Sequence record: OM386655.1
Reading direction: 5' to 3' (one strand)
DNA from: Escherichia phage vB_EcoM_ESCO10
Length of the DNA stretch: 64,000 nt
Shown here: one piece after another, positions 1 to 64,000 of the stretch
Layout of the letters: every line of letters begins with the position of its first letter
How positions within the stretch are numbered: the stretch's first letter is position 1
Position numbers and translations under genes: made by a program
Notes under the pieces: generated by a model
What the model saw: only the letters and a program-made list of their open reading frames with translations
What the model was told of the DNA's origin: nothing
Databases searched by the model: none

Positions 1-202
1 TTTGGCCTGATGAATCACGTACATGGAATTCGAGTTCATAGACTTTCATTATGATTTCCTCTATTTTTAAGTTTGCCTACTAAAGGGCCATCCGGAATTT
101 TATTTTCCTGGATGTATTTCTCGTTTTCTTCCATCATTTTACTACCAATTTTAAGAAGCAAATCCAGCGCCTCTTTAGCATGTGCTTCAGCTTCTTCAGT
201 AG

Positions 203-406
203 TCATGATTTATCCCCATAGATATCACGCATTAACTTCAAGGTAGAACGTTCAATACGTTTTTCACGTTCAGCCTGGATACCATTAGCAGCCCATTCTT
301 CAGCTTCGTTCTGCATTTCTTTGTTTACTTGGTCAACCCAACCATCGTCGATATACATACCACTCGGTCGGTCCAACCAATCTTTAAGCCATGATAAAGG
401 TTTCAT
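203..406 (-). CDS. hypothetical small protein (67 aa)
   Basis: ORF in the minus-strand gene run; stop overlaps the start of a further small downstream ORF; no recognisable motif. Confidence 0.4.
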
Positions 407-747
407 TAATCACACGAGCCTGACGAAGAGTCACAGCTTCCTGAATCGTAAGAGGAATAAGACGAATCACCGGTCCATGAACTAGCGACAACTGCCGTAG
501 TCACGATGGTAGAAGTATCCAAATCACTTCGACTCCGCCGTTCATCTAAACGCATCCGTTCTAGACGCTCTTTTAATTTTTCTGAATTCAATGGAAGAGC
601 ATCAGGCCCACGAACCCAGTCAGTAGGACGAATAACTTCTTCCATCGTACCGTCGCCCATGTAGACGTATTCCTTTTTAGGCTTGTTGATAGGAACCATA
701 CCTTGACCTGGGGTGGAAGCAAATAACTCTTTGAGCCACTTAAACAT
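406..747 (-). CDS. hypothetical protein (113 aa)
   Basis: ORF contiguous with neighbours; Ser-rich C-terminus; function unknown. Confidence 0.45.
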   Translation of the reverse strand: MFKWLKELFASTPGQGMVPINKPKKEYVYMGDGTMEEVIRPTDWVRGPDALPLNSEKLKERLERMRLDERRSRSDLDTSTIVTTAVVASSWTGDSSYSSYDSGSCDSSSGSCD

Positions 748-965
748 TATAAGAACCCTCTTACAAATGCAACTTTAAGATGTGGTTCGTCTTCGAAATC
801 ACTACGGATTTCAGCATTAAACTCAACAGAACCGTCAGCATGCATCATGAACGAATGCACAACAACTTCAGCATACCATAGTTGAAGATTGTATTTCTGT
901 ATAACCTGACGAGCAATAACTTCATCTAGACCTTTATTAGGTTTAATCCAACGATTTAACATCAT
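747..965 (-). CDS. hypothetical protein (72 aa)
   Basis: ORF abutting the next gene; function unknown. Confidence 0.45.
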   Translation of the reverse strand: MMLNRWIKPNKGLDEVIARQVIQKYNLQLWYAEVVVHSFMMHADGSVEFNAEIRSDFEDEPHLKVAFVRGFL

Positions 966-1034
966 GTTCTCCTCTATAAGATAAAGCTATCTTAACATGG
1001 TCTACTAAGAAAGTAAACCAATAAAACGAAAAAA

Positions 1035-1052
1035 GGAATCCCGAAGGATTCC
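1035..1052 (-). terminator. intrinsic terminator hairpin (GGAAUCC-UUCG-GGAUUCC followed by U-run) downstream of soc
   Basis: perfect 7-bp inverted repeat with UUCG tetraloop on the minus-strand transcript, followed by T-run. Confidence 0.6.
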
Positions 1053-1058
1053 TAATAA

Positions 1059-1292
1059 TTAAACAATATCAGTAGGCGTAAACATTGCCTCGTTTTTGGT
1101 CTTCCAGTCAGCAGCATCAGTCACTACAGTTGAGTAGGCCGCTACCGCCGAAGGGAAAGTCTGATAATGAGCATTGGCAATACGATGTGCATTAGAATAG
1201 ATTTCAAACGGAACAGAAACCTCGGTACCTTTAACTTCTTTACCTACACCAGCTGCATGCGTGAAGGTTTTAATATTAACGAAACCACCCAT
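1059..1292 (-). CDS. soc: small outer capsid protein Soc
   Basis: 77 aa; GxVNIKTF...AHYQTFPS...AAYSTV matches T4 Soc from memory; RBS AGGAG upstream. Confidence 0.85.
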   Translation of the reverse strand: MGGFVNIKTFTHAAGVGKEVKGTEVSVPFEIYSNAHRIANAHYQTFPSAVAAYSTVVTDAADWKTKNEAMFTPTDIV

Positions 1293-1323
1293 AATTAACT
1301 CCTTTGTTGTTTAATTACAGGTG

Positions 1324-1331
1324 TATTTATA
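1324..1331 (-). promoter_or_regulatory. T4-type late promoter box TATAAATA upstream of soc
   Basis: plus-strand tatttata = TATAAATA on minus strand, about 30 bp upstream of the soc ATG. Confidence 0.55.
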
Positions 1332-1334
1332 TCA

Positions 1335-1856
1335 TTAATAACCTCGGTCCTGACGAGCAAAGTTCTCAGCATTTTTCAGATAATACAGTTTAAAGATTTC
1401 TTCAGCAGTCAGACCAAGGCCTTGGAACATATTCAGAACGAAATGGAGAATATCAATCATTTCAAATTTAATTTCGAGCTGGTCTTCAGGAGACAAATCG
1501 TTAATCAAGGTTTCACGACGTTCAGCATGTTGAGCTTTCCAAGGCTTCCATACTGCTGATGCATCTTTTTCACCATTGCTCATACCACCAAGAGAAGTCA
1601 GAAGTTCACGGAATTCATCATCAATATAATCTTTCTGATTACGCAGCCAATCAACAACTTCACCTGCAGTAGCCAAATCATCAGGGTGTCGGTTATATTC
1701 AGGTTTATCTTTAGCCAAACGGACCTGTAAAGATTTCTGCATATCAAGCATAACCTGCAATGGGTCTTTATCTTCGTGAATCAAGGCATTAAAATAAGCT
1801 TCCTCAGCTTTATCAACGCCAGCAATCAAACCACTACACTCATTAAAATGTGCCAT
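1335..1856 (-). CDS. 56: dCTPase/dUTPase (dCTP pyrophosphatase, gp56)
   Basis: 173 aa; strong similarity to T4 gp56 from memory; partner of gene 42 in hmC DNA synthesis. Confidence 0.85.
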   Translation of the reverse strand: MAHFNECSGLIAGVDKAEEAYFNALIHEDKDPLQVMLDMQKSLQVRLAKDKPEYNRHPDDLATAGEVVDWLRNQKDYIDDEFRELLTSLGGMSNGEKDASAVWKPWKAQHAERRETLINDLSPEDQLEIKFEMIDILHFVLNMFQGLGLTAEEIFKLYYLKNAENFARQDRGY

Positions 1857-1860
1857 TATA

Positions 1861-2517
1861 TTATTTCCTATTAAAGTTTTCTATCATTCGTCGATAACAA
1901 ATATCAGGATATCCATTATCGACAGCTATTTTATTAAATTTGGTGCGTTTAGGTTTATTATTATAAACCCATAATTCATAAAGCGCATCATAACTATCCC
2001 ATATTTCTCCTCGCCTAGGATTTGGTAAACCGTATCGAGGTGAATTTTTACCGCTAAATCTTCCTTTTCGAGCTTTACTCATATTAGCCTTGGCTTCATC
2101 GGATATAATTTTATCTTTATGAGCTAGACGCATTTTGGCTTTAGTTTCTTCTGGGGTCTTTTTGCCTTTAATCCATGACGGCTTGCCATATCTAGGATTA
2201 TTTTCACCTGTAACTAATAGTGAATTATTTTCCCTTAATGATGCTATAGTTCTGCTAGTTAATTTAACTCCTTTATTATATCTCATTAAATTAACGGCAT
2301 GATGCAGACCTTTTACTTCAGGATACATTTTTGTTAAAAGCCTATGGGCTATAAAGTGCTCTCTTGGTAATAAAGCCACTAAATTATTTTTATCATCGGA
2401 ACCATTCATACATTTGGGTACAATATGGTGTTCTTCTGTATAATATGGTAAGGACCGCTTGGTACCTCTTAATTTTCCATTAGATATTAATTCATTGTAT
2501 ATTTTTTCATAGTTCAT
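1861..2517 (-). mobile_element. HNH homing endonuclease (mob/I-Tev-like) with NUMOD3-type repeats
   Basis: 218 aa; HNH motif EEHHIVPK...NLVALLPREHFIAH; repeated NPRYGKP / NSPRYG motifs; visibly AT-rich; sits between genes 56 and 61. Confidence 0.8.
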
Positions 2518-2773
2518 GGGATAATTATAAACTGTTTAGATTAAAGCGAATAAATATTAATTTAACAGGAGGATAACATGGGCAGTATTTTTTATCAAAT
2601 CTGGAAATTGGCCGAAAAGAAGACAAGAAAATGATGTTAGGTTTTCTTGCGCTAGACGTATTCCTTTGGAATCTTTTAGTAGTCCCTGTAGCCGCTAGCC
2701 AAGGTGTAGTTTTACCAGCGGTTACAATGGAGCACGTGTTAAGCATAATTGGATTCTTTAGCGGAATTCCTGC

Positions 2774-3802
2774 CTAAATCTTGGAATATTTTGAAAGTCG
2801 CATTTTTGCCATTAAACCTTGTGCGATATTCTCTTTCATATAAGAAAGGATATCGTTTATATTGGCTTTATCTTTCATAACCATATCATTTATATCTTTA
2901 GAAGGCCATGGAGCCTTGTCCCAGAACAGAACCCTTTCACCGGCATCAACTAGTCGTTGCATACGCTTAATTGTGTCAGGATGACGGGGTTCATTGTCCA
3001 TTACCCATGCTCTTGTTTCTTTACATGGAACTATTGATAAGTCTAACGACCCACCAGTAATTGCTATTGCATTAGGTACAAATAATGAATCGATAGGGCC
3101 TTCCATTACCCACACCAACTGACGTTCGTCAACCGTGTCCATTCCATATATTTTTGTAGCTTGGTCGTGAGCTTTAATTGTAATATATTTTTGTGGGGCA
3201 TCTTTACGTAAAGCTCGACCCTGAAAGCTTTCAATTTGTTTATCTTTATTAAAAATAGGAATAACCAAACGAGGCTCAGGTATTTCTTTAGAATAGGTCC
3301 CGGGATTCACTGAGTTAACCAGCGCCGGCCACTCTTTCGTAAACCATAGTCTATTCCATTTGTTTTCGGGAATGCATCGCAGAGTTACATATTTGATAAT
3401 AGGATGGTCTTTAGGCATTCTATCTAATCGTTCACAGAAATTAAGCTTTTCGATGACAGGCATCTTAGCTTTAATTTTTTCAGATATCTCCACCTTAGGT
3501 GTAGCTTGTCTCCCGAACGATTGCTCTTTATGTTTCTCAAGAATATATTCTCGATATAAATCTGGCTCATATTCGTATAGATACTTCTTAATTCCTGCTG
3601 AATAGTCACAATTAAAACAATGCAACATAATAGAACCATCGTTAGCCGGGTAAGCCCAAAATCGAGCTTTGTTCTCATCTTTTTGTGAGTCACCACATAC
3701 ACGACAACGACAGTTTAATTTAAAATCACTACCGGTTACTTGTCTGAATTTAGGTTGGTAATTCAAGGCACGTACAGCAAATTCTTTATCGACATATGAC
3801 AT
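2774..3802 (-). CDS. 61: DNA primase gp61
   Basis: 342 aa; zinc-binding CRCRVCGD...CFNC N-terminus and length match T4 gp61. Confidence 0.9.
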   Translation of the reverse strand: MSYVDKEFAVRALNYQPKFRQVTGSDFKLNCRCRVCGDSQKDENKARFWAYPANDGSIMLHCFNCDYSAGIKKYLYEYEPDLYREYILEKHKEQSFGRQATPKVEISEKIKAKMPVIEKLNFCERLDRMPKDHPIIKYVTLRCIPENKWNRLWFTKEWPALVNSVNPGTYSKEIPEPRLVIPIFNKDKQIESFQGRALRKDAPQKYITIKAHDQATKIYGMDTVDERQLVWVMEGPIDSLFVPNAIAITGGSLDLSIVPCKETRAWVMDNEPRHPDTIKRMQRLVDAGERVLFWDKAPWPSKDINDMVMKDKANINDILSYMKENIAQGLMAKMRLSKYSKI

Positions 3803-4018
3803 TATTTTTCCTTGGGCTCTAAATTAATAGAGCCATTATATCATTCGTTTTTGGATTTTTCTTTACGCTTTTTAGATGGGATTTGTTCAGGCCCTTTGTT
3901 GACGACTGCGCCTGAGGTAGTTCCGGAGGCAATATTAGATGGATTTCCACCCGCATCACCTGCGACCATATCTTCGTTCATGAACTCTTTATACGTTTTC
4001 ATAGGCTCCTGGCCTTAT

Positions 4019-4210
4019 TTATATTACAAAGATTGCTTTGTCACCATTTGCATCAGTGACTTCATAAGTATCTTCGTGGTACAGTGGGATAATCCAAGTT
4101 ACACCATCACCGGCGATAACATGGATAGCTTCTTGGTCTTGTGACACGATTTCATATTCTTCGAACAGTTCGAATACAGAAATATTAGAGCCCGTACACA
4201 TTGCACTCAT
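4019..4210 (-). CDS. hypothetical small acidic protein (63 aa)
   Basis: ORF in the gene 61-41 accessory block. Confidence 0.4.
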   Translation of the reverse strand: MSAMCTGSNISVFELFEEYEIVSQDQEAIHVIAGDGVTWIIPLYHEDTYEVTDANGDKAIFVI

Positions 4211-4406
4211 ATTGTTCCCTTCTTTTAATCAGTTGACGATGCGCCTTTTTAAGCTTACGAATCTGTCTTTTAGTAGGACGTGCAACGTAAGCTTGTGTAG
4301 TTACTCGTCCGAAAACTCCATACTTTGGAGACGGAGTATCAATGAAGACTTCCCATTGACAAGAGTAGCTATATATTGCTTTAGAAAATTGGGTTAAGAC
4401 AAACAT
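4185..4406 (-). CDS. hypothetical small basic protein (73 aa)
   Basis: ORF; Lys/Arg-rich C-terminus. Confidence 0.4.
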   Translation of the reverse strand: MFVLTQFSKAIYSYSCQWEVFIDTPSPKYGVFGRVTTQAYVARPTKRQIRKLKKAHRQLIKRREQYECNVYGL

Positions 4407-4407
4407 A

Positions 4408-4854
4408 TTAACCTCGATTCATGAAGGCGTTAAAAATCTGGTCGTCAATTGAATAAACCGGAGCTTCAAGAATTTTCAAAAGACTGTTTTTGATGTACTT
4501 GCTAGGGATACCCATATTAACGACCTCGTTATTCAATTCATTGTTTGGATTGATGTCTTTAAATTCAAACCCTTCAAACTCAACCTTGTCAGGAATACCA
4601 TCAGCGAAAAAATAAACCAATTGATGTATTGTATTGTACGAAAATAATTTAGACCTCACTGCAATAAGTTCTTGCCAGTGGTTTAATTCTCTATTAAGAA
4701 GTTTATGGGCAAATACAATCCTATCATCGCTATCAACAATAAAATAACCCAGGTATTGATGGTCGTCGCTCCAATACATCCTGTAGGCCTGTGCATTTGG
4801 ATTTTTACAACGAAGCTTTTTAATAACCAAAGTTCTGTTAATCATTTTATTCAC
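4408..4854 (-). CDS. hypothetical protein (148 aa)
   Basis: ORF abutting spackle. Confidence 0.5.
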   Translation of the reverse strand: MNKMINRTLVIKKLRCKNPNAQAYRMYWSDDHQYLGYFIVDSDDRIVFAHKLLNRELNHWQELIAVRSKLFSYNTIHQLVYFFADGIPDKVEFEGFEFKDINPNNELNNEVVNMGIPSKYIKNSLLKILEAPVYSIDDQIFNAFMNRG

Positions 4855-5140
4855 CTGTCACCTCTTTAACAATATTTTTGTTATCGAAATTGGCATCACA
4901 GTACAGAACATAGTTATACTGCATAACACCACCGGATGCCAATTGGTCGGATACTTCTTTAACCATATCAGGACGGTCGCGTTTAGTGATATTCATGATA
5001 TCAGCGTAAATCTGATGTTCAACTGATTCTTGGTCTGCAGTCATTGACCATTCACAAAGGTCTTTATCCATTCCAGCCGTAACTGGAGCTGTACCACATG
5101 ATGCTACTGTAAGGATTGCTGCGATTAATAACTTTTTCAT
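4847..5140 (-). CDS. sp: Spackle periplasmic protein (lysozyme inhibitor / superinfection exclusion)
   Basis: 97 aa; lipoprotein-like signal; DKDLCEWSMTADQ...GGVMQYNYVLYCD matches T4 Sp from memory; RBS GAGGAG. Confidence 0.85.
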   Translation of the reverse strand: MKKLLIAAILTVASCGTAPVTAGMDKDLCEWSMTADQESVEHQIYADIMNITKRDRPDMVKEVSDQLASGGVMQYNYVLYCDANFDNKNIVKEVTGE

Positions 5141-5152
5141 TTTTAACTCCTC

Positions 5153-5198
5153 GTTAGTTGATAGGTCTATAGTATCTCAACCATAGACCGTTGTAAAC
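5153..5198 (-). promoter_or_regulatory. T4-type early promoter (conserved ~45-bp element, -35 GTTTAC)
   Basis: member of a 13-copy repeat family; minus strand reads GTTTAC-spacer-ATACTATAGACCTATCAAC, directly upstream of sp. Confidence 0.55.
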
Positions 5199-5352
5199 AA
5201 CTATTTTTCGCCTTCGATAGAATAACCTGTTAATTTGTAATATTCTGATCGGGCTTCAACCAGGGCCAATTCAATATCACTAACACAAATGCCTTCTGGG
5301 TTTTTAAGTTGGGTTTCGACAACCAAAATAAGGTATTTTAAAATGTCTTCCA

Positions 5353-5493
5353 TTATTCCTCGCCTTCATGTTTATGAGCAAATTCTTCGTATTCACTGTC
5401 ACAGTCTAAACACGTGGCATTGTCCCAAGCATCAAATACCGCTTGGTCTTCACAAACAGAACAACCACATACTACACATTCAAATTCTTCCAT
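5353..5493 (-). CDS. small Cys-rich zinc-ribbon-like protein (~45 aa; absent from the ORF track)
   Basis: hand translation gives MEEFECVVCGCSVCEDQAVFDAWDNATCLDCDSEYEEFAHKHEGEE; start lies immediately after the dmd stop. Confidence 0.4.
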   Translation of the reverse strand: MEEFECVVCGCSVCEDQAVFDAWDNATCLDCDSEYEEFAHKHEGEE

Positions 5494-5697
5494 TTAGATT
5501 TCCTCTTTACGCCAATCAGATTCAAAAACTTTTACATCGTTGACAAAGGCTTTTACCAACGCTTTATTGATTTCAGCAAATTGCGAAGTAGCCCATTCAA
5601 TCATACTTTGGTCACTAACATCCAGCGCGGTTTCTTTGGTAAACATATTACCATTTTCAAACCAACCAATAAACACTACGTTCTCTAATTTGTACAT
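5494..5697 (-). CDS. dmd: Dmd (discriminator of mRNA degradation; antitoxin against RnlA/LsoA)
   Basis: 67 aa; VVFIGWFENGNMFTKE...WATSQFAEINKALVKAF matches T4 Dmd from memory. Confidence 0.8.
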   Translation of the reverse strand: MYKLENVVFIGWFENGNMFTKETALDVSDQSMIEWATSQFAEINKALVKAFVNDVKVFESDWRKEEI

Positions 5698-6015
5698 TTA
5701 GATTTCCTCACAGAACGCCCATTCAGCATGATATACTGTAGCGCCTTTAGTATCATTTAAACAAACCACATCTACCGGAGCAATTACACGATATAAACGA
5801 GGTTCTCCTCCCACTGAACGTGCTGCACGTCCAGCATAAATCTTAGCCAAACCGATATTTTCAGTAAAGAACACACGATTAAGGTTTTTCTTACGACCGG
5901 TTTCAGACAGAACTCCTGTTTCCTCAGGAGGACAAAGCATATTACTGATATTAGCAACACTACAACTTCCGTGATAATACACTTTATATTCTGCTTTACA
6001 GTCGATGGTTTTCAT
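5698..6015 (-). CDS. hypothetical protein (105 aa from ATG; track start is a TTG extension)
   Basis: ATG with RBS GGAGAA at 6013-6015; the track N-terminus MENK is translation of the conserved upstream leader. Confidence 0.5.
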   Translation of the reverse strand: MKTIDCKAEYKVYYHGSCSVANISNMLCPPEETGVLSETGRKKNLNRVFFTENIGLAKIYAGRAARSVGGEPRLYRVIAPVDVVCLNDTKGATVYHAEWAFCEEI

Positions 6016-6027
6016 TTTGTTCTCCAA

Positions 6028-6068
6028 GTTGATAGGTCTATAGTATCATGTTTATAGACGTTGTAAAC
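6028..6068 (-). promoter_or_regulatory. T4-type early promoter (repeat family member)
   Basis: GTTTAC ... ATACTATAGACCTATCAAC on minus strand. Confidence 0.55.
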
Positions 6069-6085
6069 CCCTAAAAACAAAAAAA

Positions 6086-6099
6086 GGAGCCGAAGCTCC
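6086..6099 (-). terminator. intrinsic terminator (GGAGC-UUCG-GCUCC + U-run) after gene 41
   Basis: inverted repeat with UUCG loop immediately after the gp41 stop, followed by T-run on minus strand. Confidence 0.6.
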
Positions 6100-7539
6100 T
6101 TAAAATTTGATAGATGCTGCTAAATCGTCCAAATCGCTTCTATTAACACGTGTCTGGCGATTGACCTCTGCTTGGCGATTCATTTCACCCGTAGCCTCAC
6201 GAACAGTATTCACTGGACCTGGATTGCTATCGTCTTCAACTTCATACCAACGTTGGTTACCTTTCTTAACACCAATCTTAAATTTGTTGTAGTAGCTCTT
6301 ATCACCATATCGAGATTTAAGCTGCTTAACCATCTGCATACCCATCTGAGCAAACTCTTCTGTCTCGACTACGCCTAACATAAAGTCAGCAGTATGAGCA
6401 ATACCAAAGGATTCAGCAATATCAGCCATGTCAATTTCGGCTGCAACGTTCGCACCACGAGTAGTCTGGGCTGCCGTCCACAACAACAATTTCTTCTCTA
6501 CTGCAAGACCGCGAAGTTCTTCTGCAACCATCTTAATTAAACCATAACTGTTTTCAGAGAAAACTTTAGTACGAGATGAAGCACAGATGGCCAAGTAGTC
6601 AACGATAACGACCTGCGGAACAAAGTTTTGTTTCAGTTTGTATTCGTTTAATAATGCACGGAATGTATCGGCATTAGCGCCGCCTGTAGGATACTGTTTA
6701 ATCTTTAAACGACCCAAAGTAGCAGTTGAACGCCACTTATCCATCTTAGCTTTATATTCAGGCCATGAGACATGTCCATCATCAATATCATCTAGTGATA
6801 CATCCAGAAGATTAGCATCGATACGCTTAGCGCATACTTCCTCAGCCATCTCCATGGAGATATAAAGAACATCGTAACCAGATTGAAGGTAATCAGCAGC
6901 CAATGAACATAGCCCAAGAGACTTACCTACGTTTGTTCCTGCCAACAATACGTTTTCAGTACCAAACTCTGCTCCACCCTTAGTAATCTTATTCAGAATA
7001 TTAAGACGGAATGGAATTTTACGGGCTTTGTCCGAATAACTTTTAAAACGTTCTTCATAGTCATCCATCCAATCGTGGCCTAACTCAGAATCGAAACAAA
7101 TCGATAATGCATCACGCATGATATCTGGGATAGCACCAATACCTGGGAGTTTTCTATTTTGTTGCTCAACCGGAAGGTCGGCATTAGTTTGAATTTCAAT
7201 GATTTTTGAAGTAGCATTATACATCGCTGCCTTCTGAACATATTTCTCTGTCTCTTTAACCAACCATTCTTGGTCTTCAGGGCCAGCGTTCAGTGAACTT
7301 AAAAGCTCTTTAGCTCCTTGGTGTTCGACTTCTGAAAGGGGGGTGTTATCTAATGCAATACTCAAAGCATTTTTAGAAGGCACCGCATTATATTCATTGA
7401 CGTGTTTTTTGATTTCTTTGAAAAGGGTCTTTGCTGGACCCTGGTCAAAATAAGAATCATTCATATAAGGCCAGACCTTAGTGAAATAATCACTATTGCC
7501 TAGCAGTTGAGCCAAAATAGTTTCTACCACTTCCACCAC
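6100..7539 (-). CDS. 41: replicative DNA helicase gp41 (DnaB-like)
   Basis: 479 aa; near-colinear with T4 gp41 from memory; Walker A GTNVGKS. Confidence 0.95.
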   Translation of the reverse strand: MVEVVETILAQLLGNSDYFTKVWPYMNDSYFDQGPAKTLFKEIKKHVNEYNAVPSKNALSIALDNTPLSEVEHQGAKELLSSLNAGPEDQEWLVKETEKYVQKAAMYNATSKIIEIQTNADLPVEQQNRKLPGIGAIPDIMRDALSICFDSELGHDWMDDYEERFKSYSDKARKIPFRLNILNKITKGGAEFGTENVLLAGTNVGKSLGLCSLAADYLQSGYDVLYISMEMAEEVCAKRIDANLLDVSLDDIDDGHVSWPEYKAKMDKWRSTATLGRLKIKQYPTGGANADTFRALLNEYKLKQNFVPQVVIVDYLAICASSRTKVFSENSYGLIKMVAEELRGLAVEKKLLLWTAAQTTRGANVAAEIDMADIAESFGIAHTADFMLGVVETEEFAQMGMQMVKQLKSRYGDKSYYNKFKIGVKKGNQRWYEVEDDSNPGPVNTVREATGEMNRQAEVNRQTRVNRSDLDDLAASIKF

Positions 7540-7859
7540 CTCTTAGATTTAATTTTATCCAGTTCTTCTTGTATTTGCATTGTAACACATTTTTCTACAT
7601 GAAGCGCTAGCTCTTCTTTTCGGTCTTCGGAAGGTGTTCCGAAATCAACCGACACTTTTCCATCTTTCTCAATAATAATATTCATCACATAAACGATGTG
7701 AGCAGTGCCATCGGGTAAAGTAAGCATAATTTCCTGCTTAACAGAACCCATTGACTTACGGATTATATCTAGTGATTTCTCATAATACAGAGGGTCACTA
7801 GGACCCTCTTCAGTATCTTTAACAAAATTATCTAAATCAGATAAATCAGTCATGGTCAC
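7524..7859 (-). CDS. 40: gp40-like head vertex assembly chaperone
   Basis: 111 aa; position between 41 and uvsX as in T4. Confidence 0.6.
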   Translation of the reverse strand: MTMTDLSDLDNFVKDTEEGPSDPLYYEKSLDIIRKSMGSVKQEIMLTLPDGTAHIVYVMNIIIEKDGKVSVDFGTPSEDRKEELALHVEKCVTMQIQEELDKIKSKRWWKW

Positions 7860-9027
7860 TCACAAAATTCATGTTTTCTAAATCGTTTTCGATATCAGCA
7901 GCGCTTTGAGCGTCACCATTCAATTTAACTGCAACGTTCTTAGAGACTCGAGAGTTAATAAGGTCGTTCACTGCATCGTCAACTTCTTTAATAGAATTAA
8001 TTGCACCAAGCTTATACTTATTCTCGATTGCGGTACGGAACGGAGCATGTTTAAACAGTGGTCCCCAGAACTCGACACAATCGGTAGCTTTAGCGCGCCA
8101 TGATTTTTCTTCTTGGACCATTTCACCTGTGGTTTCGTCAAGAAATGCACGATTATACCAACCGGCTTTAGGTTTGACAACAAAACCAATTTCAGTAGCC
8201 ATTTCGAGCAGACCACTAAACGGGTCGATACCGCCTTCAAAGTTCACGGTAATTGGGAACGTTGATTTCTCTTTAACCGTACGAGATTTCTCTGCTTTCA
8301 AGGTAAAGTCATAACCGGTGAGCTCAGTACCATCTTTAACTTGGCGCTTAGAAATAAAGAACACGGTAGAAGCAGAATACAGAATACCAGTACCACCACC
8401 CATAATCTCTTTAGGATACATTCCGCCGATTTCCATAGCCGTATGGTTAATTGCTACACAAGGAATGTCCTTGATAGTCAGATATGGGGTAACGATACGG
8501 AACAAGGATTTCAGAGACTTGGCACGAGTCATATCACCTACAACTTTCTCGTTCAAAGCATCTTCGGTTTCTTTCTTAGAAGCTGTGTTACCAATGGAGT
8601 CGATAAAGATAATAACCTTTTCGCCACGGGTAATTTCTTCTAATTGGTTAGTCATGTCAACCTTCAGTTGTTCGACTGACTGGATTGGTGTGTGGACCAC
8701 ACGTTCCAGGTCCACACCCATTGAACGGAAATAAGATTCTGAAGCACCAAACTCAGAGTCATAGAACAAACAAATTGCGTCTGGATATTTCTTCATATAT
8801 GCCGCGACCATAGTTAATCCAAACAGAGTTTTAAAGTGTTTAGATGGAGCAGCAAAGATTGTCAAACCTGATTGCAAGCCTGCATTCAACGCACCGCCTA
8901 ATGCAATATTAAGCATAGGAATACGAGTAGGAACTTCATCGCGCCCATTAAACAATTTAGATTTGGTCAGGTCGGCGGTCATTTTAGAAGTAGAAGCTTT
9001 AATCAAACGGGATTTTAAATCAGACAT
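7846..9027 (-). CDS. uvsX: UvsX recombinase (RecA-like)
   Basis: 393 aa; N-terminus MSDLKSRLIKASTSK and overall match to T4 UvsX. Confidence 0.95.
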   Translation of the reverse strand: MSDLKSRLIKASTSKMTADLTKSKLFNGRDEVPTRIPMLNIALGGALNAGLQSGLTIFAAPSKHFKTLFGLTMVAAYMKKYPDAICLFYDSEFGASESYFRSMGVDLERVVHTPIQSVEQLKVDMTNQLEEITRGEKVIIFIDSIGNTASKKETEDALNEKVVGDMTRAKSLKSLFRIVTPYLTIKDIPCVAINHTAMEIGGMYPKEIMGGGTGILYSASTVFFISKRQVKDGTELTGYDFTLKAEKSRTVKEKSTFPITVNFEGGIDPFSGLLEMATEIGFVVKPKAGWYNRAFLDETTGEMVQEEKSWRAKATDCVEFWGPLFKHAPFRTAIENKYKLGAINSIKEVDDAVNDLINSRVSKNVAVKLNGDAQSAADIENDLENMNFVSDHD

Positions 9028-9104
9028 TATATTTTTCCATAGGCATCATTATATTTTACTCACGTTTTAAGATAGGGTAATTATATCACTTCACAATTAC
9101 AGCA

Positions 9105-9998
9105 TTAAAGGACCACGTCCTCATAACGTGGCATTTCGTACTCGGAATGAATATGAGCACCAAAATAAATGAATTCAGCCAAACCAGGATGGAATACTAA
9201 ACCAGGGTTCTCATGATAAATGATATGTGGTCTTGATTTCAGAATCTGGTAATATTCAACCTTACTCGGTTTGAATTTAATAATCTCTACATCAGGACGA
9301 TAGTCTCCACGTTTAAATGAATCGTTGGGGTCAGTGATATAGAGTCGAGCACCTTCAGCCGCAGCTCGGTCTACAACTCGTTCGAATTGGTAGCATTTAT
9401 CAGAGATACGAAATGGGTGAAAAATACCATCAATTTTAATAGGCGCTAGACCATCAGAGTAACGCTCAATTACTGCCGGATTAATTACCTTTTGGTCTAC
9501 AAAAATCTTATCAGAGGATGCACCTCGTGACACCAGGACGTCTTTCTGGCATTGATTCAGGACTGTAGTATAAATCGAACGTTCGACTGAAGCCACATCA
9601 ATATCAATGAATTCGTCGATATAATAACGAGGAACTTCAGGGTCCATTGTGATATTAAAGTTGAATTGTACAGTCTGGGCACCATCATAACCTGTGATAT
9701 CAGTTACCAACCCTGAGCAGTCATAGTATTCGATTAATGAATCGACTACGAACTCGTTTTCAGACCAGAAATGTTTACGGGTTTCATAAGCATTTTCTTT
9801 ATACCAAAGTGGCACAAAATTCAGTTCAGGGAATAACTCGATGCACTGGTTGATATCGCTCGAATTTCTAGGATAAGCCAGATAATCACCTGGCCGAGCA
9901 CGGTTTAAATGGAGTTGAAAATTGCCGTCCTTAAGGACAGCATATTCACCCGTTTCGTAACTACGCATACTGAAAATAGGAACGATAAACAGACTCAT
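9105..9998 (-). CDS. hypothetical protein in the beta-glucosyltransferase slot; candidate hmC DNA sugar transferase
   Basis: 297 aa; occupies the uvsX-42 position where T4 has beta-gt but does not resemble T4 Bgt; ATGA-coupled to gene 42; function inferred from position only. Confidence 0.6.
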   Translation of the reverse strand: MSLFIVPIFSMRSYETGEYAVLKDGNFQLHLNRARPGDYLAYPRNSSDINQCIELFPELNFVPLWYKENAYETRKHFWSENEFVVDSLIEYYDCSGLVTDITGYDGAQTVQFNFNITMDPEVPRYYIDEFIDIDVASVERSIYTTVLNQCQKDVLVSRGASSDKIFVDQKVINPAVIERYSDGLAPIKIDGIFHPFRISDKCYQFERVVDRAAAEGARLYITDPNDSFKRGDYRPDVEIIKFKPSKVEYYQILKSRPHIIYHENPGLVFHPGLAEFIYFGAHIHSEYEMPRYEDVVL

Positions 9999-10693
9999 TT
10001 CAGGAAACCTCGGACGTAGTCAAAATCACGTTCAAATACGTGTGCACTAACCATGGTGTGAGAATACGTACCCAAACCAACACCACACTGCTCTGCAATA
10101 AAGGCCATCAGTTTGCCCTGCAGATAGAAATCAAGCTGCATAACAACAGCACAGTTCTGTGAACGCATATGGGTATGTGCATACAAACGACCATCACGAA
10201 TGTAATACGTTACCGAATCAGTACAAGGATATTCTAGGGATTCGTCAGAATCAAGGAGAGCTTGGTCTTGTTCTTGGAGAATCTGGAACACAACTCTTCG
10301 CGAGTTAGGCTTTTCTTTAAGCTCTTTAAGTAGGGCTGGGAGCTGGGCCACAATTCGAGGTCCATAGAAAGTGTTGAAGTTTGCAGGCAATACGTCACTT
10401 TTCGGCTTATCAATGAACTTAGCAACATTAGGGTATTCCTTAAATGCTTCGGCGGCATCAGTACCACCGGAAATCATAAACTTCCAGAAAGATTCGGCAT
10501 AATCATAGTTGATACGATTAATACGAGGGTCAGTGAATTTATAGGTGCTTGCATCCAGTACTTCTACCGAAGCAGAACCAACTTCATAACAACGTCCGAT
10601 ACGAGAATCAACTGCAAACTGCGGAGCTTCCAGGATTTCTTCGTTCATTTGTTTAAATGCATTTTCAAAACTAACAGCGGTAATGTGTTTCAT
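9995..10693 (-). CDS. 42: dCMP hydroxymethylase gp42
   Basis: 232 aa; thymidylate-synthase-like; matches T4 gp42 from memory. Confidence 0.85.
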   Translation of the reverse strand: MKHITAVSFENAFKQMNEEILEAPQFAVDSRIGRCYEVGSASVEVLDASTYKFTDPRINRINYDYAESFWKFMISGGTDAAEAFKEYPNVAKFIDKPKSDVLPANFNTFYGPRIVAQLPALLKELKEKPNSRRVVFQILQEQDQALLDSDESLEYPCTDSVTYYIRDGRLYAHTHMRSQNCAVVMQLDFYLQGKLMAFIAEQCGVGLGTYSHTMVSAHVFERDFDYVRGFLK

Positions 10694-11226
10694 TTATTCA
10701 CCTTATTTTCAATATATTCATTCAGACGTTTTAATTCTACCATATCAACATTAAGCAAATTATTATGGCCATCATGATTTAAGATTTTAAACACGTTTTC
10801 AAAACATGTTTCGTATTGTCTGACAGTTAGGTTGAACTCATCTTTAGTTAATTTAATAAGGTCGTCTTCAAAGTCTTCATCCAACGGATTACGAGTTAAA
10901 ATAACCTCAATGATATTGAACTCTTCTTTGAATTCTTTCCAGTCTTTAAGCTCTTCTAATGGGTCCATTTCACCACGAAGGAATCCTGAGTAAACAATAT
11001 TACTAGGATACCCACGGTCTAAGATATAGACAAAATTTGGGTCTAAAAACTTATACAGAGTTTCAACTAGAGCCTTATCATTATCAGTTCCTAATGAAAT
11101 ACATTTACCGTTAATCTTCTTAGGAAAATCAATAAGCTTAAAATTAGTATTATTAAGTAATTTGTTAATTAAAGTAGACTTCCCGGAATTATCCGGGCCG
11201 TCGATAACAATGATTTTTGGTTTCAC
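10690..11226 (-). CDS. P-loop nucleotide/nucleoside kinase-like protein (dNK/TMK-like)
   Basis: 178 aa; Walker A IVIDGPDNSGKST at the N-terminus and DRGY motif; ATGA overlap with neighbours. Confidence 0.7.
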   Translation of the reverse strand: MKPKIIVIDGPDNSGKSTLINKLLNNTNFKLIDFPKKINGKCISLGTDNDKALVETLYKFLDPNFVYILDRGYPSNIVYSGFLRGEMDPLEELKDWKEFKEEFNIIEVILTRNPLDEDFEDDLIKLTKDEFNLTVRQYETCFENVFKILNHDGHNNLLNVDMVELKRLNEYIENKVNK

Positions 11227-11606
11227 GGATGATATGCCTTATAGGTTTCAAGAGTTCCTTCACGAACCATTTCTTTAAAGTGGTCGGGACGGATTGCTCG
11301 GTCATCAATGATAAAATTATAACTCGGCTTGTGTGTAAGCAAATTGTGATATTTCAATCCAATTTTTTCAAGGTTCTTAACCAATGCAGGAACTACTTCA
11401 ACCAAGATTCGACCAGGGCCACATGAAGTCATACCACGGGCGGTGAACAATGTAATCTCGCACCCTTCATCATAAAGCTTGTTAATCATGGACACCATTT
11501 CAGTGTCCGGTTTAAAGTTTTCATAATCACGGTCATGGTTCCAAATCGTGATTGTGTTATCTATATCAAAACATAAATGCGGCTTATTTTCTACTCGATG
11601 GGACAT
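11223..11606 (-). CDS. HAD-superfamily phosphatase (small, capless)
   Basis: HAD motifs I CFDIDNTIT, II LFTAR, III HKP, IV IIDDR; start chosen as the ATG overlapping the upstream stop (TAATG); track ORF begins 5 codons earlier. Confidence 0.75.
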   Translation of the reverse strand: MSHRVENKPHLCFDIDNTITIWNHDRDYENFKPDTEMVSMINKLYDEGCEITLFTARGMTSCGPGRILVEVVPALVKNLEKIGLKYHNLLTHKPSYNFIIDDRAIRPDHFKEMVREGTLETYKAYHP

Positions 11607-13279
11607 TAAATTTTCTTCCATTGTTTGTGGAGTTCAGTAGAACCTGTAGGTTTATATTTTACACCAGTTTCCTGGTCAAGCAAAACCCACTTATCAGGAC
11701 AACGAGTAATAATTTGTGCCGTAATAGGGTCACGAACTTCATCAACGAATTCACCTGTAATAAGCTTACGCTTACGAGGGTGCCGCTTAAGCAACACACT
11801 CAGTTGGTACAAACCATTGTAATAAGCACCTAGAGCTTTCAGAGGATTATTCTTAAAGTAACCCGCTAGCGCCATCCAAATAACAGCAATCCAGAGCTTG
11901 TGCTTAAATGTACACATCGGAATATCGTCTAAAGGCATGACCTTTTCAATATCAACGAATACGCGAGTTCCATTACGGGTTAAGCCACCCCATAGAGGGT
12001 CTGAGTTAAATTTATCATAGCCATCGATAGAATAAAGAACCTTAGCTTCATCATAAATCGCAGGGCCTTTAGAACTATTGCCGAAATAACCACGTGGGTC
12101 GATGATTTTAATATCACCTTCGTCCGACAGCATAATATTACTGTAGTGCGGGTCGCCATGAATAAGTTGATACGGTTCTTTATGTTCAGACAGAATTTCT
12201 AAGGCATGACGAAGAAGTTTTTCTGGATTACCAACCTTGAAATCGTTAACATGGGTGATGCCCTGTGGAGCAAAGCCTTCAATCAATCCAGCAATAGAAG
12301 CATTACGAATCAGGACCTTGTCCAATACTTCTTTCTTAACATCAGAATACCATTGCTCATCAGATGGGTTATCGATAGTTCCGCCAAATGAACGTAATGC
12401 ACTAATGACCTTATAAACCATGAGGACTTTAGTTTCTTTAGACATAAACCGGTAGGCGTCCGCCATAGTACGGCCAAAAATACGTTCCATCTTAATAAAT
12501 TCACCTGGAGCAAAGTCTACAATGCTCGGAACGAATTCAGAATCAATAGAATTATACCAATTGATTTCTTTAGATTGAATTTCTTTACCTAATTCGTTGG
12601 TTGGTACTTTAATAGCCAGATTCTCAGTGAATTCTAATTTATTAAATTCGCGATTAATTTCAGAATCTTCATGAGCCTTGGCCAGTTTCAGTTTATCGCC
12701 AACATCAACTACAAAGTCCAGCTTACGTTCAGTCAAATAAACCATTGAATCCAGATTGTCCGCAAGGTCTTCGCCGTAATTAGAGCGGTCGAATCCTGTC
12801 CAATTCGCCACCTGATACAAACCAACTACACCACCACCTGTACCAATTTCACGTAAGTACGGTTCTTCAAATGTAAAGCGACAATCGGTCCCATAGGTAT
12901 AACAATAATCATTACCCCACTCAACTTTATGGCCTTCAGGAATTATGTCACACCAGTTAAATAGAACGTTATGCCCGATAATATCTTCAGCAATGCAATC
13001 AATAGCATGAGCTGAACCGTTAGCAACATCCACATTACGAATAGTGAATTTAGGCTTATCACTAGTAATCATGTTAATGGATTTAATATAGCCTTTAACG
13101 AGGTCGTTAAATTTGCTGTGAATAACCAGAATAATTTCATCTGATTGGTTACTATACAAATCATACAAATGCTTTAATACCGTATGTTGTTTATAGTTAA
13201 CCAATACCTTAGGGATTTCATTAGTAATTGGATACAACCGTGAGCCAAGACCTGCGCCTAAAATAACAACCTTTTTCAT
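11606..13279 (-). CDS. bifunctional sugar-1-phosphate nucleotidyltransferase (N-terminal) / APH-choline-kinase-fold kinase (C-terminal)
   Basis: 557 aa from ATG with GAGGAA RBS; N-terminal VVILGAGLGSRLYPIT (GlmU/RmlA-type motif); C-terminal HGDPHYSNIML...IDPRG (Brenner catalytic loop of APH/CK kinases). Confidence 0.8.
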   Translation of the reverse strand: MKKVVILGAGLGSRLYPITNEIPKVLVNYKQHTVLKHLYDLYSNQSDEIILVIHSKFNDLVKGYIKSINMITSDKPKFTIRNVDVANGSAHAIDCIAEDIIGHNVLFNWCDIIPEGHKVEWGNDYCYTYGTDCRFTFEEPYLREIGTGGGVVGLYQVANWTGFDRSNYGEDLADNLDSMVYLTERKLDFVVDVGDKLKLAKAHEDSEINREFNKLEFTENLAIKVPTNELGKEIQSKEINWYNSIDSEFVPSIVDFAPGEFIKMERIFGRTMADAYRFMSKETKVLMVYKVISALRSFGGTIDNPSDEQWYSDVKKEVLDKVLIRNASIAGLIEGFAPQGITHVNDFKVGNPEKLLRHALEILSEHKEPYQLIHGDPHYSNIMLSDEGDIKIIDPRGYFGNSSKGPAIYDEAKVLYSIDGYDKFNSDPLWGGLTRNGTRVFVDIEKVMPLDDIPMCTFKHKLWIAVIWMALAGYFKNNPLKALGAYYNGLYQLSVLLKRHPRKRKLITGEFVDEVRDPITAQIITRCPDKWVLLDQETGVKYKPTGSTELHKQWKKI

Positions 13280-13339
13280 TATCTGTTCCTCAAGTGAATG
13301 TAGGTACATTATACACTATTTTTAATAAATTTCTATTGC

Positions 13340-13840
13340 TTAAATCTTATCTTTACCGTATTCCATACACTGTTCTAATGCGGCAGGCACTTTGGTCTTA
13401 AGCTTGTTGATTTGTTTCTTATAATCACGGGCCTTATCAAAGCTTTCAGTTTCGAGCATTTCGTAATAACGGGCCTCATGGATGGAAATCTGTAGATTGA
13501 TATGATTATAACACATTGAGTACAGTTTCTGTTTCTTATATAGGTCGTCTTGTCGCTTCATTTCTGCCTGGTGTTTGGCAAGTACGGCTTCGCGCTTAGA
13601 CTCTTGTTCACGTTGAAATTCAATTTCACGAGCCGCATATTTACCGCAGTTATTTCCGCATTGGTTATTAGCTCGGGTATAAGTAATTCCCGACCCGGCG
13701 CGGAACTTAACTTCACCATCATACTGTTTCTGTTCAGCTGCAATACGAGCTTTACCTACTTCGTCAGCTGTAATAGCTTCACCGTATTGGACTGCACACC
13801 CAGAGAGTAATAATGATGCTGCGATAATTAGCTTTTTCAC
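13340..13840 (-). CDS. lipoprotein (166 aa)
   Basis: signal peptide with lipobox LLSGC; charged coiled-coil-like remainder. Confidence 0.6.
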   Translation of the reverse strand: MKKLIIAASLLLSGCAVQYGEAITADEVGKARIAAEQKQYDGEVKFRAGSGITYTRANNQCGNNCGKYAAREIEFQREQESKREAVLAKHQAEMKRQDDLYKKQKLYSMCYNHINLQISIHEARYYEMLETESFDKARDYKKQINKLKTKVPAALEQCMEYGKDKI

Positions 13841-13983
13841 GATGGTTCCTTAATTAAAACAGTTATACTTAATTTGTGCTATAAGAATAATCCATCCAAT
13901 GATTAGTGTTGGAATCATCGGTGGAATAGCCACTGCCCAATAAACGGTAAAGGCAGTCATTATAAGAAATAAAATAATTATTT

Positions 13984-14220
13984 TCATTGTTTAACAATAA
14001 TGATTTGTGCATTTGATTTACGTTCAGCGGCGATCGCCCAGATTAAAGCCACTACCCAACCAATCATCGTCCAACCCAACAGGAGATTAAGGAAGAAAAT
14101 TCCTACATTACTACGAGTGCCTCGCAGAAGAGCTAGAATCCATGGTAAGAAGTAACCAATGAACATAACGACCAGAGAACCGAATCCTAAAACACCTGCA
14201 CTAACGATTAAAGCTTCCAT
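13984..14220 (-). CDS. small two-TM membrane protein, Imm-like (superinfection immunity) by position
   Basis: 78 aa; two hydrophobic helices; located between genes 42 and 43 as imm in T4. Confidence 0.5.
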   Translation of the reverse strand: MEALIVSAGVLGFGSLVVMFIGYFLPWILALLRGTRSNVGIFFLNLLLGWTMIGWVVALIWAIAAERKSNAQIIIVKQ

Positions 14221-14238
14221 TGTAATTTCCTCTTAAGT

Positions 14239-14282
14239 AGTTGTTAGGAAGGATAATACCACGTTCCGTGTGGTATGTAAAC
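14239..14282 (-). promoter_or_regulatory. early-promoter-like element (variant of the repeat family)
   Basis: GTTTAC plus TATTAT-type -10 on minus strand, upstream of the imm-like gene. Confidence 0.45.
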
Positions 14283-14284
14283 AC

Positions 14285-16996
14285 TTAAAAGTCGAACATG
14301 TCAAATAATGTCGCTTTTTTCTCATAGTTGATTTTAGCAGACTCGGTAAAACCGGTTAGAGGTTTGATAAAGGTCTTTTGGAACAATACGTTGTAGTCCA
14401 TCCAACGGAGAACTTGGTCGCGAATCTGAACTGGAAGCTCAATACCTGACGGCCACGCCATACAAGCTTCACCGAACGGGTTGCCTTCTTTAAGCGGCAG
14501 TACATATACCTTTTCACCGTCAACGATACGAGGCATAGTCAAATCACCTGCAGAAGCACGCATATAAGCTAAGCAACCTTTGATATGGTATGGGCATTTA
14601 GAACCAGGGAAACCGCCTTCATTATATTTCTCAATGTTGTTAGCACTGGATACTGCAGCAATGCTTACGTAGTCCAGTTCGTTGAATTCTTTATTAAACT
14701 GTTTGAAATATTCTTGTAAAGAAGCCTCGCCTTCTTGAAGCATACGACGGATGCATTCTTTCAGTGCTTTCTGAACTGCTTTAGGTGTACTTGATTTCTG
14801 GGTTTCGAGACCCATGATTTTCAAGTGAGGTTCAGCATAACGGGTGCCTTCCATGTCCCAAACGTTAAGTGCATAACGTTTCTTGCCAGTCCAGAATCCA
14901 CCAAGACCTTTAGAACCAAGTGGAGGTCCTGCGATAGCTTCTCGGTCCATGAACATCAAGTGTTGTTTGTTGTTCATGTATTCACACATCTCACGGAAGC
15001 CTACGTCAATAGCTGGTTCCATACGTTCACGTGCAAATTTATCTAAGAAGTCAACCCAGTGGTTAGTATCACGGAATTTTTCTTCGCCTACTTTATTGAT
15101 GATTGCATCTGCCTTAACATAAATGGAGTCAGTATCACCATAGAGCACGAACTTCTGGTTTTCAGTCTTACACACGCTATTCAGATATTCGTTAACCTTA
15201 CGTTCAATCCATTGGAGGGCCATTTGACCAAACAATGTGATTGCAGTGGCATTGCGCAAATCATAGTAACGGAACCATACGTTACCAAGTGCACCATAAA
15301 GGGAGTTGATAAGCAACTTACGGTTAATCTGAGCCGTCATACCTGCGACTTCAGTACGTTCGGCTTTGAACAACATTTTCTCTAGAACAACCCTACTTAG
15401 ATTGCTGAGTTCTTTTTTAATTTCGTCGTTGAAGTCAAAACGGTAATCAACTTCAGGTTCTTTATTAAGAGAGCGAGAAGGATTTTCTAATGCTTCTTTA
15501 ATTAACTCGCCATTACGTTGGGCTGCAAGCATATAACCTTTATGTTCTTTACGCTGTAAGAACACCTTCGTGATTTCTGTAGGAATCACACCATCGCGGT
15601 CTTTAAAATACATCATGCCGTTAGGAGAGCAACTGTAGGTATCGCTAGGACGCGGAGCAGTTCCGGCAATATATTCATGTATCGGCGCGTTAGCGAATGT
15701 CCCTGCGATGGTCTCTGGGCTAATATTCACCTGTCGAATGATACTCGGGTACAGAGATGTAAGGTCGAAACTCATTACATATTTGTAGGCATTAGGAATC
15801 GGTTCCTTAACGAAAGCACCAGGATAAGGTTGAACCATATGCGACCTAGCCTGAGGAATAACTTTACCCTGTTCTTTAAGACTGTTAAAAATGATAGCGT
15901 CCCAAGTCTTAATAGGGCTGAACACCGACTGAATCTGCATCTTAGCATAGTAACCCATGTCTAGGCTCAGAAGAATGAACTGGCGCTTCATATCAATCTG
16001 CACAACACGATATACGTCGATAATGTTATAGGAAATATATCGTTGGTGGTTAGTCTCACGTAATTTAGAGATCGGGCCATCGTATTTCAACTTACCTACT
16101 TTCAATTCATATTCAGAAACATAATCCAGAGAATAAGATGGTTGGTTGGTAAAGCTGAATTTTTTATAAAGGTCGATATAATCCAGAACACTGATACCGA
16201 ACAGTGTAATGATTTCACGAGCACCATACATGTTCTCGATAACTTTAACACGAGTCTTACGATGTGGGCTTAATCGCTTAGCGGTGTTCTCACCAAACAG
16301 ATTTTTCAGACGGTTATAAACATATGGCACGTCAAATGATTCAACGTTCCAACCGGTCAAAATCACAGGAGTTTTCTGTTGCCAGAAGTTTAGGTATTCA
16401 AGCATCATTTCTTCTTCAGAATTAAACGGAAGATAAACGATTTTGTCAATGATTTCCTGTGGAACTTCGTCACCACCTTCGTCTTGGAGTTTCTCAGCGA
16501 TTTTAATCGACCACTCTTCGACCGTACCATAAGGTGAAACTAAAAGGTCAAATACATAGAATTTATCGTCAATCGAGTCGTAGTGAGTAATGGCATCGAT
16601 CGGATGTTTAGCCTGGGCCGGTTCAGGGAATCCATCAGGAGATGTTACCTCGATGTCGAAGTTAGCAATACGAATCTTAGAAGAATCATACTTGATTTCT
16701 TTACGATAGGTATCGGACAAATATGCCAATTTATAGTCGTCCATACCAAGGGCTTCAAGTCCCATATCGTCCATGCGCTTCATCCACTGAGAGGCGTCAC
16801 GCATTGAATCAAATTCTTTCTTAATACAACCTTTACCATAGATGTCAATATATTTTACGGCTTGTTCTGGGTTGGCATGCATAAACATCGTAGGCTTGTA
16901 AGGAACTTCACGACTACGTTCTTTGCCATTTTTATCGATGTATCGTTCGAGAATATTATCACCGATTTGTTCGACTGTCAAATAGAATTCTTGCAT
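14285..16996 (-). CDS. 43: DNA polymerase gp43 (family B)
   Basis: 903 aa from ATG at 16994-16996 (RBS AAAGGAAA); the track ORF to 17170 is an upstream extension overlapping regA; matches T4/RB69-type gp43 from memory. Confidence 0.95.
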   Translation of the reverse strand: MQEFYLTVEQIGDNILERYIDKNGKERSREVPYKPTMFMHANPEQAVKYIDIYGKGCIKKEFDSMRDASQWMKRMDDMGLEALGMDDYKLAYLSDTYRKEIKYDSSKIRIANFDIEVTSPDGFPEPAQAKHPIDAITHYDSIDDKFYVFDLLVSPYGTVEEWSIKIAEKLQDEGGDEVPQEIIDKIVYLPFNSEEEMMLEYLNFWQQKTPVILTGWNVESFDVPYVYNRLKNLFGENTAKRLSPHRKTRVKVIENMYGAREIITLFGISVLDYIDLYKKFSFTNQPSYSLDYVSEYELKVGKLKYDGPISKLRETNHQRYISYNIIDVYRVVQIDMKRQFILLSLDMGYYAKMQIQSVFSPIKTWDAIIFNSLKEQGKVIPQARSHMVQPYPGAFVKEPIPNAYKYVMSFDLTSLYPSIIRQVNISPETIAGTFANAPIHEYIAGTAPRPSDTYSCSPNGMMYFKDRDGVIPTEITKVFLQRKEHKGYMLAAQRNGELIKEALENPSRSLNKEPEVDYRFDFNDEIKKELSNLSRVVLEKMLFKAERTEVAGMTAQINRKLLINSLYGALGNVWFRYYDLRNATAITLFGQMALQWIERKVNEYLNSVCKTENQKFVLYGDTDSIYVKADAIINKVGEEKFRDTNHWVDFLDKFARERMEPAIDVGFREMCEYMNNKQHLMFMDREAIAGPPLGSKGLGGFWTGKKRYALNVWDMEGTRYAEPHLKIMGLETQKSSTPKAVQKALKECIRRMLQEGEASLQEYFKQFNKEFNELDYVSIAAVSSANNIEKYNEGGFPGSKCPYHIKGCLAYMRASAGDLTMPRIVDGEKVYVLPLKEGNPFGEACMAWPSGIELPVQIRDQVLRWMDYNVLFQKTFIKPLTGFTESAKINYEKKATLFDMFDF

Positions 16997-17056
16997 TTCA
17001 TTTCCTTTATAGACGAGTGATTGTCTTTTGTTTGTTGGTGAATCATTATACTCCAA

Positions 17057-17076
17057 AAAGGGACCGAAGTCCCTTT
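17057..17076 (-). terminator. intrinsic terminator (GGGAC-UUCG-GUCCC + UUUUU) between regA and gene 43
   Basis: perfect hairpin with UUCG tetraloop followed by T5 on the minus strand; GGAGTATAAT follows immediately. Confidence 0.6.
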
Positions 17077-17084
17077 GCTTTATC

Positions 17085-17447
17085 TCAATTGCCAATTGTG
17101 TACTTAGACAACAGTTCCCAATCATTTTTCTGTTTAAAGGAAATGACACGGAAGTTATTAGTGATTTCAAACAATTCAGAATCGTCTACAATATCAATAA
17201 GTCCCCAATCCTTAAGAAGTTGAGCGATAGAATCGCGACGTTGGTAGTCTTCACCATCTATATCTACCTGGCGACCGTCCATACGTAACATTTCTTTAAA
17301 GTGGACAATATAATATAGCCCTTGCTTTTGCAAAATGTGGCAGGATTGATATAGTTTCTTTTCTTTATTATTAGCGATACCCATACGAGTTAGGGTTTCT
17401 TTCACTTTTAGGAAGTCTTCAGGTTGTTTCAGAGTAATTTCAATCAT
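17085..17447 (-). CDS. regA: translational repressor RegA
   Basis: 120 aa; MIEITLK.PEDFLKVKETLTRMGIANNK matches T4 RegA. Confidence 0.9.
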   Translation of the reverse strand: MIEITLKQPEDFLKVKETLTRMGIANNKEKKLYQSCHILQKQGLYYIVHFKEMLRMDGRQVDIDGEDYQRRDSIAQLLKDWGLIDIVDDSELFEITNNFRVISFKQKNDWELLSKYTIGN

Positions 17448-17448
17448 T

Positions 17449-18027
17449 TTACCATTCCAATGCTTGCTTTTTAAATTGTTTTTGTTCTTTCACATTCTTA
17501 GTCACTGTTTTTAAGAATTCGTCCGTAACAATACCTTTAACTCGTTTAAGGAATTCACCGAGTTTATTTTTTGCTGTTAACATTTCACGATACATAACTG
17601 CATCATTGTTATTGATTTTATAAAACTTCATCAGAAGATTATTAATTAATCTATTGTCAACCGTATCTTCAGAAGCTTTAGCCCATTTACCAAAGCGCTT
17701 ACCCTTACTTACAGAATTCAAATAATAATTATAATGAGCTTGGTCATCAAGTCCTGCACCAAGTAAATTCATACGGTTGACTGCAATAATACAATCAACG
17801 TGTTGGCTTAAACTATTATCAAGCCAGAATTTGTTATAGTTATCAGATTTGTCAATATCACGGGTGCCTTTATTAAAGGTAATATCATTCATGATAGCAA
17901 ACAATTCGTTTTCAGGTTTTTCTTTAAATGAATCAGCCAGTTCCTGAATCTTAGCCATATCGCGTGATTTCCACGCGAGTTCGTGTTCGTTGAGTTCAAC
18001 GTCGTCATCAAAAAGACTTATAGCCAT
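17449..18027 (-). CDS. 62: clamp loader small subunit gp62
   Basis: 192 aa; position and size as T4 gp62. Confidence 0.85.
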   Translation of the reverse strand: MAISLFDDDVELNEHELAWKSRDMAKIQELADSFKEKPENELFAIMNDITFNKGTRDIDKSDNYNKFWLDNSLSQHVDCIIAVNRMNLLGAGLDDQAHYNYYLNSVSKGKRFGKWAKASEDTVDNRLINNLLMKFYKINNNDAVMYREMLTAKNKLGEFLKRVKGIVTDEFLKTVTKNVKEQKQFKKQALEW

Positions 18028-18977
18028 TGCAGTTCCATCATCAGAAGAGTAAACATATAGGTCAAATGAATTTCGATGTTCGAAGCTAATCCATGGTATT
18101 GGTTGGATTCACCGACGATTTCATACATACGAATCTTAGATGGGCCTGGGAGTTTATCATAAAGCTCTGTAGTTAGTTTAGCAATAAAGTTGTTGTAGTC
18201 GTTTGCATAACGAGGAGCAAAACCACGTAGAGCTTTAAAGTCCTTGGCCTTCAGTGCATCGATAACTTCATCAATAGGAGTTTTGGTATTGGTAATAGTA
18301 CTCAGAATACCAGCATCGATTTTACCTTTCAAAGAGTACTGGTCTAGTTGGTTAATTACACGACGCATATCAGGAAAGTTTTGTTTAACCAATGCACCGA
18401 CTACCTTAAGGTCTTCGATTTCAACAGATTCATTCTTACAGATTTCAATTGAACGTCGAATCATCTGTTTCATCATATCAGTTTGGTCTGTAGGGGTTGC
18501 TTCACCGAATTTGATTACACGACATCGAGATTGGAGCGGAGTAATAATACCATCAATATTGTTGGCAGTAATAACCACCGAACAGTTATTAGAGTAGGCA
18601 TCGATAAACGAACGCATATACCGTTGAGATTCAGCTACACCTTGTGAATCATATTCGTCGATTACAATTACCTTACGGCGGCCTTCCATTGACAAAGATG
18701 AAGCAAAACGAGTAAGCTCTCCACGAACGAAATCAATACGACAGTCAGAACCTTTAACAAAAAGCATCTCAGCATTTGTATCGTTACATAAAGCTCTGGC
18801 CACAGTAGTTTTACCTGTACCTGGAGAAGAGGAAACAAGAATAAGGTTAGGTACTAAGCCTTTTTCAACGATTGCACGAAAAATATTTTTATCGTGTTCT
18901 GGAAGGATACATTCTTCAATAGTTCCTGGGCGATATTTCAATTCCCACATGAACTCGGTATTATCAATTGTTAACAT
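18018..18977 (-). CDS. 44: clamp loader large subunit gp44 (AAA+)
   Basis: 319 aa; Walker A SPGTGKTT, Walker B VIVIDE. Confidence 0.9.
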   Translation of the reverse strand: MLTIDNTEFMWELKYRPGTIEECILPEHDKNIFRAIVEKGLVPNLILVSSSPGTGKTTVARALCNDTNAEMLFVKGSDCRIDFVRGELTRFASSLSMEGRRKVIVIDEYDSQGVAESQRYMRSFIDAYSNNCSVVITANNIDGIITPLQSRCRVIKFGEATPTDQTDMMKQMIRRSIEICKNESVEIEDLKVVGALVKQNFPDMRRVINQLDQYSLKGKIDAGILSTITNTKTPIDEVIDALKAKDFKALRGFAPRYANDYNNFIAKLTTELYDKLPGPSKIRMYEIVGESNQYHGLASNIEIHLTYMFTLLMMELQWL

Positions 18978-19013
18978 ATTAATTTCCTCAGTTGGTTTTA
19001 GATATTATACTCC

Positions 19014-19034
19014 ATGGGAGGATTCTCCTCCCAT
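19014..19034 (-). promoter_or_regulatory. stem-loop in the 45-44 intercistronic leader (candidate translational operator or promoter context)
   Basis: 9-bp perfect inverted repeat ATGGGAGGA/TCCTCCCAT; GGAGTATAAT immediately downstream on minus strand; same architecture as upstream of gene 43. Confidence 0.4.
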
Positions 19035-19038
19035 TTGC

Positions 19039-19737
19039 TTAAAACGAGTGGCTTGAGCCTGCTTCCATGGCCAATACATAAGAAGCCTGCGCGCCTTCAA
19101 ATTTAGCGGCGAATCGAGCATCTTGGCCTTCACCGCGGGCCCATAACAACACATGATAATCGGCCGGCATCATTTTCATATTAGTTTTGTTAATGATGAA
19201 CTTAAAGTCAGGACCGTCATGATCGGCTACTACCAAAGAATACAGTGGACGAGTTAATTCTTTATCGTCGACTTGTTTATAACCGTTGATAACAATTTTA
19301 CCGTCGTCTACGGTGATTGCAAATGTATCAATAGACAAGCCGTTGGATACACGCATAAGTTGCTGGTAGTCTTCAGCTTTAAGGTCAAAGATAACTTCCG
19401 CTACAGGGAATGGAATCTTTTTACTTGGGAATGCGATTGTGCTTGGGTCTGCAATAGGCCATTTAATTGTTGAACGTTGGTCAGTGATAATCAAAGTAGT
19501 TTGGTCAGAAGAAACTGCAACTTCAGCACTTTCAGATACCAATGACAAAATACTTAAGAAACCGTTCAGGTCGTAAATGGCTGCTTCAATATCAATGGTG
19601 TCAGAGATATCAGCCTCACCATAACTTGCACCGGTAACAGATCGAGTCAGAATGGTGTTGCCGGGTTTAAGCATAATGCCAGGGTTAATACCGGAGAAGT
19701 TTTTAAGAATGTTAAGAGTATCTTTAGAGAATTTCAT
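19039..19737 (-). CDS. 45: sliding clamp gp45
   Basis: 232 aa; matches T4 gp45 from memory. Confidence 0.9.
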   Translation of the reverse strand: MKFSKDTLNILKNFSGINPGIMLKPGNTILTRSVTGASYGEADISDTIDIEAAIYDLNGFLSILSLVSESAEVAVSSDQTTLIITDQRSTIKWPIADPSTIAFPSKKIPFPVAEVIFDLKAEDYQQLMRVSNGLSIDTFAITVDDGKIVINGYKQVDDKELTRPLYSLVVADHDGPDFKFIINKTNMKMMPADYHVLLWARGEGQDARFAAKFEGAQASYVLAMEAGSSHSF

Positions 19738-19760
19738 AATGTTTCCTTTTCAAGTCAAAA

Positions 19761-20216
19761 TTAAGCAATAACGATCATTTGTTTGCGAATGGATTCAGGC
19801 AGAGATTCAATATACTCTGGAATTTGTGAAGCAACAATACCACCGGCTTCAAGCAGTTGTTCGTCAAAATCTACACAATAAGCATCTTCGAGACGTTCAG
19901 AACCATCACGGTCGATAACCAGTTTAGCACCTGCAGCCAGTGAGTCATTATAATGGCGGCGCATAATTTCTACCCACTTATCGGATACGTCGTTATCAAT
20001 GATACCGTAGAGCATGAACTTAGTTTCTTGTGGAAGAGACTGCAGACGACGTGCAGAGTCGGTATCAATGTTCAGTACCCATGATTTGCGGATACGGTTT
20101 TGGTTATGCGGATTGGAATCGGTACGGATGGTTTTAACTTGGATATCTTTAACAGTAATAGTGTTAGCAAACATAATATTTTCTCTCATTTGGTTGGTAG
20201 ATGTATTATAAATCAA
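19761..20216 (-). CDS. rpbA: RNA polymerase-binding protein RpbA-like
   Basis: position between 45 and 46 as in T4; true start may be an internal Met. Confidence 0.55.
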   Translation of the reverse strand: MIYNTSTNQMRENIMFANTITVKDIQVKTIRTDSNPHNQNRIRKSWVLNIDTDSARRLQSLPQETKFMLYGIIDNDVSDKWVEIMRRHYNDSLAAGAKLVIDRDGSERLEDAYCVDFDEQLLEAGGIVASQIPEYIESLPESIRKQMIVIA

Positions 20217-20236
20217 TATTTTAAAGCACTTAACGA

Positions 20237-20428
20237 TTAATCAAAGTATTCATAAACGAACCATGCTGGATTTCTATTTGACATGATTTTATCATATTCT
20301 GACTTAAAAGCATTTCGGAGATAATCTTCAGTAACAAGATGTTCGTCTCCAGAGAAGCTGTTAACTAAAACGTATCTCTTTATTTCTGGGACGGCCAACA
20401 AATGCTGGCCTGTTATAAAATCACTCAT
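20237..20428 (-). CDS. hypothetical small protein (63 aa)
   Basis: ORF ATGA-coupled to gene 46. Confidence 0.4.
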   Translation of the reverse strand: MSDFITGQHLLAVPEIKRYVLVNSFSGDEHLVTEDYLRNAFKSEYDKIMSNRNPAWFVYEYFD

Positions 20429-22107
20429 TCCATCACCGTGAATCGTCCAACTTTCTTCATCTGAAGATGCTGGCCATAAGCTTGTGGGTCATGGTCTCGG
20501 TGAGAGATAATGAACACGTTCGTATCTTCAAGGCTATTCAAGATGGTTGCAATGCTCTTAACGCCTTCAGCGTCAGTTGCACTGTCAAATACCTCATCAA
20601 GAATTAGTGTAGATATATTAACACCGGATACCTTAGAAGCAATATCACGCCATGTAAAAAGAAGTGCGATATCAATACGTGCTTTCTCACCCTGTGAAAA
20701 TGAAGCGTAACTAAAGTCTTCACGTCCACGTGATTTAATCGTCTCATTGAACTCTTCGTCAAGTGTAAAGACGTAGTCGGCTTCCATAATCTTCAAATAA
20801 GAATTTATCTGCTTATTAAAGATTGGAATGTATTTCTTAATAATGGAACCTTTAATACCGGTATCCTTCAACATTTCTGTTAGAATTCCACGATGATATT
20901 TTTCCATTACTAAGGACGATTTGGTAGAGACGATTTTATCAAGCTCTGCTTGAAGCGTAGCAATCTCTTCAGCATTACTTACGAACTCAGCTGCCGCTTG
21001 GTCAATTAATACCTTAACCTTTTTAGCTTTCTCTACAGCAGTAACAGCTTGTTGTTTATGAGTAGCTATCTGAGATTTAATGGCTAACGCCTTATTGCGT
21101 TGTTCTGATACTTGGTCTTTAATGAGCTTGAGTTCTTGGTATTGCTCATTAATCTTATCTAAAGATTTTTGAAGCTCAAAGTTTTTATCCTTAATTTTAG
21201 TAAGGATGTTTCCGTGCTCTTCTAACCCTTGCATACACGTAGGACAATGACCGCCGGTTTCATAAAGCTTAACAACCTTAGTAAAGGTAGCCATATCATT
21301 TTTGATTGCAAATCCTTTATTACTTAGGTCACTCATGGAGTCGCTAGGGTCATTGTCCACGATTACATTGAGTAATTCATCAGTTAGTTTTTCTATGTTG
21401 CTCTTGGCAGTCCTAGCTTCTTTAACTAGCTCGTCATACATTAATTGTAGACGTGCGGCATTTTCACCGGATAATTTACGCTGACGTTCTTCGTTGTCAT
21501 TATAAATTTTAATTTGTTGGGTAATAGAATCTTGTTTAACGTCTATTACTTGGATTTGGCTATTAGTCTCACGAATCAAAGATTTGTTCAACTTATCCAT
21601 ATCCGCTAATACAGAAACCTCTAGCAGGTCTTCGACGAGTTTTCTTCTTGCAGGAGTGGATAGGCCCATAAAAGGGGTATATCCAGCCGTGCCGAGTACG
21701 ACAATCTGTTTGAAGCTTGCATAGGACATTCCGATAAGCTGTTCAAATTCTGCTTGGAAGTCTTTACTGCTGGCAGATTCATCAAGACGTTCACCGCCAC
21801 AAGAGATTTCGAAAACATTAGGTTTTTGGCCTCGTTTGATATAGTATTCTTTGCCATCATATTCCATCCACAATTCGACCAAAAGGTCTTTCTTATTACT
21901 TGAGTTAATCAACTGTCCTTTCTTAACGTCACGAAAAGGCTTACCAAACAAAGCAAATGTAACGGCTTCAAGGAAAGTAGATTTCCCTGCGCCATTCTTA
22001 CCAGTGACTAAGGTCTTTTGGACCTTGTCAAGTTCTACGGTAATGGCCTGTTGGCCTACCGACATAATATTTTTATACGTTACTTTCTTTAACTTAAAAG
22101 TCTTCAT
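20425..22107 (-). CDS. 46: recombination nuclease subunit gp46 (Rad50/SbcC-like)
   Basis: 560 aa from internal ATG (MKTFKLKK...); Walker A GKNGAGKST; matches T4 gp46. Confidence 0.9.
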   Translation of the reverse strand: MKTFKLKKVTYKNIMSVGQQAITVELDKVQKTLVTGKNGAGKSTFLEAVTFALFGKPFRDVKKGQLINSSNKKDLLVELWMEYDGKEYYIKRGQKPNVFEISCGGERLDESASSKDFQAEFEQLIGMSYASFKQIVVLGTAGYTPFMGLSTPARRKLVEDLLEVSVLADMDKLNKSLIRETNSQIQVIDVKQDSITQQIKIYNDNEERQRKLSGENAARLQLMYDELVKEARTAKSNIEKLTDELLNVIVDNDPSDSMSDLSNKGFAIKNDMATFTKVVKLYETGGHCPTCMQGLEEHGNILTKIKDKNFELQKSLDKINEQYQELKLIKDQVSEQRNKALAIKSQIATHKQQAVTAVEKAKKVKVLIDQAAAEFVSNAEEIATLQAELDKIVSTKSSLVMEKYHRGILTEMLKDTGIKGSIIKKYIPIFNKQINSYLKIMEADYVFTLDEEFNETIKSRGREDFSYASFSQGEKARIDIALLFTWRDIASKVSGVNISTLILDEVFDSATDAEGVKSIATILNSLEDTNVFIISHRDHDPQAYGQHLQMKKVGRFTVME

Positions 22108-22357
22108 CGTTATAAGCATCCTTGATGCATGATTCGGCCATATGGATTAATGTTTCCGGGGTATCACCTTCCATTACATTAAAACTAAATTCTACAGCCC
22201 AATCAGTCGCAACGTAAACTTTAATAAGCTCGCCTGTATCACGAGCACTCACTGCTTCAAACCAGAACTTAATAATGTTCGTTTGGTTATCGTCATCGAC
22301 AACCAGGCAATCATGTTCAAGCTCAAGGCCTGATTTTTTGAATTCATCTAAAGTCAT
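22094..22357 (-). CDS. hypothetical protein (87 aa)
   Basis: ORF between 47 and 46. Confidence 0.45.
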   Translation of the reverse strand: MTLDEFKKSGLELEHDCLVVDDDNQTNIIKFWFEAVSARDTGELIKVYVATDWAVEFSFNVMEGDTPETLIHMAESCIKDAYNDEDF

Positions 22358-23373
22358 CGTGTAACCTCATTATAAAGTTGGGCCGCCATAGTCTTAAGGG
22401 CTTTAACGTCATCTTCAGTATGGCCATCAGGAAGAGCATCGATATAATCATACATCATATCCAAGAGCGACTTAACTTCGTCTTCCTCTTCAGAATCATC
22501 AATATCAACGCTGTTATCTACCTTAGACACAATGCGTAAAGAATGAACTACCTTTTCAAGTTCAGATTCAAACTTAGTAAGCCCGTCATCGATTTTATCG
22601 ACTATAACACGAACTGCAATATTTGTAAAATCTTTGTAATCGATGGTTGCATTAGGATAATGAATCTTACGATGCCAACAGGTTTCATTGATAACAAAAT
22701 CCATTTTATGGGTTTCAGTATCGAAAATCCAGAAACCTCGAGGGTCGTTCTCATCACCTGCAGTAAGGGTCCATGGAGTACCGATGTACTTAACGTTTGC
22801 GGCATCAGAAATAGTATGGAAGTGGCCAGACCAAACTTGCTTATACTTTTTAAGGAAATCGGGTTCTAAACCGTGAGATTTCATTCCTTTATAGAAATAG
22901 AAACCATTTAATTCCCAGTGACCGATACAGAAATCTGCTGTAGTATTTTTGATATGTTCCATGATATCAGTCGTGTTTTCTTCACACATCCATGGAATCA
23001 AATCAATTTCGGTGCCATCAAAGTTTACTGTTGTAGGTTTCTCGATAACCTTGATATGGTCATATTTACCGAGAACTTCAGAAGCAGCATTAGGAGTTAA
23101 GGTATTTTTGTAGTGCATATCATGATTACCAACAACGGTATACATGGTAATGCCATTAGCTTTAAGCAAATCAGAGATTTCGCGAGCGAATTCCATACAC
23201 TTATGGGTAATTGCTTTACGAACGTCAAAGATATCACCGTATTGAATCCATACAGTAATACCGTTTGCTTTAGAATAATCAATAGCGTCTTGGATACCTT
23301 GGCGTTGGATATTTTGTACCCACACATCATCGGCTTTCACTCCAAGGTGCCAATCACCTGTGTTTAATATTTT
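22354..23373 (-). CDS. 47: recombination nuclease subunit gp47 (Mre11/SbcD-like)
   Basis: 339 aa from MKILNTGDWHLG; phosphoesterase motifs GDWH, GNHD. Confidence 0.9.
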   Translation of the reverse strand, partial: KILNTGDWHLGVKADDVWVQNIQRQGIQDAIDYSKANGITVWIQYGDIFDVRKAITHKCMEFAREISDLLKANGITMYTVVGNHDMHYKNTLTPNAASEVLGKYDHIKVIEKPTTVNFDGTEIDLIPWMCEENTTDIMEHIKNTTADFCIGHWELNGFYFYKGMKSHGLEPDFLKKYKQVWSGHFHTISDAANVKYIGTPWTLTAGDENDPRGFWIFDTETHKMDFVINETCWHRKIHYPNATIDYKDFTNIAVRVIVDKIDDGLTKFESELEKVVHSLRIVSKVDNSVDIDDSEEEDEVKSLLDMMYDYIDALPDGHTEDDVKALKTMAAQLYNEVTR

Positions 23374-23563
23374 CATAAGCCAAGCACCGTTATCGCAATG
23401 CAAAATAAAATTATTGAAATGAACCCATCAGGAGTAGAAAAGAATCCTATCCAACAAGCTCGTGTGAATGTGTAGAATGCCATGAATAACACGACATATC
23501 CTAAAAATAATTCCATATACTCTCCTCAGTTGGTTCATTTTATCATCCCGAATATAAAGCAAA

Positions 23564-23586
23564 AAAGGAAGCACTAGGCTTCCTTT
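23564..23586 (-). terminator. intrinsic terminator hairpin (9-bp stem, U-run)
   Basis: AAAGGAAGC-loop-GCTTCCTTT with flanking A/T runs. Confidence 0.5.
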
Positions 23587-23805
23587 CCAATTAATACACC
23601 GTACAGAGGTTCATGAGAAGACCTGAACTTGATGGGCTTATAGGTAATAGTACCTTCATTTTCTGCTTTAATACGAGCGGCTTCAAATTGAAGTATCATC
23701 TCATTTTTGTCAGATTTAATCTTATCAAAATCCGTCGAACTCGTCATTCATATGACCTCTTAAAAATCTGGGTGTTCGTCTTTCATTAGCCTGCCGTCCA
23801 TGTTA

Positions 23806-24006
23806 TCATCGCTGCCACCATTTCTTAAGCTGATGTGAATCAACCCAAACCTTGGCTACAGGCTCAATCTGAAAAATACCGTCAGAATACTGGCCAATCA
23901 TTTTGTATTCAGTTTCAGACTGCTTAATACAGATATTACCGTACGAGCGAAGTCTGAAAGCGGCTCCAATAAGAAGCCGTTTAAAGGGTTTATTTACTAG
24001 CGCCAT
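23806..24006 (-). CDS. hypothetical small protein (66 aa)
   Basis: ORF. Confidence 0.35.
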   Translation of the reverse strand: MALVNKPFKRLLIGAAFRLRSYGNICIKQSETEYKMIGQYSDGIFQIEPVAKVWVDSHQLKKWWQR

Positions 24007-24301
24007 TGATAATTTCCCAAATCTGTTTACGTGTAGTTTCCCACATAACTCTAACGATTTCGTCGGTAGTTGGTTGTCGGTAAATACTACGCAATTTAAT
24101 TATAGCATATTTGTAAGCTTCGAAATTGTTTTCGAGAACAGCACCCTGTGCATGTTTATTAAGACGTGTAATTTCACGGGCATTCTTTTTAAGGATTTTA
24201 GCAGCCTGTGAAGAGGCTTCTTTAGCATTGTTCTCTTCTAAACGCTTCTGAGCTTCTTCAATCTGCTTATCAGTCAATTGAGAAATGTCGGTGCTTTGCA
24301 T
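23990..24301 (-). CDS. hypothetical protein (103 aa)
   Basis: ORF; charged helical sequence. Confidence 0.45.
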   Translation of the reverse strand: MQSTDISQLTDKQIEEAQKRLEENNAKEASSQAAKILKKNAREITRLNKHAQGAVLENNFEAYKYAIIKLRSIYRQPTTDEIVRVMWETTRKQIWEIINGASK

Positions 24302-24302
24302 A

Positions 24303-24566
24303 TTAATCCTTGTAATTCAATTTTATATAAAAATCTTCGTCAGTAACGTGATAGTTATAAGTTAATGTTCCTTTTTCAGTTTTAATTTCTACCGAATCAG
24401 GGTGTTTCGGGTCTATTACAATAGGAAGTTTGGCAATATCCTTAAGATACATTTTAAGAACATAAGGAATTGCCGAATACTCTCCATCTACTTCTTCTAA
24501 AAGGCCTACCAGGTTAATCTTGAGTTCCATATAAAAAATCCAGCTCACCAACTTTAGATTCAGCAC
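24303..24566 (-). CDS. hypothetical protein (87 aa or shorter)
   Basis: ORF overlapping the 3' end of gene 55; true start probably internal. Confidence 0.4.
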
Positions 24567-25071
24567 TCTTATCAGACCCTGGTGCTTTAACTAAAGAGGT
24601 TTCATACTGAGTCATTTTGTCGTAAATATCCTGGATAAAAGTTTCATCTGCGATACCTACCATGTCGTCGTCATTAGCGTCATAAACGTTATGGACGAAG
24701 TAGCTATATTTCTTTGCCATTTCTTTACGTTCTTTCTTGATACGCTGAACGAAGGCATTAAAACAAGCCATAGTGATATATGCATGTGGGTTGTCGTATT
24801 TTGTTTCGTCGAAGTTGTGAAGACCTTTAATAGAAGCTTCGATTCCATCAGCAATCATTTCTTGCTTCCAGGATTGGGTATATCCGGAGAAGTTAAAACG
24901 TTTACTTAGGCCTTCAGCAATGAGCATAATAGCCAAGCCGATAACGTCGTTCTGACGAACTATTTTATTAGGGTCGGTATTTTCTCGGAGCTCTGTTTTC
25001 CACTGGGTAATGGCTTTAAGAAGCTCCTTATTATTTACATAGTTATTTTTAGTCAGTTTAATTTCGGTCAT
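24514..25071 (-). CDS. 55: late sigma factor gp55
   Basis: 185 aa; matches T4 gp55 in length and sequence from memory. Confidence 0.85.
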
Positions 25072-25137
25072 TGTTACCTCAGATAACTCAAATCATAGGT
25101 CTATTATATCATAGTATTTGGAGACCCATTTAAAGCA

Positions 25138-25401
25138 TCAACGGAGTAAGCAATAAGCCTGAAATACTGTTTCAAGGATTTTTTTGAACTCTTCGAAGGA
25201 AGGGGCTCCTTCAAATCCTTGGCTTTGAATATAAAGGCAGAATTGTTGATAAAGGACCAAATATTCGGATTGGTTGTATTTGGAAATGTGAGACTTCCAT
25301 ACTTCAGAAGTCTCTCCACAAATAAACTCAACATTCATATAGTTATCTATTAAGAAAAATCCAAGACCTTCATAAGCCAATGTTATGGATACAGGTGTCA
25401 T
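25138..25401 (-). CDS. hypothetical protein (87 aa)
   Basis: ORF; an overlapping alternative frame (25104..25334) also exists. Confidence 0.35.
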   Translation of the reverse strand: MTPVSITLAYEGLGFFLIDNYMNVEFICGETSEVWKSHISKYNQSEYLVLYQQFCLYIQSQGFEGAPSFEEFKKILETVFQAYCLLR

Positions 25402-25670
25402 TGTAGGAATCTGGCTCCTTCTAGTGCATCATCAAGGTTATCAAACTCATCAACATAATCAATACCACCAACTTCATCCTTTGCATACAGCCAGTACTGT
25501 TTAAATTCGTATTCGATAATAAAGTGGTCGCCTTCGATTTGAAGTACACCTACATCATTTTCACATACGGCATAACCAACCAGTCGAATGTCGTTCAAGA
25601 GTTCGTTTTTCATAGTAATTGTTTCCAGGTTCTTCTCATAATTAGAGAGTTTAATTTTAGGTAAAGTCAT
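25398..25670 (-). CDS. hypothetical protein (90 aa)
   Basis: ORF, ATGA-coupled. Confidence 0.45.
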   Translation of the reverse strand: MTLPKIKLSNYEKNLETITMKNELLNDIRLVGYAVCENDVGVLQIEGDHFIIEYEFKQYWLYAKDEVGGIDYVDEFDNLDDALEGARFLQ

Positions 25671-25996
25671 TTCGCAGCCTTAACAATTTTCAGGTCAACG
25701 AATTTTTTCTTACGTTGGTTTTTCATACGTCGAATAGTTTTATCTGTGATTTCACCCGGGTGCCAAGCTTTAGATTCAACACCAAAGGCAGCAACGTCAA
25801 ACTCATCAAGGATATATTGAACCAGGATTTCACGAATACCGTTATGGCCAATTTTTTGGTCTTTAGAGCGCATGATTGGTAACAGTTCAGCAACCCATTG
25901 GTCAAGAATCTGAGGAGTTACAAAGCCAGTTTTCATCAGTTCGTTAACTTTATCGAAAGCGAAAGAGTTCAGTACGTTTTTGATTGCTTGTGACAT
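25667..25996 (-). CDS. hypothetical protein (109 aa from ATG)
   Basis: start at MSQAIKNV with RBS GAGGAAATTATT; N-terminal leader shared with the gene at 32687..33532. Confidence 0.5.
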   Translation of the reverse strand: MSQAIKNVLNSFAFDKVNELMKTGFVTPQILDQWVAELLPIMRSKDQKIGHNGIREILVQYILDEFDVAAFGVESKAWHPGEITDKTIRRMKNQRKKKFVDLKIVKAAK

Positions 25997-26064
25997 AATA
26001 ATTTCCTCAGTTTTAAATTTATAATCCATAGGACCATTATACTCTGGTCCCAAGAGTTTGTAAA

Positions 26065-26265
26065 CTATTTTTGTTTTAGTGCACCTTTCCAGCCTTCATA
26101 CATCATTCCAGCGGAAAGTAATAAAGCTCCTGAACAGCTTGAATATTTGTGATTCCAAAACCAATTCAGAAAAACTTCGTCATCAATACCTTGAGCCATC
26201 ATATTTTCAAAGAACTGACGACGAGCTTCAGCAATTCGCTGCGATAATTTAGATTCAGGATTCAT
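26065..26265 (-). CDS. hypothetical small protein (66 aa)
   Basis: ORF. Confidence 0.4.
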   Translation of the reverse strand: MNPESKLSQRIAEARRQFFENMMAQGIDDEVFLNWFWNHKYSSCSGALLLSAGMMYEGWKGALKQK

Positions 26266-26475
26266 TTAAATTTTCCAGTTACCGTTTTCATCAATGAATT
26301 TAACCCAGTCATTTACTGACCACTTGGTGGTATCGCCTTTTGGAGCAGAATTTAAAGTATACAGTCCTTGCTTAAAAAGCATTCGTTTGATATTCATATT
26401 TTCCTCAGCTATAACGATAACATTCGTTTGATTTACGTTTTGCAACTCGATGAGAAGTATTGTAATCAGGTTCAT
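26266..26475 (-). CDS. hypothetical small protein (69 aa)
   Basis: ORF. Confidence 0.35.
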   Translation of the reverse strand: MNLITILLIELQNVNQTNVIVIAEENMNIKRMLFKQGLYTLNSAPKGDTTKWSVNDWVKFIDENGNWKI

Positions 26476-26698
26476 CGTCGTTGTAAACGTCTTTTTTCAG
26501 CTTTCTCACTTCTTTACGAAGTTGGCGATTCATTTCATTCTTAACTTCAGAATCGACACCGCCCATACGTTTCCACTTGTCAGAACGGAAGATATTTTCT
26601 TCAACTCGTTCCTGACTTACACCGTCAGGTGCTTTACGACGTCCTGAATAACAAAAATCTTTTACAGACAATTCTTTACGACGGATAGTTTTACCCAT
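26405..26698 (-). CDS. hypothetical basic protein (97 aa)
   Basis: ORF; Lys/Arg-rich. Confidence 0.4.
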   Translation of the reverse strand: MGKTIRRKELSVKDFCYSGRRKAPDGVSQERVEENIFRSDKWKRMGGVDSEVKNEMNRQLRKEVRKLKKDVYNDDEPDYNTSHRVAKRKSNECYRYS

Positions 26699-26700
26699 AG

Positions 26701-26955
26701 TTACCTCAGCAGTTTGTATCCAATAAGATTTTTGATATACTGAATATCTTTGATATCCAAATCCAACTTAAGGTCTTTCAGACGTTCACTCAGGGTCAAA
26801 AAGGTTACGTGCTTCCAATTCTTCACTGGGCAACAATAAGTCTTAGGACCATTTGCAATTTCAATATTCTTATCAGTGACGGTGATAAAAATCAAACGCT
26901 CGTCATCAAGATTAAGGGTGATGACATTTTTCATTGCGTGTAATTTCAGGCTCAT
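26701..26955 (-). CDS. hypothetical protein (84 aa)
   Basis: ORF. Confidence 0.4.
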   Translation of the reverse strand: MSLKLHAMKNVITLNLDDERLIFITVTDKNIEIANGPKTYCCPVKNWKHVTFLTLSERLKDLKLDLDIKDIQYIKNLIGYKLLR

Positions 26956-27134
26956 GATTTAATTTCCTTTGCTACTGAACAAAACACAGAACGGTCACAC
27001 ACCATCAACGGGGCATCAGGCAGGCTCAAAGGTTGATACCAGACATCCAGATTTGTAACCTTAGTTACCTGGACAGGATAGCCGTTTACTGAATAATACT
27101 GGTCAACTTTAATTTCTTTATCTTGAATAGTCAT
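26952..27134 (-). CDS. hypothetical small protein (60 aa)
   Basis: ORF, ATGA-coupled. Confidence 0.35.
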   Translation of the reverse strand: MTIQDKEIKVDQYYSVNGYPVQVTKVTNLDVWYQPLSLPDAPLMVCDRSVFCSVAKEIKS

Positions 27135-27193
27135 AATGTTCTCCTCATGTGTTGATAGGATAGACTATAACACACAAGGAGAGGAAGTAAACA

Positions 27194-27511
27194 CTAATCT
27201 TCAATTAAATCTCGGTCATAACCAAGTTCAATCAAAAGTGTCTTAAAAGAAGGAATATTTTCTATTTTCTTATTATCAACAAAGATGACAGGATACCGTA
27301 TAGCTAAGCTCTTGAAGCCTGCACGTTTGGCCAATGATACTATAAGAGGCTTGTCATATACTGCACCTGACGGCGTCTGGTTAATCACAGGATAGAAAGT
27401 ATATTGAATGGAAAGGGAATTTAGGAGCTTCAGAACTGCAATGCACCCTGGACAGCGCATGACTGTCTCAGGGATACCGTAGATTTCGATTTTAGTTGAC
27501 TTTTGGTCCAC
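27194..27511 (-). CDS. glutaredoxin-like protein (NrdH-like)
   Basis: C-terminal part of the track ORF has KIEIYG...CPGC glutaredoxin signature; start placed at a GTG after AAGGAG; uncertain. Confidence 0.5.
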   Translation of the reverse strand: MDQKSTKIEIYGIPETVMRCPGCIAVLKLLNSLSIQYTFYPVINQTPSGAVYDKPLIVSLAKRAGFKSLAIRYPVIFVDNKKIENIPSFKTLLIELGYDRDLIED

Positions 27512-27791
27512 AGGAAATAACTCCTTGGTAGTCCCAAGTTTTGATAACTTCTTCATCATCAACGGTTTTATACGGGACGTAAACCTGAATAAGGAAACCG
27601 GTGTCATCGAAAGAGAAATAAACTGTCGGTTTGATTCCATGAATCTCGGATAGAGCATAGATATCTTTAAGGTCTTCTTCTTTATCAGCAAAGAATTCCG
27701 GGTTAAGGTCGCAGTCATGGAAGTACCAGTCATCACCGAACTTGTCCCATGCGGTCCAATTAGTAGCTACATATTCTTCAAAACGTTTCAT
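27492..27791 (-). CDS. hypothetical protein (99 aa)
   Basis: ORF; acidic. Confidence 0.45.
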   Translation of the reverse strand: MKRFEEYVATNWTAWDKFGDDWYFHDCDLNPEFFADKEEDLKDIYALSEIHGIKPTVYFSFDDTGFLIQVYVPYKTVDDEEVIKTWDYQGVISCGPKVN

Positions 27792-28003
27792 TCTTTCACC
27801 TTCAGCATTTTTGCAATAGTAGAATGGATAGCCTGGATTCGTTTGTTGAATTCAGACTCTTCAAGACCCTTTTCAGTACTCAGCCATCCGATAATCACGA
27901 ACAGCAATCCGAACGGAATAGCCAGGATTAAAAGGCATACGATAAACAAGACCAATGTAATGTTAGCCAGGATATCAGAAGCAGCATTACGAAAATTATT
28001 CAT
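27788..28003 (-). CDS. small membrane protein (71 aa)
   Basis: two hydrophobic segments. Confidence 0.4.
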   Translation of the reverse strand: MNNFRNAASDILANITLVLFIVCLLILAIPFGLLFVIIGWLSTEKGLEESEFNKRIQAIHSTIAKMLKVKE

Positions 28004-28124
28004 AGGACAACCCAGGTATTATTGACAACAAATAACCATAGAGCTGGATACTCTACACCCATACGGCGGATAATATCATTCATAGATTCAGCTAGAGCAT
28101 AGAATGTATAGCCATAAAAATTAA

Positions 28125-28598
28125 TCATTTAAGCGATTTCCTCAGTTGTTTTTTAAATGAATCAACCATTTGTTTCTTAGTGTCGGATTCATTATAAGTC
28201 ATTCCATGTGAAAGCATTTCAGCAATCATTTCTTCCTTACCTAATCTACTGAACTCTTTGGTTTTATCAGGAACGAAATTAGGATGAATATTATTTTCAG
28301 TGTAATCGGTTTTCAGATAGACTAGCAAATTCTCTAACCATTCGAGGTAGTCAACGTTTTGACCTTTCAAACCAGAACGGTTGAACTTATGCTTCATTTG
28401 TCCCTCTGCAGCATTGCACAGGTTACATAGTAAACCACGAACCTTACCAGCTTTTGGCCCGTTCAATTCATGGTCGTGGTCAAGGTGATTACTTTGAACA
28501 TCAGGGTTTAATTCACGTTTACAAATCAAACACTTACCGTGCTGTGCATCATAAAGTTTTTGTTTTTCTTCTTTGTATAATTTGCCAGTCAACAACAT
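28125..28598 (-). CDS. 49: endonuclease VII (Holliday junction resolvase) gp49
   Basis: 157 aa; near-identical to T4 gp49 from memory (MLLTGKLYKEEKQK...HLDHDHELNGPKAGKVRGLLCNLCN). Confidence 0.9.
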   Translation of the reverse strand: MLLTGKLYKEEKQKLYDAQHGKCLICKRELNPDVQSNHLDHDHELNGPKAGKVRGLLCNLCNAAEGQMKHKFNRSGLKGQNVDYLEWLENLLVYLKTDYTENNIHPNFVPDKTKEFSRLGKEEMIAEMLSHGMTYNESDTKKQMVDSFKKQLRKSLK

Positions 28599-29099
28599 AA
28601 TAAACCCTTATCATTATTAGATAAGGGTATTTATTAAATCTTATAAAACGAGCGATGCAACCGTTTAAATTGGCGAATCATCTTTTTGGTAGGACGAGTA
28701 TATAATCCTACGCAGGTGGCCATAAACTGGTCAGTAGGACTTCCTTTAATAAGAAGTTTCCAGACTTTGTCACCATTTAACTTTTCGGTATAAACTAATT
28801 TAGTTTTCATCAGAAGGCCTCATCAGAAAAGCGGAGTTGTGCTTCAAGCCAATGGATATAGTCAGCGGCTGCAAAAATTAAATCAGATTCTTCATCAGAC
28901 AACTTACGAGAATCTGAAAGCTCGTAAAGTGAATGTTCAATTAGACGGCCTTTATGCCGACCTACTTCAATTTTTGTACTCATACCCAAACTCTATATCG
29001 ATTAATTCATTGTTTGAAGGTTCATTATATTCTATTTCGGAATCGTTGTAAACCGGTTCCTCTGGCTCGGTGGTTTCCCACCGAGCGACATACCACGGC

Positions 29100-29408
29100 T
29101 TAACGGTCACACCACCAACTACTTACTTCAAAATCAGGTTCGCCATCGTCCCAATACCAAGGACCAACCGGATGCCAATCACCGTGCTCATCTTCTTCAA
29201 ATTCTTCGGATTCAAGTCCAACATATTGCCATTGGACTTCATAAGCAGTGCCACCAATTACAACTGTGTTCTCACCATACGGGTTAGCCACAACAAAGTC
29301 AATACCTTCTGCTTTAGCTAACCAAACCATATATTCATAGAGCTTATATTCTAGGTCATCTTCCGTGCCATCACCTAGAAAAATAGTTTGTTCATTTAAT
29401 TCAATCAT
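29100..29408 (-). CDS. hypothetical acidic Trp-rich protein (102 aa)
   Basis: ORF. Confidence 0.45.
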   Translation of the reverse strand: MIELNEQTIFLGDGTEDDLEYKLYEYMVWLAKAEGIDFVVANPYGENTVVIGGTAYEVQWQYVGLESEEFEEDEHGDWHPVGPWYWDDGEPDFEVSSWWCDR

Positions 29409-29568
29409 TTAAAGTTCCAGAATGAAGCACCGACCAGAAATAAAGGCCAACAAATCATAGACGTCAGCCACCAACAAAAGTCACCTGCACCGAAATCATC
29501 TAATTTAGCTAGGGTCTTAGCATAGCCAATACCAATGATAAGATACAAAACACCTAACATTAATTCAA

Positions 29569-29832
29569 TCATTTGAAATATTCTCGCAACTCATTAAAAC
29601 CGCCAATATGATTTCCATCAGGCGCAAATACTTGAGGCATAGTCAACCCTACCCGGGACTCACGTCCAAGAGCAGCCAAGAGTTCAGAAATCTTCTCTTC
29701 GTCAAATACACCTTTTTCAGGCATCACGTTAATGAATTCGTAAGGTTGTTTTTTAACGTCAAGCAGACGTTTGGCATTATCACAGAAAACACAACGATGA
29801 ATATTTGAATCATAACCATATACTTTAAACAT
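29569..29832 (-). CDS. nrdC: thioredoxin/glutaredoxin NrdC
   Basis: 87 aa; MFKVYGYDSNIH.CV.CDNAKRLL matches T4 NrdC. Confidence 0.85.
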   Translation of the reverse strand: MFKVYGYDSNIHRCVFCDNAKRLLDVKKQPYEFINVMPEKGVFDEEKISELLAALGRESRVGLTMPQVFAPDGNHIGGFNELREYFK

Positions 29833-29833
29833 A

Positions 29834-30076
29834 TTATTCCTTAATTCCTAATACTTGTTTGAAGGTCTCAGTGTAATCAGAGTATTGACCAGTTTGTTCT
29901 TTATGTTTGTCCATAATATCATAAACTTCTGAACGCATATTATTATACGAACGGGTTAAAGCGGATTTCAATACTGAATAACTATCCGGAAATTTACCGT
30001 GTTCTTTATAATAGGCCAGAGTTAATTCACGGACCGCCTTATCAGCAGTCTCAAGATATTCTTTACGCTTTGCCAT
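29834..30076 (-). CDS. hypothetical protein (80 aa)
   Basis: ORF. Confidence 0.45.
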
Positions 30077-30242
30077 TTTCTTCTCGCTTGCTAATTACAA
30101 GTGATTTACCGTCAAGGGCTTCCCGAATTTCCGACACTAAATTATCCGGCATAGGTTGGACTTCACAAATCCGTTTTGCGAAATCATTGATATCGAAAGC
30201 ACACTTTTCTTTAAGCTTTTTTAATTCGTCCAAATTAATCAT
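30063..30242 (-). CDS. hypothetical small protein (~59 aa from internal ATG)
   Basis: track ORF 30063..30374 overlaps the next gene; internal Met gives an ATGA-coupled start. Confidence 0.35.
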
Positions 30243-30540
30243 TTTCGCTTCTCTCAAATCGGTGTTTACAATGTCTGCATTTATAACGAAGATTACTAGT
30301 CTGCCAATGCACCAGTTGGACTTGTTCGGTTCCACATTCCGGACAGTTAGGAACATTCTTGGAAGCTTGTTCACGGCGATGAACCATAGCCATCACAGCA
30401 TCCCAATTAACAGGACTATAATCATCACAGCCATGAATTTTTCCATTCAATTTAACTTCATCGAGCTCGGCTTCTTTAATAAATTTTAATAAACCTGTAT
30501 TAGAGGCTGCAGCAATATCTTCTCTTAAACGATTTTTCAT
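30235..30540 (-). CDS. zinc-ribbon protein (101 aa)
   Basis: CPECG...CRHCKH four-Cys motif. Confidence 0.45.
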   Translation of the reverse strand: MKNRLREDIAAASNTGLLKFIKEAELDEVKLNGKIHGCDDYSPVNWDAVMAMVHRREQASKNVPNCPECGTEQVQLVHWQTSNLRYKCRHCKHRFERSEND

Positions 30541-31544
30541 TTCAGCAGCTCCAGAGCGTGTTCAAGACGGTCTAAACGATTAGTAGACTCTTCCCAAAGT
30601 TTCTTGGCAGCAGTATATTGTCCAGTCAGTTTTTTGTTAATGGCAAGGGCGTCTTTATACGCTTTTTCCAGAGCAATTACTTCCGGCAACTTGGATTTAG
30701 TAATTGGCGTAGGGGCCATGATAGGGCTATTCAAGTCATTAATCAAGTCTTCTAATGTAGCAGGCTCTTTATCAGTGTTCACAATTTCCTCACATTTTTC
30801 TTGGTAAATTTCGGCATCAGTTTTTGGAACAGCGCATTTGATTTCGCAAACTTTTACTAGGACTTCATATCCTTTCCATCCACGGGAATGGTTGATTTCT
30901 TGAGTCTCATATTTCTCTACCGTATCCATCAGGGCTAAAGCCTGTTCGATGGTATTCAGAGTATCATAAGAAATATCTTGGTACTTTACAACTTCCGCTT
31001 CATCTTTAGGTTTCCGGTTTGGTGACCAGATAATAGAAATAAGCACCCTTCCTTTATAAGCATTTGTTTTAATCATGCAATTCGCCAATGGGTGGATAGT
31101 ACGACCATCACCGGCGACTACGGTTTTAGTGGCTGCTTTGAGAATTAATGCAGAGTTAGCCTTAAATTCAGCGGCCCAACGTTGTGGAAATAGGCCACTA
31201 AGGTCCATACCTTTAATTTTGATATACCCTTTTAAAACATCACCGAACCATTTGTAGTTAACATGAGCCGGACTACGATATTTCTCTTTGCCAAAGTCGG
31301 AAAGGAGGTCCTTATTGACCAAGCGTGAAAGCAAACGAGACCCTTTAAAAGTTTCAATGATATCAGAAATAGACAAACGGCCCGCAATCTTTTCGATTTC
31401 AGATTTAAAACACCGTGACAAATCTTCATCAATTTGGTCAACCCATTTACTGATATTAGAAACTATTACCTCATACGGCGTTAATGGCCGTGTATTGGTA
31501 GTAATATACGTGGTAAAGGCTTTGATATATTCGTTACGGGTCAT
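30537..31544 (-). CDS. hypothetical protein (335 aa from ATG)
   Basis: start MTRNEYIKAF with RBS GAGGAG, directly downstream of an early promoter. Confidence 0.55.
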   Translation of the reverse strand: MTRNEYIKAFTTYITTNTRPLTPYEVIVSNISKWVDQIDEDLSRCFKSEIEKIAGRLSISDIIETFKGSRLLSRLVNKDLLSDFGKEKYRSPAHVNYKWFGDVLKGYIKIKGMDLSGLFPQRWAAEFKANSALILKAATKTVVAGDGRTIHPLANCMIKTNAYKGRVLISIIWSPNRKPKDEAEVVKYQDISYDTLNTIEQALALMDTVEKYETQEINHSRGWKGYEVLVKVCEIKCAVPKTDAEIYQEKCEEIVNTDKEPATLEDLINDLNSPIMAPTPITKSKLPEVIALEKAYKDALAINKKLTGQYTAAKKLWEESTNRLDRLEHALELLK

Positions 31545-31560
31545 GATATTCTCCTCAGTA

Positions 31561-31602
31561 GTTGATAAAAGGATTATACTCCATCCGTCCTTGGATGTAA
31601 AC
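31561..31602 (-). promoter_or_regulatory. T4-type early promoter (GTTTAC ... GAGTATAAT)
   Basis: repeat family variant carrying a canonical TATAAT. Confidence 0.55.
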
Positions 31603-31603
31603 A

Positions 31604-32497
31604 CTATTTTAGAGCTTTTACCGCTGCACGAAGCTTGTCACGCTGGATTTCCATATTCTTGATGCGAATCAATACGTCTTGAATACTCTTTTTCTCATCT
31701 TCGATCTGACCGTTTAAACGGTGGATTGATTCCTGGATGTAGTCCTCATGATACTTCTCGATAGGTTTCATCGTAGGGTTAGTAAATGTCATAGAACTAT
31801 CAGGTGCAATTTTCCACTGATACGGTTTGGAATTGAATGGGCTAGGCACCGCGGTGGTTTTGAATTTGTCATAGGCTGCATACTGGCCTACACTATCACA
31901 TGATACTGCAGAGATACGACGTTCCATTTGTGGTTCCTTTTGTTGGGATTGATAAGGGGCATAAGACAAAAGATATTGTCGAGTTAGTTTAACTCTTATA
32001 TACACGGCATCGGCTCGCCCGGAACAATCAGCATATTCATCGGTTGTAACTTTATATGATTCTACTGCCTTAATACGAGTCATTGCTTCTCTGAATAAGG
32101 TTTCAAATGCTTCACGAAGGGCTTTATTACCTTTTGAGGTAGGACGGAAACGAACTTGGATACCGTCAGCCAGAATATTAATGACTAAGTTACGAGCGGT
32201 AAAATTAATATTCTTGATATTAACAGGAACCGTAACAATGCGCCCTGCTGTAGACAAAAGGTCTTTGATATTAGCTCGTAATGTTGCAGCAAATAAATGA
32301 GCAGGGCTACGGCAGTAATCATTCAAAGAAGAGATATAAGTTCCTTTACGACCTACGCCATAAGTATAACTACCATTACAAATATAGCCAAAGTCAGCTA
32401 GCCGGTCAATAGCGATACGACGAGTCGTGTCATGGTCATATATAGAGTATTCTTTACGTGTTTTAATGTTCATATTAAAGTCCAAATAATTTTTCAT
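31604..32497 (-). CDS. hypothetical protein (297 aa)
   Basis: ORF. Confidence 0.5.
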   Translation of the reverse strand: MKNYLDFNMNIKTRKEYSIYDHDTTRRIAIDRLADFGYICNGSYTYGVGRKGTYISSLNDYCRSPAHLFAATLRANIKDLLSTAGRIVTVPVNIKNINFTARNLVINILADGIQVRFRPTSKGNKALREAFETLFREAMTRIKAVESYKVTTDEYADCSGRADAVYIRVKLTRQYLLSYAPYQSQQKEPQMERRISAVSCDSVGQYAAYDKFKTTAVPSPFNSKPYQWKIAPDSSMTFTNPTMKPIEKYHEDYIQESIHRLNGQIEDEKKSIQDVLIRIKNMEIQRDKLRAAVKALK

Positions 32498-32684
32498 AGA
32501 ATTTAGCGATTGGCCACACTATAGCCATAACAATACCGGTAATCCAGAATATAGGCCAGGCGAGGGTAGTGAACACTGCATCATACTCATCACCTCTTTC
32601 AAAACGACTATCATATTTGTGGAGTAATACGGTAGTAATAAATCCTAAAATGAAGTAAGTAATAATATAAGCAATAATTTCCAT
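32475..32684 (-). CDS. small membrane protein (69 aa)
   Basis: two hydrophobic helices. Confidence 0.45.
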   Translation of the reverse strand: MEIIAYIITYFILGFITTVLLHKYDSRFERGDEYDAVFTTLAWPIFWITGIVMAIVWPIAKFYEKLFGL

Positions 32685-32686
32685 GA

Positions 32687-33532
32687 TTAATCCTTAAGAA
32701 GATTTAGAATATCAAGATATTTTTGTCGTTCAGCCTTGGCTTTATCATTCAGACCGGAAAGTCGGAAAATCTCATCGTCTTGGCGCTGGATTTCAACATT
32801 CAAGCAAGTAATCAAATTAGTAAAATACTCAATCTGGGTCTGGTGTTTCTCATTGCTACGCACTGGTACAGGTTCCGCTTTAGGAGCTTGTTCTGAATGA
32901 TTCTTAACTTCATTGCCTGGCCTAATAAGTTTAATACGCCAACCTGTATTGGTGTGAACATTATCGAAGGTAAGAATACCACTACGTTCAAGTTCGGTCA
33001 ACGCTAATCGGAGATGGAACTTCCAGTTGTCATATTGGCAGCCACTAAAAGTTGAAGTAAGATACTCGTTTTCATTTCCTGGTTGGTTAACAATATTAAA
33101 AATAATCCAATCAGCCGAGCCATTAGTCTTAAATGGCATTTGCTTATCTTGACCTGAAGCCATACGCGCACCTAGTGCTAGTAAACGGCGTTGGTTGGTA
33201 CGAAGGTCTTTAACAACTTCATCAAATGTCATCGCCGGGATTAAACGACCATAGAGGTCATAGCCTTTGTTATAATTTTTAAGAATAATTTTGGCATTAG
33301 CACGAGACAACATACCTGCTCTGTTAAGAGATTTCATGACTCGGTCTTCTAACGTAAATAGGCCTTTAGTCTTGTCAAAGATTTTAGTGAATTCATCTAT
33401 AGCAATAGAAACTTCAAACTTTTCCCACATCATGGCCAAAACCTTTCCAACCACTTCTTTAGTACTTGGAATACTGTTAAATTTAATAGCTTTTTTAACT
33501 TCAGAACGAATTTGATTAATTGCTTGAGACAT
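32687..33532 (-). CDS. hypothetical protein (281 aa from ATG)
   Basis: start MSQAINQI with RBS GAGGAAATTATT. Confidence 0.55.
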   Translation of the reverse strand: MSQAINQIRSEVKKAIKFNSIPSTKEVVGKVLAMMWEKFEVSIAIDEFTKIFDKTKGLFTLEDRVMKSLNRAGMLSRANAKIILKNYNKGYDLYGRLIPAMTFDEVVKDLRTNQRRLLALGARMASGQDKQMPFKTNGSADWIIFNIVNQPGNENEYLTSTFSGCQYDNWKFHLRLALTELERSGILTFDNVHTNTGWRIKLIRPGNEVKNHSEQAPKAEPVPVRSNEKHQTQIEYFTNLITCLNVEIQRQDDEIFRLSGLNDKAKAERQKYLDILNLLKD

Positions 33533-33595
33533 AATAATTTCCTCAGTAAGTAAATAAGAACCTAGAACCATTATACCATCCTTGGTATAAAGCGT

Positions 33596-34120
33596 TTATG
33601 CGAGAACCGTCTTTAAACGCTCTTCAAATTTCTGAAGCAGAGCTTGGCGTTCAGCTCGTTGTGATTTGTACTGCTCGATACGTCCTGAAGTGAGGGCGTA
33701 CTGTTCGTTTACTGATTCCCGCATAAATTCAGGAATTTCTTTACAAGCTTTGATTTCGTCAAACTTGTCAATAACAGCTTGTTGTTCAGCAATCATATTA
33801 TCGAAATAAGCGATATCTGATTTAACGTTTGCCAGGTCAGATTCGGTAGGCATTAAACGTTTGTTACGTTCAGCTTGATAAGCTTGGTTGGTTTCACGAC
33901 TCCAGTGAAGAGTACGTTTTTTGTTAGTATTTTTATAGAGCTCTACAATACCTACTGAATCGATGATAGCAATCCAGTTCCAACGGCTTTTGTAAATCTC
34001 TCCTCCAGATACGGTAATCTCATTTCCACAAGCAACATCGTTAAAGAACTTGCTTTGTTTTTCAGATTTGAAATTACCGTTATTAAAATTAATCAGTGAA
34101 AAAATATCTTTAGCGTTCAT
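33596..34120 (-). CDS. hypothetical protein (174 aa)
   Basis: ORF with RBS GGAGG, downstream of an early promoter. Confidence 0.5.
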   Translation of the reverse strand: MNAKDIFSLINFNNGNFKSEKQSKFFNDVACGNEITVSGGEIYKSRWNWIAIIDSVGIVELYKNTNKKRTLHWSRETNQAYQAERNKRLMPTESDLANVKSDIAYFDNMIAEQQAVIDKFDEIKACKEIPEFMRESVNEQYALTSGRIEQYKSQRAERQALLQKFEERLKTVLA

Positions 34121-34133
34121 GTTAACCTCCAGT

Positions 34134-34174
34134 AGTTGATAGGTCTATAGTATCATTCCTACTGGAGATGTAAA
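34134..34174 (-). promoter_or_regulatory. T4-type early promoter (repeat family)
   Basis: GTTTAC ... ATACTATAGACCTATCAAC. Confidence 0.55.
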
Positions 34175-34177
34175 CAA

Positions 34178-34519
34178 CTAATAGAAACTTTTTTCGCCGG
34201 TTTGTCCGCTAAACCAGGCTGATTGGGTATTAGGTTTCCGTTGTTGCTCAATACGGGTACGATATTCTTTTCTGATGGCACAGAGGTCATCCTGGAAGTC
34301 GCCTGCCAACTTTACCTGCTTACGGTCTAGATTTATTAAGGCCTGAGTCTTAGCGGCCAAGGCCAGTCTCTTGTAGTCTCCTTCTTCACAATCAGTTTTA
34401 TAAACTCTATTAGCGTATCCGTCGATAAATTCTTTATCATAGTCTTTGATAGACTGTTCCATGGCATTAGAGTACTTCAACTCTGCTTTTATAAGGTCAT
34501 AACTAAATTGTTCAAACAT
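34178..34519 (-). CDS. hypothetical protein (113 aa)
   Basis: ORF. Confidence 0.5.
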   Translation of the reverse strand: MFEQFSYDLIKAELKYSNAMEQSIKDYDKEFIDGYANRVYKTDCEEGDYKRLALAAKTQALINLDRKQVKLAGDFQDDLCAIRKEYRTRIEQQRKPNTQSAWFSGQTGEKSFY

Positions 34520-34528
34520 AATTTACCT

Positions 34529-35509
34529 TTATTTTAAAAGTGTAACTTCAGCAATTTCAGCCCAATCATTAGAATCAGTAGCAATGAAATCAGCCAAATA
34601 GAGGGCGGTACGCAATGAAACATTACGCAAACGTGATACATTAGCCTTCATCCATGAGAGTGCCTGGTAAGTCTGAGCGTCAGTCAGACCACGCTTCTGC
34701 ATCATATCTGTAGACAGGATAACGTCTTCAACACGAACCATAATCTCTTCGTTAGAGTGAACACCCAGGTCTAAGTAAACTGAACGTGATACTAAAGCTT
34801 GGAGATGCGGAGAAAGTTTAGTTCCACGTTCCAATTCACGGTCAATATCAACGTTAGTGATGAATACGACGGTGCCTTCATACTCGAATTCTTTATCGAT
34901 ATTTTTATCATCAAGATAAGAACTTGAAGTGCTCCAGCATACCTTACGTTTCTCACCGGTGTCCAATGCCGCTTTCAGAAGGTTCAGGATATCCATGTCA
35001 GAGAATACATCAACATCATCGATAAGAAGAACACTATTAGGGCCGCGGTTATTCCAAAGCTGCTCGTAAAGACCGATTCCACTAATCTTTCCGTTGATTG
35101 ATTTATATTCGATAGTTTCATTTTCGTGGGCATTCTGTAATGCTTTATCCAATGAATATGTTTTACCAATACCTGCGGCACCAGAGATGATAAGGGAACG
35201 AATTTTACCATCGATGATTCCATTAGTCATCATGTTCATTACTTTAAAACGTTTGTTGATGCGGTGTTTCATTTCGTCCTGGGATTCAGTTAAGACGGCA
35301 GGGGTTTCAACACCTTCAGTTTCGATATCAGATTTGAACACCCATACACCACGCTCTACACCATCAATCTGAACAAAGACCTTACCATCGCCGAGGTGGG
35401 CTTCTGATTCATGAATTTTATTAGGGAACCAGGTTTTACCTGAACTCATGAACGTACCAGAGATTTCGTTACCGCGGTAGATGCCTTTGTTGATTTTGAT
35501 AGTTAACAT
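34529..35509 (-). CDS. AAA+/P-loop ATPase (326 aa from ATG)
   Basis: Walker A GAAGIGKT, Walker B VLLIDDVD; ATG with RBS GAAGGA; track start is a GTG extension. Confidence 0.65.
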   Translation of the reverse strand: MLTIKINKGIYRGNEISGTFMSSGKTWFPNKIHESEAHLGDGKVFVQIDGVERGVWVFKSDIETEGVETPAVLTESQDEMKHRINKRFKVMNMMTNGIIDGKIRSLIISGAAGIGKTYSLDKALQNAHENETIEYKSINGKISGIGLYEQLWNNRGPNSVLLIDDVDVFSDMDILNLLKAALDTGEKRKVCWSTSSSYLDDKNIDKEFEYEGTVVFITNVDIDRELERGTKLSPHLQALVSRSVYLDLGVHSNEEIMVRVEDVILSTDMMQKRGLTDAQTYQALSWMKANVSRLRNVSLRTALYLADFIATDSNDWAEIAEVTLLK

Positions 35510-35533
35510 TTTATTATCCTTCACTCATTTGTT

Positions 35534-35573
35534 TTGATAGGTCTATCTTAACACGATTAATCAGGTTGTAAAC
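35534..35573 (-). promoter_or_regulatory. T4-type early promoter (repeat family variant)
   Basis: GTTTAC plus conserved downstream block. Confidence 0.5.
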
Positions 35574-35597
35574 AATTTTTTGCACTAAACCCAAAAA

Positions 35598-35617
35598 AAG
35601 GAACCCGAAGGTTCCTT
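35598..35617 (-). terminator. intrinsic terminator (AAGGAACC-UUCG-GGUUCCUU + U-run)
   Basis: 8-bp perfect hairpin with UUCG loop, just after the stop of 35621..35905. Confidence 0.6.
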
Positions 35618-35620
35618 GTA

Positions 35621-35905
35621 TTATTTCTTACAACCTACATATTTAGGCATATGGCAGAAAACAGAATCGGTAACTACTCGACCTTTGGCCCATGCTTCCT
35701 GTGCTTTACCGTGAGTAGTATTCACATAGCTGGATTTAATATTCTCGATACCTTGAGAATGTGATGCGTGTGCAGAACCATTAGAAGGACCTGCTGACTG
35801 ACTTGAACCTTGACCGCCCGGGCCTGATGTGCCTTCAGTAGCCAGTACACCAAAAGACATAACAGCGGCCAACAGGCCTATAGCCACTTTTAATTTTAAT
35901 TTCAT
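35621..35905 (-). CDS. secreted small protein (94 aa)
   Basis: N-terminal signal peptide MKLKLKVAIGLLAAVMSFGVLA; Gly/Ser-rich mature region. Confidence 0.5.
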   Translation of the reverse strand: MKLKLKVAIGLLAAVMSFGVLATEGTSGPGGQGSSQSAGPSNGSAHASHSQGIENIKSSYVNTTHGKAQEAWAKGRVVTDSVFCHMPKYVGCKK

Positions 35906-36163
35906 ATTTTCACCTTTTATTAACTCAACATTGAGTAAGATTATTGTATACTAAAGTTTTAAAGCATTTAAATAGCGCTCCAATAATTATGGAAGCGGAT
36001 ATCATTGATTGCCCAGTTAACAAACCTGCGAGTTTGCTTGGGAGTTGGTTTACATATGTACTTATTGTTGATTCGTCTGCCGGTTTCCCGACAGACTGCT
36101 TCGAGATACCAGCGCCGACCTTTATTGGGTCTTCCATATGATAAGAAGACCTTCATTTCTTCA

Positions 36164-37174
36164 TTAACGATAATAGGAATTGTGGTTGTCAAGATATACC
36201 TCTTCAACAAACTTGTCCCAGAACTTCATGTCTACCTTATCGGGCATACCGTTCTTAGCCGCCCAGACGGCATTGGTTTCGACTTCATCGACGATTGCTT
36301 CAAGTTCAGCTTGTACATCTTTAAAAGCGTGTAGGCCTTGTTTGATTTCAAGGATAAATGGAGCCGTACGTAAAGGATATTGGAGATCGCCGGTTTGGTA
36401 AATTTCTTTCAACTGGTATCCAGCACGATAAGCATGGCTCAGAGCTTTCCAGTCAATACCTTCATTGGCTTCGGCCTTACGAGCACGCTCACCGTATTCG
36501 GCATCGAGCTTATTCAGAGATTGCTTGAGCTCGATTAATGACAAAGTGGTCTGGTATTTGCGTCCTAAGACAGTATAGAACGTTTGTGGGCCGGTTTTCT
36601 CATGGTTATGGAATACCCATTCACAGAATTCGTTTTCAGGGAGTCGATGCTTAATATCTTCAACTTTAGTACGACGTTGTTTAGTCGAACCATCTTCTTG
36701 GTAGTCAACCCACTGTTCAGGAATCTGGTTAACAATTGACAGTACACCACGTAATGCAGCTAAACGAGAACCCTTAACACCATACTTAGAAGCTTGCTTA
36801 CGGACGTACCCTAAATATGCTTTCATGTTAGTTGTATAGAACCGAGAACGGTTGTCTTGGATAAATTTCCATACATCTGGTAAATCGGATTTGACTACCA
36901 GGTTAGCCGGAGTATGAATCATATCCAGAGCTACAGTTTCACCTTCAGCGGCCAGTTTAAAGAAATATTTAAGGCTGTAAAGCTCGTGGTCAACATCGTC
37001 TTTAGTGTTTTTGGATGCCGTGTTATTCGTGTTCAAGTTGGTATGGTTCATAGCCGTACCCAACAGAATATCACGCGGGTGTGGAACAAAGATTTCCTTA
37101 AAATCGATATCAGATTCCGGAGTACTTGTTCCATAAAGATGGCTACCGAAGTAGCCCTTCATAACTGTTCTCAT
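36164..37174 (-). CDS. Pol-beta-superfamily nucleotidyltransferase-fold protein
   Basis: 336 aa; N-terminal GS...DxD signature (YFGSHLYGTSTPESDIDF); RBS GAGG; substrate unknown. Confidence 0.6.
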   Translation of the reverse strand: MRTVMKGYFGSHLYGTSTPESDIDFKEIFVPHPRDILLGTAMNHTNLNTNNTASKNTKDDVDHELYSLKYFFKLAAEGETVALDMIHTPANLVVKSDLPDVWKFIQDNRSRFYTTNMKAYLGYVRKQASKYGVKGSRLAALRGVLSIVNQIPEQWVDYQEDGSTKQRRTKVEDIKHRLPENEFCEWVFHNHEKTGPQTFYTVLGRKYQTTLSLIELKQSLNKLDAEYGERARKAEANEGIDWKALSHAYRAGYQLKEIYQTGDLQYPLRTAPFILEIKQGLHAFKDVQAELEAIVDEVETNAVWAAKNGMPDKVDMKFWDKFVEEVYLDNHNSYYR

Positions 37175-37623
37175 TTCTTCGCCTCAAAATGGATTACCGG
37201 ACAGACCTTAGATTTACGAGCTTTGATATATTGAATGAAAACGTTTTCTTTAGTTTCTCTGCCTTCACGCTCAGCTTTAATTCGTTCCCATTCCTTTTCT
37301 TCTTTACGTGTATCGTACCAGGACCATAAATTCATCAGACCATACACTAAACCAAATGCTACCGCCAGAATAATAGCCATTGTAGCCAGTCCTAAAATAA
37401 ACCCTAACCCTAAACCAACAGGAATACTTAATACAAAGAACTGGTCTAATACACCAGCACCTGCAACAGTTAAGGCGAAGATTGTACTACCTGCAATCAC
37501 AGAACAAATAAAGCAGGCCCATACAATTTTCCAGAAGTAAGCACATAAAGAGTGTGGTCGAGAATAATGGCTATAAAAACGGTCGTGTAATTTAGTGTGC
37601 CAGGCGTTTTCATTAATAATCAT
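37171..37623 (-). CDS. integral membrane protein (150 aa)
   Basis: several hydrophobic helices; basic C-terminus. Confidence 0.5.
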   Translation of the reverse strand: MIINENAWHTKLHDRFYSHYSRPHSLCAYFWKIVWACFICSVIAGSTIFALTVAGAGVLDQFFVLSIPVGLGLGFILGLATMAIILAVAFGLVYGLMNLWSWYDTRKEEKEWERIKAEREGRETKENVFIQYIKARKSKVCPVIHFEAKK

Positions 37624-37632
37624 TGTAATTCC

Positions 37633-38187
37633 TTAAGAGTTCATAGTTGGGATAATAGTGTTCAGGTATTTTACCAGAACTTTTAATTCGTCTTTAGTGA
37701 ATACTACTTCAGCTTCACCGTCGTGGGTCTGGATGATAGATAACATATCGCGACCTTGATGTTGGTAGACACTGAATTCAGTATTATAATCACCTTCTTC
37801 ATCACCTTCAAAGGTTTCGCTTGAATGCATAATAGCATCACAACCAGGGATTTTCCACTCGAGCTCAGGTACACACTCTTCTTGGAACAGTTTAAAAATT
37901 TTCTCTAAAAATTCTGAACGGTTTTTAATGGATAAACAAGCCCATTCGGTTTCCAGATTAAAGCCATTTTCACCTCGATACAACCAAGCCATATCTTCAT
38001 CGTTAATTTTAAAGACCCGATTATGAGTTCGAATATACTGCTCTGCATCAATAACAGACAAGTCGTACAGGTTCTGAATATCCTGAATGGTCAAAACGAC
38101 TGTATCATCTTCTTGTTTAAGCACGATTGCATTATCAATTACATCGGCAGTCAGGTCACCAAACAACCCAGATTTTTCAATAATCAT
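37633..38187 (-). CDS. hypothetical acidic protein (184 aa)
   Basis: ORF. Confidence 0.5.
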   Translation of the reverse strand: MIIEKSGLFGDLTADVIDNAIVLKQEDDTVVLTIQDIQNLYDLSVIDAEQYIRTHNRVFKINDEDMAWLYRGENGFNLETEWACLSIKNRSEFLEKIFKLFQEECVPELEWKIPGCDAIMHSSETFEGDEEGDYNTEFSVYQHQGRDMLSIIQTHDGEAEVVFTKDELKVLVKYLNTIIPTMNS

Positions 38188-38198
38188 TTTCTATTTCC

Positions 38199-38381
38199 TC
38201 ATTTCACATTTTGTTTAATAAAATTTAGTAATTCTTTAAGGGCCTTATCTTCTTCTTTAGAAAGCCTAGTACAATCATCAACCGAGTATTGGTGACAAAA
38301 TGCGGTTTCGAATCTAGCAACTGTACCTGCATAGGCCTCGATAAGCTCTTCAAGCTTTAAGTGCTTTTCTTTAGTTTTCAT
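38199..38381 (-). CDS. hypothetical small protein (60 aa)
   Basis: ORF. Confidence 0.35.
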   Translation of the reverse strand: MKTKEKHLKLEELIEAYAGTVARFETAFCHQYSVDDCTRLSKEEDKALKELLNFIKQNVK

Positions 38382-38384
38382 AAA

Positions 38385-38669
38385 TCACCGGTTATGTTTT
38401 AAAATACTATAAAGCTCTTCAACTTGGCTCGCATCCAGATAAATGACCTCGTCATCTTGTTCTAGGACAATCCCACCCTTAACAATATTCCACTCTACTA
38501 CTTCAACAGTCATATCATCACCAGAGCCTGCTAATGTTTCAGGTTCTAAAACAATAATACCATCTTCAGAATTACCACTCGGGTCATATAACATTACAGT
38601 TTCCTCGCTAACCATGAAAAGAATAAACCAATTAAAACAGGCCCTACAGCCATTGTTAACCAAGCCCAA
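38385..38669 (-). CDS. hypothetical protein (94 aa)
   Basis: ORF. Confidence 0.4.
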   Translation of the reverse strand: MGLVNNGCRACFNWFILFMVSEETVMLYDPSGNSEDGIIVLEPETLAGSGDDMTVEVVEWNIVKGGIVLEQDDEVIYLDASQVEELYSILKHNR

Positions 38670-38685
38670 GGTTCAAGATAGTAAA

Positions 38686-38943
38686 TCATCTCATGCTCCT
38701 ATGCCAACAGTTACGTGGCTCGCGTTTAAAAATTTCATCATGCATCGCTTGACAACCTACACAGTATATCACACCCTTGATAGCTTGACGTCGTGCTTCA
38801 GGAATCTCTTCATCACAATCAAAACAATATTCAGCGGATTCACGTTCAACCGCTACTTGCTTACGAGCGTGTACTATAGCAGCCTGGACGACGGCTTCCA
38901 TTTCGAGCTGTTCGGCTCCATCCTTCGCAAATCCAACAGCCAT
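38686..38943 (-). CDS. TraR/DksA-type C4 zinc-finger protein
   Basis: 85 aa; CFDCDEEIPEARR...YCVGC motif. Confidence 0.5.
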   Translation of the reverse strand: MAVGFAKDGAEQLEMEAVVQAAIVHARKQVAVERESAEYCFDCDEEIPEARRQAIKGVIYCVGCQAMHDEIFKREPRNCWHRSMR

Positions 38944-39125
38944 TATATTTTTATCTCGTTTAGATAAGCGACCAATTTTTCTTTAGAATTCTTTAAGTCA
39001 CGGTTACATGCCTCTATCCCGGAGTATGAATATCCTTCGCAATGTTCAACAGCCAGTTCATAAGAGGTAATTTCAATATCACGAGCGAGTTTAATAATTT
39101 TTTCAATCTGTTCAGTGGTTAACAT
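38943..39125 (-). CDS. hypothetical small protein (60 aa)
   Basis: ORF. Confidence 0.35.
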   Translation of the reverse strand: MLTTEQIEKIIKLARDIEITSYELAVEHCEGYSYSGIEACNRDLKNSKEKLVAYLNEIKI

Positions 39126-39129
39126 AATA

Positions 39130-39366
39130 TCACCAGTATTTGTTGATGGTAGAAATTAATTCTTGGGCTTGAGTAGTCTTCAGCTTACACCCACATCCAT
39201 TTAATGTATCTTTAAGGAGCCATGGCTCCTTGAGCTCGTCCTTTTCTAGACGAATTCTGTATCCTCGGTAATCAGCAAAGATACTTCGGTCATCAAATAT
39301 CTTAATCTCAAGGAGACGGTTATTGATTTCGTATTCCAACGAAACCATAGTACTTGTAAGTTTCAT
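39130..39366 (-). CDS. hypothetical protein (78 aa)
   Basis: RBS GAGGAG; directly downstream of an early promoter. Confidence 0.45.
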   Translation of the reverse strand: MKLTSTMVSLEYEINNRLLEIKIFDDRSIFADYRGYRIRLEKDELKEPWLLKDTLNGCGCKLKTTQAQELISTINKYW

Positions 39367-39381
39367 AATATTCTCCTCATT

Positions 39382-39422
39382 AGTTGATAGGTCTATAGTA
39401 TCATGTTCCTAGAGGATGTAAA
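39382..39422 (-). promoter_or_regulatory. T4-type early promoter (repeat family)
   Basis: GTTTAC ... ATACTATAGACCTATCAAC. Confidence 0.55.
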
Positions 39423-39434
39423 CACCTAAACGAA

Positions 39435-39460
39435 AAAAGGTCCCACCGAAGTGAGACCTT
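39435..39460 (-). terminator. intrinsic terminator hairpin with UUCG loop
   Basis: AAAGGTCCCAC-CGAA-GTGAGACCTTT (one wobble) after the stop of 39464..39850. Confidence 0.5.
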
Positions 39461-39463
39461 TGA

Positions 39464-39850
39464 TTATTCTAACGTTAACAAATACTTAGTTTGGTAAAAG
39501 ACACCAGTGATGTCGTCCAAAGTCGATTGGATGGCCTTAGGAAGATTTTTGTAGATTTTATCAGATGCTTTAATAAGTTCATCAAGAAAATCTATAGGGT
39601 CTTTAGGCAGTTCTGAAGCAGACGGCAGTGATGCTTTATATTCTTTGCCACTAAATCCTAGATACTGCTCACTGAACTGGTCTAGTGGTCCTTGAACTTC
39701 CGTATAATAGAAGTCGTATGCTTTGTGTCTTGCATAGCTTTTGGTTTCCAAATGGGCTGACTTAAAATAGGCTAAAGAAACCAATAGCCAGCCAATATAA
39801 GAATCTACTTCAGTCCCTCGACTAAGTACGAAATCATTGAATTTCATCAT
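39464..39850 (-). CDS. hypothetical protein (128 aa)
   Basis: ORF. Confidence 0.5.
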   Translation of the reverse strand: MMKFNDFVLSRGTEVDSYIGWLLVSLAYFKSAHLETKSYARHKAYDFYYTEVQGPLDQFSEQYLGFSGKEYKASLPSASELPKDPIDFLDELIKASDKIYKNLPKAIQSTLDDITGVFYQTKYLLTLE

Positions 39851-40127
39851 CTACCTTCATTAGTTTAGCGTATCGTTCTCCGACCGCCCGACCTTCAATC
39901 GAGCAAGACTCTATTGTATTGCAATTTGAAAGTTTCCAAGAAGCAGTTACATAAGCCCAGTAGTCTTCAGAGGCCTTTACGCTAGGTTTACTCATTTGCG
40001 CATAAACTGGCATCGCACTACTAGCAAAGGCGTCCATCAATTTAGGATCGGATTTGTTTGCTAGTGAAACTGTTGGGCTTAAACATCCAATCATAAGGAT
40101 ACAAGCCACTGTACGGAAAATACCCAT
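39834..40127 (-). CDS. rI: lysis inhibition regulator RI-like (antiholin)
   Basis: 97 aa; signal-anchor N-terminus; C-terminal part resembles T4 RI from memory (SEDYWAYV...CNTIESC...RYAKLM); adjacent to tk as in T4. Confidence 0.6.
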   Translation of the reverse strand: MGIFRTVACILMIGCLSPTVSLANKSDPKLMDAFASSAMPVYAQMSKPSVKASEDYWAYVTASWKLSNCNTIESCSIEGRAVGERYAKLMKVDDEIQ

Positions 40128-40220
40128 ACAAAAGTCCTTTGTTATTTTATACGAATTTGCCTTTCGGCCTTAACCGATAGCGTTTTCCAAAAGCAAAAGC
40201 TCTATGGTTAGTAATTGTAT

Positions 40221-40499
40221 TTATAGCTTTTTAAGCTTACTACAATAAGCATAAAATACATCGTTAAAATTTTCAGAAACCCATCCACGCTGTATAGGCG
40301 AAGTAATTGAAAGCAGATAATGTGCTTTAATTAACTCCATCCCATTTTTATTAGGGCATTCTTTATTATTAGCATTATACGTCGCTGCTACAACCTCTAT
40401 CTCTCTTTTGTAAGCCGTATCATCCATGATAGGCAAAAGAACAATATAAGAAATAGCCACAGCTACCGCTAGAATTAAAATCTTTGAATTTAGGTCCAT
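40221..40499 (-). CDS. small membrane protein (92 aa)
   Basis: N-terminal TM helix. Confidence 0.45.
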   Translation of the reverse strand: MDLNSKILILAVAVAISYIVLLPIMDDTAYKREIEVVAATYNANNKECPNKNGMELIKAHYLLSITSPIQRGWVSENFNDVFYAYCSKLKKL

Positions 40500-40506
40500 A
40501 GTACCC

Positions 40507-41079
40507 TCAACTCGTTATTTCTATCCAATGCTTCCTGCACAATGACACGTAAGAATCGTTGCCACCTATAGAAACTTGGTCGCCGTCCTTAATTGCGATA
40601 CCATTTTGGATACGAGCTGTCATAGTAGCCTTACGTCCACAATGGCACACACCTTTGTACTCAACGAGTTTATCTGCTGTAGCTAATAATTCAGCAGAGC
40701 CAGGAAACAGTTTACCCTGAAAATCAGTTCTTAGACCGTAACACATGACCGGTATATTATAATTATCTACTATCTTTGCTAATTGTTTTATTTGCAAAGG
40801 TTCTAAGAACTGTGCTTCATCCACAAACACACAGTGGATATCTTTTTGAGATTCAGCCCAACGATAGAACTCGTATAGGTCCATATCTGGAGTCACTGCA
40901 TTAGCCTCTTGGCTAATCCCTATACGAGACGAAATTCTATGGCTTGATTCTCTATTATCTATCGCAGGCTTTAAAAGGAGTACACCCATACCACGTTCTT
41001 TGTAGTTATGGGCCGCCGTTAGCAATGAAGAGGTCTTCCCAGAATTCATCGCAGCATAATGGAAATAAAGTTGGGCCAT
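40507..41079 (-). CDS. tk: thymidine kinase
   Basis: 190 aa; P-loop MNSGKTS and C-terminal zinc motif CHCGRKA...SLCRKH; matches T4 Tk. Confidence 0.9.
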   Translation of the reverse strand: MAQLYFHYAAMNSGKTSSLLTAAHNYKERGMGVLLLKPAIDNRESSHRISSRIGISQEANAVTPDMDLYEFYRWAESQKDIHCVFVDEAQFLEPLQIKQLAKIVDNYNIPVMCYGLRTDFQGKLFPGSAELLATADKLVEYKGVCHCGRKATMTARIQNGIAIKDGDQVSIGGNDSYVSLCRKHWIEITS

Positions 41080-41088
41080 ATTACCTTC

Positions 41089-41292
41089 TTAAAGACTATT
41101 TACATAAGCAATTAATTCGTTTTCTTTCTCATCAAACTGTTCGGCGATTTTTTCGTAATCTTCAGCGCTCACAGGACCCCATTCATCGTATGATTGCATT
41201 CCAGAATTCTCTTCTAGAAGCTCATGGATAAGCTCAAACAATTTATCTTTTTGTTCTTTACTTAGACTCATAACCATTGCACCTTTAAACAA
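41089..41292 (-). CDS. hypothetical small acidic protein (67 aa)
   Basis: ORF. Confidence 0.4.
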   Translation of the reverse strand: MFKGAMVMSLSKEQKDKLFELIHELLEENSGMQSYDEWGPVSAEDYEKIAEQFDEKENELIAYVNSL

Positions 41293-41480
41293 TATTCATC
41301 TACGTGTTGGACACGTTTGTTTTTGTCAATAAAAGTATATTCAACATACTCGCCAATATACCGCTTATCCACATTGTGAGGACTTTTTATAGGACACTTG
41401 GTTACTCGGGTTTCAGTCCAGTGTCGAATAATTTCTGCTTTGTTTTTAGGGTCAAACGGATGTGGGTAATGGGCTTTCAT
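41268..41480 (-). CDS. hypothetical small protein (70 aa)
   Basis: ORF. Confidence 0.4.
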   Translation of the reverse strand: MKAHYPHPFDPKNKAEIIRHWTETRVTKCPIKSPHNVDKRYIGEYVEYTFIDKNKRVQHVDEYCLKVQWL

Positions 41481-41922
41481 AATCTACCACCACTAAATTA
41501 ATATCAGGAGTAAACAAATTAATCAATTGATAAACATTGTCCCAATCACCACCAGCAATACCACAGCCAATGCGAGGAATATAAATTCTCGGTTTAAACA
41601 AAAGACCCTTTGCAGTACGGTTTAATTCTATCATACAGTTTACTAAAGCACCATAATCAAGATTAGGACCTGGTTCATATTGCGTATAAAGATTATAGCA
41701 AATTTGGCCATTATTGCCTGTGGCTTGAGTAAATGTCCCAAGTTTTGCCGCATCACCTAAATAAGTGGCTTCTCTATCAATGGCAAGAATAGGTGAATAA
41801 GCCTTAGCCAATTGACCTGCTACGCCCGAACCCATAGTATGAAAACAGTTACACCCATGAGCAACGTTATTACCTTGAAGAAACAGGGCGACGATATCGC
41901 CCTTAATATAATCAATAATCAT
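41452..41922 (-). CDS. macro-domain protein (ADP-ribose binding/processing)
   Basis: 156 aa; macro-domain-like motifs VAHGCNCFHTMGSGVAG and IPRIGCGIAGGDW. Confidence 0.65.
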   Translation of the reverse strand: MIIDYIKGDIVALFLQGNNVAHGCNCFHTMGSGVAGQLAKAYSPILAIDREATYLGDAAKLGTFTQATGNNGQICYNLYTQYEPGPNLDYGALVNCMIELNRTAKGLLFKPRIYIPRIGCGIAGGDWDNVYQLINLFTPDINLVVVDYESPLPTSV

Positions 41923-42275
41923 TTAGAGTTTAGTCCTCGGTTGTAAGAGTCAACGAGTCTGTCTACCATAGACGCGCACATTTCTTTATACTTTTTATCA
42001 GATGGAACACATTCAGTAACATTTAGACGTTGCTCGTATCTTTTAGAAAGGGTTTTCTCTTTCATTCGACGATGCTCGACGTCATTCTGCCCGTCTTTAA
42101 AAGCAGCTGTTATTTTTGAACTGAATTCAATAACACATTCAGTATTACTTGGATGACAATAATCTTTTGCTGTACGGGTAGCATACTCGACAATTGAATT
42201 ATTGGTATCATCAACCTGTGACGCTAATACTCCCGGAGCAATCAACATAAGCGCTATAGTCATCTGTTTAATCAT
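41919..42275 (-). CDS. periplasmic protein with signal peptide (118 aa; possibly Vs-like)
   Basis: N-terminal signal peptide; position next to regB. Confidence 0.45.
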   Translation of the reverse strand: MIKQMTIALMLIAPGVLASQVDDTNNSIVEYATRTAKDYCHPSNTECVIEFSSKITAAFKDGQNDVEHRRMKEKTLSKRYEQRLNVTECVPSDKKYKEMCASMVDRLVDSYNRGLNSK

Positions 42276-42815
42276 TTAATATACCGCCTCAAACATCTTT
42301 TTAGATTTTAGGTAATTGGCCTTTTCTAGAACTTCCGAAGCATATTTACTACCTGCTTTGGCATTCCAGCCTGCATTATAAGAAGCAATCGCTTTTCTCA
42401 GGTCACCTTTGTGAACATTAATCCAATACGACAGTTCAATGTAGGCCCAAGAGGCACTGTTCTGTCGGTTTTGGACCATACGAATTATTTCTTTATCTGA
42501 CATCTTCCAACCTACCTGTTTAACACGACTTCTTAACGTAGGCAAGTAATTTTGGAACATGCCATAAGCATGGTGCTTATCTTTATTTAAACCTTGATTA
42601 ATCCCAGCAGATGATTCCTGCCATAATAATCCAGCCATTATATATCCTAATCCTTTTTGATTAGGGGTTTCTTTGAACTTTCCCGACTTTTGGTATTGTT
42701 CACCGAAAGCATACGCGTAATGTAAATTATCGAGTTGTTCATTACTGAAAGTAGGCTCTACGCTATAGGCAGACATACTAACTGTCAATAGTAAAGTGGC
42801 TAATACTTTTTTCAT
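42276..42815 (-). CDS. secreted lytic transglycosylase-like (SLT domain) protein
   Basis: 179 aa; signal peptide; catalytic-region motifs LWQES and AYNAG. Confidence 0.6.
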   Translation of the reverse strand: MKKVLATLLLTVSMSAYSVEPTFSNEQLDNLHYAYAFGEQYQKSGKFKETPNQKGLGYIMAGLLWQESSAGINQGLNKDKHHAYGMFQNYLPTLRSRVKQVGWKMSDKEIIRMVQNRQNSASWAYIELSYWINVHKGDLRKAIASYNAGWNAKAGSKYASEVLEKANYLKSKKMFEAVY

Positions 42816-42827
42816 GAGACCTCATTA

Positions 42828-43286
42828 TTAAAGATAGATTACTTTAGTGCTCGTTTTACCTTCTAAACGTTTAGAGTTAACAAATGCCATACGACATTTT
42901 AATGAATATCCTTTATCAGGATGTTTACGATCTACAGTCATACCTAACCATAAGGTTTTATCGGTAATCTCGAGACGCAGTGGACGATACACTTTACCTG
43001 GGACAATTTCAGATTCTACATCAGGCATAGGTTCCTGGATTAAAAATTCATGGATTTCTTTAACATGGTTATGGAGTTGCTTGAATAAAGCAAAAACGTA
43101 TTTTTCGTCAATTTCACGTTGGATAGCACGGTCCAATAGGTGATTAGAGTACTTAATAAAGAAAGCTGGGACTCCACTCTTAATGGCGGCTTTTTTGATG
43201 GATGTATTCAGTTCACGAAATTCGGTTTCGAACTGACGACGTAATTTGTTGCGGCGGATGAATACTTCTGAATTAATTTCTGACAT
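42828..43286 (-). CDS. regB: endoribonuclease RegB
   Basis: 152 aa; EVFIRRNKLRR.FE.EFR...HLLDRAIQREIDE matches T4 RegB. Confidence 0.85.
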   Translation of the reverse strand: MSEINSEVFIRRNKLRRQFETEFRELNTSIKKAAIKSGVPAFFIKYSNHLLDRAIQREIDEKYVFALFKQLHNHVKEIHEFLIQEPMPDVESEIVPGKVYRPLRLEITDKTLWLGMTVDRKHPDKGYSLKCRMAFVNSKRLEGKTSTKVIYL

Positions 43287-43301
43287 TTTGTTTCTCCTGT
43301 A

Positions 43302-43342
43302 GTTGATAGGTTTATAGTATCATGCCTACAGGAGATGTAAAC
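43302..43342 (-). promoter_or_regulatory. T4-type early promoter (repeat family)
   Basis: GTTTAC ... ATACTATAAACCTATCAAC upstream of regB. Confidence 0.55.
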
Positions 43343-43346
43343 TGCT

Positions 43347-43598
43347 TTATTCTTGGAATGGTGTGAGTTTTCCAGCTATCGAACAAATTTCTACCATTGC
43401 AGGATAAAACTCTTTCACTTGTTCAAGGCGCTGGACAGCGTACCGCATTTCGCCTTCTTCAAGACAAGCAACCTGGTCATCGAGCAAATATTTGTGGTAA
43501 CCGGTACAGGCTTCGCTAATGATACGTTGGAATTCTTGCAAACTTTCAATTTTCACTAGTATTTTTCCTCGGGTCGAAATACTGCACGACATGCCCAC
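43347..43598 (-). CDS. hypothetical protein (83 aa)
   Basis: ORF. Confidence 0.45.
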   Translation of the reverse strand: MGMSCSISTRGKILVKIESLQEFQRIISEACTGYHKYLLDDQVACLEEGEMRYAVQRLEQVKEFYPAMVEICSIAGKLTPFQE

Positions 43599-43819
43599 AT
43601 GCTGGCTTCTTTTAGATGTTGCTTAGCATACTTAAGAGCCTGCACCGCATCCATATCTTCTTTGGTTTGTTGCTCTGTTTCATTTTCTTTCAAGATATAT
43701 GCTTCTTCAATCAGAGCATCAAACATCAATCCAAGACGGACTTCTGCATCTTTAATAGCGTTCACTTTACCGATTTTATCGTCGGTATGCGGCTTGTAAC
43801 CTTTGATGTCTTCAATCAT
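43556..43819 (-). CDS. hypothetical helical protein (87 aa)
   Basis: ORF. Confidence 0.45.
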   Translation of the reverse strand: MIEDIKGYKPHTDDKIGKVNAIKDAEVRLGLMFDALIEEAYILKENETEQQTKEDMDAVQALKYAKQHLKEASMWACRAVFRPEEKY

Positions 43820-44073
43820 TTCACTTCCTCACCAGTTGCGATATCATATTCTACCAAACGAAGCCCATCCGTCCAACCTTGTACGGAGATATAAGTGGTC
43901 GGATAAACCATTTCTTTACCATTCCATTGACCACCGTCCCAGACTTCCAGAAAGTCTTGTTCACCGGGTCCATTAAACCATTCAACGAATCTTTTCAAGG
44001 CTACATCAGAGCCTTCAATCGTCAGTTTAGACATATTTTTTCCAGTCATTAACCATACGAATCTCTTGGTCAT
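43816..44073 (-). CDS. hypothetical protein (85 aa)
   Basis: ORF, ATGA-coupled. Confidence 0.45.
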   Translation of the reverse strand: MTKRFVWLMTGKNMSKLTIEGSDVALKRFVEWFNGPGEQDFLEVWDGGQWNGKEMVYPTTYISVQGWTDGLRLVEYDIATGEEVK

Positions 44074-44323
44074 ATGTCAAGAGGCTACGAGTTATAATAC
44101 CCTTACATGGTCCTGAGATGAACTCTAGAGTGAAGTAAGGAACTTGTTTCATTAATCGGATACTTGGGGCATGGCATCTAAAACGAGAGCCTGTAAATGG
44201 CCCTGACATGAACACGTATTCTAATGGATAGAAATATGCGTATTCAAAATTTATAGTAAGGTCTTCTCTTCGAACCTTACGTGAGAAATAGCAGAACTCA
44301 AAAAGCTCTTCATCAGTCATCAT
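44027..44323 (-). CDS. hypothetical protein (98 aa)
   Basis: ORF. Confidence 0.4.
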   Translation of the reverse strand: MMTDEELFEFCYFSRKVRREDLTINFEYAYFYPLEYVFMSGPFTGSRFRCHAPSIRLMKQVPYFTLEFISGPCKGIITRSLLTYDQEIRMVNDWKKYV

Positions 44324-44910
44324 TGCATTCCAATCACAAAAAATTGAGGTCGAGTATTACCACCAATGCAAAATTTACTATCGCAGCAGTACTGTACAGT
44401 GTCAATATGGGCACTATAAATCTTATCCATATCAGGAGATTTAATAGGCTCATCAATTATATACAAAATTCGCGAAAGCTTTAAACCTCTGAACTTGCTT
44501 CCTTTATTACCGATAAAGCTACGTAATGAATCATGGAAAAGCCGGTAACGAATATCTTCCGCGCTAAAACGAATAAAATCATTTTTGATAGAATCGGATG
44601 AAATTTTAGCGTAAGCTGAAGTATTAGAAAGAACAATAACTGTTCCGCCATCATATAACCAATTGGCAGCAAAGTTAGTCACAGCAATTGATTTACCGGA
44701 TTGACGTCCACCATCTATACGAAGTGTGCAATACTGTTTAAGTACGTCTTCAAATGGCGGGATATAATCGTTTTTACAAAGTTCTTCTATTCGAGCATCA
44801 GAATGGTGGGTAAAAGCATTCATCAGGGATAGATAAGGTCCGGTTAAAAAAGTTCTCATATTGTTTCTCTTAAGGTTTTGGGGCCATTCCTTGGCACATA
44901 ATTCATCCAT
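44320..44910 (-). CDS. P-loop NTPase-like protein (196 aa)
   Basis: Walker A-like GGRQSGKS. Confidence 0.5.
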   Translation of the reverse strand: MDELCAKEWPQNLKRNNMRTFLTGPYLSLMNAFTHHSDARIEELCKNDYIPPFEDVLKQYCTLRIDGGRQSGKSIAVTNFAANWLYDGGTVIVLSNTSAYAKISSDSIKNDFIRFSAEDIRYRLFHDSLRSFIGNKGSKFRGLKLSRILYIIDEPIKSPDMDKIYSAHIDTVQYCCDSKFCIGGNTRPQFFVIGMQ

Positions 44911-45021
44911 GTATCCGTATGTAACCCTTTACCGCACTTGGGCTCGACCTTATTACAGGTAGGGAAAGGTCCATCACTCAGAGGACGCGACGTTCATGAG
45001 GAGAGGGCCGGCTTGCCTTTA

Positions 45022-45321
45022 TTAGAAAGAACCAGAGCCTTTAATTGTATTCTGACGTCCTTTATTTTCTACTTCAGAGTGGTCGATTTCGTAAGCTTGT
45101 GCTACACCAAAGGATTTTTTAATTTTAGCCAATGAGCCTTTAGAAATAACAATGTTAAAGGTGTTGCCTTTAGAAAAATCAACCAACTCTACAGTAACAC
45201 CGTTATTGGTTAAACTATTAACAATAGCATCAACATATTGCTGGTCTAAAGTTCCCTGAACGCCAATTTGAAAAGCTTTAGGTGCTTTAGCTTCAGTGAT
45301 AAATTCTTGATATGTTTTCAT
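45022..45321 (-). CDS. internal protein (IP) with capsid targeting sequence
   Basis: N-terminus MKTYQEFITEAK matches the T4 IP capsid-targeting sequence (MKTYQEFIAEA). Confidence 0.65.
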   Translation of the reverse strand: MKTYQEFITEAKAPKAFQIGVQGTLDQQYVDAIVNSLTNNGVTVELVDFSKGNTFNIVISKGSLAKIKKSFGVAQAYEIDHSEVENKGRQNTIKGSGSF

Positions 45322-45329
45322 ATTATTCC

Positions 45330-45689
45330 TTAAAGATGGTCAAGGGCTGGGTTATGAGGTTTTTCTGCTTTAGTAGTGTTTTTATGCCAATCTGATTTAG
45401 AAACACGGATGGCATCAGCGCCATAAGAACTCTTAAGGAGACCTTTTTTATTGTACACACTTATTGAAGTAAGAGAATCACCATTCCATGTAGCATGAAT
45501 GAAGTTAGATTTAGATTTAAGTTCTTTAGCCAAGCTCTGGTTAGTGGCCATGGAAGCAAAGTCTATACCTGTAACTTTAAAAACTTCAGATGGGTTCAGC
45601 CCTTCTTTAGCCTTAGCCAATTGTTCAGGAGACATACCTTCGTTAATGCGCTGAGTAGATTCAGTAATAAATTGTTTGTAAGTTTTCAT
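45330..45689 (-). CDS. internal protein (IP) with capsid targeting sequence
   Basis: N-terminus MKTYKQFITES. Confidence 0.65.
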   Translation of the reverse strand: MKTYKQFITESTQRINEGMSPEQLAKAKEGLNPSEVFKVTGIDFASMATNQSLAKELKSKSNFIHATWNGDSLTSISVYNKKGLLKSSYGADAIRVSKSDWHKNTTKAEKPHNPALDHL

Positions 45690-45731
45690 ATTATTCCTTA
45701 AGTTGATAGAAGTATTCTATCACGGATTTAA

Positions 45732-46148
45732 TTAAGCGTAAATAGCCTTACCATAATGTTTGTACCAGGTAGGGCGTTGTGCAATTTTTTCGTCTAAACG
45801 GGCTTGTGATATAGCGATAGAAGCTTCATGGGGAATATAATCACCACGGAATTCCTGAGGAATATCACTAATATCCTGGACTGTAGTATCCTTGATATTA
45901 AACCCGCGTTTTAGACATTCGGCTATAAGCTCAATTTGACGTTTACGTAAGAACTCAAGCTTATCGTAAAAGAATGTAACATGACCCGTGCCAAGGATAA
46001 AACCTGAGCTGATTTTAAAATCACGAACACGTTTACCATTAGCAACATGCTTACGAACTGCACTGAAAACACGTGGTAATTCACGATATTCAGCCATTAA
46101 GTGTTGGTCAGCCAATTCAGATACTAAAGTAAGGTTGATACGAGTCAT
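45732..46148 (-). CDS. denV: endonuclease V (pyrimidine-dimer DNA glycosylase) DenV
   Basis: 138 aa from [26 protein letters not shown] (near-identical to T4 DenV from memory); track ORF is extended 59 codons upstream; RBS AGGAG. Confidence 0.9.
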
Positions 46149-46162
46149 TTTTAATCTCCTGT

Positions 46163-46205
46163 GTCGGTATGAGAGTATCATATCACAACTACAGGAGATG
46201 TAAAC
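46163..46205 (-). promoter_or_regulatory. early-promoter-like element (divergent member of repeat family)
   Basis: GTTTAC with conserved spacer; located between e and denV. Confidence 0.45.
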
Positions 46206-46209
46206 AACT

Positions 46210-46704
46210 TTATAGATTTTTATACGCGTCCCAAGTACCAGTTCTAAACGTTGAAATGACTCGCTTAGCTCGGTTGGGGGTCTGTTTGTACCAACGAGAC
46301 TGTGCCAGGTTAACTGCGGCCTCATCCCAACGTTTTTGTTGGAGCATACGAAGAGAGTTAGTAAATCCTGCTACACCAGCTTCACCCATTTGGAAGACCA
46401 TATTAATTAGTGCGCAACGACGAACTTCGTCAAGCACATCATAAACAGGTTTCAATTTAGGATTACGCAGAATAGCTCTACGAGCATTTTCCACTGAACG
46501 ATTAAAGAGTTGTTCTGCTTCAGTCATTGTAATACGACCATTACAAACTCGACCCATAAGTTTATCAAGTTCAGCACGAGCAACATCTTTAGAAGGATTC
46601 TTGGTTATCAATTGACCGATGCCAATAGTCCAATAACCTTCGGTGTCTTTATAAAGATTTAAATCAAGACCTTCGTCTTGACGTAACATATCAAAAATAT
46701 CCAT
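46210..46704 (-). CDS. e: endolysin (T4 lysozyme)
   Basis: 164 aa; colinear with T4 lysozyme including catalytic E11 and D20 context and the C-terminal [19 protein letters not shown]. Confidence 0.95.
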
Positions 46705-46705
46705 A

Positions 46706-46729
46706 ATACCTCCTGAGTATAGGAGGTAT
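46706..46729 (-). promoter_or_regulatory. SD-sequestering hairpin in the gene e leader, with late-promoter-like AATAAATA just upstream
   Basis: inverted repeat ATACCTCCT / AGGAGGTAT; the 3' arm is the Shine-Dalgarno and the ATG follows 2 nt later. Confidence 0.6.
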
Positions 46730-46738
46730 TTATTATTC

Positions 46739-47188
46739 TTAGAACATCGAGCTCAGAACCTTATACATCGACTGGCCCATGACATATTCCCATTGTGGAC
46801 GTTTAATCAAGGCGAAAGCATCGAACTCAGGAATACTACGACCGTCAGGGAACGTATGATAAGCAGTACATTTGCAATTCTTGAACTGCTCGTGTTCCAC
46901 AGGCACAGTATATAAGAACAGGTGTAGATTCTTATTGCTAGAATATTTGAACTCACCTAGGTCTTTCAGGAACGCAGGGTCATATGCAGTGAATCCAATC
47001 TCTTCTTCGGTTTCACGCATAGCGGCTTGAATTGGTTCTTCACCCAGTTCAACATGACCTTTAGGAATGTCCCATTTATGACGCATATTCTCTGGATTAC
47101 GAGAACCTGTTACACGGCCCATGACTAGTTCTTTATCAACGGTCATGAACAAAATACCTGCTGATAGTTCTTTAACTTTCTTACTCAT
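46739..47188 (-). CDS. nudE: Nudix hydrolase NudE
   Basis: 149 aa from MSKKVKEL; Nudix box [22 protein letters not shown]. Confidence 0.75.
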
Positions 47189-47426
47189 CGTCTCGTTTCC
47201 ATGATTGGTTAAAAATATCTTGCATAATAATTTCAAGGCGGGTTTCTGTTGATGGACTTTCACTATTAGATACTTGAACCATATAGTCGGAAATAGGACG
47301 GAACATATCCAAGTCACTTTCTAAATCTTCTTTTATTTTCTCTTCCGATGCTCCAGTATCATAGGAATACAGATAAGAATCGCATGATTCAGATTTAACA
47401 TAAATCGCAATACTCATTTTCGACAT
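47181..47426 (-). CDS. hypothetical acidic protein (81 aa)
   Basis: ORF. Confidence 0.4.
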   Translation of the reverse strand: MSKMSIAIYVKSESCDSYLYSYDTGASEEKIKEDLESDLDMFRPISDYMVQVSNSESPSTETRLEIIMQDIFNQSWKRDDE

Positions 47427-48007
47427 TCCTCAATAAAATCATTTAAATTCTGTTTAGTTTTACCTTCGTCATAAAGACGTTGTTGACGACGTAATCGCCA
47501 TGGCATTTCAATAGCCAAACACCAGATACTTAAAGCAGCACCAGCAGTAAAAAGGTTCATTAACCCAGCGCCAATAATAGTTCGTTCTAACGCATCATTC
47601 CAGTTGACATCAATTAAAAACGAGCTCAGCACTAGCATCGGAAATAAAGTAATAAGATATGCCACTACATATCGTCCAAACGTAAGCCATTCAGTATCAA
47701 TGAGCTTGGCCTTCCCATCTTGGAGGCAAATATACTTATCGTCAGTGCGAGTAATTTTCTTTGCGGGTTGCCATCCATTAACGATATATCCCATTTTATA
47801 TTCCTCAATTAAAAGCTCTTTCATATGACGGTTACAGTGCGACCAATCTACTGTACTGGCTGAAAGACCTTCATCACCATCATCAAGATTTCGCCAGGAC
47901 TTTTTAATAACCATATTTTCACCGCTTGGTACAATGATTCCGGCGTTTTCAGAACGCCGGACGAAGTTCACATCAAGGCCCATACATCCGGGTTCATAAA
48001 GAGCCAT
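47414..48007 (-). CDS. membrane-associated protein (197 aa)
   Basis: C-terminal hydrophobic helices. Confidence 0.45.
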   Translation of the reverse strand: MALYEPGCMGLDVNFVRRSENAGIIVPSGENMVIKKSWRNLDDGDEGLSASTVDWSHCNRHMKELLIEEYKMGYIVNGWQPAKKITRTDDKYICLQDGKAKLIDTEWLTFGRYVVAYLITLFPMLVLSSFLIDVNWNDALERTIIGAGLMNLFTAGAALSIWCLAIEMPWRLRRQQRLYDEGKTKQNLNDFIEECRK

Positions 48008-48693
48008 TACCAGCCCTCCATAGGGAATTCAAGATAAACCTGAGCATTAACACGAATTTCATTGGTAATATTTTTAACACGGTCAGTGTTACGAGATACA
48101 CGACCAAACCAACGCCATCCATTACTTACCGTACGAGAACCAGTATGCCAGGTTTGCCAATCAAACTGCAAGAGTGTACGGTCTGGAGCTTCCCACTGCT
48201 CTAATTCACCTGATTCAATTTTAGCCAAGACTTCTTTGTGCCATTGACGATAAATCAATTCACCTTCCGGGATTTCACTAAAGGTAGCTTCACCTGTAGC
48301 AAAATGGGTAGGACACACATCAGCGTTAACAAGACCAAGAATGTGTTCAGATAAATAGAGAGGATTGTCATAATCAGGTTGTCCTGCAGTAATAAAATGT
48401 TGGCCTGTTGGAATAGGTGGACGAGGAACATCGTCGTGGTGATAACCTGGGATAGCCGGATACCAGCCAGGCATCAACATATGCACACGCGAATCAAACA
48501 CTACTTGGTCATTGTTCCAATCATCAGGCAAGTTCATAATAAAAGAGCGCGTAATAGGGCCGCCATTATTATAAGCAAATTCTAAACTACAGTTGAAGAA
48601 CATCGGTTCGTTCTTGATTTTATCATTAGAAATGCCACCAGCAAAACCACCTACTGCACGAGCTTGACTATTAAAAGTTTTAGGACCGTTCAT
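48007..48693 (-). CDS. hypothetical protein (228 aa from ATG)
   Basis: start MNGPKTF with RBS GAGGAAAA; several His/Asp clusters; function unknown. Confidence 0.5.
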   Translation of the reverse strand: MNGPKTFNSQARAVGGFAGGISNDKIKNEPMFFNCSLEFAYNNGGPITRSFIMNLPDDWNNDQVVFDSRVHMLMPGWYPAIPGYHHDDVPRPPIPTGQHFITAGQPDYDNPLYLSEHILGLVNADVCPTHFATGEATFSEIPEGELIYRQWHKEVLAKIESGELEQWEAPDRTLLQFDWQTWHTGSRTVSNGWRWFGRVSRNTDRVKNITNEIRVNAQVYLEFPMEGW

Positions 48694-48706
48694 AATATTT
48701 TCCTCA

Positions 48707-48919
48707 TTACTTTTTATTGAAAAAGTACATTTTACCTTTAGGAGATAAAGATACACGAAGTGCGTTACCGATACCAACTGAACATTTAACCAGGTCGGCA
48801 GATTTCAATTCACCGAACGCTTGACGAAGGTCACCATCACGAGTGTTAACCATCAGGCATTTAGCACCAGCTGCACGAACTTCGTTTAACATGTTGATTG
48901 CTTGGTTAGAAAGTTTCAT
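48707..48919 (-). CDS. hypothetical small protein (70 aa from ATG)
   Basis: RBS GGAGAA; track start is a leader extension. Confidence 0.4.
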   Translation of the reverse strand: MKLSNQAINMLNEVRAAGAKCLMVNTRDGDLRQAFGELKSADLVKCSVGIGNALRVSLSPKGKMYFFNKK

Positions 48920-48943
48920 TTTATTCTCCATTTCACTCTGTTG

Positions 48944-48984
48944 TTTTGATAGGTCTATAGTATCACACCTATAGACCTTGTACA
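48944..48984 (-). promoter_or_regulatory. early-promoter-like element (-35 GTACAC variant)
   Basis: repeat family member with conserved downstream block. Confidence 0.45.
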
Positions 48985-48997
48985 CTGTTTTGTGCAT

Positions 48998-49957
48998 TTA
49001 TTTTGTGAAAGGACGAATTAAATGATGGTTATCTTGGAACCGCTTGATGTAATCATTTTCACCTAAAGCCTTATACATATTCACTACAGCTTGATAGTTT
49101 TCCCACGCGTATTCGCGGAACCATCCGGAAGTGATAGAGGTACACACTTTCTCAAGAGCCATATAGAAACTTGTGGCCGCCGGAATATTGAAGTCATTAG
49201 GAACCTGTGAACGTTCTAGCGCTAAGACACAAGTTTCTTCGTATACACCAGCCAGTTTAATAGCTTCAGGCAAAGCTTCAAACTTCTCACGAGAGGTCAT
49301 GACTTCAGAGCCTTCTTTAATATAAAAGGTATACGCCGGACGGCCTGCTAGCGCGACGGCTTCATGGATAGAGTCGTGGTCCAGAGTATAAATTGTGTCA
49401 TTAAAGAATGAAGATTTGTTAACGTCCAGTTTAGGATGAGAATAGCTCAACGTTTCTTTCTGACGTTGCAGCATGATTTCTTGGAGCTCTTCGTTCAGGG
49501 TTACACCCTTATTACGAAGGTATTTTATATGGGACATCGTCTTCAGAAAGAATGGGTTGTTCTTTAGGAAACGATGAGAGGTTTTAATAGCCAGACAGAT
49601 ATCAGGAGTAGCCCAATAGAAACCTGTCATACGATCTTTCTTAATATGATTTTCAGCATATTTCAGAAGACGATAGCTTGAGGTGATGTCTTCGTCTTGA
49701 AGCTCATCGGTGATTTCTCGTACGTTAGTAAGGGCCCGTACAATATAAGCTTCGAAATAGGTTTCTTTACCGTTGTGCATGCATTTAAAAGCTTGGACAT
49801 CAGGGTTGTCTACGTGTACATGAGCGCCGAACATCTGCGCTTTAAAGTTATTCCATGACCCTTGGTCAGCAATGAAATCCCAATCAGAATTTTCGATATA
49901 TTTACTTTCGATCAAACCTGCGTGGTGTAGAGCACGAGAACCAATAACTAACATCAT
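48998..49957 (-). CDS. hypothetical protein (319 aa)
   Basis: large ORF of unknown function. Confidence 0.55.
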   Translation of the reverse strand: MMLVIGSRALHHAGLIESKYIENSDWDFIADQGSWNNFKAQMFGAHVHVDNPDVQAFKCMHNGKETYFEAYIVRALTNVREITDELQDEDITSSYRLLKYAENHIKKDRMTGFYWATPDICLAIKTSHRFLKNNPFFLKTMSHIKYLRNKGVTLNEELQEIMLQRQKETLSYSHPKLDVNKSSFFNDTIYTLDHDSIHEAVALAGRPAYTFYIKEGSEVMTSREKFEALPEAIKLAGVYEETCVLALERSQVPNDFNIPAATSFYMALEKVCTSITSGWFREYAWENYQAVVNMYKALGENDYIKRFQDNHHLIRPFTK

Positions 49958-49978
49958 AATATTTTCCTCAGAATTAAA

Positions 49979-50215
49979 TTAAATGTCCCAGCGGGCGCTA
50001 TCATATTCATCCCATAGAGCTTCATGGGAGTTACAAACGATAGGAGCAATGACTCCGTTAATATCTTCGTTGTAAGGGCAGATAGTACAAAATGCATCTT
50101 CGAAACGAACACCGTAATCAGACTTCTTATACGCAATGTCAAAAATCTTTTTAAACTTTTCACGAGTAATGGTTTTAGCAACCACTTCAGTACCAATACT
50201 TTCGTAATAAATCAT
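49979..50215 (-). CDS. hypothetical small protein (78 aa)
   Basis: ORF; an alternative overlapping frame exists. Confidence 0.4.
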   Translation of the reverse strand: MIYYESIGTEVVAKTITREKFKKIFDIAYKKSDYGVRFEDAFCTICPYNEDINGVIAPIVCNSHEALWDEYDSARWDI

Positions 50216-50225
50216 GGTTATCTCC

Positions 50226-50426
50226 TCAGATAGGACCGTAAAGGTATGTCCAACGTTTAACGAAAGAAACTACTTCTTCCAAGGTATCGAAGACCTCTGT
50301 AGTGCCCGGAACGCCATCACCACTGATGGTTACTTTAATGCCATCTGAAACTTCCTGGAGATTAACCTCCAGTCGGTTGGCTTTGGCTTCATTTAGAACT
50401 TTGATTAATTCGTTTGCGATAGACAT
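50226..50426 (-). CDS. hypothetical small protein (66 aa)
   Basis: ORF. Confidence 0.4.
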   Translation of the reverse strand: MSIANELIKVLNEAKANRLEVNLQEVSDGIKVTISGDGVPGTTEVFDTLEEVVSFVKRWTYLYGPI

Positions 50427-50490
50427 TTTTATTCTCCTGTTCTGATAACGTGATTGTCATCAGTTGATAAGAGAATAGTACCACAGTTTT

Positions 50491-50820
50491 CTAGAGTTGT
50501 ACATCACTTCTGCAATATTCTAAAAATAATTTATTGTTGTCAACTGTATCCCAACGTCGCCAAGATGGATTCCAGACCAATGCGTTGTCACCACAATCAT
50601 TGAGCTTAAAATGGTCATAGTACATAGCTATATGTCTAGTCTCGTCACCAGAGAACCCTAGTATAGGCTCGCCGTGGGTGTGATACATATGATGGTGCAT
50701 TGAGAGGTCGCATTTATAAAACATTTCACGTTTACCGCGAATGAACAAGAATGCTTGCCCGTTCATATAAAATTCTTTATCTGTTTTCAAAAGATATTTG
50801 AATACTGAATCTTTGTGCAT
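50491..50820 (-). CDS. hypothetical His-rich protein (109 aa)
   Basis: ORF. Confidence 0.45.
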   Translation of the reverse strand: MHKDSVFKYLLKTDKEFYMNGQAFLFIRGKREMFYKCDLSMHHHMYHTHGEPILGFSGDETRHIAMYYDHFKLNDCGDNALVWNPSWRRWDTVDNNKLFLEYCRSDVQL

Positions 50821-50857
50821 AAGTCCTCCTTCACATCCGTGTGATTATTATATCCTA

Positions 50858-51082
50858 TTAACAGCTACTTGGATACCAGATTTTACCATCAGCTTGAGCA
50901 ACGAAGGTTCGACCAGCTTCTTCACCGTAACAAGAGCTATTCAGCCAATCTTCAAGACGAACTTCACCATCATAATCGTCGAGCTCGACACCAAAATCTT
51001 GAGCAGAAGCCATATCTTTAACTTTCTTATACAATGCGGCCAGTTCAAGAGCTGCTTTTTCTAATTCATTAATATCAGACAT
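50858..51082 (-). CDS. small paralog E of a tandem family (C-terminus ...WYPSSC)
   Basis: shares the terminal W-x-x-SS-C tail and upstream leader with the four neighbours. Confidence 0.55.
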   Translation of the reverse strand: MSDINELEKAALELAALYKKVKDMASAQDFGVELDDYDGEVRLEDWLNSSCYGEEAGRTFVAQADGKIWYPSSC

Positions 51083-51091
51083 TTTTATTCC

Positions 51092-51304
51092 TTAGCAAGA
51101 CATAGAGGAAGTAAACCAAAAACCTTCACCATCATTAATACCATAATCACCGCGAACCCAGCCATAATCTTCGTATTCAGGATTCTTCGGTGAAATATAT
51201 TGCCCACGTCCAGAAACATGGAAATCTTCACCAGTTTCATCAGCCACGCTCTGACCTTTACGTACCAGTTCACGGATTTGTTTTTCAATTTCATCAATAG
51301 TCAT
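51092..51304 (-). CDS. small paralog D (C-terminus ...WFTSSMSC)
   Basis: conserved tail and internal ADxxG..F..G..Y.SP motif. Confidence 0.55.
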   Translation of the reverse strand: MTIDEIEKQIRELVRKGQSVADETGEDFHVSGRGQYISPKNPEYEDYGWVRGDYGINDGEGFWFTSSMSC

Positions 51305-51313
51305 TTTATTACC

Positions 51314-51511
51314 TTAACATTCGTAAGAGGAGGACACCCAAGAGGTACCGCTAATAGTAATGCATCCATTATAAAGCGTAATATGCCTGTCTAAGTCACG
51401 AACACCATCAATATAGATATCAGCTTCTTCACGTTCTTCTTTACAAATCTGGATAACATTTTCAATAGCTGCGGCTGCAGTACGGATTGCACAATCTAAT
51501 TCACGAGACAT
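51314..51511 (-). CDS. small paralog C (C-terminus ...WVSSSYEC)
   Basis: conserved tail. Confidence 0.55.
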   Translation of the reverse strand: MSRELDCAIRTAAAAIENVIQICKEEREEADIYIDGVRDLDRHITLYNGCITISGTSWVSSSYEC

Positions 51512-51520
51512 ATAATTTCC

Positions 51521-51802
51521 TTAACATTCAGAAGAAGAGGACACCCAACCACCTTTTTCAAGGTCTGTGGTGTAGTCGTGGGTGTTAACAATGGCGTATT
51601 GAGGCTCACCATAGTTTTCCCAATGAGCAAGGTCGGCTTTCAGGGCGCCAGGAGAATAATAGTCACCGCCCATACCGCGAGCAGGGTATATATTAAAATG
51701 AGTCTCATATTTGTCTGCAATTTCCTCAGCTCGGCGAATAGCTTTATGGATTTCATTTACTGCGCTGGCCAGTTCTTTATTTTTACTATAATCGTTCATC
51801 AT
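51521..51802 (-). CDS. small paralog B (C-terminus ...WVSSSSEC)
   Basis: conserved tail and IADKY motif. Confidence 0.55.
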   Translation of the reverse strand: MMNDYSKNKELASAVNEIHKAIRRAEEIADKYETHFNIYPARGMGGDYYSPGALKADLAHWENYGEPQYAIVNTHDYTTDLEKGGWVSSSSEC

Positions 51803-51811
51803 AATAAACCC

Positions 51812-52105
51812 TTAACACATCTCAGAAGAGGAGACCCAAGCACCAGAAGTAACGATACCGTTTTCATCGACTTCGCCGCCCTTGTTTTCAATTTCATCAC
51901 GCATCCAGCGAGAGCATTCATAACCAACCGGATAATAGGTACGTCCAGAACCATATTCACCTACGTCAAACGAGACACCATACTTATCTGCAATAATGGT
52001 AGCTTCATTCTCGATATGGTCTTGGGCCCGAAGAAGTTTGCTGATAGCGTCCGTTGCGGTTTGAACGTCATTGTATTCAGGGATTACGATTTCAATTTTA
52101 TTCAT
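51812..52105 (-). CDS. small paralog A (C-terminus ...WVSSSEMC)
   Basis: conserved tail and IADKY motif. Confidence 0.55.
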   Translation of the reverse strand: MNKIEIVIPEYNDVQTATDAISKLLRAQDHIENEATIIADKYGVSFDVGEYGSGRTYYPVGYECSRWMRDEIENKGGEVDENGIVTSGAWVSSSEMC

Positions 52106-52473
52106 GATTTACATTCCTTAATAAAGGTTTCAAGTTCATTACATTTGGTTTGTTTTACATACTCATTATAATTAGCCATCGATACAGCAAATCTCTTTTT
52201 ACGTGGCTTGTTTATTTTATTGGTTTGGATGATATCCAAGACCAATGGGATAAAGTATCCTACTAAAGCAGGAACCCAAAGCCATGCAAGGCCCAGAACT
52301 TCAAATGGATGTCGAGGCATATCATTGATAATACCGCCGACAAGGAATCCAACTATTCCTCCAACCATACCAACAGGAAGTCCCATTAATAATGTAATAG
52401 TGATATCGTAATCGGCTAATGCATAACCTGGATCGGTTTTACTAGGCTTATACATTTTGAACCTCTTTAGCAT
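52102..52473 (-). CDS. membrane protein (123 aa)
   Basis: Gly-rich hydrophobic helices. Confidence 0.45.
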   Translation of the reverse strand: MLKRFKMYKPSKTDPGYALADYDITITLLMGLPVGMVGGIVGFLVGGIINDMPRHPFEVLGLAWLWVPALVGYFIPLVLDIIQTNKINKPRKKRFAVSMANYNEYVKQTKCNELETFIKECKS

Positions 52474-52984
52474 ATTCGCGGCATTCTTTAATAAAACGAT
52501 TAAGCTTACGTTGCTGTTTACGACTTTCTAATGTATACTCGTCGGCCAAAATAGTAAGCTCATCTTTATCATAATTTTTAATATCAGAGTAAGATGGTCG
52601 CCGGTCGACCATACCGAAGAGGTCGCCATTTTCTAACATCAAATAACATACTAAGTGATAATCGTCATCAGCATTAATAAGCTGCTTATAATCGCTAGGT
52701 TCGTTTAAAGCGTATACCGAATATCTTACTCCGGCGAATTCAACTCGCTTTATATCTAATCCAAGGTCAATAATTTCTAAAGCTTCTGCAAAAGAAAGGT
52801 CTTCAGCTAAAGCAAAGATAAAGGGTAATTTAGTAGTATAGCCACGGGTATTTGTTCTGCTTAAGAAATCATTAGAATAACCTAGGTCCTGGCGAATTCT
52901 ATAAAGAACTGCATTAGTTTCATGGGCAAGGCCACTATGTTTAAACCAATCAATATTTGATATAAGGTCATCATATAAGCTCAT
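52448..52984 (-). CDS. hypothetical protein (178 aa)
   Basis: ORF. Confidence 0.5.
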   Translation of the reverse strand: MSLYDDLISNIDWFKHSGLAHETNAVLYRIRQDLGYSNDFLSRTNTRGYTTKLPFIFALAEDLSFAEALEIIDLGLDIKRVEFAGVRYSVYALNEPSDYKQLINADDDYHLVCYLMLENGDLFGMVDRRPSYSDIKNYDKDELTILADEYTLESRKQQRKLNRFIKECREYAKEVQNV

Positions 52985-53032
52985 AATATTCTCCTCTCCT
53001 CCAAAGAGGGAGACTTCGGTCTCCCAGTAACA

Positions 53033-53626
53033 TTACTTAAGTGAATTGATGTAGTCTTCGATATCAGCTGAAGTCGTATCCATTCCAACTTGAGGGCCTT
53101 TAAACGTTTCTACACGCATCAGGGTATCTTCAATATCAATCTTGGTCAGTGCAGCGATTTCAACAACATCATCGGCAGTCGCAATACCAAGGGCAGCCAT
53201 ATTACGAGTTTCACGGATGTATTCCAATTTAACCGCTAGTTCCTGGCGAGAGTCATCAAGTTCCTTGACCTTCAATTTGATTTCGTTACGCATCTCGATA
53301 TAATCGTCAGCTTTCTTACGAAGTTGAGTAGCTGTTCGACGATAAAGGAGACCGAGTTTAGCATGTACCTGGACATCGGCACCTTCAGCAATCAATTTAC
53401 GGATTTCACGTTCTTTAGAACTAGCCAGTTGGTCCTTTTCGTTAGCGAGTTCACGAATACGTTTTTCTTCACTTACAGACTTAACATGAGCAGTCTGGAG
53501 TTCAGTGATTTTATCAATCAGAGTAGAAGCAGCTTTAGTGTATTGGTCTTCAATTGACAGGTTCTGAGCCATTGCGGTGCCAAGTTTAGAGCGGATGAAT
53601 TCAACGATTTTCTTTAAAGTGTTCAT
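53033..53626 (-). CDS. coiled-coil protein (198 aa from ATG), PspA/IM30-like?
   Basis: start MNTLKK with RBS GAAGGAAA; long charged heptad-like helices; family assignment tentative. Confidence 0.45.
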
Positions 53627-53702
53627 AGTATTTCCTTCAGTTAGATGGCATTTTGTAATCCATGAGGGCATTATACCCTGCCCTCGGAGGTTTGTAAACA
53701 TT

Positions 53703-54101
53703 TTATTTCATTTTTGCTAGGCAGATTTCATTGGCTTCCCATTGAGCTTGCTTAATAATAGCTTTGGACACAGGAACCTTTTGACCATAAGTGTTTGACG
53801 TCGAGAGAACAATATATTTGTTTGCCTCATTATGCCATCCCCGTGATTTTTCGCCATGAGTACCTTTAATTACAGCTGACACCTCAACAGAGCAGCCATC
53901 AGAACTAATCTTGGTGTCTACAATCCATTCATTTCTCTCGGCGGCTTCAATTTCCGATCTCATTTTTTCTTCATACACGGCAGCCCAATCAGTTTGTGTC
54001 AATCTTAAACTAAGAGCTTTCTTTAATTCTTTGGCAGCTTTTTGTTGTTCAGGTGTTAATGAATTATATAACTCTCGCATTTCTTTATCTTCGATATTCA
54101 T
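53703..54101 (-). CDS. hypothetical protein (132 aa)
   Basis: ORF. Confidence 0.45.
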
Positions 54102-54158
54102 TATGTTCTCCTCAAATTATGGGCTCATAATATCTCAATCATGAGCCCATGTAAACAA

Positions 54159-54432
54159 TTATTTCATATTATTGAAATATTCTTCTGCGATTTCATCGTT
54201 ATCATGGTAAATTTTAGTAGACAATTTAACATAACCTTCAGCAGCAAACATATTAACCACAACCTTTACAGTATACCACTGACCGTCGTCATTACCCATT
54301 ACTGCATAGGTTTCAAATATGGGATGGTCTTCACCAACAACTTTAATATCGTTAACAGTAGCACCAAATTCTTCCGGAACACATTTCATAAAGAAATTAA
54401 ACAGTTCACCGTAATTATCCATTTCATTCTCC
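54159..54432 (-). CDS. hypothetical acidic protein (87 aa from ATG)
   Basis: ATG after GGAGAA; track start is a TTG leader extension. Confidence 0.45.
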
Positions 54433-54464
54433 AAGTTGTTTTTCTGTATCAGTAGTTGATAGTT

Positions 54465-54506
54465 GTATAGTACCATGGAAGAACAGGGATGTAAACAGTT
54501 TTGTGA
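54465..54506 (-). promoter_or_regulatory. T4-type early promoter (repeat family variant)
   Basis: GTTTAC ... TACTATACAACTATCAAC. Confidence 0.5.
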
Positions 54507-54634
54507 AAAATTTTTTAAAAAGTTTTAGGGAATTCTAGGGAAGGGTGGGGCAATTAAAAGATAGGATAATATATTATAAAGGGTAGAAACTAAATGATGC
54601 CTAGAGAGGCCCAGAAAGGCCTAGATACCAAAAA

Positions 54635-54656
54635 GCCCCAACCTTTCGGTTGGGGC
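54635..54656 (-). terminator. intrinsic terminator (GCCCCAACC-GAAA-GGUUGGGGC + U-run)
   Basis: 9-bp perfect stem with GAAA loop on the minus transcript, a few nt after the stop of 54665..55126. Confidence 0.6.
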
Positions 54657-54664
54657 TAAGAATG

Positions 54665-55126
54665 TTATTTGATTTGTTTAGCAGACCAAATGCGGTCTTT
54701 GATGATTTTTTGGAGGTCTTCAACATACTCTAGGTCATGAGCATGTGGATTATCTTTAAAACTATGAGCTCGCGCAAGTTTCTGGCCTTCAGTCTTAATT
54801 ACCAAAAGTTCTTTAAGAATTGCTTCATATCTAGAGATAATTCCTTTAGCAATATTTTTTTCTTGTGCTGCTTTAGGGTCAGCCTTAGGAGCAGGTTTAC
54901 CAGAAGGTTTTTCGAAAGCCGCCCCAGTAGCAACCAGGCTTTTCCAGGCGGTGGTAACATAGTTACCCACAAAGCCTTCAGCTCTCATATCGTCGTAGAA
55001 CTTGTACCGAGATTCGTCAGAAGCATCTTTATAAGAATATTTACCTGCTTGGATAGCTGCTTGAGCTGCTGCACGAACATCAGAACTAGATGCTTCGGTC
55101 ATTAAAAATTCGTTGTAAGTTTTCAT
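54665..55126 (-). CDS. internal protein (IP) with capsid targeting sequence
   Basis: 153 aa; N-terminus MKTYNEFLMTEA; late promoter box about 29 bp upstream. Confidence 0.6.
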   Translation of the reverse strand: MKTYNEFLMTEASSSDVRAAAQAAIQAGKYSYKDASDESRYKFYDDMRAEGFVGNYVTTAWKSLVATGAAFEKPSGKPAPKADPKAAQEKNIAKGIISRYEAILKELLVIKTEGQKLARAHSFKDNPHAHDLEYVEDLQKIIKDRIWSAKQIK

Positions 55127-55154
55127 TATTGTTTCCTGTGATAATTAACTTATC

Positions 55155-55162
55155 TATTTATA
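55155..55162 (-). promoter_or_regulatory. T4-type late promoter box TATAAATA
   Basis: exact TATAAATA on minus strand upstream of the IP gene. Confidence 0.55.
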
Positions 55163-55166
55163 CCAA

Positions 55167-55194
55167 AAAGGCCCAACCTTTCGGAAGGGCCTTT
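55167..55194 (-). terminator. hairpin terminator (8-bp stem AAAGGCCC/GGGCCUUU with inner GNRA-capped helix)
   Basis: inverted repeat; could terminate in either orientation. Confidence 0.45.
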
Positions 55195-55334
55195 AACCTA
55201 GGGTAACCTTGTCGGGGTTCCACCTGCTAGGCAAGTGTTCGGGGCGCCGTTTCAGCTGTGATATAAGGGGGCATTAACAAAACATAAAGATTTATTAATG
55301 CCAGTCCTTAAACAGGGAACTTCAGTCCGACGAC

Positions 55335-55889
55335 TTACCGGTAGCGACCCGGTTTCTTGTTTGGTATTTCAAATTTTGTAGATTTAATATCTAATTTTTT
55401 AACTATAGAACTTATGTCATGAAAGAAAAACCATTCCCCATTTATATGATCTCTACTATAAATTGAGTGCATATATTTTTCAAGTTCTACCGCATCTTGT
55501 GAATATCTAAATGATACTATTTTAAAACTTCTAAACGGTGAAAATGTGTTGGCCGTTATAGCTCTAATATCAGGTTCTATACTTCTTCCTATTTTATAGT
55601 AATTAGGATTTGTAGTGTCTACCATTATGTATACAAAGGCCTGACGATAACTTTTTTCTATATCGAATTCATCTTTAAATTTCAATAGATTTAGAGCAGC
55701 CGTTCTACAAAATATTCCCCATATCGACGAGCGTTTAGCTTCGGTCATCGAAAAGAATTTTTTCTTATCTATGATTTTAAGAAAAGCCACCTTTTCAATT
55801 AGTTCTTGTGTTATTTCAAAATTACCATGGTGTATTAATCCAGCTTTTATAGCCAAATTAATTTGGTCCCAGTCTACATCACTTCTCAT
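55335..55889 (-). mobile_element. GIY-YIG/T5orf172-like putative homing endonuclease
   Basis: 184 aa; C-terminal VYIMVDTTNPNYYKIGRS...GEWFFF motif; visibly AT-rich; immediately adjacent to the tRNA genes (segB-like context). Confidence 0.55.
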
Positions 55890-55908
55890 AATATTATTCT
55901 CATTAATT

Positions 55909-55985
55909 TGGTCGGGGTGAAAGGATTCTAACCTTTAACCTGCGGTTTAGAGGACCGCTACTCTATACAATTGAGTTACACCCCG
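55909..55985 (-). tRNA. tRNA-Arg (anticodon UCU)
   Basis: hand-folded cloverleaf: acceptor CGGGGTG/CACCCCG, D-stem ACTC/GAGT, anticodon stem GCGGT/ACCGC with loop CCUCUAA, T-stem AAAGG/CCTTT, encoded CCA. Confidence 0.75.
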
Positions 55986-55989
55986 TGTT

Positions 55990-56064
55990 TGGTGGCCCTT
56001 GCTGGTTTCGATCCAGCTACCTATCAGTTATGAGCTGACAGCTCTCCCATTGAGCTAAAGGGCC
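55990..56064 (-). tRNA. tRNA with CAU anticodon (Met, or Ile2 if lysidine-modified)
   Basis: hand-folded cloverleaf: acceptor GGCCCTT/AAGGGCC, anticodon loop CUCAUAA, T-stem GCTGG/CCAGC, encoded CCA; 4 nt from tRNA-Arg. Confidence 0.75.
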
Positions 56065-56071
56065 TTAATTA

Positions 56072-56491
56072 TTAACTTGACCATCCCCAACCTTCGGAAG
56101 GACCATCGTAGTGTACACAAATATCAGGTGAAATATTAAAATTGGCTTCGTTCGAAGAAAAAACACCCAACTTTTTACCAAACTCACTGAAGCAGAATTG
56201 TTCGCCGCCTGGAGCCCAAACATCTTCAAATAAAACAGTGAATAGCCAGCCGGCAATTTCATCTGCATCAAATTCTGTTACACCTGAGCACATTTCATAT
56301 AACTCGTCATCACAGACTGTAGCCACGATATGGGCCGAATGTTCTTCAGATTTTAACCAGATGCGAATTAAATTACCATCAAAACAATTGTAGTTAATTT
56401 CGGATGGCCGGCAGTTATAAAATACTTCTGTAGCGATTTCTGGATTTTCCCAGGTTTCGTCGTTAAAATTGATAAGAATAGGAGTAATCAT
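56072..56491 (-). CDS. hypothetical acidic protein (139 aa)
   Basis: ORF with RBS GAGGAAAA. Confidence 0.5.
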   Translation of the reverse strand: MITPILINFNDETWENPEIATEVFYNCRPSEINYNCFDGNLIRIWLKSEEHSAHIVATVCDDELYEMCSGVTEFDADEIAGWLFTVLFEDVWAPGGEQFCFSEFGKKLGVFSSNEANFNISPDICVHYDGPSEGWGWSS

Positions 56492-56603
56492 ATTTTCCTC
56501 ATTAGTTGATTATTCTATTATGAAAGGCTCTTTGAGGGAAGAACCTTTGGTAATAGAGGGTACTTATTAATAATAACACACTGCTCTTAAAGCATATTAC
56601 TTG

Positions 56604-56984
56604 TTAACCTTCGTCAACAATAGTATGGGTGTTGGCATTAACAATCTGCCACCAGTCAAAACGGTTGGAACCATATTGAGGCTTATTCTCGTTTTCTTTA
56701 ATGATATCACGCAGTTCGTCTTCAGTAGCAGCTTTTGCAATTAAATCTGCATAACCGCCACGGGGATAATAGCTATCGCCAGCAAAGAGTAAAAAGTTTG
56801 TTTTAATATTCTTGAATTCTTCAAGAGTAATAACCGTTCCAGATGGTTGAACAATATCTACGTAACTATATCCTAATTTCTGGGCTTCATTTACTGCTTC
56901 AAGCAGGGTGTCATGGGCCCATCCGATTTGACAATCCGGTTTTTCAGATGGGTTGGCTTGATAATCTGCGTACACTTTATACAT
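56604..56984 (-). CDS. hypothetical protein (126 aa from ATG)
   Basis: start MYKVYADYQ with RBS AAGGTGA. Confidence 0.5.
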   Translation of the reverse strand: MYKVYADYQANPSEKPDCQIGWAHDTLLEAVNEAQKLGYSYVDIVQPSGTVITLEEFKNIKTNFLLFAGDSYYPRGGYADLIAKAATEDELRDIIKENENKPQYGSNRFDWWQIVNANTHTIVDEG

Positions 56985-56985
56985 T

Positions 56986-57171
56986 TTACTCACCTTTAGA
57001 GATTTTATCCATAACGAAAGAGATTGAACCAATTAAAAATGCCACTACTAAAGAGATTGTATTCTCAGAAGTTGAAAGCAAATTCAACATGAATCCTGCA
57101 AACATACTAAAACCAAAAGCAGTAATAGCGACCAGTGCAGTAACATTTCTAATTAATTCACAACGTTTCAT
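56986..57171 (-). CDS. small membrane protein (61 aa from ATG)
   Basis: ATG after GGAGAA; two TM helices. Confidence 0.45.
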   Translation of the reverse strand: MKRCELIRNVTALVAITAFGFSMFAGFMLNLLSTSENTISLVVAFLIGSISFVMDKISKGE

Positions 57172-57193
57172 TTTATTCTCCAATCACTCATTT

Positions 57194-57238
57194 GTTTTGA
57201 TAGGGCTATAGTATCATCACTAGAGCCCGTTGTAAACA
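57194..57238 (-). promoter_or_regulatory. T4-type early promoter (repeat family)
   Basis: GTTTAC ... ATACTATAGCCCTATCAAAAC. Confidence 0.55.
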
Positions 57239-57240
57239 AT

Positions 57241-57465
57241 TTATTCAACACCAGCTGCTTTCAAAAGTTTTTTAAGATTGGCTGTGCCCTGAGCAGAAAA
57301 CGTGACCTTGCCACCTTTTTCACTGATAGAACCAACCAATTTGGCAAGTTTATCATTAGGAATTTTTTTAAAATCGGCCAATGTTCCATCAAAGGTTTTT
57401 GAAACAAAAGGCAGTTCGTCTTCGTGTCTTTTAGCTTCTGTGATAAATTCTTGATATGTTTTCAT
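57241..57465 (-). CDS. small internal-protein-like protein with capsid targeting sequence (74 aa from ATG)
   Basis: N-terminus MKTYQEFITEAK from internal ATG; track start is a leader extension. Confidence 0.55.
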   Translation of the reverse strand: MKTYQEFITEAKRHEDELPFVSKTFDGTLADFKKIPNDKLAKLVGSISEKGGKVTFSAQGTANLKKLLKAAGVE

Positions 57466-57490
57466 TTTGATTTCCATTTGGTTGGTTTGT

Positions 57491-57531
57491 TTTGATAGGG
57501 TAATAGTATCATATTTATAAATGCTGTAAAC
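57491..57531 (-). promoter_or_regulatory. T4-type early promoter (repeat family)
   Basis: GTTTAC ... ATACTATTACCCTATCAAAAC. Confidence 0.5.
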
Positions 57532-57543
57532 AACTTTTTGAAA

Positions 57544-58221
<678 letters not shown>

Positions 58222-58229
<8 letters not shown>

Positions 58230-58980
58230 TTTTATTTCCTAATAATTTATCAATAGTAGTGTATAGTTCAGAAAGGGTTCCGTTATTTTCAATAACAACG
58301 TCACCCGGTAAAATTGGTAGACCCGCTTCAGTAATGTGCGAGTCTTGTACTTGACCGGTATCAGCGCGAACTACGTGAATAATCGTAGCACCCATCGCCC
58401 TGAGCGAATCAATTTCATGTGTTTGACGAACATCAGGTACGACATAGTATTTCGCATCAGAATATATTCTATCAAAATAGTCTAAAGCGAATAACTTAAC
58501 CCAATACATCTTATCAAATTGGTTAACAATAACATCGGTCCCAAGGGTCTGCATGAGACGACGTACTGACCAATTGTTAATATTATTTATTACTTCAAAC
58601 AGGTAGTCTTTTGTTTCTTCAGACAAATACTGGATAGTAGGGCCGTAATGATACTGGGTACAGACATCAATTCCTTTAATAGGAAGTATATTATTCAGTT
58701 TAACGATAGCATGTTCAAAGATGTCAATAACATCATATGGTTTTAAAGGAAGGATTTCTTCGCGGTTGTATCCAATACCTTCAAAACAATTAAAATCTAA
58801 TTTAGGCATATAGCTACGATCGAATACGGGGTCATCAGATATGTATTCGTAAGCTTCTGCTAGATACTTTTTAATAGGCCCAGCGAGCTGGAATTTAACA
58901 GAATCCATATTCTCAATTACATAGTTAGCAACGGTGTCCTTACCGCTACGTTTGAGTCCTACAATTGATATTAGTTTCAT
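58222..58980 (-). CDS. 1: deoxynucleoside monophosphate kinase gp1
   Basis: 252 aa; P-loop GLKRSGKDT; position as T4 gene 1. Confidence 0.85.
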
Positions 58981-59570
58981 TATTTTCTCATAGATGGATG
59001 CATAGACATACGTGCCACACGTTGTTCGGCATACGAATCAATTTGTGGACGACCTGTAACTATTGTACCATCTATTTCTACAGCAAACGACTTGAAGTTG
59101 AATGTTGCTGTGGCAATTATTGCAGGGTCAGAATCTTCTTTATAAGAGTACTGGATCTCGGAAAGGTCCGACGGCCATCCACCATAGTAATGGATGCTCA
59201 TTACGATTTTCTGTTTATTGTTATCAAGGATATGAAGCGTAATCGCTTCAGGCAGGCCTTTAGGATGCCATGCTTCAGATTCATGGGTTACATAGTTGTT
59301 TAATGATAACATCCATTTATAAATGTCCATCCATGATTTCAATTCACGGTCTACAAGAAAGTTTACAATCAAGGGGTCGAATTCTACAGTAGAACCTGGC
59401 AGCTTAGCACGATGTATACCCTGGGTCGATCCTGGGACATCTGAAATCGGAATATGGATACCTGGTAGTGTTACATCTTGCACGTTTAATTTGAATGACT
59501 GAGTCATTCCAGAGTCACTAACCTCTAAGATAAAGTTAGTAGTGTTAGTTTGGTTAAATAAACCGTTCAT
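58980..59570 (-). CDS. 3: tail completion / sheath stabiliser gp3
   Basis: position between genes 1 and 2; an internal Met would give 175 aa. Confidence 0.7.
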   Translation of the reverse strand: MNGLFNQTNTTNFILEVSDSGMTQSFKLNVQDVTLPGIHIPISDVPGSTQGIHRAKLPGSTVEFDPLIVNFLVDRELKSWMDIYKWMLSLNNYVTHESEAWHPKGLPEAITLHILDNNKQKIVMSIHYYGGWPSDLSEIQYSYKEDSDPAIIATATFNFKSFAVEIDGTIVTGRPQIDSYAEQRVARMSMHPSMRK

Positions 59571-59658
59571 AGTATTCCTATATTGCTTAAACCCTAGCCA
59601 GTGTATAATGGTCCTAGGTCTGTTCCATTCAATAACTGGCTGGGATAATAGATTAAGA

Positions 59659-60495
59659 TTATGCGTTCTTCCAAACTTTCTGAGCTGAGTAACGCTTACC
59701 TTTAGACATGAACTGCTGGAGAGGCATCATTACTACATTAGCCCAATCAGATGGTTTTATCTCTACCAAAGGACCTTTTATATTTCCTGGGATATAAGCT
59801 TTAATCATCATGTCGGCACCAGCGAATCCTTTAACTTTACTCCAATCGATTTTTAATTTTGTCGAGTTAGTAATGGTAGGCGTACTCGCGTATTGCTTCA
59901 GCAATTCTTCTAGAAATTGTTGGCGTGCTTTAGGTGGAATATAGTGTAAGTTCAACCCGTACATAAGATTATGCTTACCAAGCCCTAGATAAATGATTAA
60001 AGGATATTTGTCCCAATACGGTAATGTATCCTTGTGTTTGGCATCATAAATATAAGCATAAAGCTTGCCAGGAGACGGTTTAGATACCTGGTGTCCACGA
60101 ATTCCTTTCTTTAACGTTTCTGTAAACCATTTAGCCGATTTATTGTTTACAGCAGCGCCTTCATTAGCAATCTTATCACGAATACTCTTTCTAAAACTAT
60201 TTACCAAAATTAATTGACGTTCAGCTTTGGTTAATTTATTGCCAGGTTTCTTCTGGAGTTTTTCGACTTGTACAGCGGTTTTAATTCGACTCGAGTATCG
60301 AGACATCGCAGATGTAAAGCTAGAATACTTGATGCCTTTATCTTCAGCGAATTTCTTAGCCGAGGCACCTTTAGCCTTAGCTTTGGCATATTCAACACCT
60401 AAAGCTATCCATTGTTGTTCCGAACGAGTAGGCTTAGAACCTTTTGTGGTTTCAGTAGCCTCATTGATGTAGGAAAATATACTCATCCTTTCCAT
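59659..60495 (-). CDS. 2: DNA end protector gp2
   Basis: 278 aa; basic; position as T4 gene 2. Confidence 0.75.
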
Positions 60496-60932
60496 CCTAA
60501 TTTTTTCAGTGAGTTTTCAGTTATCAATCTAAAATTGATTCCCATTTTATCTGCTGTAGCTTTAGCAGCTTTCCATTTATCTTTATTTACACTCCATGTA
60601 TAATGTTCGTTGATATATCTCTTTTTAGCGGCTGTAGTCATTTTAGCAGGCGCCGCTGGAGGATGGGTTTCTTTAAAAGGTTTGACTTCAAAAAAGAATT
60701 GTTGGCCATTATCAAACTTAACCCAGAAGTCCATAAAATAACGACGTTTCTTTCCATCCGCATTACTAAAATATGGGATAACCACCTCTTCAGAGTTCCA
60801 TTGGACCACGTTAGGATGGTTATCAAGCCAACGCATGAGCCATGCTTCCCATGAAGAACGATATTGGATTTTCTTCCAGTCACCTTTATATTTTTGTAAG
60901 TTAGTAGGTTTAAATTTCCCTGAGTAAGCCAT
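60483..60932 (-). CDS. 4: head completion protein gp4
   Basis: 149 aa; position and size as T4 gp4; late promoter upstream. Confidence 0.75.
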
Positions 60933-60943
60933 AGTTGCCTCCT

Positions 60944-60951
60944 TATAAATA
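60944..60951 (+). promoter_or_regulatory. T4-type late promoter TATAAATA for gene 53
   Basis: exact TATAAATA 28 bp upstream of the gene 53 ATG; SD GGAGG. Confidence 0.6.
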
Positions 60952-60958
60952 TTAATAT

Positions 60959-60966
60959 TATTTATA
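60959..60966 (-). promoter_or_regulatory. T4-type late promoter TATAAATA for gene 4 (divergent)
   Basis: plus-strand tatttata about 27 bp upstream of the gene 4 start. Confidence 0.55.
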
Positions 60967-60978
60967 CTCGGAGGCCCT

Positions 60979-61581
60979 ATGCTCTTCTCATTTTTCGATC
61001 CTATCGATTACGAATCAAAAACAGTCAAGCCGGATTCGGGCTCATTAACTAATGCCGATGTATTGAGCGTGCCGATGACTGATATATTTAGAAATTATAA
61101 AGAATATTTTGATAAAGTGGCTAAAAATTATACACTAAAAACTTATTACATCAACGGAGCCCCTCGCCCAGAAGAATTAGCTAATCAACTTTATGGTAAC
61201 GTTCAATTGTATTGGGTCCTTTTGATGTGTAACAATATCTATGACCCATATTACGGATGGATTACAGGACAGGAATCTGCCTATCAAGCGGCCATTCAAC
61301 GTTATGCTACCGCAGGTGGAAACCAAGTCCTTTATCATGTTAATGAAAAGGGTGAGAAATTCTGGAATCTTGTTAACACACCAGAAAATCCATATACTTG
61401 GTATGACAAAGGTGATACAGAAAAACGTTATCCTCAGTACGAAGGCCCATTGGCCGCAGTAGATATTTACGAGGATGCTATTCGTAAAAATGAATATAAG
61501 CGCGAAATAAAAATAATCGACCCTAATGATATTGAGTCTTTTATTTCTGCTCTTATTCGCGAAATGGAGAAAGCCCTCTAA
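60979..61581 (+). CDS. 53: baseplate wedge protein gp53
   Basis: 200 aa; directly precedes gene 5 as in T4. Confidence 0.8.
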   Translation: MLFSFFDPIDYESKTVKPDSGSLTNADVLSVPMTDIFRNYKEYFDKVAKNYTLKTYYINGAPRPEELANQLYGNVQLYWVLLMCNNIYDPYYGWITGQESAYQAAIQRYATAGGNQVLYHVNEKGEKFWNLVNTPENPYTWYDKGDTEKRYPQYEGPLAAVDIYEDAIRKNEYKREIKIIDPNDIESFISALIREMEKAL

Positions 61582-63323
61582 TGATTAACATGTCTGATAA
61601 CGTAAGTTGGTTCGTCGGTGTAGTTGAAGACCGAATGGACCCACTACAACAAGGCCGAGTACGTGTACGTGTATGGGGTATGCATCCGTATGAAAAAGTA
61701 CAAGGCCCTGTAAAAGGCCTTCGTACAGAAGATTTACCATGGATGTCTGTATTGATGCCTACATCTTCTGCATCTGTTTCAGGTATCCAAACTGCCATGA
61801 CAGGCATGGTCCCAGGCACACAAGTTTATGGTCATTTTCTTGATAAATGGAAATTAAACGGGCTTGTCCTCGGTACATATGGGTCTGCTTCAAAACAAAA
61901 AGCAAACCCTAATGAAGGTTTTAGTGACCCTACAGGACAGTATCCACTTTATTTAGGTAATGACGCTGCTGCACTAAACAGAGGTGGTGAAGTTGGATAC
62001 GACGCCACGTCTAATATAATACAAGATGCAAACACCGATGTAGGTATTAATCCTGATGGATTAGACTTAAGCCAAGTCAAGCCTGATGATAATCCTAATT
62101 TCACAATAGAAAACATGCTTCATCGTGATGAGGGCCTTCGTCTTAAGGTATATTGGGACACAGAAGGATATCCTACTATAGGTATAGGCCATCTTATTAC
62201 TCCACAACCTATTAGAGATATGAACCAGATAAACAAAATATTATCTAATCAGGTAGGACGAGAAGTTAAAGGTAACCCCGGTGCAATATCAATGGACGAG
62301 GCTTCTAAATTATTCCAAGAAGACCTTAAAAAAGTCCAAAATGATATAGGCCGGCATAGTGTTGTAGGTCCTGTTTACAATAAAGAAAACCGTTCAAGAC
62401 AAATGGCTCTTGAAAACATGGCTTTCCAAATGGGATTAGGTGGATTGGCTAAATTCCGTGGAATGCTTAGTGCAATGCTAATAGGCGATTATAAAAAGGC
62501 ATTTGAAGAAGCTCGTAATTCAGTGTGGTTTAACCAAACTAAGGGGCGTGCATCAAGGGTGTCAATGATTATCCTCACAGGTAACGTGGAATCATATGGT
62601 ATTATGGCCCCTAAAGAAAGAGAATTTAAAGGGCGCTCATATAGAATGATTCAAACCTTTGCAGCTCCTGCGAATTCCGACCCAGCAGATCCGTGGACGC
62701 CAGAAGATACAAGAATTCTTTTTAAAGAACCTGATTCTAGTTATAAAGGTGAATACCCATATGTCCAAACCATGCAGACCGAAGGTGGACACATCCAAGA
62801 ATTTGATAACACCCCAGGGCAAGAACGTTATCGTTTAATCCATCCAACCGGTAGTTATGAAGAGGTTGCTCCTGATGGTCGTAAAACTTCTAAGACGGTG
62901 GCTGATGGGTATTATATGACCCAAGGCGATTCTAATACTTATGTTGGCGGTAATAATAAAGTCAACATAGGTGGTGATGAAACATATTATAATATGGCAA
63001 ACGTGCGCCGTCAAACTGACGGGTCTGAAAGCATCCATATTCGTGGTAATGAAACCAAAACAGTAGAAGGTGATGGAACCCTTATTGTTAAAGGAAACGT
63101 CACAATTCTTGTTGAGGGTAATGCAGATATAACTGTTAAGGGTGACGCAAAAACATTAGTTGAAGGCAACCATGATTATACAGTAAATGGAAACGTTAAA
63201 TGGTCTGTAAATGGAAACGTTGATATGGCTGTTGCAGGCAATTGGTCTGAAACAATGAGTACGATGAGTTCAATTGCTTCAGGCCAGTACACTATTGATG
63301 GTTCGAGGATTGACATTGGCTAA
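61581..63323 (+). CDS. 5: baseplate hub / cell-puncturing protein with lysozyme domain gp5
   Basis: 580 aa; N-terminal OB-fold region WFVGVVEDRMDPLQQGRVRVRVWG, central T4-lysozyme-like domain (DEGLRLKVYWDTEGYPTIGIGHLI), C-terminal VxGxxxxx beta-helix repeats; TAATG overlap with gene 53. Confidence 0.95.
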   Translation: MINMSDNVSWFVGVVEDRMDPLQQGRVRVRVWGMHPYEKVQGPVKGLRTEDLPWMSVLMPTSSASVSGIQTAMTGMVPGTQVYGHFLDKWKLNGLVLGTYGSASKQKANPNEGFSDPTGQYPLYLGNDAAALNRGGEVGYDATSNIIQDANTDVGINPDGLDLSQVKPDDNPNFTIENMLHRDEGLRLKVYWDTEGYPTIGIGHLITPQPIRDMNQINKILSNQVGREVKGNPGAISMDEASKLFQEDLKKVQNDIGRHSVVGPVYNKENRSRQMALENMAFQMGLGGLAKFRGMLSAMLIGDYKKAFEEARNSVWFNQTKGRASRVSMIILTGNVESYGIMAPKEREFKGRSYRMIQTFAAPANSDPADPWTPEDTRILFKEPDSSYKGEYPYVQTMQTEGGHIQEFDNTPGQERYRLIHPTGSYEEVAPDGRKTSKTVADGYYMTQGDSNTYVGGNNKVNIGGDETYYNMANVRRQTDGSESIHIRGNETKTVEGDGTLIVKGNVTILVEGNADITVKGDAKTLVEGNHDYTVNGNVKWSVNGNVDMAVAGNWSETMSTMSSIASGQYTIDGSRIDIG

Positions 63324-63357
63324 TATTTTACCTATGAGCACAGATTTAGGAGATTCC

Positions 63358-63855
63358 ATGGAAGGAAGCTCTATCGATGTTACGTTTACAGCTCAATTAG
63401 AAACAAACGAAACATTAGTTGAAATAAATATAACAGAATATGAGCCTACAGAAGGCATTATTGTCGATGGAGCTCGTTTATATGGAACCTACGAATCTGT
63501 ATTTGGATTCTCTGAGGATGCATTAAAATACCGATTAGGAGATGAATTTAAAACTGCCGGTTCATGGAAAGACCTACCAACTGATAGTAATGCTCAATTA
63601 TACCTCTGGAAAGCTCCTGGTAATCTTCAGAAGACATTTTCTTACACAGTCACATTAACCTATGACTTTCAAGAAGAGACGTCAGGAGGCGATACAGGGA
63701 ACTCAGGCGGCAGTAACTCTAGGGCTGGCGCTGAAACCGATCCACCTCCTGCTCCTGTAAGAAAAACTCTTACCAAGGTTTATACCAAGGTTATAGTCGG
63801 AAATTGGAGCAAGTGGGCTAACCAATTAAGAGAATATGTATATGCGAGGCCATAA
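63358..63855 (+). CDS. 5.1: gp5.1-like protein
   Basis: ATG at 63358 preceded by GGAGA; an alternative ATG at 63334 is possible; track start is further upstream inside gene 5. Confidence 0.5.
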
Positions 63856-64000
63856 TGTCTGGGTTAAGTTATAACCAATGTGTGACAGCAGGTCATGAAG
63901 CATGGCCTCCTACCATAATTAACGCCACCCAAGGTAAAGTATTTACCGGTGGAATTCCTGTATTAGTTGATGGGGACCCTATTACAGAACATACAGAAAT
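63855..64000 (+). CDS. 5.4: PAAR-like spike tip protein gp5.4 (5' part; truncated by window end)
   Basis: TAATG-coupled start; [49 protein letters not shown] has a PAAR-like character. Confidence 0.6.

Follow-up and report, generated by a model that had tools for sequence, protein, structure and literature searches.

Enzymes of the pol-beta nucleotidyltransferase fold pass NMP to hydroxyl groups. Members of this fold that nucleotidylylate proteins, such as MNT-HEPN, GlnE, GlnD, and DrrA, use a Tyr as acceptor, and CitX and MdcG, which belong to the nucleotidyltransferase superfamily, place a prosthetic group onto a Ser of the small acidic carriers CitD and MdcC. Short handles are also known from other settings. 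The T4 internal proteins IPI, IPII, and IPIII carry a capsid-targeting sequence at the N-terminus, which the prohead protease cleaves, and the precursors of AviCys/lanthionine peptides (epidermin-type lanthipeptides) end in a C-terminal S-x-x-C. MenA1, a protein of 68 aa with a long central helix, is encoded upstream of the nucleotidyltransferase MenT1 and blocks its active site, and the C-terminal residues of MenA1 are dispensable for this inhibition (PMC10435456). In MenT3, an electropositive nucleic-acid-binding cleft has been described (PMC7450476).

Here we report on an array of five small genes in a stretch of 64,000 nucleotides from Escherichia phage vB_EcoM_ESCO10 (OM386655.1; hereafter the window), and on a nucleotidyltransferase-like gene downstream of it. 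The conserved linkage of the two points to an undescribed two-part phage system.

Results

The original prediction, made from the nucleotide sequence of the window, held that five tandem small ORFs share a C-terminal tail. This was confirmed for the minus strand at 50858-52105, where all five genes (g1 to g5, Table 1) carry W-x-x-S-S-(x0-2)-C directly before the stop codon. Among the 477 ORFs in the window that are 35 aa or longer, the pattern was matched by five, which are exactly those of the array; a C-terminal Cys of any kind was present in 12 of the 477. In g5 the motif occurs a second time as DWLNSSC, internally at residues 45-51, and this double motif is kept in the g5-type subfamily, in most of the sequences of this type from the loci compared. 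The ATG of g1 overlaps the stop codon of the upstream e.3-like gene (ATGA). Each spacer within the array reads TAA-GGnnnnnnn-ATG, so that the stop codon overlaps the Shine-Dalgarno sequence of the next gene, which suggests translational coupling. The identical 9-nt spacing is found in SP18 and VR5. The five ORFs are real genes that are co-transcribed and probably translationally coupled.

Table 1. Coordinates of the tail genes, the partner enzyme, and neighbouring features in the window
Feature	Position	Strand	Description
Candidate early promoter of the operon	53670..53698	-	TTTACA-17-TATAAT, 11 of 12; sigma-70-like consensus match only
e.3/e.4-like predicted membrane protein gene	52102..52473	-	PHROG 2330; annotation from VR5 and SP18; directly upstream of array
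g1	51812..52105	-	97 aa, pI 4.3, C-terminus GAWVSSSEMC; first gene of array
g2	51521..51802	-	93 aa, pI 5.0, C-terminus GGWVSSSSEC
g3	51314..51511	-	65 aa, pI 4.5, C-terminus TSWVSSSYEC
g4	51092..51304	-	70 aa, pI 4.4, C-terminus GFWFTSSMSC
g5	50858..51082	-	74 aa, pI 4.2; internal DWLNSSC and terminal KIWYPSSC
Four intergenic spacers	51803-51811, 51512-51520, 51305-51313, 51083-51091 (within 51083..51811)	-	9 nt each
His-rich gene	50491-50820	-	109 aa; between array and enzyme
Small gene	50226-50426	-	66 aa; between array and enzyme
Small gene	49979-50215	-	78 aa; between array and enzyme
Nucleotidyltransferase-like partner gene	48998..49957	-	319 aa; DUF7277 residues 1-101, DUF7275 residues 120-305 (Pfam)

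The e.3/e.4-like gene marks the border of an accessory insertion relative to T4, where e.2 abuts e.3 with nothing in between, and the array genes belong to this insertion, which T4 lacks. The candidate promoter is the best sigma-70-like match upstream on the coding strand. No late-promoter TATAAATA was found between 50 and 55 kb, and the region was not enriched in a scan for promoters and terminators. Three small genes (49979..50820) separate the array from the enzyme gene; they match PHROGs 9796, 14244, and 3723, all of unknown function. These genes are lineage-specific and lie outside the conserved module, since they are missing from most other lineages, in which array and enzyme gene are directly adjacent. 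The 109-aa His-rich protein was considered as a modifying enzyme and rejected on the same ground, its absence from most module-bearing loci.

Pairwise identity among g1 to g5 is 24-34%. The five had been taken for paralogues, and this stood for g1, g2, g4, and g5, which are homologous over their bodies: they match PHROG 899 (E values of 8.6e-22, 1.4e-21, 8.4e-14, and 4.3e-10, respectively), and hhalign joined g5 to the main family with 92.9% over 60 columns. It did not stand for g3, which matches PHROG 4882 (E 1.6e-36) and shares with the main family the tail alone, the region aligned by hhalign being residues 55-65 (11 residues). The internal IADKY...F...G..YY.P block attributed to several of the proteins was found in g1 and g2 and, in weaker form, in g4. 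An AF2 monomer model of g1 (pLDDT 90.4) has a long helix at residues 14-42 and builds the tail into the domain as a beta-strand (residues 89-92), with a pLDDT of about 78 in the last block.

To estimate the extent of the family, a profile built on 17 members was searched at E <= 1e-3, and 389 clusters (50% identity) were retrieved. Proteins of 4728, 2519, and 1446 aa that topped this search are repeat proteins in which weak matches add up, and were therefore rejected as relatives. The family is a large, phage-restricted group of acidic small proteins (pI below 5.5 in 97%), 52-170 aa long where the tail is borne, and its single universal feature is the tail at the extreme C-terminus, with the consensus G-x-W-x-[SAP]-S-S-x(0-2)-C-COOH before the stop codon. 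A C-terminal Cys was present in 165 of 177 small family matches; within those 165, the W was conserved in 162 and the first and the second Ser in 163 each. The mid-protein residues A39, D40, G52, G54, and Y57 are conserved alongside the tail in most members. PHROG 899 and PHROG 4882 are both of unknown function. Pfam, NCBIfam, and PADLOC scans of the five proteins gave no significant family, a PDB sequence search with the small-protein profile and the enzyme gave no match, and no recognisable cargo domains were detected in the longer tail-bearing proteins (108-175 aa). A literature search by family and ORF names found nothing on the tail family.

The constraint on the tail, which the original prediction had proposed, was examined against an overlapping regulatory element as its cause. 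The near-identical leader (ccttaaca...gaggag) that had been described ahead of each gene is not a separate element; seen in the coding direction it consists of the tail, its stop codon, and the ribosome-binding site of the following gene, and the junction reads TCC TCT (Ser Ser) ... TGT TAA GG. Tail codons, stop codon, and next Shine-Dalgarno sequence thus form a near-identical string of about 25 nt at the four window junctions with the 9-nt spacing fixed, and cassettes at gene boundaries have been described that mediate shuffling in the hyperplastic regions of T4-like phages (PMC4122927). The tail could then be a DNA-level feature, either a Shine-Dalgarno or coupling element or a boundary recombination cassette, rather than a protein motif. 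The codons speak strongly against this. Among 131 distinct tails from source phages of 33-58% GC, the two invariant Ser residues are written TCT 115, AGC 39, TCC 38, TCA 31, AGT 25, and TCG 14 times, and the two Cys codons and the three stop codons are likewise all in use. The last gene of the array, which has no family gene after it, keeps the tail with AGT AGC as its terminal Ser codons in contrast to TCC TCT/TCC in g1 to g4. The DNA context downstream of the tail varies widely, and RNA folding at the junctions is weaker than in shuffled sequences (z +0.8 to +2.6). A regulatory origin of the tail is ruled out by this codon usage, variable context, and unstructured RNA, and a DNA-level element, which is insufficient to explain the motif and already refuted by the codon data, is left with a negligible probability. 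Because the invariant Ser residues are drawn from all six Ser codons, the tail is selected as protein. The local DNA identity at the junctions, though no explanation of the motif, may aid unequal crossing-over.

The suggestion that the family is diversifying rapidly was not borne out. Orthologue dN/dS ranged over 0.02-0.5 for all five genes (g1, 0.09-0.28; g2, 0.05-0.34; g3, 0.02-0.34; g4, 0.10-0.52; g5, 0.02-0.12), and g1-, g2-, g3-, g4-, and g5-like types all recur in phages of Escherichia, Klebsiella, Enterobacter, Serratia, and Yersinia. Given these low ratios and the recurrence of the types across genera, the divergence of the paralogues is old, with each copy under purifying selection.

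We then looked for genes that accompany the tail genes. In the window, the enzyme gene lies 0.9 kb downstream of g5 on the same strand. The same order was found in all 34 tail-anchored loci with enough flanking sequence, where the enzyme gene is downstream on the same strand. Conversely, of 80 enzyme-anchored viral loci, 75 carry one or more tail genes on the strand of the enzyme gene, nearly always 0.2-3 kb ahead of it on the upstream side, and a single opposite-strand tail match was present among the 9,727 ORFs of the enzyme-anchored loci. This synteny holds in T4-like, Aeromonas, phAPEC8-like, Otagovirus, Menderavirus, Xanthomonas, Acinetobacter, and marine phages and on jumbo phage contigs of 355-371 kb, and no neighbour other than the enzyme is conserved across lineages. 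Each enzyme is accompanied by 1-6 tail paralogues, each kept as an orthologous lineage. Among GenBank phages, the numbers with a tail gene and with the enzyme were nearly equal in Escherichia (252 and 259), Aeromonas (57 and 59), Enterobacter (34 and 36), Klebsiella (34 and 35), and Shigella (18 and 18), and T4 has neither component. A search of 185,579 species genomes gave only 6 matches, every one of them on a contig from a metagenome assembly or an uncultured isolate. The module is restricted to phages and is not a bacterial one.

The 319-aa enzyme is predicted to be a pol-beta-fold nucleotidyltransferase. The fold resembles MenT1, TglT, ANT(2''), and LnuA and has the bi-lobed form of MenT, with the hG[GS] ... 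[DE]x[DE] motifs on an N-terminal alpha/beta domain. In the Pfam search the protein matched DUF7277 and DUF7275 alone, without DUF1814 membership, and scans with NCBIfam and PADLOC gave no match. Residues G6, S7, D25, D27, K125, H128, K139, H194, D195, and H198 are kept without exception, distant homologues included. The first four are invariant in 34 sequences and in 15 diverse homologues, short forms from Gram-positive phages included, and E69 is invariant among the long forms. A K...D pair of the MenT type is not evident, while GS and DxD are present. Judged by its fold and invariant residues, the enzyme looks active, with putative nucleotidyl transfer as its reaction.

Short homologues of the enzyme (about 250-265 aa) occur in Streptomyces, Gordonia, Mycobacterium, and Vibrio phages; they match in BLAST over the DUF7275 part only, and no tail genes are present near them. 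W279, in the motif CTSITSGWFR, is invariant in the alignment of 34 sequences (A5) and is replaced by Arg in the sole long-form lineage without tail genes (loci L112-114 and L122). This co-variation of W279R with the absence of tail genes is suggestive but anecdotal, being a single evolutionary event. C243 was examined in the same way and showed no correlation with tail genes, since it is Tyr in three lineages that have them. Loss of C272 is confined to the short homologues, which have no tail genes.

Discussion

From the invariance and protein-level constraint of the tail and from this synteny, we infer that the tail is a common handle that couples the diversified small proteins to the nucleotidyltransferase, as an acceptor or as a docking peptide. 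This is the best reading of the locus, and we put it forward tentatively. The original prediction had named a processing, modification, or targeting signal as a possible role for the tail, and this idea may now be regarded as gaining in precision and plausibility through the synteny of the tail genes with a nucleotidyltransferase-like enzyme, which that prediction had not noticed. One tail on bodies that lack detectable homology or differ greatly in size is what a portable handle would be expected to look like. The tail would tie anciently diversified bodies to a single conserved DUF7277-DUF7275 enzyme, most likely by going into the cleft of the enzyme. One of the invariant Ser hydroxyls would accept a nucleotidyl group, with the Trp and the terminal Cys/carboxylate as recognition elements; enzymes of this fold transfer NMP to hydroxyls, and the tail offers two invariant ones. 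Alternatively, the tail would be a docking peptide, and the different bodies would then steer the enzyme. Early in infection, the bodies may act on differing host targets to serve in host take-over or counter-defence. A fuller version, which we consider doubtful, is a widespread, phage-only system of protein modification in which a nucleotide or short nucleotide chain would be loaded covalently on the tail Ser (or Cys) and would license a panel of effectors, which might for instance disarm host defences by mimicking nucleic acids or tRNA ends.

Several observations weigh against such coupling or restrict its form. The AF2 model of g1 packs the tail as a strand of the domain and not as a free peptide. 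Synteny can equally mean a common pathway or co-regulation without physical coupling. The enzyme can work alone, as it is present without tail genes in a few lineages, and a free C-terminus would not always be needed, as g5-type proteins hold an internal motif copy. The internal copy is also a hint at possible pairing between two tails, as a dimer, metal, or disulfide site, instead of pairing with the enzyme.

The main rivals to a handle shared with the enzyme are that the small proteins are MenA1-like inhibitors or that they are independent effectors. As antitoxin-like inhibitors or regulators of the neighbouring enzyme, with the tail as an active-site plug, they would hold in check or time a tRNA- or nucleotide-modifying, potentially toxic activity. 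MenA1 and MenT1 are a precedent for a small active-site blocker encoded upstream (PMC10435456), as the tail genes are in nearly all loci; the long helix of the g1 model also fits, and acidic proteins would suit an electropositive cleft like that of MenT3 (PMC7450476). One inhibitor would do, however, yet up to 5-6 diverged paralogues are each under purifying selection as separate orthologous lineages, and bodies of 52-170 aa without detectable homology are odd for a single inhibitory interface. Because 1-6 conserved paralogues accompany each enzyme, several clients or adaptors fit better than a single inhibitor. Addiction logic is not evidently needed by a lytic phage, and the C-terminus is dispensable in MenA1, whereas it is the invariant part of the tail family. 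For these reasons we find inhibition unlikely. Independent early effectors, such as inhibitors of defence or metabolism or binders of small molecules or metals, would carry an intrinsic tail, serving as a ligand or metal site or as a strand for dimerisation of two tails, and would be adjacent to the enzyme through a common pathway or operon alone. Small acidic proteins of hyperplastic early regions are typical of phage anti-defence and host take-over, and the tail proteins answer this description. The two motif copies in g5-type chains look as if they mimicked a tail dimer, the tail lies inside the folded domain in the AF2 model, and the mid-protein residues co-occur with it in most members. 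Left unexplained are the synteny with one enzyme across phage groups that have almost no other common neighbours and the same tail on bodies without detectable homology, and we therefore regard independent action as rather unlikely too.

A motif at the extreme C-terminus is a typical recognition tag, and its position in the tail family would also suit a sorting or stability signal, either for packaging into the capsid in the manner of T4 internal proteins or as a C-terminal degron for a host protease. The T-even e-tRNA region does house internal-protein genes (ipI, ipII, and ipIII in T4, Ip10 in SP18, and an MKTYQEF... gene in locus L074). However, the MKTYQEFIAE-type N-terminal capsid-targeting sequence is present in none of the five proteins, which begin with MNKIEIVIPE, MMNDYSKNKE, MSRELDCAIR, MTIDEIEKQI, and MSDINELEKA (g1 to g5). 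The tail also occurs in non-T4-like phages with different capsid assembly, neither packaging nor a degron would explain the synteny with the enzyme, and we know of no bacterial degron that resembles W-x-S-S-S-x-x-C. Sorting or stability is thus improbable as the function of the tail.

A near-invariant motif at the extreme C-terminus over hundreds of clusters is rare for small phage accessory proteins, and for such a motif to be tied to one conserved enzyme in large phages of very different kinds is even less common. Five hypothetical proteins are thereby turned into a defined, testable two-component module of an enzyme and its tail-bearing clients. If the tail is a handle for modification or docking, phages would have a new way of deploying diversified effectors via a single enzyme, and the tail might find practical use as a short portable tag. 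RB69-, JS98-, and VR5-type phages carry the module, as do many candidate phages for therapy that infect Escherichia, Klebsiella, Enterobacter, Acinetobacter, Aeromonas, and Pseudomonas. Because T4 is without it, the module may bear on differences in host range.

The sequence families of g1 to g5 are PHROG 899 and PHROG 4882, RB69ORF139c and PHG31ORF064c. Neither a function nor a motif nor a link to the enzyme is recorded for them in the databases, and PHROGs places the tail-bearing proteins in separate families. The module resembles MenA1-MenT1 in that the gene just upstream of a bi-lobed pol-beta-type nucleotidyltransferase codes for a small protein, which in the case of MenA1 (68 aa with a long helix) covers the active-site face of the enzyme (PMC10435456). 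It differs from the MenAT/AbiE toxin-antitoxin pairs with DUF1814 nucleotidyltransferases in that the phage enzyme is outside DUF1814 by sequence, has 1-6 diversified partners instead of one, and is phage-restricted, not bacterial. The invariant C-terminal W-x-S-S-S-x-x-C tail is unlike the dispensable C-terminus of MenA1.

In MNT-HEPN, a minimal nucleotidyltransferase moves NMP to the hydroxyl side chain of an adjacently encoded partner, as is proposed for the phage enzyme; the phage module has no HEPN partner, and its hypothetical acceptors are two C-terminal Ser residues, not a Tyr. With CitX/CitD and MdcG/MdcC it has in common acidic proteins of about 100 aa, an essential Ser, and a dedicated transferase whose gene is close by. 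In sequence the proteins are unlike CitX, CitD, MdcG, and MdcC (no Pfam match), and the Ser is in a C-terminal tail here and in an internal loop in CitD and MdcC, with several diversified "carriers" per enzyme in the phages. The Ser three residues ahead of the C-terminal Cys in g1 to g4 (S-x-x-C-COOH) recalls lanthipeptide precursors. In contrast to these, g5-type tails are S-S-C without a spacer, the tail proteins are folded domains of 52-170 aa and not leader-core peptides, and a Pfam scan of ten window genes around the array (48007 to 52984) revealed no dehydratase, cyclase, or flavin decarboxylase. The T4 internal proteins and polymorphic ip loci are likewise diversified small accessory arrays with a short constant handle in the same hyperplastic region, and the constant part is C-terminal in g1 to g5 but N-terminal in the internal proteins.

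Results

Five head-to-tail genes with a common C-terminal tail

The five head-to-tail ORFs with a common Cys-ended tail that had been noted are present (table below). The window has 477 ORFs of 35 aa or longer, and none but these five, g1 to g5, carries the tail pattern. They are all acidic (pI 4.2-5.0) and share 24-34% pairwise identity; besides Met1, only one Ala, the Trp, two Ser and the terminal Cys are invariant across them. Each of the four spacers between the genes is exactly 9 nt long and takes the form TAA-GGnnnnnnn-ATG, so that each stop codon overlaps the ribosome-binding site of the next gene, and the g1 ATG overlaps the stop of the e.3-like gene upstream. The leader (ccttaaca...gaggag) reported before each gene is no separate element: read in reverse complement, it consists of the tail codons, the stop and the Shine-Dalgarno GG. 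A 197-aa ORF opposite g1 and g2 is most likely a shadow ORF of these conserved minus-strand genes.

Features of the array region and their positions in the window
Feature	Position	Strand	Length (aa)	C-terminal end or assignment	dN/dS
Array g1-g5	50858-52105	-
g1			-	97	WVSSSEMC	0.09-0.28
g2			-	93	WVSSSSEC	0.05-0.34
g3			-	65	WVSSSYEC	0.02-0.34
g4			-	70	WFTSSMSC	0.10-0.52
g5	50858-51082	-	74	WYPSSC	0.02-0.12
Predicted enzyme	48998-49957	-	319	DUF7277 (residues 1-101), DUF7275 (residues 120-305); phrog_2141	0.03-0.07
His-rich protein	50491-50820	-	109	PHROG 9796	0-0.09
ORF overlapping g1 and g2	51578-52171	+	197
tRNA-Arg (TCT) and tRNA-Met (CAT)	55909-56064	-
Nearest MotA-box-type match upstream of array	56570-56594	-

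The window belongs to a Dhakavirus-type T-even coliphage with 95% identity to phage VR5. Within the e-tRNA hyperplastic region, homologues of e.2 and e.3 flank the array, whose genes are annotated as hypothetical in every related record. In T4, e.2 directly abuts e.3, and neither the array nor a homologue of the 319-aa gene is found. Because the best promoter-like match on the coding strand lies about 1.6 kb upstream of the array and no T4 late-promoter box occurs at 50-55 kb of the window, expression is likely to be polycistronic, early or middle. MotA-box-type middle-promoter matches (TGCTTNA-N11-13-TANNNT) number 14 in the whole 64 kb, where 3.4 would be expected, and most lie on the minus strand; this enrichment fits a T-even early/middle gene region. 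The two tRNA genes share the strand of the array and stand about 4 kb upstream of it. Between array and enzyme gene, the 109-aa protein has a His-rich stretch (MHHHMYHTHGE); it is strongly conserved and confined to Dhakavirus/Gaprivervirus-type phages.

The tail as a conserved protein feature

To our knowledge, the motif, the family size and the link to an enzyme have not been described, and the literature searched mentions neither such a motif nor DUF7277/DUF7275, the PHROGs or the ORF names. The sequences are already in databases as hypothetical proteins. Pfam, NCBIfam and PADLOC gave no family for g1-g5; in PHROGs, g1, g2, g4 and g5 fall into phrog_899 and g3 into phrog_4882, both of unknown function. 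A family profile run against 1.84 billion representatives matched 389 clusters (E ≤ 1e-3). With three repeat-protein matches set aside as artefacts, the terminal Cys was found in 165 of the 177 small proteins retrieved, with the consensus G-x-W-x-[SAP]-S-S-x-x-C-COOH (W in 162/165, each Ser in 163/165). Of these proteins 97% are acidic, and in about half the terminal Cys is the only one. Tail-bearing proteins of other phages span 52-170 aa and have no recognisable domain. A few members carry one residue beyond the Cys (CN, CS, CR, CY), and in a pair of near-identical genes on marine phage contigs one ends ...GEWTSSSQN (L047, 4202-4384) and the other ...EWTSSSQNC (L080).

Profile-profile comparison showed that the g5-type is homologous to the main family over its whole body, whereas the g3-type has only the 11-residue tail in common with it. 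Most g5-type sequences in the fetched loci keep a second, internal motif copy (D-W-x-[NS]-S-S-C-Y-G-E), which in g5 itself is DWLNSSC followed by YGE (motif residues 45-51), about 23 residues before the terminal motif.

The tail is a feature of the protein. The Ser pair is encoded by AGT AGC in g5 and by TCC TCT or TCC TCC in g1-g4. The fetched loci supplied 131 distinct tails, whose two invariant Ser use all six codons (TCT 115, AGC 39, TCC 38, TCA 31, AGT 25, TCG 14). Both codons for Cys and each of the three stop codons are also used. The DNA downstream of these tails varies from overlapping starts to promoter-like strings, the motif is kept in phages of 33-58% GC, and the four junction RNAs fold more weakly than shuffled controls (z +0.8 to +2.6). 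On these grounds a purely DNA-level origin of the tail was rejected.

The dN/dS values of the array genes (table) come from orthologues in nine related phages, and the g1- to g5-types are found again, at times in another order, in Klebsiella, Enterobacter, Serratia and Yersinia phages. Thus the copies are of long standing, and purifying selection acts on each; this does not support the rapid diversification first proposed.

Synteny with a predicted nucleotidyltransferase

When the ORFs of 15 divergent loci were clustered, a single family occurred in all 15, the homologues of the 319-aa protein, located downstream of the array and separated from it by at most three genes. The enzyme gene lay downstream on the same strand in all 34 tail-anchored loci with enough flank. 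Conversely, 75 of 80 enzyme-anchored viral loci carried one or more same-strand tail genes, which lay 0.2-3 kb upstream in almost every case, and only one opposite-strand match was seen among their 9,727 ORFs. These loci come from T4-like, Aeromonas, phAPEC8-like, Otagovirus, Menderavirus, Xanthomonas, Acinetobacter and marine phages and from 355-371 kb contigs, and in GenBank phages the genus counts of tail gene and enzyme run closely parallel. The enzyme is almost wholly confined to phages: a search of 185,579 species genomes of bacteria and archaea yielded only six matches, all on metagenome-assembled or uncultured-isolate contigs, four of them with tail genes upstream.

The enzyme (2030 clusters at 90% identity) is annotated as hypothetical, or as putative nucleotidyltransferase in some Acinetobacter phage records; by sequence it belongs neither to DUF1814 nor to any named nucleotidyltransferase family. 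Its AF2 model is confident (pLDDT 90.6), and the best PDB matches are pol-beta-fold nucleotidyltransferases throughout (MenT1, 8.0; TglT/MenT3, 7.1; ANT(2''), 6.4; MenT4, 6.4; LnuA, 6.2). Even the most distant homologues keep G6-S7 and D25-x-D27 unchanged, together with helical-lobe residues K125, H128, K139, H194, D195, H198, E240, E241, E248 and R249, and purifying selection is strong. The enzyme's nearest relatives by structure act on the 3' ends of tRNAs, and two tRNA genes lie in the window.

No tail genes were found near short homologues (about 250-265 aa, with BLAST matches over the DUF7275 part only) in Streptomyces, Gordonia, Mycobacterium and one Vibrio phage. W279 (motif CTSITSGWFR) is invariant in the 34-sequence alignment and is Arg in the only long-form lineage without tail genes (viral contigs L112-L114 and L122); C272 is missing from the short homologues of Gram-positive phages, which have no tail genes. 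In this very small sample, the two changes may mark a tail-binding site. Mycobacterium phage prophiT49-2 (L042), which has no Cys-tailed genes, carries an annotated cysteine dioxygenase (4148-4585) two genes upstream of its short homologue, probably by coincidence. Locus L074 has the enzyme and lacks an intact tail gene; upstream there is an internal-protein-like gene (MKTYQEFINEAT...) (ORFs noted at 3176-3484 and 5748-5987), and the ORF adjoining the enzyme, ending ...QVCYSSSTF, may be a decayed tail gene.

Discussion

On comparative genomics, we tentatively suggest, at a little under an even chance, that the tail couples the small proteins to the enzyme. It would be a handle linking several clients or adaptors to one enzyme, either as its acceptor or as a docking peptide. 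This model fits because an invariant short tail sits on diversified, partly non-homologous bodies, because genomes hold one to six tail genes, each conserved, and because synteny with a single conserved enzyme is strict. Pol-beta-fold enzymes use hydroxyl groups of RNA, antibiotics or proteins as acceptors of NMP, and the tail presents two invariant Ser hydroxyls flanked by Trp and the C-terminal Cys, which favours such coupling.

A second rival model, which leaves the synteny unexplained, treats the small proteins as effectors that act independently. Their tails would then make up an intrinsic site, perhaps by pairing across two chains; the doubled motif in g5 hints that two tails may pair with each other. 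A packaging or degradation tag finds little support. If the tail is covalently modified, the module would represent a new kind of phage effector-licensing system. The 319-aa enzyme merits study in its own right.

The main rival is an inhibitor of the enzyme resembling MenA1, a 68-aa helical protein that is encoded upstream of MenT1 and blocks its active site (PMC10435456). Inhibition of this kind, however, explains neither the number and conservation of the paralogues nor the constancy of their C-terminus. By analogy, the module can be viewed as a new form of the "nucleotidyltransferase plus small partner protein" theme.

What the first reader, a model, noticed from the sequence alone, without database searches (positions are those of the whole stretch)
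54665..57465. Two further capsid-targeting-sequence proteins dispersed around the tRNA genes
ORFs 54665..55126 (MKTYNEFLMTEA...) and 57241..57465 (MKTYQEFITEAK...) carry the same N-terminal targeting motif but lie apart from the tandem pair, each with its own promoter (a late TATAAATA box and an early GTTTAC element respectively). Four CTS proteins in one window suggests an expanded injected-protein repertoire.
Basis: partly seen in the sequence, partly recalled or inferred. Interest (0 to 1): 0.5.

Follow-up and report, generated by a model that had tools for sequence, protein, structure and literature searches.

The report
Two packaged internal proteins, T4-like phage
Both small genes carry the T4 "pack me into the capsid" signal: one is the known internal protein Ip8, and the other belongs to a widespread family that databases call hypothetical but that looks like another protein injected with the phage DNA.

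Summary
Both ORFs lie on the minus strand of a T4-like (Dhakavirus-type) phage. Both begin with the T4 capsid targeting sequence (CTS). Five ORFs in the window carry this motif; about 0.0003 are expected by chance.

ORF 57465..57241 (74 aa) is Ip8, 95.9% identical to Ip8 of phage RB15. It sits in the classic hypervariable ipI slot between 57B (Acb1) and trna.4, bracketed by two early promoters. It is already known.

ORF 55126..54665 (153 aa) belongs to a family found in 511 phage records. Every listed record names it "hypothetical protein", and PHROGs lists it as unknown function. It has its own late promoter and a following terminator. It forms a roughly 535-bp cassette flanked by a 33-nt direct repeat, and T4 carries the empty site with one repeat copy.
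- Relatives of only about 25-35% identity keep the CTS-like N-terminus.
- dN/dS is 0.07-0.18.
- The mature protein is basic (pI 9.3).
- The phage fD1 homologue, Gp140, was detected by LC-MS/MS in purified virions, though that dataset is unspecific.

No fold or domain match indicates a function. An anti-defence role is inferred by analogy. Four CTS proteins is normal for this group, not an expansion. Modest interest.

The parts
54665..55126 (-). 153-aa CTS-bearing ORF. It belongs to family phrog_2280 and is the homologue of RB27_136, 005 gp250 and fD1 g140. Predicted mature protein is 142 aa, 15.7 kDa, pI 9.3.
55094..55126 (-). Codons 1-11 of the 153-aa ORF: the CTS-like propeptide MKTYNEFLMTE, with predicted cleavage before Ala12. 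Tyr4 and Phe7 are the targeting residues. The motif before the Glu is M-T-E, not the canonical L/I-x-E.
   Evidence: CTS residue mapping from PMC9026906
55155..55162 (-). T4-type late promoter box TATAAATA. Its first three bases, TAT, are the end of the upstream repeat copy.
   Evidence: conserved in RB27, 005 and the Klebsiella phage homologue
55160..55192 (-). Upstream copy of the 33-nt direct repeat, a hairpin plus T-run at the 3' end of the rnaC-like RNA. The hairpin is weakened by two mismatches in this window.
54625..54657 (-). Downstream copy of the 33-nt direct repeat. It is an intrinsic terminator with a perfect 10-bp stem (54657..54634) followed by TTTTTGGTAT.
54855..54861 (-). A7 homopolymer tract inside the 153-aa ORF. 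Several database homologues are frameshift-truncated exactly here.
57241..57465 (-). ip8, a 74-aa internal protein precursor. Predicted mature Ip8* is 64 aa, 6.8 kDa, pI 9.6.
57436..57465 (-). Codons 1-10 of ip8: the canonical CTS MKTYQEFITE, with predicted cleavage before Ala11 (I-T-E fits the gp21 motif).
   Evidence: PMC9026906
57503..57531 (-). T4-type early promoter GTTTAC-N17-TACTAT upstream of ip8.
57512..57519 (-). TATAAATA late-promoter box embedded in the spacer of the ip8 early promoter. It is shared with VR5 but not with 005, T4 or RB15.
57208..57237 (-). Second early promoter immediately after the ip8 stop codon. It drives the trna.4-like gene and forms the right-hand repeated regulatory cassette that brackets ip8.
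   Evidence: same arrangement in RB15 and T4
55195..55340 (-). rnaC-like stable RNA region (context). Its 3' hairpin is the upstream repeat copy.
   Evidence: alignment with T4 and RB27 rnaC; no Rfam family
55909..56064 (-). tRNA-Arg(tct) and tRNA-Met(cat) (context).
57544..57999 (-). 57B, the anti-CBASS nuclease Acb1, upstream neighbour of ip8 (context).
   Evidence: PF23474, E 7e-59
45022..45689 (-). The 'tandem pair' that completes the CTS set: a 119-aa CTS ORF (45689..45330, phrog_3966) and Ip7 (45321..45022, 99% identical to VR5 Ip7).

Best explanation
Both genes encode T4-type internal proteins. Their short N-terminal capsid targeting sequence should bind the scaffolding core while the prohead assembles. 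The prohead protease gp21 should then cut it off after a glutamate. The small basic mature protein would stay inside the head with the DNA and be ejected into the next host together with the genome.

Ip8 (74 aa precursor, about 64 aa mature) is a member of a family named in 1994. It sits in the ipI slot, a locus where ip genes are shuffled between repeated early-promoter cassettes. It can be transcribed from an early promoter and probably also from the late box embedded in it.

The 153-aa protein is a member of a second, unannotated family at a third locus, between the rnaC-like RNA and e.8.
- It appears to be made only late, from a promoter formed at the junction of a duplicated terminator hairpin.
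- It is followed by the second copy of that hairpin, which acts as a terminator.
- Recombination between the two copies explains why phages such as T4 have the empty site.

The most likely job of both proteins after injection is to neutralise a first-line host defence, most plausibly a modification-dependent (type IV) restriction enzyme. That is what T4 Ip1, Ip2, Ip3 and Bas37_0260 do.

Shown here: the motif, the regulatory signals, the cassette structure, purifying selection, the family distribution, and detection of a homologue in virions (from the literature). Inferred: packaging of these particular proteins, the cleavage position, injection, and the anti-defence function.
For: Motif.
- Five ORFs have the motif, against about 0.0003 expected.
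- Tyr4 and Phe7, the residues shown experimentally to direct targeting of IPIII (PMC9026906), are present in both ORFs.
- Ip8 also has Ile8 and Glu10, the processing residues.

Ip8.
- It is 95.9% identical to RB15 Ip8 and 98.6% identical to VR5 ip8.
- It matches phrog_8765 'internal virion protein' at E 3e-27.
- It lies between 57B and trna.4, as T4 ipI does.
- The CTS is invariant or nearly so across 15 cluster representatives.
- dN/dS is 0.03-0.17.

153-aa ORF.
- The family is present in 511 phage records, 469 of them near full length.
- Only 11 representatives were found among 1.84 billion proteins, so the family appears restricted to T4-like phages and metagenomic contigs with T4-like tRNA-cluster context.
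- Distant members keep the pattern x-x-x-[YF]-x-E-F-[LV] followed by [LI]-x-E while the rest of the protein diverges: MLKFNEFLAE, MLEYSEFLKE, MKFKEFLIE, MISFNEFV..LITE.
- The late promoter box and upstream hairpin are conserved in RB27, 005 and Klebsiella Jiaodavirus, and 7/8 versions occur in the two metagenomic relatives.
- dN/dS is 0.07-0.18 against close relatives.
- The mature protein has pI 9.3, as basic as the other CTS proteins here (9.0-9.6).

Cassette.
- A 33-nt repeat flanks the gene.
- T4 has exactly one copy, joining the left and right flanks. RB27 has two.

Function by analogy.
- T4 Ip1, Ip2 and Ip3 each inhibit a distinct GmrSD (PMC12373910).
- Bas37_0260, a CTS protein at the ipI locus, inhibits McrBC (bioRxiv 10.1101/2025.11.20.689424).
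- The window carries the JS98-type gene cluster in place of gene 42 and beta-gt. A 2026 paper assigns this cluster in Dhakaviruses to a cytosine hypermodification pathway (PMC13326640). Modification-dependent nucleases are therefore plausible enemies of this phage.
Against: - No direct evidence exists for this phage.
- The 153-aa allele here, like RB27's, has lost 4 residues of the propeptide. The glutamate sits at position 11 and is preceded by M-T, not the canonical L/I-x-E. Processing could be inefficient or absent, although targeting does not require processing.
- The fD1 virion dataset is unspecific. It includes 113 of 277 phage proteins and 672 host proteins, among them obvious non-structural enzymes such as thymidine kinase and NudE. 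Detection there is weak support.
- Neither predicted structure resembles IPI* or any characterised inhibitor: no PDB hit at E <= 0.001, and only uncharacterised family members in BFVD.
- Models are of moderate confidence (pLDDT 75-77).
- gp61.1 of T4 and of this phage also has a CTS-like N-terminus. To my knowledge it is not a recognised head protein, so the motif alone may not guarantee packaging.
- The genes for gp21 and gp22 lie outside the window.
Confidence: 0.75

Rival explanations
1. The 153-aa protein is packaged, but its job is structural rather than anti-defence. It would be a basic internal protein that helps head-core assembly or neutralises and condenses DNA in the head, as has been suggested for IPIII, with no role after injection.
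For: - The gene is expressed only late.
- The mature protein is basic and has a lysine-, proline- and alanine-rich linker.
- It has a helical, elongated predicted shape.
- It is much more conserved (469 near-full-length copies at 60-95% identity) than typical arms-race Ip genes.
- dN/dS is low.
- Reviews note a proposed morphogenetic role for IPIII and lysine-DNA contacts of internal proteins (PMC9026906, PMC3012670).
Against: - The gene is dispensable in nature. T4 and PST lack it and have a clean empty site.
- About 5% of database cluster members are frameshift-truncated.
- The C-terminal domain is swapped in Klebsiella phages.
- These are features of accessory, host-specific genes.
- IPIII itself has now been shown to be a GmrSD inhibitor (PMC12373910).
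Confidence: 0.15
2. The 153-aa protein is not packaged at all. The MKTY... N-terminus would be a leftover of recombination between ip-type gene starts, or a shared translation-initiation region. The protein would act in the infected cell late in infection, and its detection in fD1 virions would be carry-over.
For: - The fD1 proteome contains many non-structural proteins.
- This allele lacks a canonical L/I-x-E at positions 8-10.
- gp61.1 shows that a CTS-like start can occur on a protein not known to be in heads.
- The first 20 or so nucleotides of the five genes are similar enough to serve as recombination substrates.
Against: - Relatives with saturated synonymous divergence and only 25-35% protein identity keep the aromatic-4, Phe-7 and [LI]-x-E pattern. 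This argues for selection on the peptide, not recent DNA exchange.
- A dedicated late promoter times synthesis with prohead assembly.
- In T4, the first 10 residues of IPIII suffice to package foreign proteins (PMC9026906).
Confidence: 0.08
3. One or both ORFs are decaying remnants with no current function.
For: - The window has lost ip9 and ip3 relative to VR5.
- The upstream hairpin of the 153-aa cassette carries two mismatches.
- The A7 tract is a frameshift hotspot.
Against: - Both reading frames are intact and full length, with RBS-like purine tracts.
- dN/dS is 0.03-0.18.
- Promoters and the terminator are intact.
Confidence: 0.02

Closest known systems
Ip8 of T-even phage RB15 (Repoila, Tetart, Bouet & Krisch 1994; GenBank Z35082.1), one of the polymorphic internal proteins of the ipI locus
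   Same: The 74-aa ORF is 95.9% identical over its full length. It has the same length, the same CTS and the same locus between 57B and trna.4. It is preceded by the same kind of GTTTAC...GATACTAT early promoter.
   Different: - In RB15, ip8 is the last of four ip genes (ip5, ip9, ip7, ip8). Here it is the only one in the locus.
- The promoter spacer here contains a TATAAATA box that RB15 lacks.
- I found no experimentally assigned function for Ip8.
T4 internal proteins IPI, IPII and IPIII (CTS-targeted, gp21-processed, injected; inhibitors of distinct GmrSD type IV restriction enzymes)
   Same: - The N-terminal CTS has the experimentally defined key residues.
- The mature proteins are small and basic.
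- The genes are non-essential and variable in presence.
- The loci match: ipI slot, and ipII/ipIII slot for the tandem pair.
   Different: - There is no sequence or predicted-fold similarity of the mature parts to IPI* or to anything in the PDB.
- The 153-aa protein is at a third locus not used in T4.
- It is two-domain and helical.
- In this allele it has a non-canonical M-T-E processing site.
Bas37_0260 (HIDEN-SEQ preprint, bioRxiv 10.1101/2025.11.20.689424), a CTS protein at the ipI locus that inhibits McrBC
   Same: It is a CTS-bearing gene in the same locus as ip8. It shows that non-T4 Ip families also target type IV restriction.
   Different: I could not retrieve its sequence, so homology to Ip8 is untested. 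It is said to share only the N-terminal signal with T4 Ips.
PeSL cassettes (promoter-early stem-loops; Arbiol et al. 2010, Comeau et al. 2014)
   Same: Repeated regulatory sequences bracket single accessory genes and explain their gain and loss by recombination. The two early promoters around ip8 fit this picture.
   Different: The cassette around the 153-aa ORF is bounded by a duplicated terminator hairpin that creates a late, not early, promoter at its junction. I did not find this variant described in the two PeSL papers, but I did not read them in full.

Membership tests
T4-type internal proteins (CTS-bearing head proteins) | N-terminal capsid targeting sequence with the residues shown to matter for targeting (aromatic at position 4, Phe at position 7 of MKTYQEFIAE) | tested here: met
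   Both ORFs have Tyr4 and Phe7. These are conserved across the family alignments. Residue roles are from PMC9026906.
T4-type internal proteins (CTS-bearing head proteins) | gp21 processing site L/I-x-E at positions 8-10, cleaved after Glu | tested here: inconclusive
   Ip8 has I8-T9-E10 followed by Ala, so the feature is met. The 153-aa allele has L8-M9-T10-E11, giving M-T-E before the Glu. Most family members have L-N-E at 8-10 and again at 12-14. Whether Met is tolerated three residues before the cut is not known to me.
T4-type internal proteins (CTS-bearing head proteins) | Physical presence in the mature head and release with the DNA | not testable with these tools
   Indirect evidence only. 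fD1 Gp140, a full-length member of the 153-aa family, was scored as particle-associated by LC-MS/MS in a low-specificity dataset (PMC8309999). I found no virion data for Ip8.
T4-type internal proteins (CTS-bearing head proteins) | Small, basic mature protein | tested here: met
   Mature Ip8 is 64 aa with pI 9.6. The mature 153-aa product is 142 aa with pI 9.3.
T4-type internal proteins (CTS-bearing head proteins) | Encoded by a phage with a T4-type prohead core and gp21 protease | not tested
   Genes 21 and 22 lie outside the window. The window is co-linear with complete Dhakavirus genomes, and most tested proteins are 92-100% identical to VR5 (Imm 87%).
Ip8 family (RB15 Ip8; phrog_8765) | Full-length sequence homology and position between 57B and trna.4 | tested here: met
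   95.9% identity to RB15 Ip8 and 98.6% to VR5 ip8. phrog_8765 at E 3e-27. Synteny.
IPI*-like type IV restriction (GmrSD) inhibitors | Sequence or fold similarity to IPI*, or demonstrated inhibition of a type IV enzyme | tested here: not met
   No PDB match at E <= 0.001 for either model and no sequence match to any PDB chain. Inhibition cannot be tested here. Known Ips are mutually unrelated in their mature parts, so this does not argue against a similar function.
PeSL-type mobile regulatory cassettes | Accessory gene bracketed by repeated promoter/stem-loop sequences, with empty sites in relatives | tested here: met
   ip8 is bracketed by early promoters at 57531..57503 and 57237..57208. The 153-aa ORF is bracketed by a 33-nt repeat at 88% identity, and T4 has the single-copy empty site. 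The second case uses a terminator plus late-promoter junction instead of an early promoter.

The most novel reading that the evidence does not exclude
The 153-aa protein would define an unrecognised, widespread family of injected internal proteins at a third ip locus, between rnaC and e.8. It would have a conserved N-terminal three-helix module and an exchangeable C-terminal module, and would disarm a host defence different from those hit by Ip1-3. Its cassette, built from a duplicated terminator that creates a late promoter, would be a late-gene counterpart of the PeSL shuffling elements.
Probability: 0.3. Interest if true: 0.5.

Novelty: new member of a known kind. Interest (0 to 1): 0.3.

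Why it matters
Internal proteins of T-even phages have recently been shown to be specific inhibitors of modification-dependent restriction enzymes, and they help decide host range. Every Ip tested so far has had a distinct target.

Ip8 is a named but uncharacterised member of this group. The 153-aa family is present in about 500 sequenced phages, including many candidates for phage therapy, and every record listed calls it hypothetical. Recognising it as a probable packaged protein gives a concrete, cheap candidate for anti-defence screens. It also improves annotation.

This does not change how we think these systems work.

Tried and rejected
- Rfam scan of 54000-58000 at permissive threshold found only the two tRNAs. 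The rnaC-like RNA has no Rfam family.
- Pfam and NCBIfam gave nothing above threshold for any of the five CTS proteins.
- PDB sequence search with family profiles gave nothing.
- Foldseek against the PDB for both AlphaFold models gave no hit at E <= 0.001, and IPI* was not recovered. Foldseek against BFVD for the 153-aa model gave only uncharacterised family members, plus a weak Serratia phage PS2 hit.
- I considered that the 153-aa ORF might be the 157-aa IpIV of phage PST, which has the same length as most family members. BLASTP shows only the CTS is shared.
- I considered that the 184-aa ORF next to it is the same gene as 005 gp249 in a swapped order. They are unrelated.
- Searches for literature naming the 153-aa family, by motif strings and by Ip numbers, returned nothing useful.
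- The fPS-65 paper has no proteome.
- Repoila et al. 1994 is not held in the library.
- I guessed an accession for BASEL phage Bas37 to compare Bas37_0260 with Ip8. The guess was wrong and I did not pursue it.
- A looser motif scan for further CTS variants gave only unconvincing extra candidates, for example 39850..39464, which is hydrophobic.
Full report
**What the window is**

The region is part of a T4-like phage of the JS98/VR5 (Dhakavirus) type. A megablast of 54400-58300 finds 882 phage records, but none covers 80% of the query, so the region is mosaic. Gene order matches T4: 3, 1, 57A, 57B, an ip gene, trna.4, trna.3, tRNAs, the e.x genes. All genes here are on the minus strand.

**Check of the observation**

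ORF 55126..54665 encodes 153 aa beginning MKTYNEFLMTEA. ORF 57465..57241 encodes 74 aa beginning MKTYQEFITEAK.

A scan of all six frames finds five ORFs beginning MK[ST]Y.[EQ]F[ILMV], against about 0.0003 expected:
- the two ORFs of the finding;
- the tandem pair 45689..45330 and 45321..45022;

The TATAAATA box is at 55162..55155, and GTTTAC-N17-TACTAT is at 57531..57503.
- The early-promoter pattern occurs 10 times, all on the minus strand, against 0.35 expected.
- TATAAATA occurs only 7 times, no more than chance. But three of the seven lie within 50 nt upstream of MKTY ORFs, which random placement would almost never give.
- One of those three sits inside the spacer of the ip8 early promoter (57519..57512). 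It is shared with VR5 but not with 005, T4 or RB15.

**The 74-aa ORF is Ip8**

- It is 95.9% identical to Ip8 of RB15 (GenBank Z35082.1, the 1994 record that lists Ip5, Ip9, Ip7 and Ip8 between 57B and trna.4) and 98.6% identical to VR5 ip8.
- It matches phrog_8765 'internal virion protein'.
- It occurs in 107 phage records from Escherichia, Klebsiella, Shigella and other hosts.
- Across 15 cluster representatives, M1, K2, F7, I8, E10 and A11 are invariant, and T3 and Y4 nearly so.
- dN/dS against RB15, VR5 and 005 is 0.03-0.17.
- The upstream neighbour 57B is the anti-CBASS nuclease Acb1.
- The gene is bracketed by two near-identical early promoters (57531..57503 and 57237..57208). RB15 and T4 have the same arrangement. 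This fits the repeated promoter cassettes proposed to shuffle accessory genes in T4-type phages (PMC2839356, PMC4122927).
- VR5 and 005 carry ip8 plus ip9 here. This window has only ip8.
- The AlphaFold model (pLDDT 77) is a small alpha/beta domain after a disordered propeptide. It has no significant PDB match.

**The 153-aa ORF is a separate family**

*Distribution and annotation*
- It matches phrog_2280, 'unknown function', at E 1e-53.
- tblastn finds it in 511 phage records, 469 near full length. Every listed record annotates it as 'hypothetical protein'.
- An exhaustive profile search of 1.84 billion representative proteins finds only 11 relatives.

*Position and cassette structure*
- In RB27 it lies between rnaC and e.8. 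T4 has nothing there.
- The window has the same layout: an rnaC-like region at about 55340..55195, a hairpin, TATAAATA, the ORF, then a perfect 10-bp terminator.
- The two hairpins are copies of a 33-nt direct repeat, 88% identical and 535 bp apart.
- T4 carries exactly one copy, joining the left flank of the upstream copy to the right flank of the downstream copy. RB27 has both copies.
- The gene is therefore a cassette that can be lost, or gained, by recombination between the repeats.
- The late promoter is formed at the left junction: repeat end ...GGTAT followed by AAATA.

*Conservation of the N-terminus*
- Close relatives read MKSYAQFLNEAVLNE|A or MKTYNEFLNESVLTE|A, with two L-x-E sites.
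- This window, RB27 and a few others have a 4-residue shorter version, FLMTE|A.
- Distant relatives of about 25-35% identity begin MLKFNEFLAE, MLEYSEFLKE, MKFKEFLIE (Klebsiella Jiaodavirus) or MISFNEFV...LITE.
- The two metagenomic relatives I could place (P0035 and P0029) also lie downstream of tRNA genes (L008 and L009). Both have a hairpin and a 7/8 late box upstream.
- The Klebsiella homologue shares the N-terminal module (residues 4-71, 60% identity) but has a different C-terminal half.

*Other properties*
- dN/dS is 0.07-0.18 against RB27, 005 and fD1.
- The AlphaFold model (pLDDT 75) shows a disordered propeptide, a three-helix N domain (14-67), a Pro/Lys/Ala-rich linker, and a long helical hairpin (84-150).
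- No PDB match was found. BFVD returned only uncharacterised family members.

**Evidence on packaging**

Yersinia phage fD1 (phiD1, HE956711) has a full-length family member, g140, of 157 aa. In the published fD1 virion proteome, g140 is marked PPAP (phage-particle-associated protein) at the strict threshold. So are the annotated head proteins g129 and g146, and g146 is IPI (PMC8309999 Table S3).

This dataset is not specific. It counts 113 of 277 phage proteins and 672 host proteins, including thymidine kinase and NudE. I treat the detection as supportive, not decisive.

**Mechanism**

From established T4 biology (reviewed in PMC9026906 and PMC3012670):
- The first 10 residues of IPIII suffice to target proteins into the prohead core.
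- Residues 4 and 7 matter for targeting, and residues 8 and 10 for processing.
- gp21 cleaves after Glu in L/I-x-E.

Ip8 fits this completely. The 153-aa protein fits the targeting rule. Its processing site in this allele is M-T-E with Glu at position 11, so cleavage is uncertain, though targeting does not depend on cleavage. An internal L-K-E at residues 104-106 is a possible second site.

Late-only transcription matches the time of prohead assembly. Ip8 has an early promoter plus an embedded late box.

For function, the only guide is analogy.
- T4 Ip1, Ip2 and Ip3 each block a different GmrSD (PMC12373910).
- IPIII is needed on ECOR17 (PMC9391042).
- A CTS protein at the ipI locus of Bas37 blocks McrBC (bioRxiv 10.1101/2025.11.20.689424).
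- The window carries the JS98-type cluster at 9108-13840 in the place of T4's gene 42 and beta-gt. A 2026 paper links this cluster in Dhakaviruses to a cytosine hypermodification pathway (PMC13326640). Modification-dependent nucleases are therefore plausible targets.

**Comparison and novelty**

Ip8 is already known as a family, though I found no experimentally assigned function for it. I could not find the 153-aa family described as an internal protein in any annotation or held paper. It passes most, but not all, membership tests for T4-type internal proteins. I file it as a new member of a known kind.

'Expanded repertoire' is not supported. RB15 has four ip genes in one locus, and VR5 has four in total.

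**Verdict**

The useful residue is a probable unannotated internal-protein family and its terminator-bounded late cassette. Interest 0.3.

Noticed in passing
window 3841-4002 (-): A fifth ORF has a CTS-like start: 53 aa, MKTYKEFMNED.... It lies directly upstream of the primase gene 61 and is the homologue of T4 gp61.1, which itself starts MKTFKEFIKED. It aligns with T4 major capsid protein gp23 residues 57-101 (40% identity, E 5e-10). The alignment crosses what I recall as the gp21 maturation site of gp23 (after FLTE; the site is from memory, not checked here), so F-M-N-E lines up with F-L-T-E. The family occurs in 1447 phage records, including Aeromonas, Acinetobacter and Vibrio T4-likes. A TATAAATA box lies 13 nt upstream of the ATG. 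It could be a decoy, competitor or regulator of the prohead protease, or a hint that the CTS derives from the capsid propeptide..
   Followed up: partly
window 54625-54657 and 55160-55192; T4 locus L003 8330-8400: The 153-aa gene is a roughly 535-bp cassette flanked by a 33-nt direct repeat (terminator hairpin plus GGTAT). T4 has the empty site with a single copy. The late promoter TATAAATA is created at the left junction..
   Followed up: yes
window 54855-54861 (-): An A7 tract lies inside the 153-aa ORF. Homologues in fPS-65, SfPhi01 and several metagenome clusters are frameshifted exactly here, giving proteins of about 93-112 aa that keep only the N domain and linker. This could be sequencing error, decay or slippage..
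   Followed up: partly
window ~55195-55340 (-): An rnaC-like stable RNA region is conserved with T4 and RB27 rnaC at its 3' end (AACACTTGCCTAGCAGGTGGAACCCC). It matches no Rfam family. No rnaD equivalent was seen next to tRNA-Arg..
   Followed up: partly
window 55335-55889 (-): A 184-aa ORF with a MUG113/T5orf172 (GIY-YIG-like) domain is inserted between tRNA-Arg and the rnaC-like RNA. This is roughly where T4 has the homing endonuclease segB, so it is probably a mobile endonuclease-like gene. It is shared with VR5 (VR5_136) but unrelated to the 184-aa gene of phage 005 at the neighbouring position..
   Followed up: partly
window 57544-57999 (-): Gene 57B, directly upstream of ip8, is the anti-CBASS nuclease Acb1 (PF23474, E 7e-59). 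The ip locus therefore sits next to another counter-defence gene..
   Followed up: no
window 45022-46704 (-): The ipII/ipIII locus is rearranged. The order here is e, denV, a 119-aa CTS ORF (phrog_3966, unknown function), Ip7. VR5 has e, ip3, ip7, denV, and T4 has e, ipIII, ipII, denV. VR5 ip3 has no match in the window..
   Followed up: partly
window 9108-13840 (-): A block of six JS98/VR5-specific genes (VR5_042-047 homologues, 92-99.7% identical) lies between uvsX and imm, in place of T4 beta-gt and gene 42. It probably corresponds to the alternative cytosine modification pathway proposed for Dhakaviruses (PMC13326640)..
   Followed up: no
window 57512-57519 (-): A perfect late-promoter box is embedded in the spacer of the early promoter upstream of ip8. 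It is present in VR5 but not in 005, T4 or RB15. It may give ip8 both early and late transcription..
   Followed up: partly
protein P0010 (metagenome): A 94-aa chimera joins a trna.3-like N-terminus (PF26894) to the last 31 residues of the 153-aa family. This is evidence of illegitimate recombination within this hyperplastic region..
   Followed up: no

Follow-up and report, generated by a model that had tools for sequence, protein, structure and literature searches.

The DNA at positions 55240-55360 on the minus strand of Escherichia phage vB_EcoM_ESCO10 (OM386655.1) almost certainly encodes an ortholog of T4 rnaD, the RNA also called species 2 or species II, and this ortholog has a conserved fold. 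Positions are those of the window, by which is meant the whole stretch of 64,000 nucleotides that was analysed, and position p of the RNA corresponds to window position 55361-p. In T4 the existence of rnaD was already established in the 1970s, about fifty years ago, and its appearance here is a correct rediscovery of a known RNA and not the description of a new one. The original prediction had proposed that about 140 bp of structured non-coding sequence beside the tRNA genes (55195-55334) might be analogous to the small stable RNAs by the T4 tRNA cluster; base-for-base alignment with T4 and RB27 shows that it is in fact an ortholog of one of them. The earlier interpretation is therefore supported, with the caveats that the boundaries are shifted, that the neighbouring rnaC is missing here and that a second stretch proposed to be structured is not a structured RNA. 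As a discovery this is a small addition, rnaD being long known, though absent from Rfam.

Identity of the RNA

A megablast search of positions 54400-56100 against phage genomes returned 722 records. The matching region of RB27 is annotated as rnaC, rnaD and tRNA-Arg, and annotations of the same three genes lie beneath the match in RB3, Aplg8 and T4. When aligned base for base with the annotated rnaD of T4 (NC_000866) and RB27 (KM607000), the window covers rnaD positions 4 to 121. By blastn (115-121 nt) the window rnaD is 98.3% identical to that of VR5, 96.7% to VR7, 94.2% to RB27 and 85.6% to T4. A distant blastn search with 55196-55365 found a homolog in 744 records, all from T4-like coliphages and their close relatives. 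A covariance model of the family (R1) gave a single match in the 64-kb window, scoring 143.3 bits over model positions 1-121, and the same model recovered T2-type homologs that had been left out of its building at 86-88 bits. The ortholog, of about 121 nt, lies on the tRNA strand, distal to tRNA-Arg, in a unit that ends at a trailer hairpin and terminator. In GenBank records of T4-like phages rnaD is mostly unannotated or crossed by called short ORFs, with annotation present in some relatives. When the window was searched with Rfam 15 at gathering and permissive thresholds only the two tRNAs were matched, and a search of T4's own rnaC/rnaD region likewise gave only tRNA matches, with all others far below threshold. 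Nothing similar to the rnaD sequence was found in complete E. coli genomes, and rnaD is thus not a mimic of a host RNA at the sequence level.

The T4 gene itself (T4s002, NC_000866 71053..71171) and the window copy are alike in strand, in their place distal to tRNA-Arg and in predicted fold, and both have the trailer hairpin and terminator further downstream. They differ in that the window has a T5orf172 ORF inserted after tRNA-Arg that reads 26 nt into rnaD, in that no rnaC follows, and in that the apical hairpin of the window is of the RB27/VR5 sequence type and not of the T4 type. The lack of rnaC and the fusion of an ORF to the 5' end are minor variations, since they are shared with sequenced phages such as VR5 and VR7.

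The limits of the RNA are not those first proposed. rnaD begins 26 nt further 5', at 55360, and these nucleotides were missed because the T5orf172 ORF reads through them; at the other end the last 45 nt (55195-55239) are a separate trailer hairpin. The proposal that the stretch is structured held on the minus strand, where 55195-55334 folds better than its shuffles (z -2.11, 4 of 200 as good; plus strand z -0.88), and with the corrected boundaries, 55240-55360 on the minus strand, the value becomes z -2.74 with none of 200 shuffles as good. The stretch was also rightly described as lacking an ORF: none of at least 30 aa lies in 55207-55334, and a 38-aa plus-strand ORF (55090-55206) touches its edge only.

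The locus and its neighbours

The window is from a T4-like mosaic coliphage, Dhakavirus-like. Over 44000-64000 it is nearest, among database records, to Dhakavirus VR5, with 93.9% identity across 80% of the query. Local genes are on the minus strand, in the order tRNA-Met(CAU), tRNA-Arg(UCU), a 184-aa ORF, rnaD, trailer hairpin, terminator and a 153-aa ORF. The two tRNAs, at 55990-56064 (Met) and 55909-55985 (Arg), both on the minus strand, were found by ARAGORN and by Rfam RF00005 (63.7 and 61.4 bits for the two) and form the upstream genes of the rnaD operon. A tRNA or tmRNA reading of the stretch itself was rejected, as ARAGORN gives only these two upstream tRNAs.

The 184-aa ORF (55335-55889, minus strand; phrog_5032) contains T5orf172/MUG113 domains, with Pfam matches to PF13455 (1.6e-07) and PF10544 (6.4e-06). 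These make its earlier label of 'GIY-YIG-like' reasonable, and on the strength of the domain matches it is a GIY-YIG-related, putative mobile nuclease gene. The 153-aa ORF (55126-54665, minus strand) belongs to phrog_2280, which has no assigned function. It had been called an internal protein (IP) gene, a label that would fit the resemblance of its N-terminus, MKTYNEF, to the capsid-targeting peptide of T4 internal proteins. The motif MKTY(N/Q)EF(L/I) occurs at or near the start of two ORFs, at 54665-55126 and 57241-57477 (both minus strand), and a Pfam search with these two ORFs gave no match.

The region 54400-56100 is itself a mosaic. tRNA-Met, tRNA-Arg and the T5orf172 ORF are nearest to Gaprivervirus VR7 (95.7%), rnaD and its trailer are nearest to Dhakavirus VR5 (98.8%), and the 153-aa ORF together with the spacer below it is nearest to Tequatrovirus RB27-like phages (about 93%).

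A conserved fold with a variable tip

The comparative set was drawn from annotated phage records, IMG/VR and metagenome contigs and comprised 41 loci with 36 distinct rnaD sequences. The fold model was obtained from RNAalifold and inspection, and pair statistics were taken on an alignment of 30 sequences (A3). In this model the RNA consists of a small 5' hairpin followed by a long irregular rod. The hairpin, H1 (55337-55353, minus strand), has a 5-bp stem (8-12/20-24) and an invariant 7-nt loop, GUCGCUA; it is drawn from pair counts and is present in the minimum free energy (MFE) structures of T4, AnYang, T2 and JS09. The rod (55244-55334, minus strand), drawn from RNAalifold and pair counts, is made up of P2 (27/117 and 29-33/112-116, with U28 bulged), P3 (40-43/104-107), P4a (50-55/93-98) and the apical hairpin P4b (59-70/80-91; 55270-55302, minus strand), which forms the variable tip. 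P4b is the inverted repeat GGCATTAA...TTAATGCC that had first drawn attention to the stretch; reported then as a perfect 8-bp repeat, it is real and longer, with 12-nt arms at 55270-55281 and 55291-55302 that are 92% complementary.

The pairing is conserved in relatives, as the covariance analysis proposed with the original prediction would require, and compensatory changes are present. Standard pairs occupy 93.8% of cells in A3, against 32-52% when the partners are slid by 1-3 columns, and changes on both sides are seen at 8 pairs, in 45 cells. The covariation score was 0.189 compared with a shuffled mean of 0.112, and none of 500 shuffles scored as high. The cleanest pair is 8:24 in H1, which among the 36 distinct homologs is A-U in 24, G-C in 10 and G-U in 2 with no mispairs. 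Pair 50:98 in P4a is G-C in 16 sequences of A3, A-U in 5 and something else in 9, and in P4b double changes are found in five pairs. In P3, where the register is ambiguous, pair 40:107 is U-A in 22 of the 36 sequences, A-U in 9 and U.U in 5. P2 (6 pairs) never varies and is for that reason neither supported nor refuted by covariation. The homologs are closely related, and part of the covariation signal may have been inherited instead of arising independently.

Variation is concentrated at the tip. At least four sequence versions of the apical hairpin and centre exist; the AnYang-type tip is a wholly different stem of 9-10 bp, and the T2/IME341-type has two small hairpins in its place with H1 and the basal rod kept. 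Across the 36 sequences positions 4-43 vary solely at 8, 24, 28, 40 and 42, and the 3' block 100-117 solely at 107. The H1 loop and the base of the rod are thus almost invariant across four genera, and the tip is free to change while staying paired.

The architecture of the model is the MFE structure of the T4, AnYang, T2, JS09 and VR5 homologs. For the window sequence the model fold comes within about 1 kcal/mol of the MFE structure; the latter is a different fold only through a private substitution, A118C, which T4 does not share. The thermodynamic signal is weak in several homologs (z -0.76 for T4, -1.01 for AnYang and -0.75 for T2). Two elements suggested by MFE calculations were set aside. 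In a terminal stem 10-13/118-121 positions 119-121 vary opposite invariant partners, with C changed to A at position 120 in 8 of 36 sequences and G changed to U, A or C at position 121 in 6 of 36 with its partner unchanged. A local hairpin at 26-37 is disfavoured, as it is broken by a U28A variant, whereas in the long-range P2 model U28 is a bulge.

The 5-bp stem and 7-nt loop of H1 resemble a tRNA arm, and this, together with the location in a tRNA cluster and the T4 copy ending ...GCGCACCA, might suggest that rnaD is the decayed remnant of a tRNA gene, or of something tRNA-like, that no longer has a function. Such an origin is very improbable. Neither ARAGORN nor the Rfam tRNA model gives a match at rnaD (55150-55400, E up to 10), and the 3' tail varies among ACCG, ACAG, AAAG, ACCU, ACCC and CCCG, so that no CCA end is conserved. 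Near-invariance across four genera would not be expected of a relic, and the conservation pattern largely refutes the idea.

The upstream junction

The 184-aa ORF has no stop codon of its own; its last 8 codons and the UAA (55337-55335, RNA positions 24-26) fall within rnaD. Coding sequence thus covers the first 26 nt of the RNA, where translation and folding of H1 would compete on the unprocessed transcript. The same junction between a T5orf172 ORF and rnaD is found in VR7, UFV-AREG1 and sutha. Among the 41 loci there are six upstream contexts of rnaD: tRNA-Arg directly, the T5orf172 ORF, a segB-like endonuclease ORF, two other small ORFs (with a TAA stop at rnaD positions 2-4) and one further context. 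Homology picks up again at RAGAAR-CCGGG in all six. Two imperfect copies of the junction between the tRNA 3' end and the rnaD leader flank the ORF cassette in the window, both read from the sequence of the minus strand: a right copy, ACCAAACAAGAA, at 55354-55365 and a left copy, ACCAAATTAATGAGAA, at 55897-55912. The native T4 junction is ACCAAATGAGAA. Judged from these sequences, the tRNA-Arg/rnaD junction is a recurrent landing site for mobile ORFs.

This pattern raises the question of whether conservation acts on the DNA and not on the RNA. The 5' part of rnaD could be a recognition or cleavage region of free-standing homing endonucleases that is homogenised by co-conversion, with the fold incidental. 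The six contexts, segB-like and T5orf172 ORFs included, all join rnaD at the same position, a duplicated junction sequence brackets the ORF of the window, and SegB-driven preferential inheritance of this region is documented (PMC2330249). Set against this, the 3' block 100-117 is equally conserved although it lies beyond the freely varying, recombining centre; the compensatory changes at 8:24 and in P4 are a signature of selection at the RNA level; and the mapped SegB site is in tRNA-Asn and not in rnaD (PMC2330249). Conservation of rnaD as a homing site is accordingly improbable.

On the plus strand 55337-55353, H1 and the RAGAAR leader read as something close to a weak intrinsic terminator (ACCGGTAGCGACCCGGT-TTCTTGTTTG). 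The leader may be conserved for this reason instead.

The downstream junction, trailer hairpin and terminator

Alignments with T4, RB27 and VR7 show that rnaC (the species 1 RNA; 139 nt, or about 147 bp with spacers) is missing between rnaD and the trailer hairpin. The rnaC-less junction, ...CCCCGAA|CACTTGCC..., lies at 55238-55241 on the minus strand. In T4, rnaC is the other stable RNA of the rnaD operon, with a tRNA-like T-arm (GGGTTCGAATCCC), and it has no sequence similarity to the flagged stretch. Downstream of rnaD, 29 of the 41 loci have rnaC, 9 have an identical rnaC-less junction (GAA|CACTTGCC; the window and L004, L005, L006, L010, L016, L017, L020 and L022, with VR5, AnYang and IME341 among the phages represented) and 3 have unrelated sequence, which in L009, L069 and L075/DK-13 consists of G+C-rich repeats. 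VR5 aligns without a break over all 170 nt (98.8% identity) and so has the same arrangement as the window. The identity of the junctions points to a single deletion, or a single gain of rnaC elsewhere, that would have spread by descent or recombination. Such naturally rnaC-less genomes show that rnaD does not depend on rnaC in cis.

The 3' trailer hairpin, CACUUGC-CUA-GCAGGUG (55221-55237, minus strand, identified by folding), is kept in all relatives; it follows rnaC in T4, RB27 and VR7 and directly follows rnaD in the window. Beyond it, at 55163-55220 on the minus strand, sequence and fold reveal a conserved trailer (GGAACCCCGACAAGGUUACCCUAGG) and an intrinsic terminator, GGCCCUUCCGAAAGGUUGGGCC-UUUUUGG, in which a G+C-rich hairpin with a run of U occupies 55191-55163. 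The terminator ends the tRNA/rnaD transcription unit; it contains the inverted repeat 55167-55174/55187-55194, and relatives annotate 'terminator' at the homologous position.

The trailer hairpin, as CACTTGCCTAGCAGGTGGAA..CCCGACAAGG, is also kept in Erwinia phage Cronus (L076, NC_055743, 904-937), a member of a distant Tevenvirinae genus, in which a covariance model search found no rnaD and in which rnaC is likewise not detectable. Further on, positions 980-1175 of Cronus (about 200 nt) are G+C-rich and unannotated, contain a T-arm-like GGGTTCGAGTCCC and give no Rfam match.

Maturation and possible function

The precursor that joins species 2 to species 1 is a substrate of RNase III and RNase P. 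In T4 a single precursor transcript covers the tRNA cluster; it is also the source of the species I and II RNAs, and it ends after species I (PMC2330249). The T4 RNAs C and D have been classed as late RNAs by RNA-seq of infection, the described probe of the Northern blot being for RNAC (PMC9697503). By analogy with T4, rnaD in the window would be transcribed as the last segment of a precursor that runs from tRNA-Met and tRNA-Arg through the T5orf172 ORF to rnaD, the trailer hairpin and the terminator, and host endonucleases would excise it. The 5' cut would be made in the single-stranded, A-rich leader that is retained here, ACCA/AACAAGAAA, and would be the same cut as frees a tRNA 3' end; in the window a cut in the leader would release rnaD from an mRNA. 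A 3' cut or trimming would take place downstream of P2 and ahead of the trailer hairpin; with rnaC absent, this hairpin forms the direct boundary of the 3' end of rnaD here. The product would accumulate as a stable RNA of about 120 nt.

It may be asked whether this product is the functional species at all. rnaD could act in cis as a processing or stability module that directs the endonucleolytic separation of tRNA-Arg or the ORF mRNA and shields the upstream RNAs from 3' exonucleases, the 120-nt species being a by-product. rnaD is always immediately after tRNA-Arg or an ORF inserted there, always precedes either rnaC or the trailer hairpin and terminator, and keeps the single-stranded leader RAGAAR in all six upstream contexts; T4, moreover, matures all of these RNAs from one precursor (PMC2330249). 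Such a role is nonetheless doubtful, given that a trailer hairpin and strong terminator are already present downstream of rnaD, that the upstream T4 tRNAs are separated without modules of this kind, and that near-invariance of at least 40 nucleotides, loop residues included, goes beyond what a protective hairpin needs. Among the three explanations that compete with a trans-acting RNA of some kind it ranks first, followed by conservation as a homing site and then by the tRNA relic.

The role of rnaD is given as unknown in two publications (PMC3014915, PMC9697503), and that of rnaC in the first of these (PMC3014915). We weakly favour a trans-acting RNA, as the basal module and the H1 loop are invariant and the tip is free to change. 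Tentatively, rnaD may bind a host or phage protein via this invariant basal module, made up of the H1 loop and the internal loops of P2/P3; the apical hairpin would then do no more than cap the structure. A further reading, which we regard as unlikely, is that rnaD is a self-sufficient RNA that acts on a host factor, for instance by serving as a decoy or modulator connected with host range or defence, and that in the window it is derived from the 3' UTR of the T5orf172 gene. This reading is suggested by three observations: rnaD is kept, with an invariant basal module, in a lineage without its partner rnaC; it tolerates fusion to the 3' end of a mobile nuclease gene; and, when an independent study followed a T4-like phage during adaptation to a semi-permissive strain of E. 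coli, mutations arose in rnaD alone, three lines fixing the same single SNP (PMC12685909). The convergence of this SNP hints at a host-dependent phenotype.

Two groups of RNAs offer analogies. Bacterial and phage tRNA-like or Y-like RNAs such as YrlA are structured, stable and linked to tRNA genes, and like rnaD combine a conserved basal module with a variable distal part. Unlike them rnaD has no T-arm or D-arm mimic and matches no Rfam family, and to our knowledge no Ro-type partner occurs in E. coli. Enterobacterial sRNAs that are derived from 3' UTRs and processed by endonucleases serve as a working analogy, in that the rnaD of the window likewise starts in the last codons of an ORF and would need release from an mRNA. 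The likeness is limited by the fact that rnaD follows a tRNA in most relatives, the overlap with coding sequence being a secondary result of ORF insertion.

The covariation-supported fold is of modest practical use, since it separates the invariant basal module from the free apical hairpin and so indicates which residues to mutate. Together, the fold, the rnaC-less genomes and the pattern of insertion sites make the role of T4 RNAs C and D slightly easier to attack.

Further scans and the second stretch

A scan of IMG/VR with the 15-mer AAGTCGTCGGACTGA returned 46 stretches, among which rnaD accounts for only 14 loci, all of them already found with a longer 5' pattern. Two extra matches to the 3' pattern (L024 and L025) were rejected as coincidences within coding sequence.

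A second stretch, 54507-54634, had been described as structured non-coding sequence with repeated blocks. Short repeated blocks do exist there (GCCTAGA occurs twice), but the stretch folds no better than its shuffles (z +0.16 on the minus strand and -0.94 on the plus strand). A terminator scan places an intrinsic terminator at 54657-54634 and a promoter scan an early-type promoter at 54495-54467, both on the minus strand. The spacer is conserved in 579 phage records, and phage Lutter is annotated with a terminator and promoters there. It is an ordinary intergenic spacer running from terminator to promoter, and not a structured RNA.

The terminators on either side of the 153-aa ORF, at 54634-54657 and 55163-55191 (minus strand), are near-identical modules of the form ..CC[AA/TT]CCGAAAGGTTGGG[G/C]C-TTTTTGGTAT about 530 bp apart. 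The same module occurs 3-5 times per genome in relatives and may be a portable unit or a substrate for recombination.

Follow-up and report, generated by a model that had tools for sequence, protein, structure and literature searches.

A putative free-standing T5orf172-type homing endonuclease gene at the tRNA-Arg region of a T4-like Escherichia phage

What is the AT-rich open reading frame (ORF) that lies against the tRNA genes of Escherichia phage vB_EcoM_ESCO10, and how does it relate to the site that it occupies? The stretch of DNA analysed here, hereafter the window, comprises 64,000 nucleotides of record OM386655.1, from a T4-like phage (Straboviridae). The ORF lies at 55335–55889 on the minus strand, begins with ATG and encodes 184 amino acids. 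An initial annotation, made from the sequence alone, described it as a recently acquired mobile or selfish gene with a C-terminal GIY-YIG-like block, placed in the context in which T4 carries the homing endonuclease gene segB. The analysis below supports much of this description and revises its account of the domain order, of the age of the gene and of its relationship to SegB.

An intact member of the T5orf172 family

The ORF is indeed more AT-rich than its surroundings. The GC content is 0.310 for the ORF and 0.292 for the core of the insert, while the whole window averages 0.387 (sd 0.023 over 555-bp intervals). In a GC profile, the lowest 555-bp interval of the 64 kb was found at 55353, inside the ORF, and 0.16% of intervals were as low. 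Two other AT-rich minus-strand ORFs were observed in the window. The first, at 1861–2517 (218 aa), has the HNH-like motif EEHHIVPK...N...H, matches NUMOD3 at E 2e-6, and is probably a further, unrelated free-standing homing endonuclease gene. The second, at 10690–11226 (178 aa), coincides with the patch of the window that ranks second from the bottom in GC (minimum 0.301) and contains the P-loop GPDNSGKST; it yielded weak AAA_28/MMR_HSR1 matches only, and could be another acquired gene.

Family membership was judged by the curated gathering scores of the Pfam profiles PF10544 (T5orf172) and PF13455 (MUG113) of the GIY-YIG clan. Both profiles scored above their cutoffs over residues 85–155, MUG113 with an E value of 1.6e-7 and 32.3 bits (cutoff 22.3) and T5orf172 with 6.4e-6 and 27.0 bits (cutoff 20), bearing out the C-terminal GIY-YIG-like block that had been proposed. 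The two motifs quoted for that block, VYIMVDTTNPNYYKIGRS and GEWFFF, are both present in the 184-aa translation. Homologs in KpV477, RN29 and IrmaTschudi also pass the T5orf172/MUG113 profile, and PHROG 5032 ("unknown function") matches the ORF over its full length at 2.8e-59. Every database copy is annotated as "hypothetical protein", and the VR7 record mentions similarity to BF23 ORF172c. With profile match, fold and core residues all in agreement, the ORF belongs to the T5orf172/MUG113 family.

Among six copies of the ORF, dN/dS was about 0.1 for every pair and in both domains, and none of the six contains an internal stop, indicating that the product is a working protein and not a relic. 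The ORF is a genuine, intact gene under strong purifying selection. The low GC content and weak Shine-Dalgarno sequence would also suit a chance ORF or a decaying, functionless pseudogene, but this explanation, whose probability is close to nil, is refuted by the full-length PHROG match, the confident two-domain fold described below and the dN/dS of the six intact copies. Values of dS between the E. coli-phage sub-lineages are 0.9–1.1, so the family is old in T4-like phages.

AlphaFold2, run on a 12-sequence alignment, returned a model with pLDDT 89.5 and pTM 0.84, in which N-terminal helices (residue 1 to ~75) are followed by a C-terminal alpha/beta domain of GIY-YIG type. The N-terminal four-helix domain (residues 1–78; 55656–55889, minus strand; helices 7–15, 28–36, 42–47 and 50–74) is presumed to be the DNA-recognition module, a predicted DNA-binding role with which the domain order of the family agrees; the bundle could not be matched with confidence to any DNA-binding fold on record. 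It contains no Zn-finger cysteines, and its CRTAALNLLKFKD helix is kept in alignments as far as the T5-like homologs. The C-terminal T5orf172/MUG113 nuclease domain of GIY-YIG fold (residues 84–170; 55380–55640, minus strand) was delimited by Pfam, AlphaFold2 and alignments. Invariant or nearly invariant, T5-like relatives included, are Y87 (GFVYI), K99-I-G101 (YKIG), R109, E137 and G151-E152-W153 (GEWF), and Y98 is also conserved in this domain. Motif order and the work on Odn (ICP1 gp88) suggest that R109 and E152 (the latter corresponding to Odn E180 and I-TevI E75) are catalytic-type residues: in Odn, the Glu aligned with the catalytic Glu of I-TevI is essential for cleavage of double-stranded DNA, and the catalytic Arg is conserved (PMC8263062).

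This domain order had been regarded as unusual, a view that has to be given up. A DNA-binding region at the N-terminus and a nuclease at the C-terminus is the usual T5orf172 layout (PMC10448857), and the full-length two-domain fold was found to match T5-like phage proteins (TM ~0.7). The less typical trait is the small helical N-terminal domain, which stands in place of the CapR, DUF723 or DUF4397 Zn-finger modules present in 87% of T5orf172 homing endonuclease genes (HEGs; PMC10448857). Could the protein instead be a domesticated T5orf172 relative, acting as a sequence-specific DNA-binding regulator like satellite CapR and devoid of catalysis? The InterPro domain name 'T5 Orf172 DNA-binding', the existence of domesticated relatives (PMC10448857) and the strong purifying selection would accord with such a role. 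However, the GIY-YIG-type core, including the equivalents of the catalytic Arg and Glu, is kept in narrow and wide alignments alike, and the patchy distribution and insertion signature described below are unlike those of a gene integrated in phage physiology, so that a regulator appears very improbable.

An inserted segment within the tRNA/stable-RNA unit

The initial annotation placed the ORF against a tRNA pair, and these genes were identified by both ARAGORN and Rfam as tRNA-Arg(UCU) at 55909–55985 and tRNA-Met(CAU) at 55990–56064, on the same strand as the ORF. The CCA end of tRNA-Arg and the ATG are separated by a 19-nt leader, AATTAATGAGAATAATATT (55890–55908, minus strand), with a weak SD-like GAG. 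This leader is conserved in all phages that carry the ORF, and other genes found as cargo at this position have leaders resembling it. On the other side, comparison with RB27 revealed a homolog of the T4-type stable RNA gene rnaD (species II RNA) at 55240–55360 on the minus strand, 93.75% identical to RB27 2287–2414, where rnaD is annotated at 2289–2409. Its first 26 nt (55360–55335) also supply the ORF with its closing codons and stop. The Rfam scan matched just the two tRNAs, Rfam having no rnaD/rnaC family. Further downstream, a terminator-like hairpin with a U-run (55163–55194, minus strand; −19.2 kcal/mol, z = −2.3) was missed by a terminator consensus scan owing to an internal mismatch and was folded separately. 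The presence of rnaD and of this hairpin downstream indicates that the ORF lies within the tRNA/stable-RNA transcription unit; in a scan for sigma-70 promoters, sites were no commoner than expected by chance.

Two side observations concern the stable RNA genes. About 140 nt, making up most of rnaC (species I RNA), are missing from the window (at 55195–55240), JS98 and VR5 and present in RB27 (2145–2283) and UFV-AREG1; the window retains only rnaD and the terminator region. In addition, the ORF or its homolog ends inside the 5' end of a downstream RNA gene in KpV477 (1443–1452), RN29 (2505–2543), Aeromonas phage 44RR2.8t (1372–1398) and the window (55335–55360). As a speculation, 5' processing of that RNA would leave the mRNA without its stop codon and might thereby act as an inherent brake on expression.

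The junctions can be read against phages that lack the ORF. In ORF-less JS98, VR5 and RB27, rnaD starts 1 nt past the CCA of tRNA-Arg. The last 31 nt of the ORF (55365–55335, ACCAAACAAGAAACCGGGTCGCTACCGGTAA) are 100% identical to the empty junction in 60 ORF-less records, indicating that codons 177–184 and the stop are rnaD sequence. The conserved family core is thus confined to codons 1–176 (55889–55362, minus strand), and the remaining codons with their TAA (55361–55335) belong to the flank. The insert is bounded by a direct repeat, ACCAAA, also on the minus strand; the left copy (55907–55912) consists of the ACCA at the 3' end of tRNA-Arg plus AA, and the right copy (55360–55365) is the point at which homology to ORF-less VR5 and JS98 starts. 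The two copies start 547 nt apart, and compared with an empty junction of JS98/VR5 type the window is longer by 547 nt. A simple 547-nt insertion relative to JS98 was ruled out as the whole story, because the neighbouring tRNA alleles differ as well.

The tRNA neighbourhood of the window was found to be mosaic. The 20-kb backbone is closest to that of Dhakavirus VR5 (95.5% identity, 91% coverage). Homology to this near-isogenic relative from the rnaD side (94.7%) reaches 55365 and is then absent for 1,146 bp (55366–56511, minus strand), a patch that is ~95% identical to Gaprivervirus VR7 and contains a 139-aa ORF (phrog_25544), the tRNA-Met (100% identical to that of VR7/VR26), the tRNA-Arg allele referred to below as tRNA-Arg*, and the T5orf172 ORF. 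The window thus has a foreign patch within a Dhakavirus-like backbone, and the ORF/rnaD junction forms the right edge of that patch. The copy of the ORF is itself mosaic: over the 425 nt that take in tRNA-Met, tRNA-Arg* and the 5' part of the ORF (56070–55645), the window is one base off VR7, whereas 55644–55376, the nuclease half, differs at 27 of 269 positions (about 10%), a pattern that points to an intragenic recombination breakpoint. Most of these nuclease-half differences also distinguish the window from the VR26-like sequence and UFV-AREG1, so its nuclease-domain allele is otherwise unsampled in the collection compared. The claim of recent acquisition is therefore sustained in one sense only: the patch is foreign to its VR5-like backbone, but the family is old and strongly constrained.

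Other irregularities were observed in related tRNA clusters. VR5 contains 137 nt of degenerate tRNA-like remnants (GGTTCGATTCC..., GGTTCGAGTCC...) between tRNA-Met and tRNA-Arg (3604–3740), and in UFV-AREG1 tRNA-Asn is separated from tRNA-Arg* by 126 nt (3154–3279) that RB27 lacks. Both look like scars of earlier rearrangement of the tRNA cluster.

Occupied and empty sites and the linked tRNA allele

A full-length copy of the ORF was found in 25 phage records, compared with 882 T4-like records that match the surrounding 4 kb; this presence/absence polymorphism is what the proposal of an inserted, mobile gene had predicted. Occupied and empty pairs occur in Dhaka/Gaprivervirus, Tequatrovirus, Mosigvirus and Jiaodavirus. 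Across five genera, the ORF follows tRNA-Arg directly on its 3' side, behind the conserved ~20-nt leader; the phages concerned are VR7 and VR26 in Gaprivervirus, UFV-AREG1, teqskov and others in Tequatrovirus, AV110 in Mosigvirus, KpV477 in Jiaodavirus and PS2 in Muldoonvirus. Its downstream neighbour varies, being rnaD, the RB69-ORF150c leader, tRNA-Thr or, in a VR26-like contig, unrelated sequence. Insertion is into the 1–10 nt spacer past the tRNA-Arg CCA, and tRNA-Arg, rnaD, tRNA-Thr and ORF150c are left intact. In 12 family members, conservation of the protein extends as far as Pro176, in the motif ...F-(E/D)-(I/L)-P, beyond which the tail depends on context (NKKPGRYR*, L*, V* or SLYKDF*); each copy thus takes its stop codon from its own flank. 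In KpV477, for example, the 5' acceptor arm of tRNA-Thr contains both the Pro codon and the TAG stop of the ORF. In the VR26-like IMG/VR contig, from 3028 onward, the conserved core ends in ...GAAATACCA and the frame continues into unrelated sequence with no nearby stop, possibly giving a fusion or extended protein.

A search for relatives in IMG/VR returned one locus, the VR26-like one, and a search of 5.8 billion proteins returned 11 clusters, which indicates that the close family is small. With an E cutoff of 1e-3, a deep profile search found 2,815 proteins, and with one of 1e-30 only 4. The ORF is part of a small and distinct clade in a large superfamily.

The spacer between tRNA-Arg and rnaD was also observed to be a hotspot for other cargo. 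VR20 has an unrelated 79-aa gene there (VR20_146, phrog_33509; 1744–1983), and Mosigviruses hold RB69-ORF150c between tRNA-Arg and rnaD (JS09 1158–1502, AV110 1143–1487); each of these genes is preceded by a similar CCA-AxTTxxTGAGxA leader.

Divergence around the ORF was traced in occupied and empty relatives. Between Mosigvirus AV110 (occupied) and JS09 (empty), identity runs from 100% in tRNA-Met to 79.7% in tRNA-Arg on one side of the ORF, and from 92.2% in ORF150c to 97% in the next 300 nt on the other. Between Jiaodavirus KpV477, where the ORF sits inside a 10-nt spacer of Kpn6N with ATTTA repeated, and Kpn6N itself, it is 98.9% in tRNA-Leu and 96.1% in tRNA-Arg upstream, and 81.8% in tRNA-Thr and 97.6% in tRNA-Gln downstream. 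In both pairs, divergence is highest at a flanking tRNA and falls to a background of ~97–100% identity. Between genera, the cassette is better preserved than what surrounds it, with 90.7% identity between the window and UFV-AREG1 against 72–84% in the flanks. Divergence centred on the ORF fits co-conversion of the flanks, and is also compatible with ordinary recombinational import.

In the E. coli phages, the flanking allele tRNA-Arg* is perfectly linked to the ORF: the 15 records that have an allele at least 97% identical to it coincide exactly with the 15 ORF-containing records of that sub-lineage. No other allele exceeds 86% identity. tRNA-Arg* folds into a well-formed cloverleaf and differs from resident alleles mostly by compensatory changes in the stems. 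U33 is nearly universal in tRNA anticodon loops. The anticodon loop of tRNA-Arg*, CCUCUAA, has C at position 33, and U33C is its one uncompensated change; an unusual T-loop (GGTTAGAATCC) and a D-loop lacking GG were also observed. Copies of the ORF in Klebsiella phages sit beside an ordinary U33 tRNA-Arg that closely matches the empty-site allele. An identical C33 anticodon arm was also found in tRNA-Arg(TCT) genes of large tRNA arrays on unrelated IMG/VR phage contigs; among IMG/VR stretches, it was counted 9 times and the U33 version 118 times, and no T5orf172 homolog was detected near these C33 genes in the surrounding DNA that was retrieved. A role of U33C as a general marker of immunity to the HEG was ruled out, since U33 accompanies the Klebsiella-phage copies and C33 arms were found in unrelated phage tRNA arrays devoid of the ORF. 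The C33 arm may be connected with evasion of tRNA-targeting defences. A comparison of occupied and empty tRNA-Arg alleles for the cleavage target yielded no single difference common to all genera.

The linkage raises the question of whether the protein might act on RNA, cleaving the tRNA-Arg(UCU) of the host or a rival, or its precursor, with the U33C tRNA-Arg* serving as a resistant replacement in the manner of a toxin and antidote. The perfect linkage in E. coli phages, the position of the sole uncompensated change in the anticodon loop and the physical tie of the family to tRNA genes in several phage families would all suit such a pair. To our knowledge, however, the GIY-YIG nucleases characterised to date act on DNA, Odn and SegB among them, the Klebsiella-phage copies lie beside an ordinary U33 tRNA-Arg, and unrelated phages have C33 tRNA-Arg(UCU) genes whose neighbourhood lacks such an ORF. 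This explanation is considered extremely remote.

Relationship to known nucleases and the proposed mechanism

T5orf172 genes are assumed to be homing endonucleases, although homing is so far unverified for the family (Barth et al., 2023; PMC10448857). The T5orf172 proteins of T5-like phages and ICP1 share with the ORF the same above-threshold Pfam domains and a layout in which a recognition part, presumed in the case of the ORF, precedes a C-terminal nuclease, and the T5-like genes are, as here, variably present among tRNA genes. The closest T5-like relatives, RN29 ORF078 and an unannotated homolog in Gostya9 (~40% identity), are also joined to tRNA-Arg(UCU); they lie 5' of the tRNA and overlap it, whereas the ORF of the window lies 3'. 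Other T5-like paralogs overlap tRNA-Lys, and ORF121c of Aeromonas phage 44RR2.8t is located between tRNA-Tyr and tRNA-Lys. The host of the ORF is a member of the Tevenvirinae, whereas T4 itself contains no T5orf172 genes according to Barth et al. (2023; PMC10448857). The locus is a fresh example of an already known type of selfish "homing" gene, not a novel type of system.

The likeness to SegB suggested by the initial annotation concerns the site and not descent. SegB, like the ORF, is encoded by a free-standing nuclease gene within a T-even-type tRNA cluster; it recognises the T-arm motif in tRNA genes and makes its cut immediately past the CCAR at their 3' ends (PMC2330249), which is the position of the ORF insertion and the reason why the analogy fits. 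Homing of SegB co-converts flanking tRNA genes (PMC2330249, PMC13096335). However, in SegB the N-terminal part is PF01541 and the C-terminal part binds DNA, an order opposite to that of the ORF and a different Pfam family, and no kinship was found beyond the GIY-YIG superfamily. Membership of the Seg family was ruled out by the lack of detectable BLASTP similarity to the SegB-type protein of T4_ev151 (E 2.9), by the absence of a PF01541 hit in the ORF, where the T4_ev151 protein matches at residues 3–71, and by the position of the nuclease domain at residues 84–170 of 184. As a side observation, the SegB-type GIY-YIG gene of T4_ev151 (2281–2946) stops 4 nt short of the 5' end of tRNA-Arg. Different phages thus have nuclease genes of two unrelated lineages beside tRNA-Arg, the SegB type 5' and the T5orf172 type 3'. 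I-TevI and other intron-encoded GIY-YIG endonucleases also have the opposite domain order, and the ORF is not intron-encoded. A comparison of the low-diversity family profile with a single I-TevI catalytic-domain sequence gave no match, a result that carries little information.

Odn, the sole biochemically characterised T5orf172 nuclease (PMC8263062), resembles the ORF in that its T5orf172 domain is C-terminal and conserves the catalytic Arg and Glu; its specificity comes from an N-terminal module, as is presumed for the ORF. It differs in being an anti-satellite weapon and not a homing element, with an N-terminus derived from RepA_N (PMC8263062) to which that of the ORF is unrelated. The main rival explanation is that the spacer is a hotspot which is broken by other enzymes, for instance of SegB type, and takes up assorted genes; the ORF would then be a passenger or 'moron' nuclease with another role, such as exclusion of competing phages or satellites in the manner of Odn. 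Non-nuclease cargo with a similar leader occupies the same slot (VR20_146 and ORF150c), SegB cuts exactly at the tRNA 3' CCAR, Odn is proof that a T5orf172 nuclease may serve as a weapon instead of a HEG, and the dN/dS of ~0.1 hints that the phage benefits from the gene. However, the ORF always lies beside tRNA-Arg in five T4-like genera, and its closest T5-like relatives by tRNA-Arg(UCU), a constancy that points to site specificity of the element itself; the perfect linkage to a recoded flanking allele is, moreover, a classic signature of intronless homing. A passenger is accordingly judged a real but somewhat unlikely possibility.

The reading preferred here is that the ORF is a putative free-standing homing endonuclease gene of T5orf172 type at the tRNA-Arg region, SegB-like in its behaviour, for which we infer cleavage, target and biased inheritance, with a probability of roughly 0.62. 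In this mechanism, the ORF would occupy the few-nt spacer past the CCA of tRNA-Arg(UCU) and be transcribed within the tRNA/rnaD unit. In a mixed infection, the protein would bind the DNA of an ORF-less phage through its N-terminal helical domain and cut in or beside the tRNA-Arg gene, whereupon T4-type recombinational repair would copy the ORF and flanking donor sequence into the cut genome. In E. coli phages, the co-converted flank would be the recoded, cloverleaf-forming tRNA-Arg allele, replacing the resident one, and in Klebsiella phages tRNA-Thr would be the donor flank dragged along. The installed tRNA-Arg* would presumably be a poor substrate for the nuclease.

An extension of the homing mechanism, which we hold to be doubtful, is that the nuclease gene and tRNA-Arg* form a single co-mobile cassette with divided roles: the nuclease would target the DNA of the resident tRNA-Arg gene, and tRNA-Arg*, through its compensatory stem recoding and U33C, would be immune to the nuclease and functionally altered, for example insensitive to a host defence that targets tRNAs. 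If true, the spread of a selfish element would carry an anti-defence tRNA variant into T-even phage populations, and this would account for the strong purifying selection on the ORF and for its persistence.

Study of T5orf172 proteins has so far centred on Vibrio phage ICP1 and T5-like phages. The present locus provides a ready-made test system for T5orf172 homing in culturable E. coli T-even-type phages, with natural occupied and empty alleles (VR7/VR26 versus VR5/VR20, UFV-AREG1/teqskov versus RB27/T4, AV110 versus JS09 and KpV477 versus Kpn6N), junctions known to the single nucleotide and a flanking tRNA as candidate immunity allele. The ORF adds a second nuclease lineage, unrelated to SegB, that has settled at the 3' ends of tRNA genes, which bears on the mosaicism of phage tRNA clusters. 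SegB drives the amplification of anti-defence tRNAs (PMC13096335); given that work, the locus, in which a recoded tRNA allele hitch-hikes with a nuclease gene, bears on the evolution of phage tRNA repertoires.
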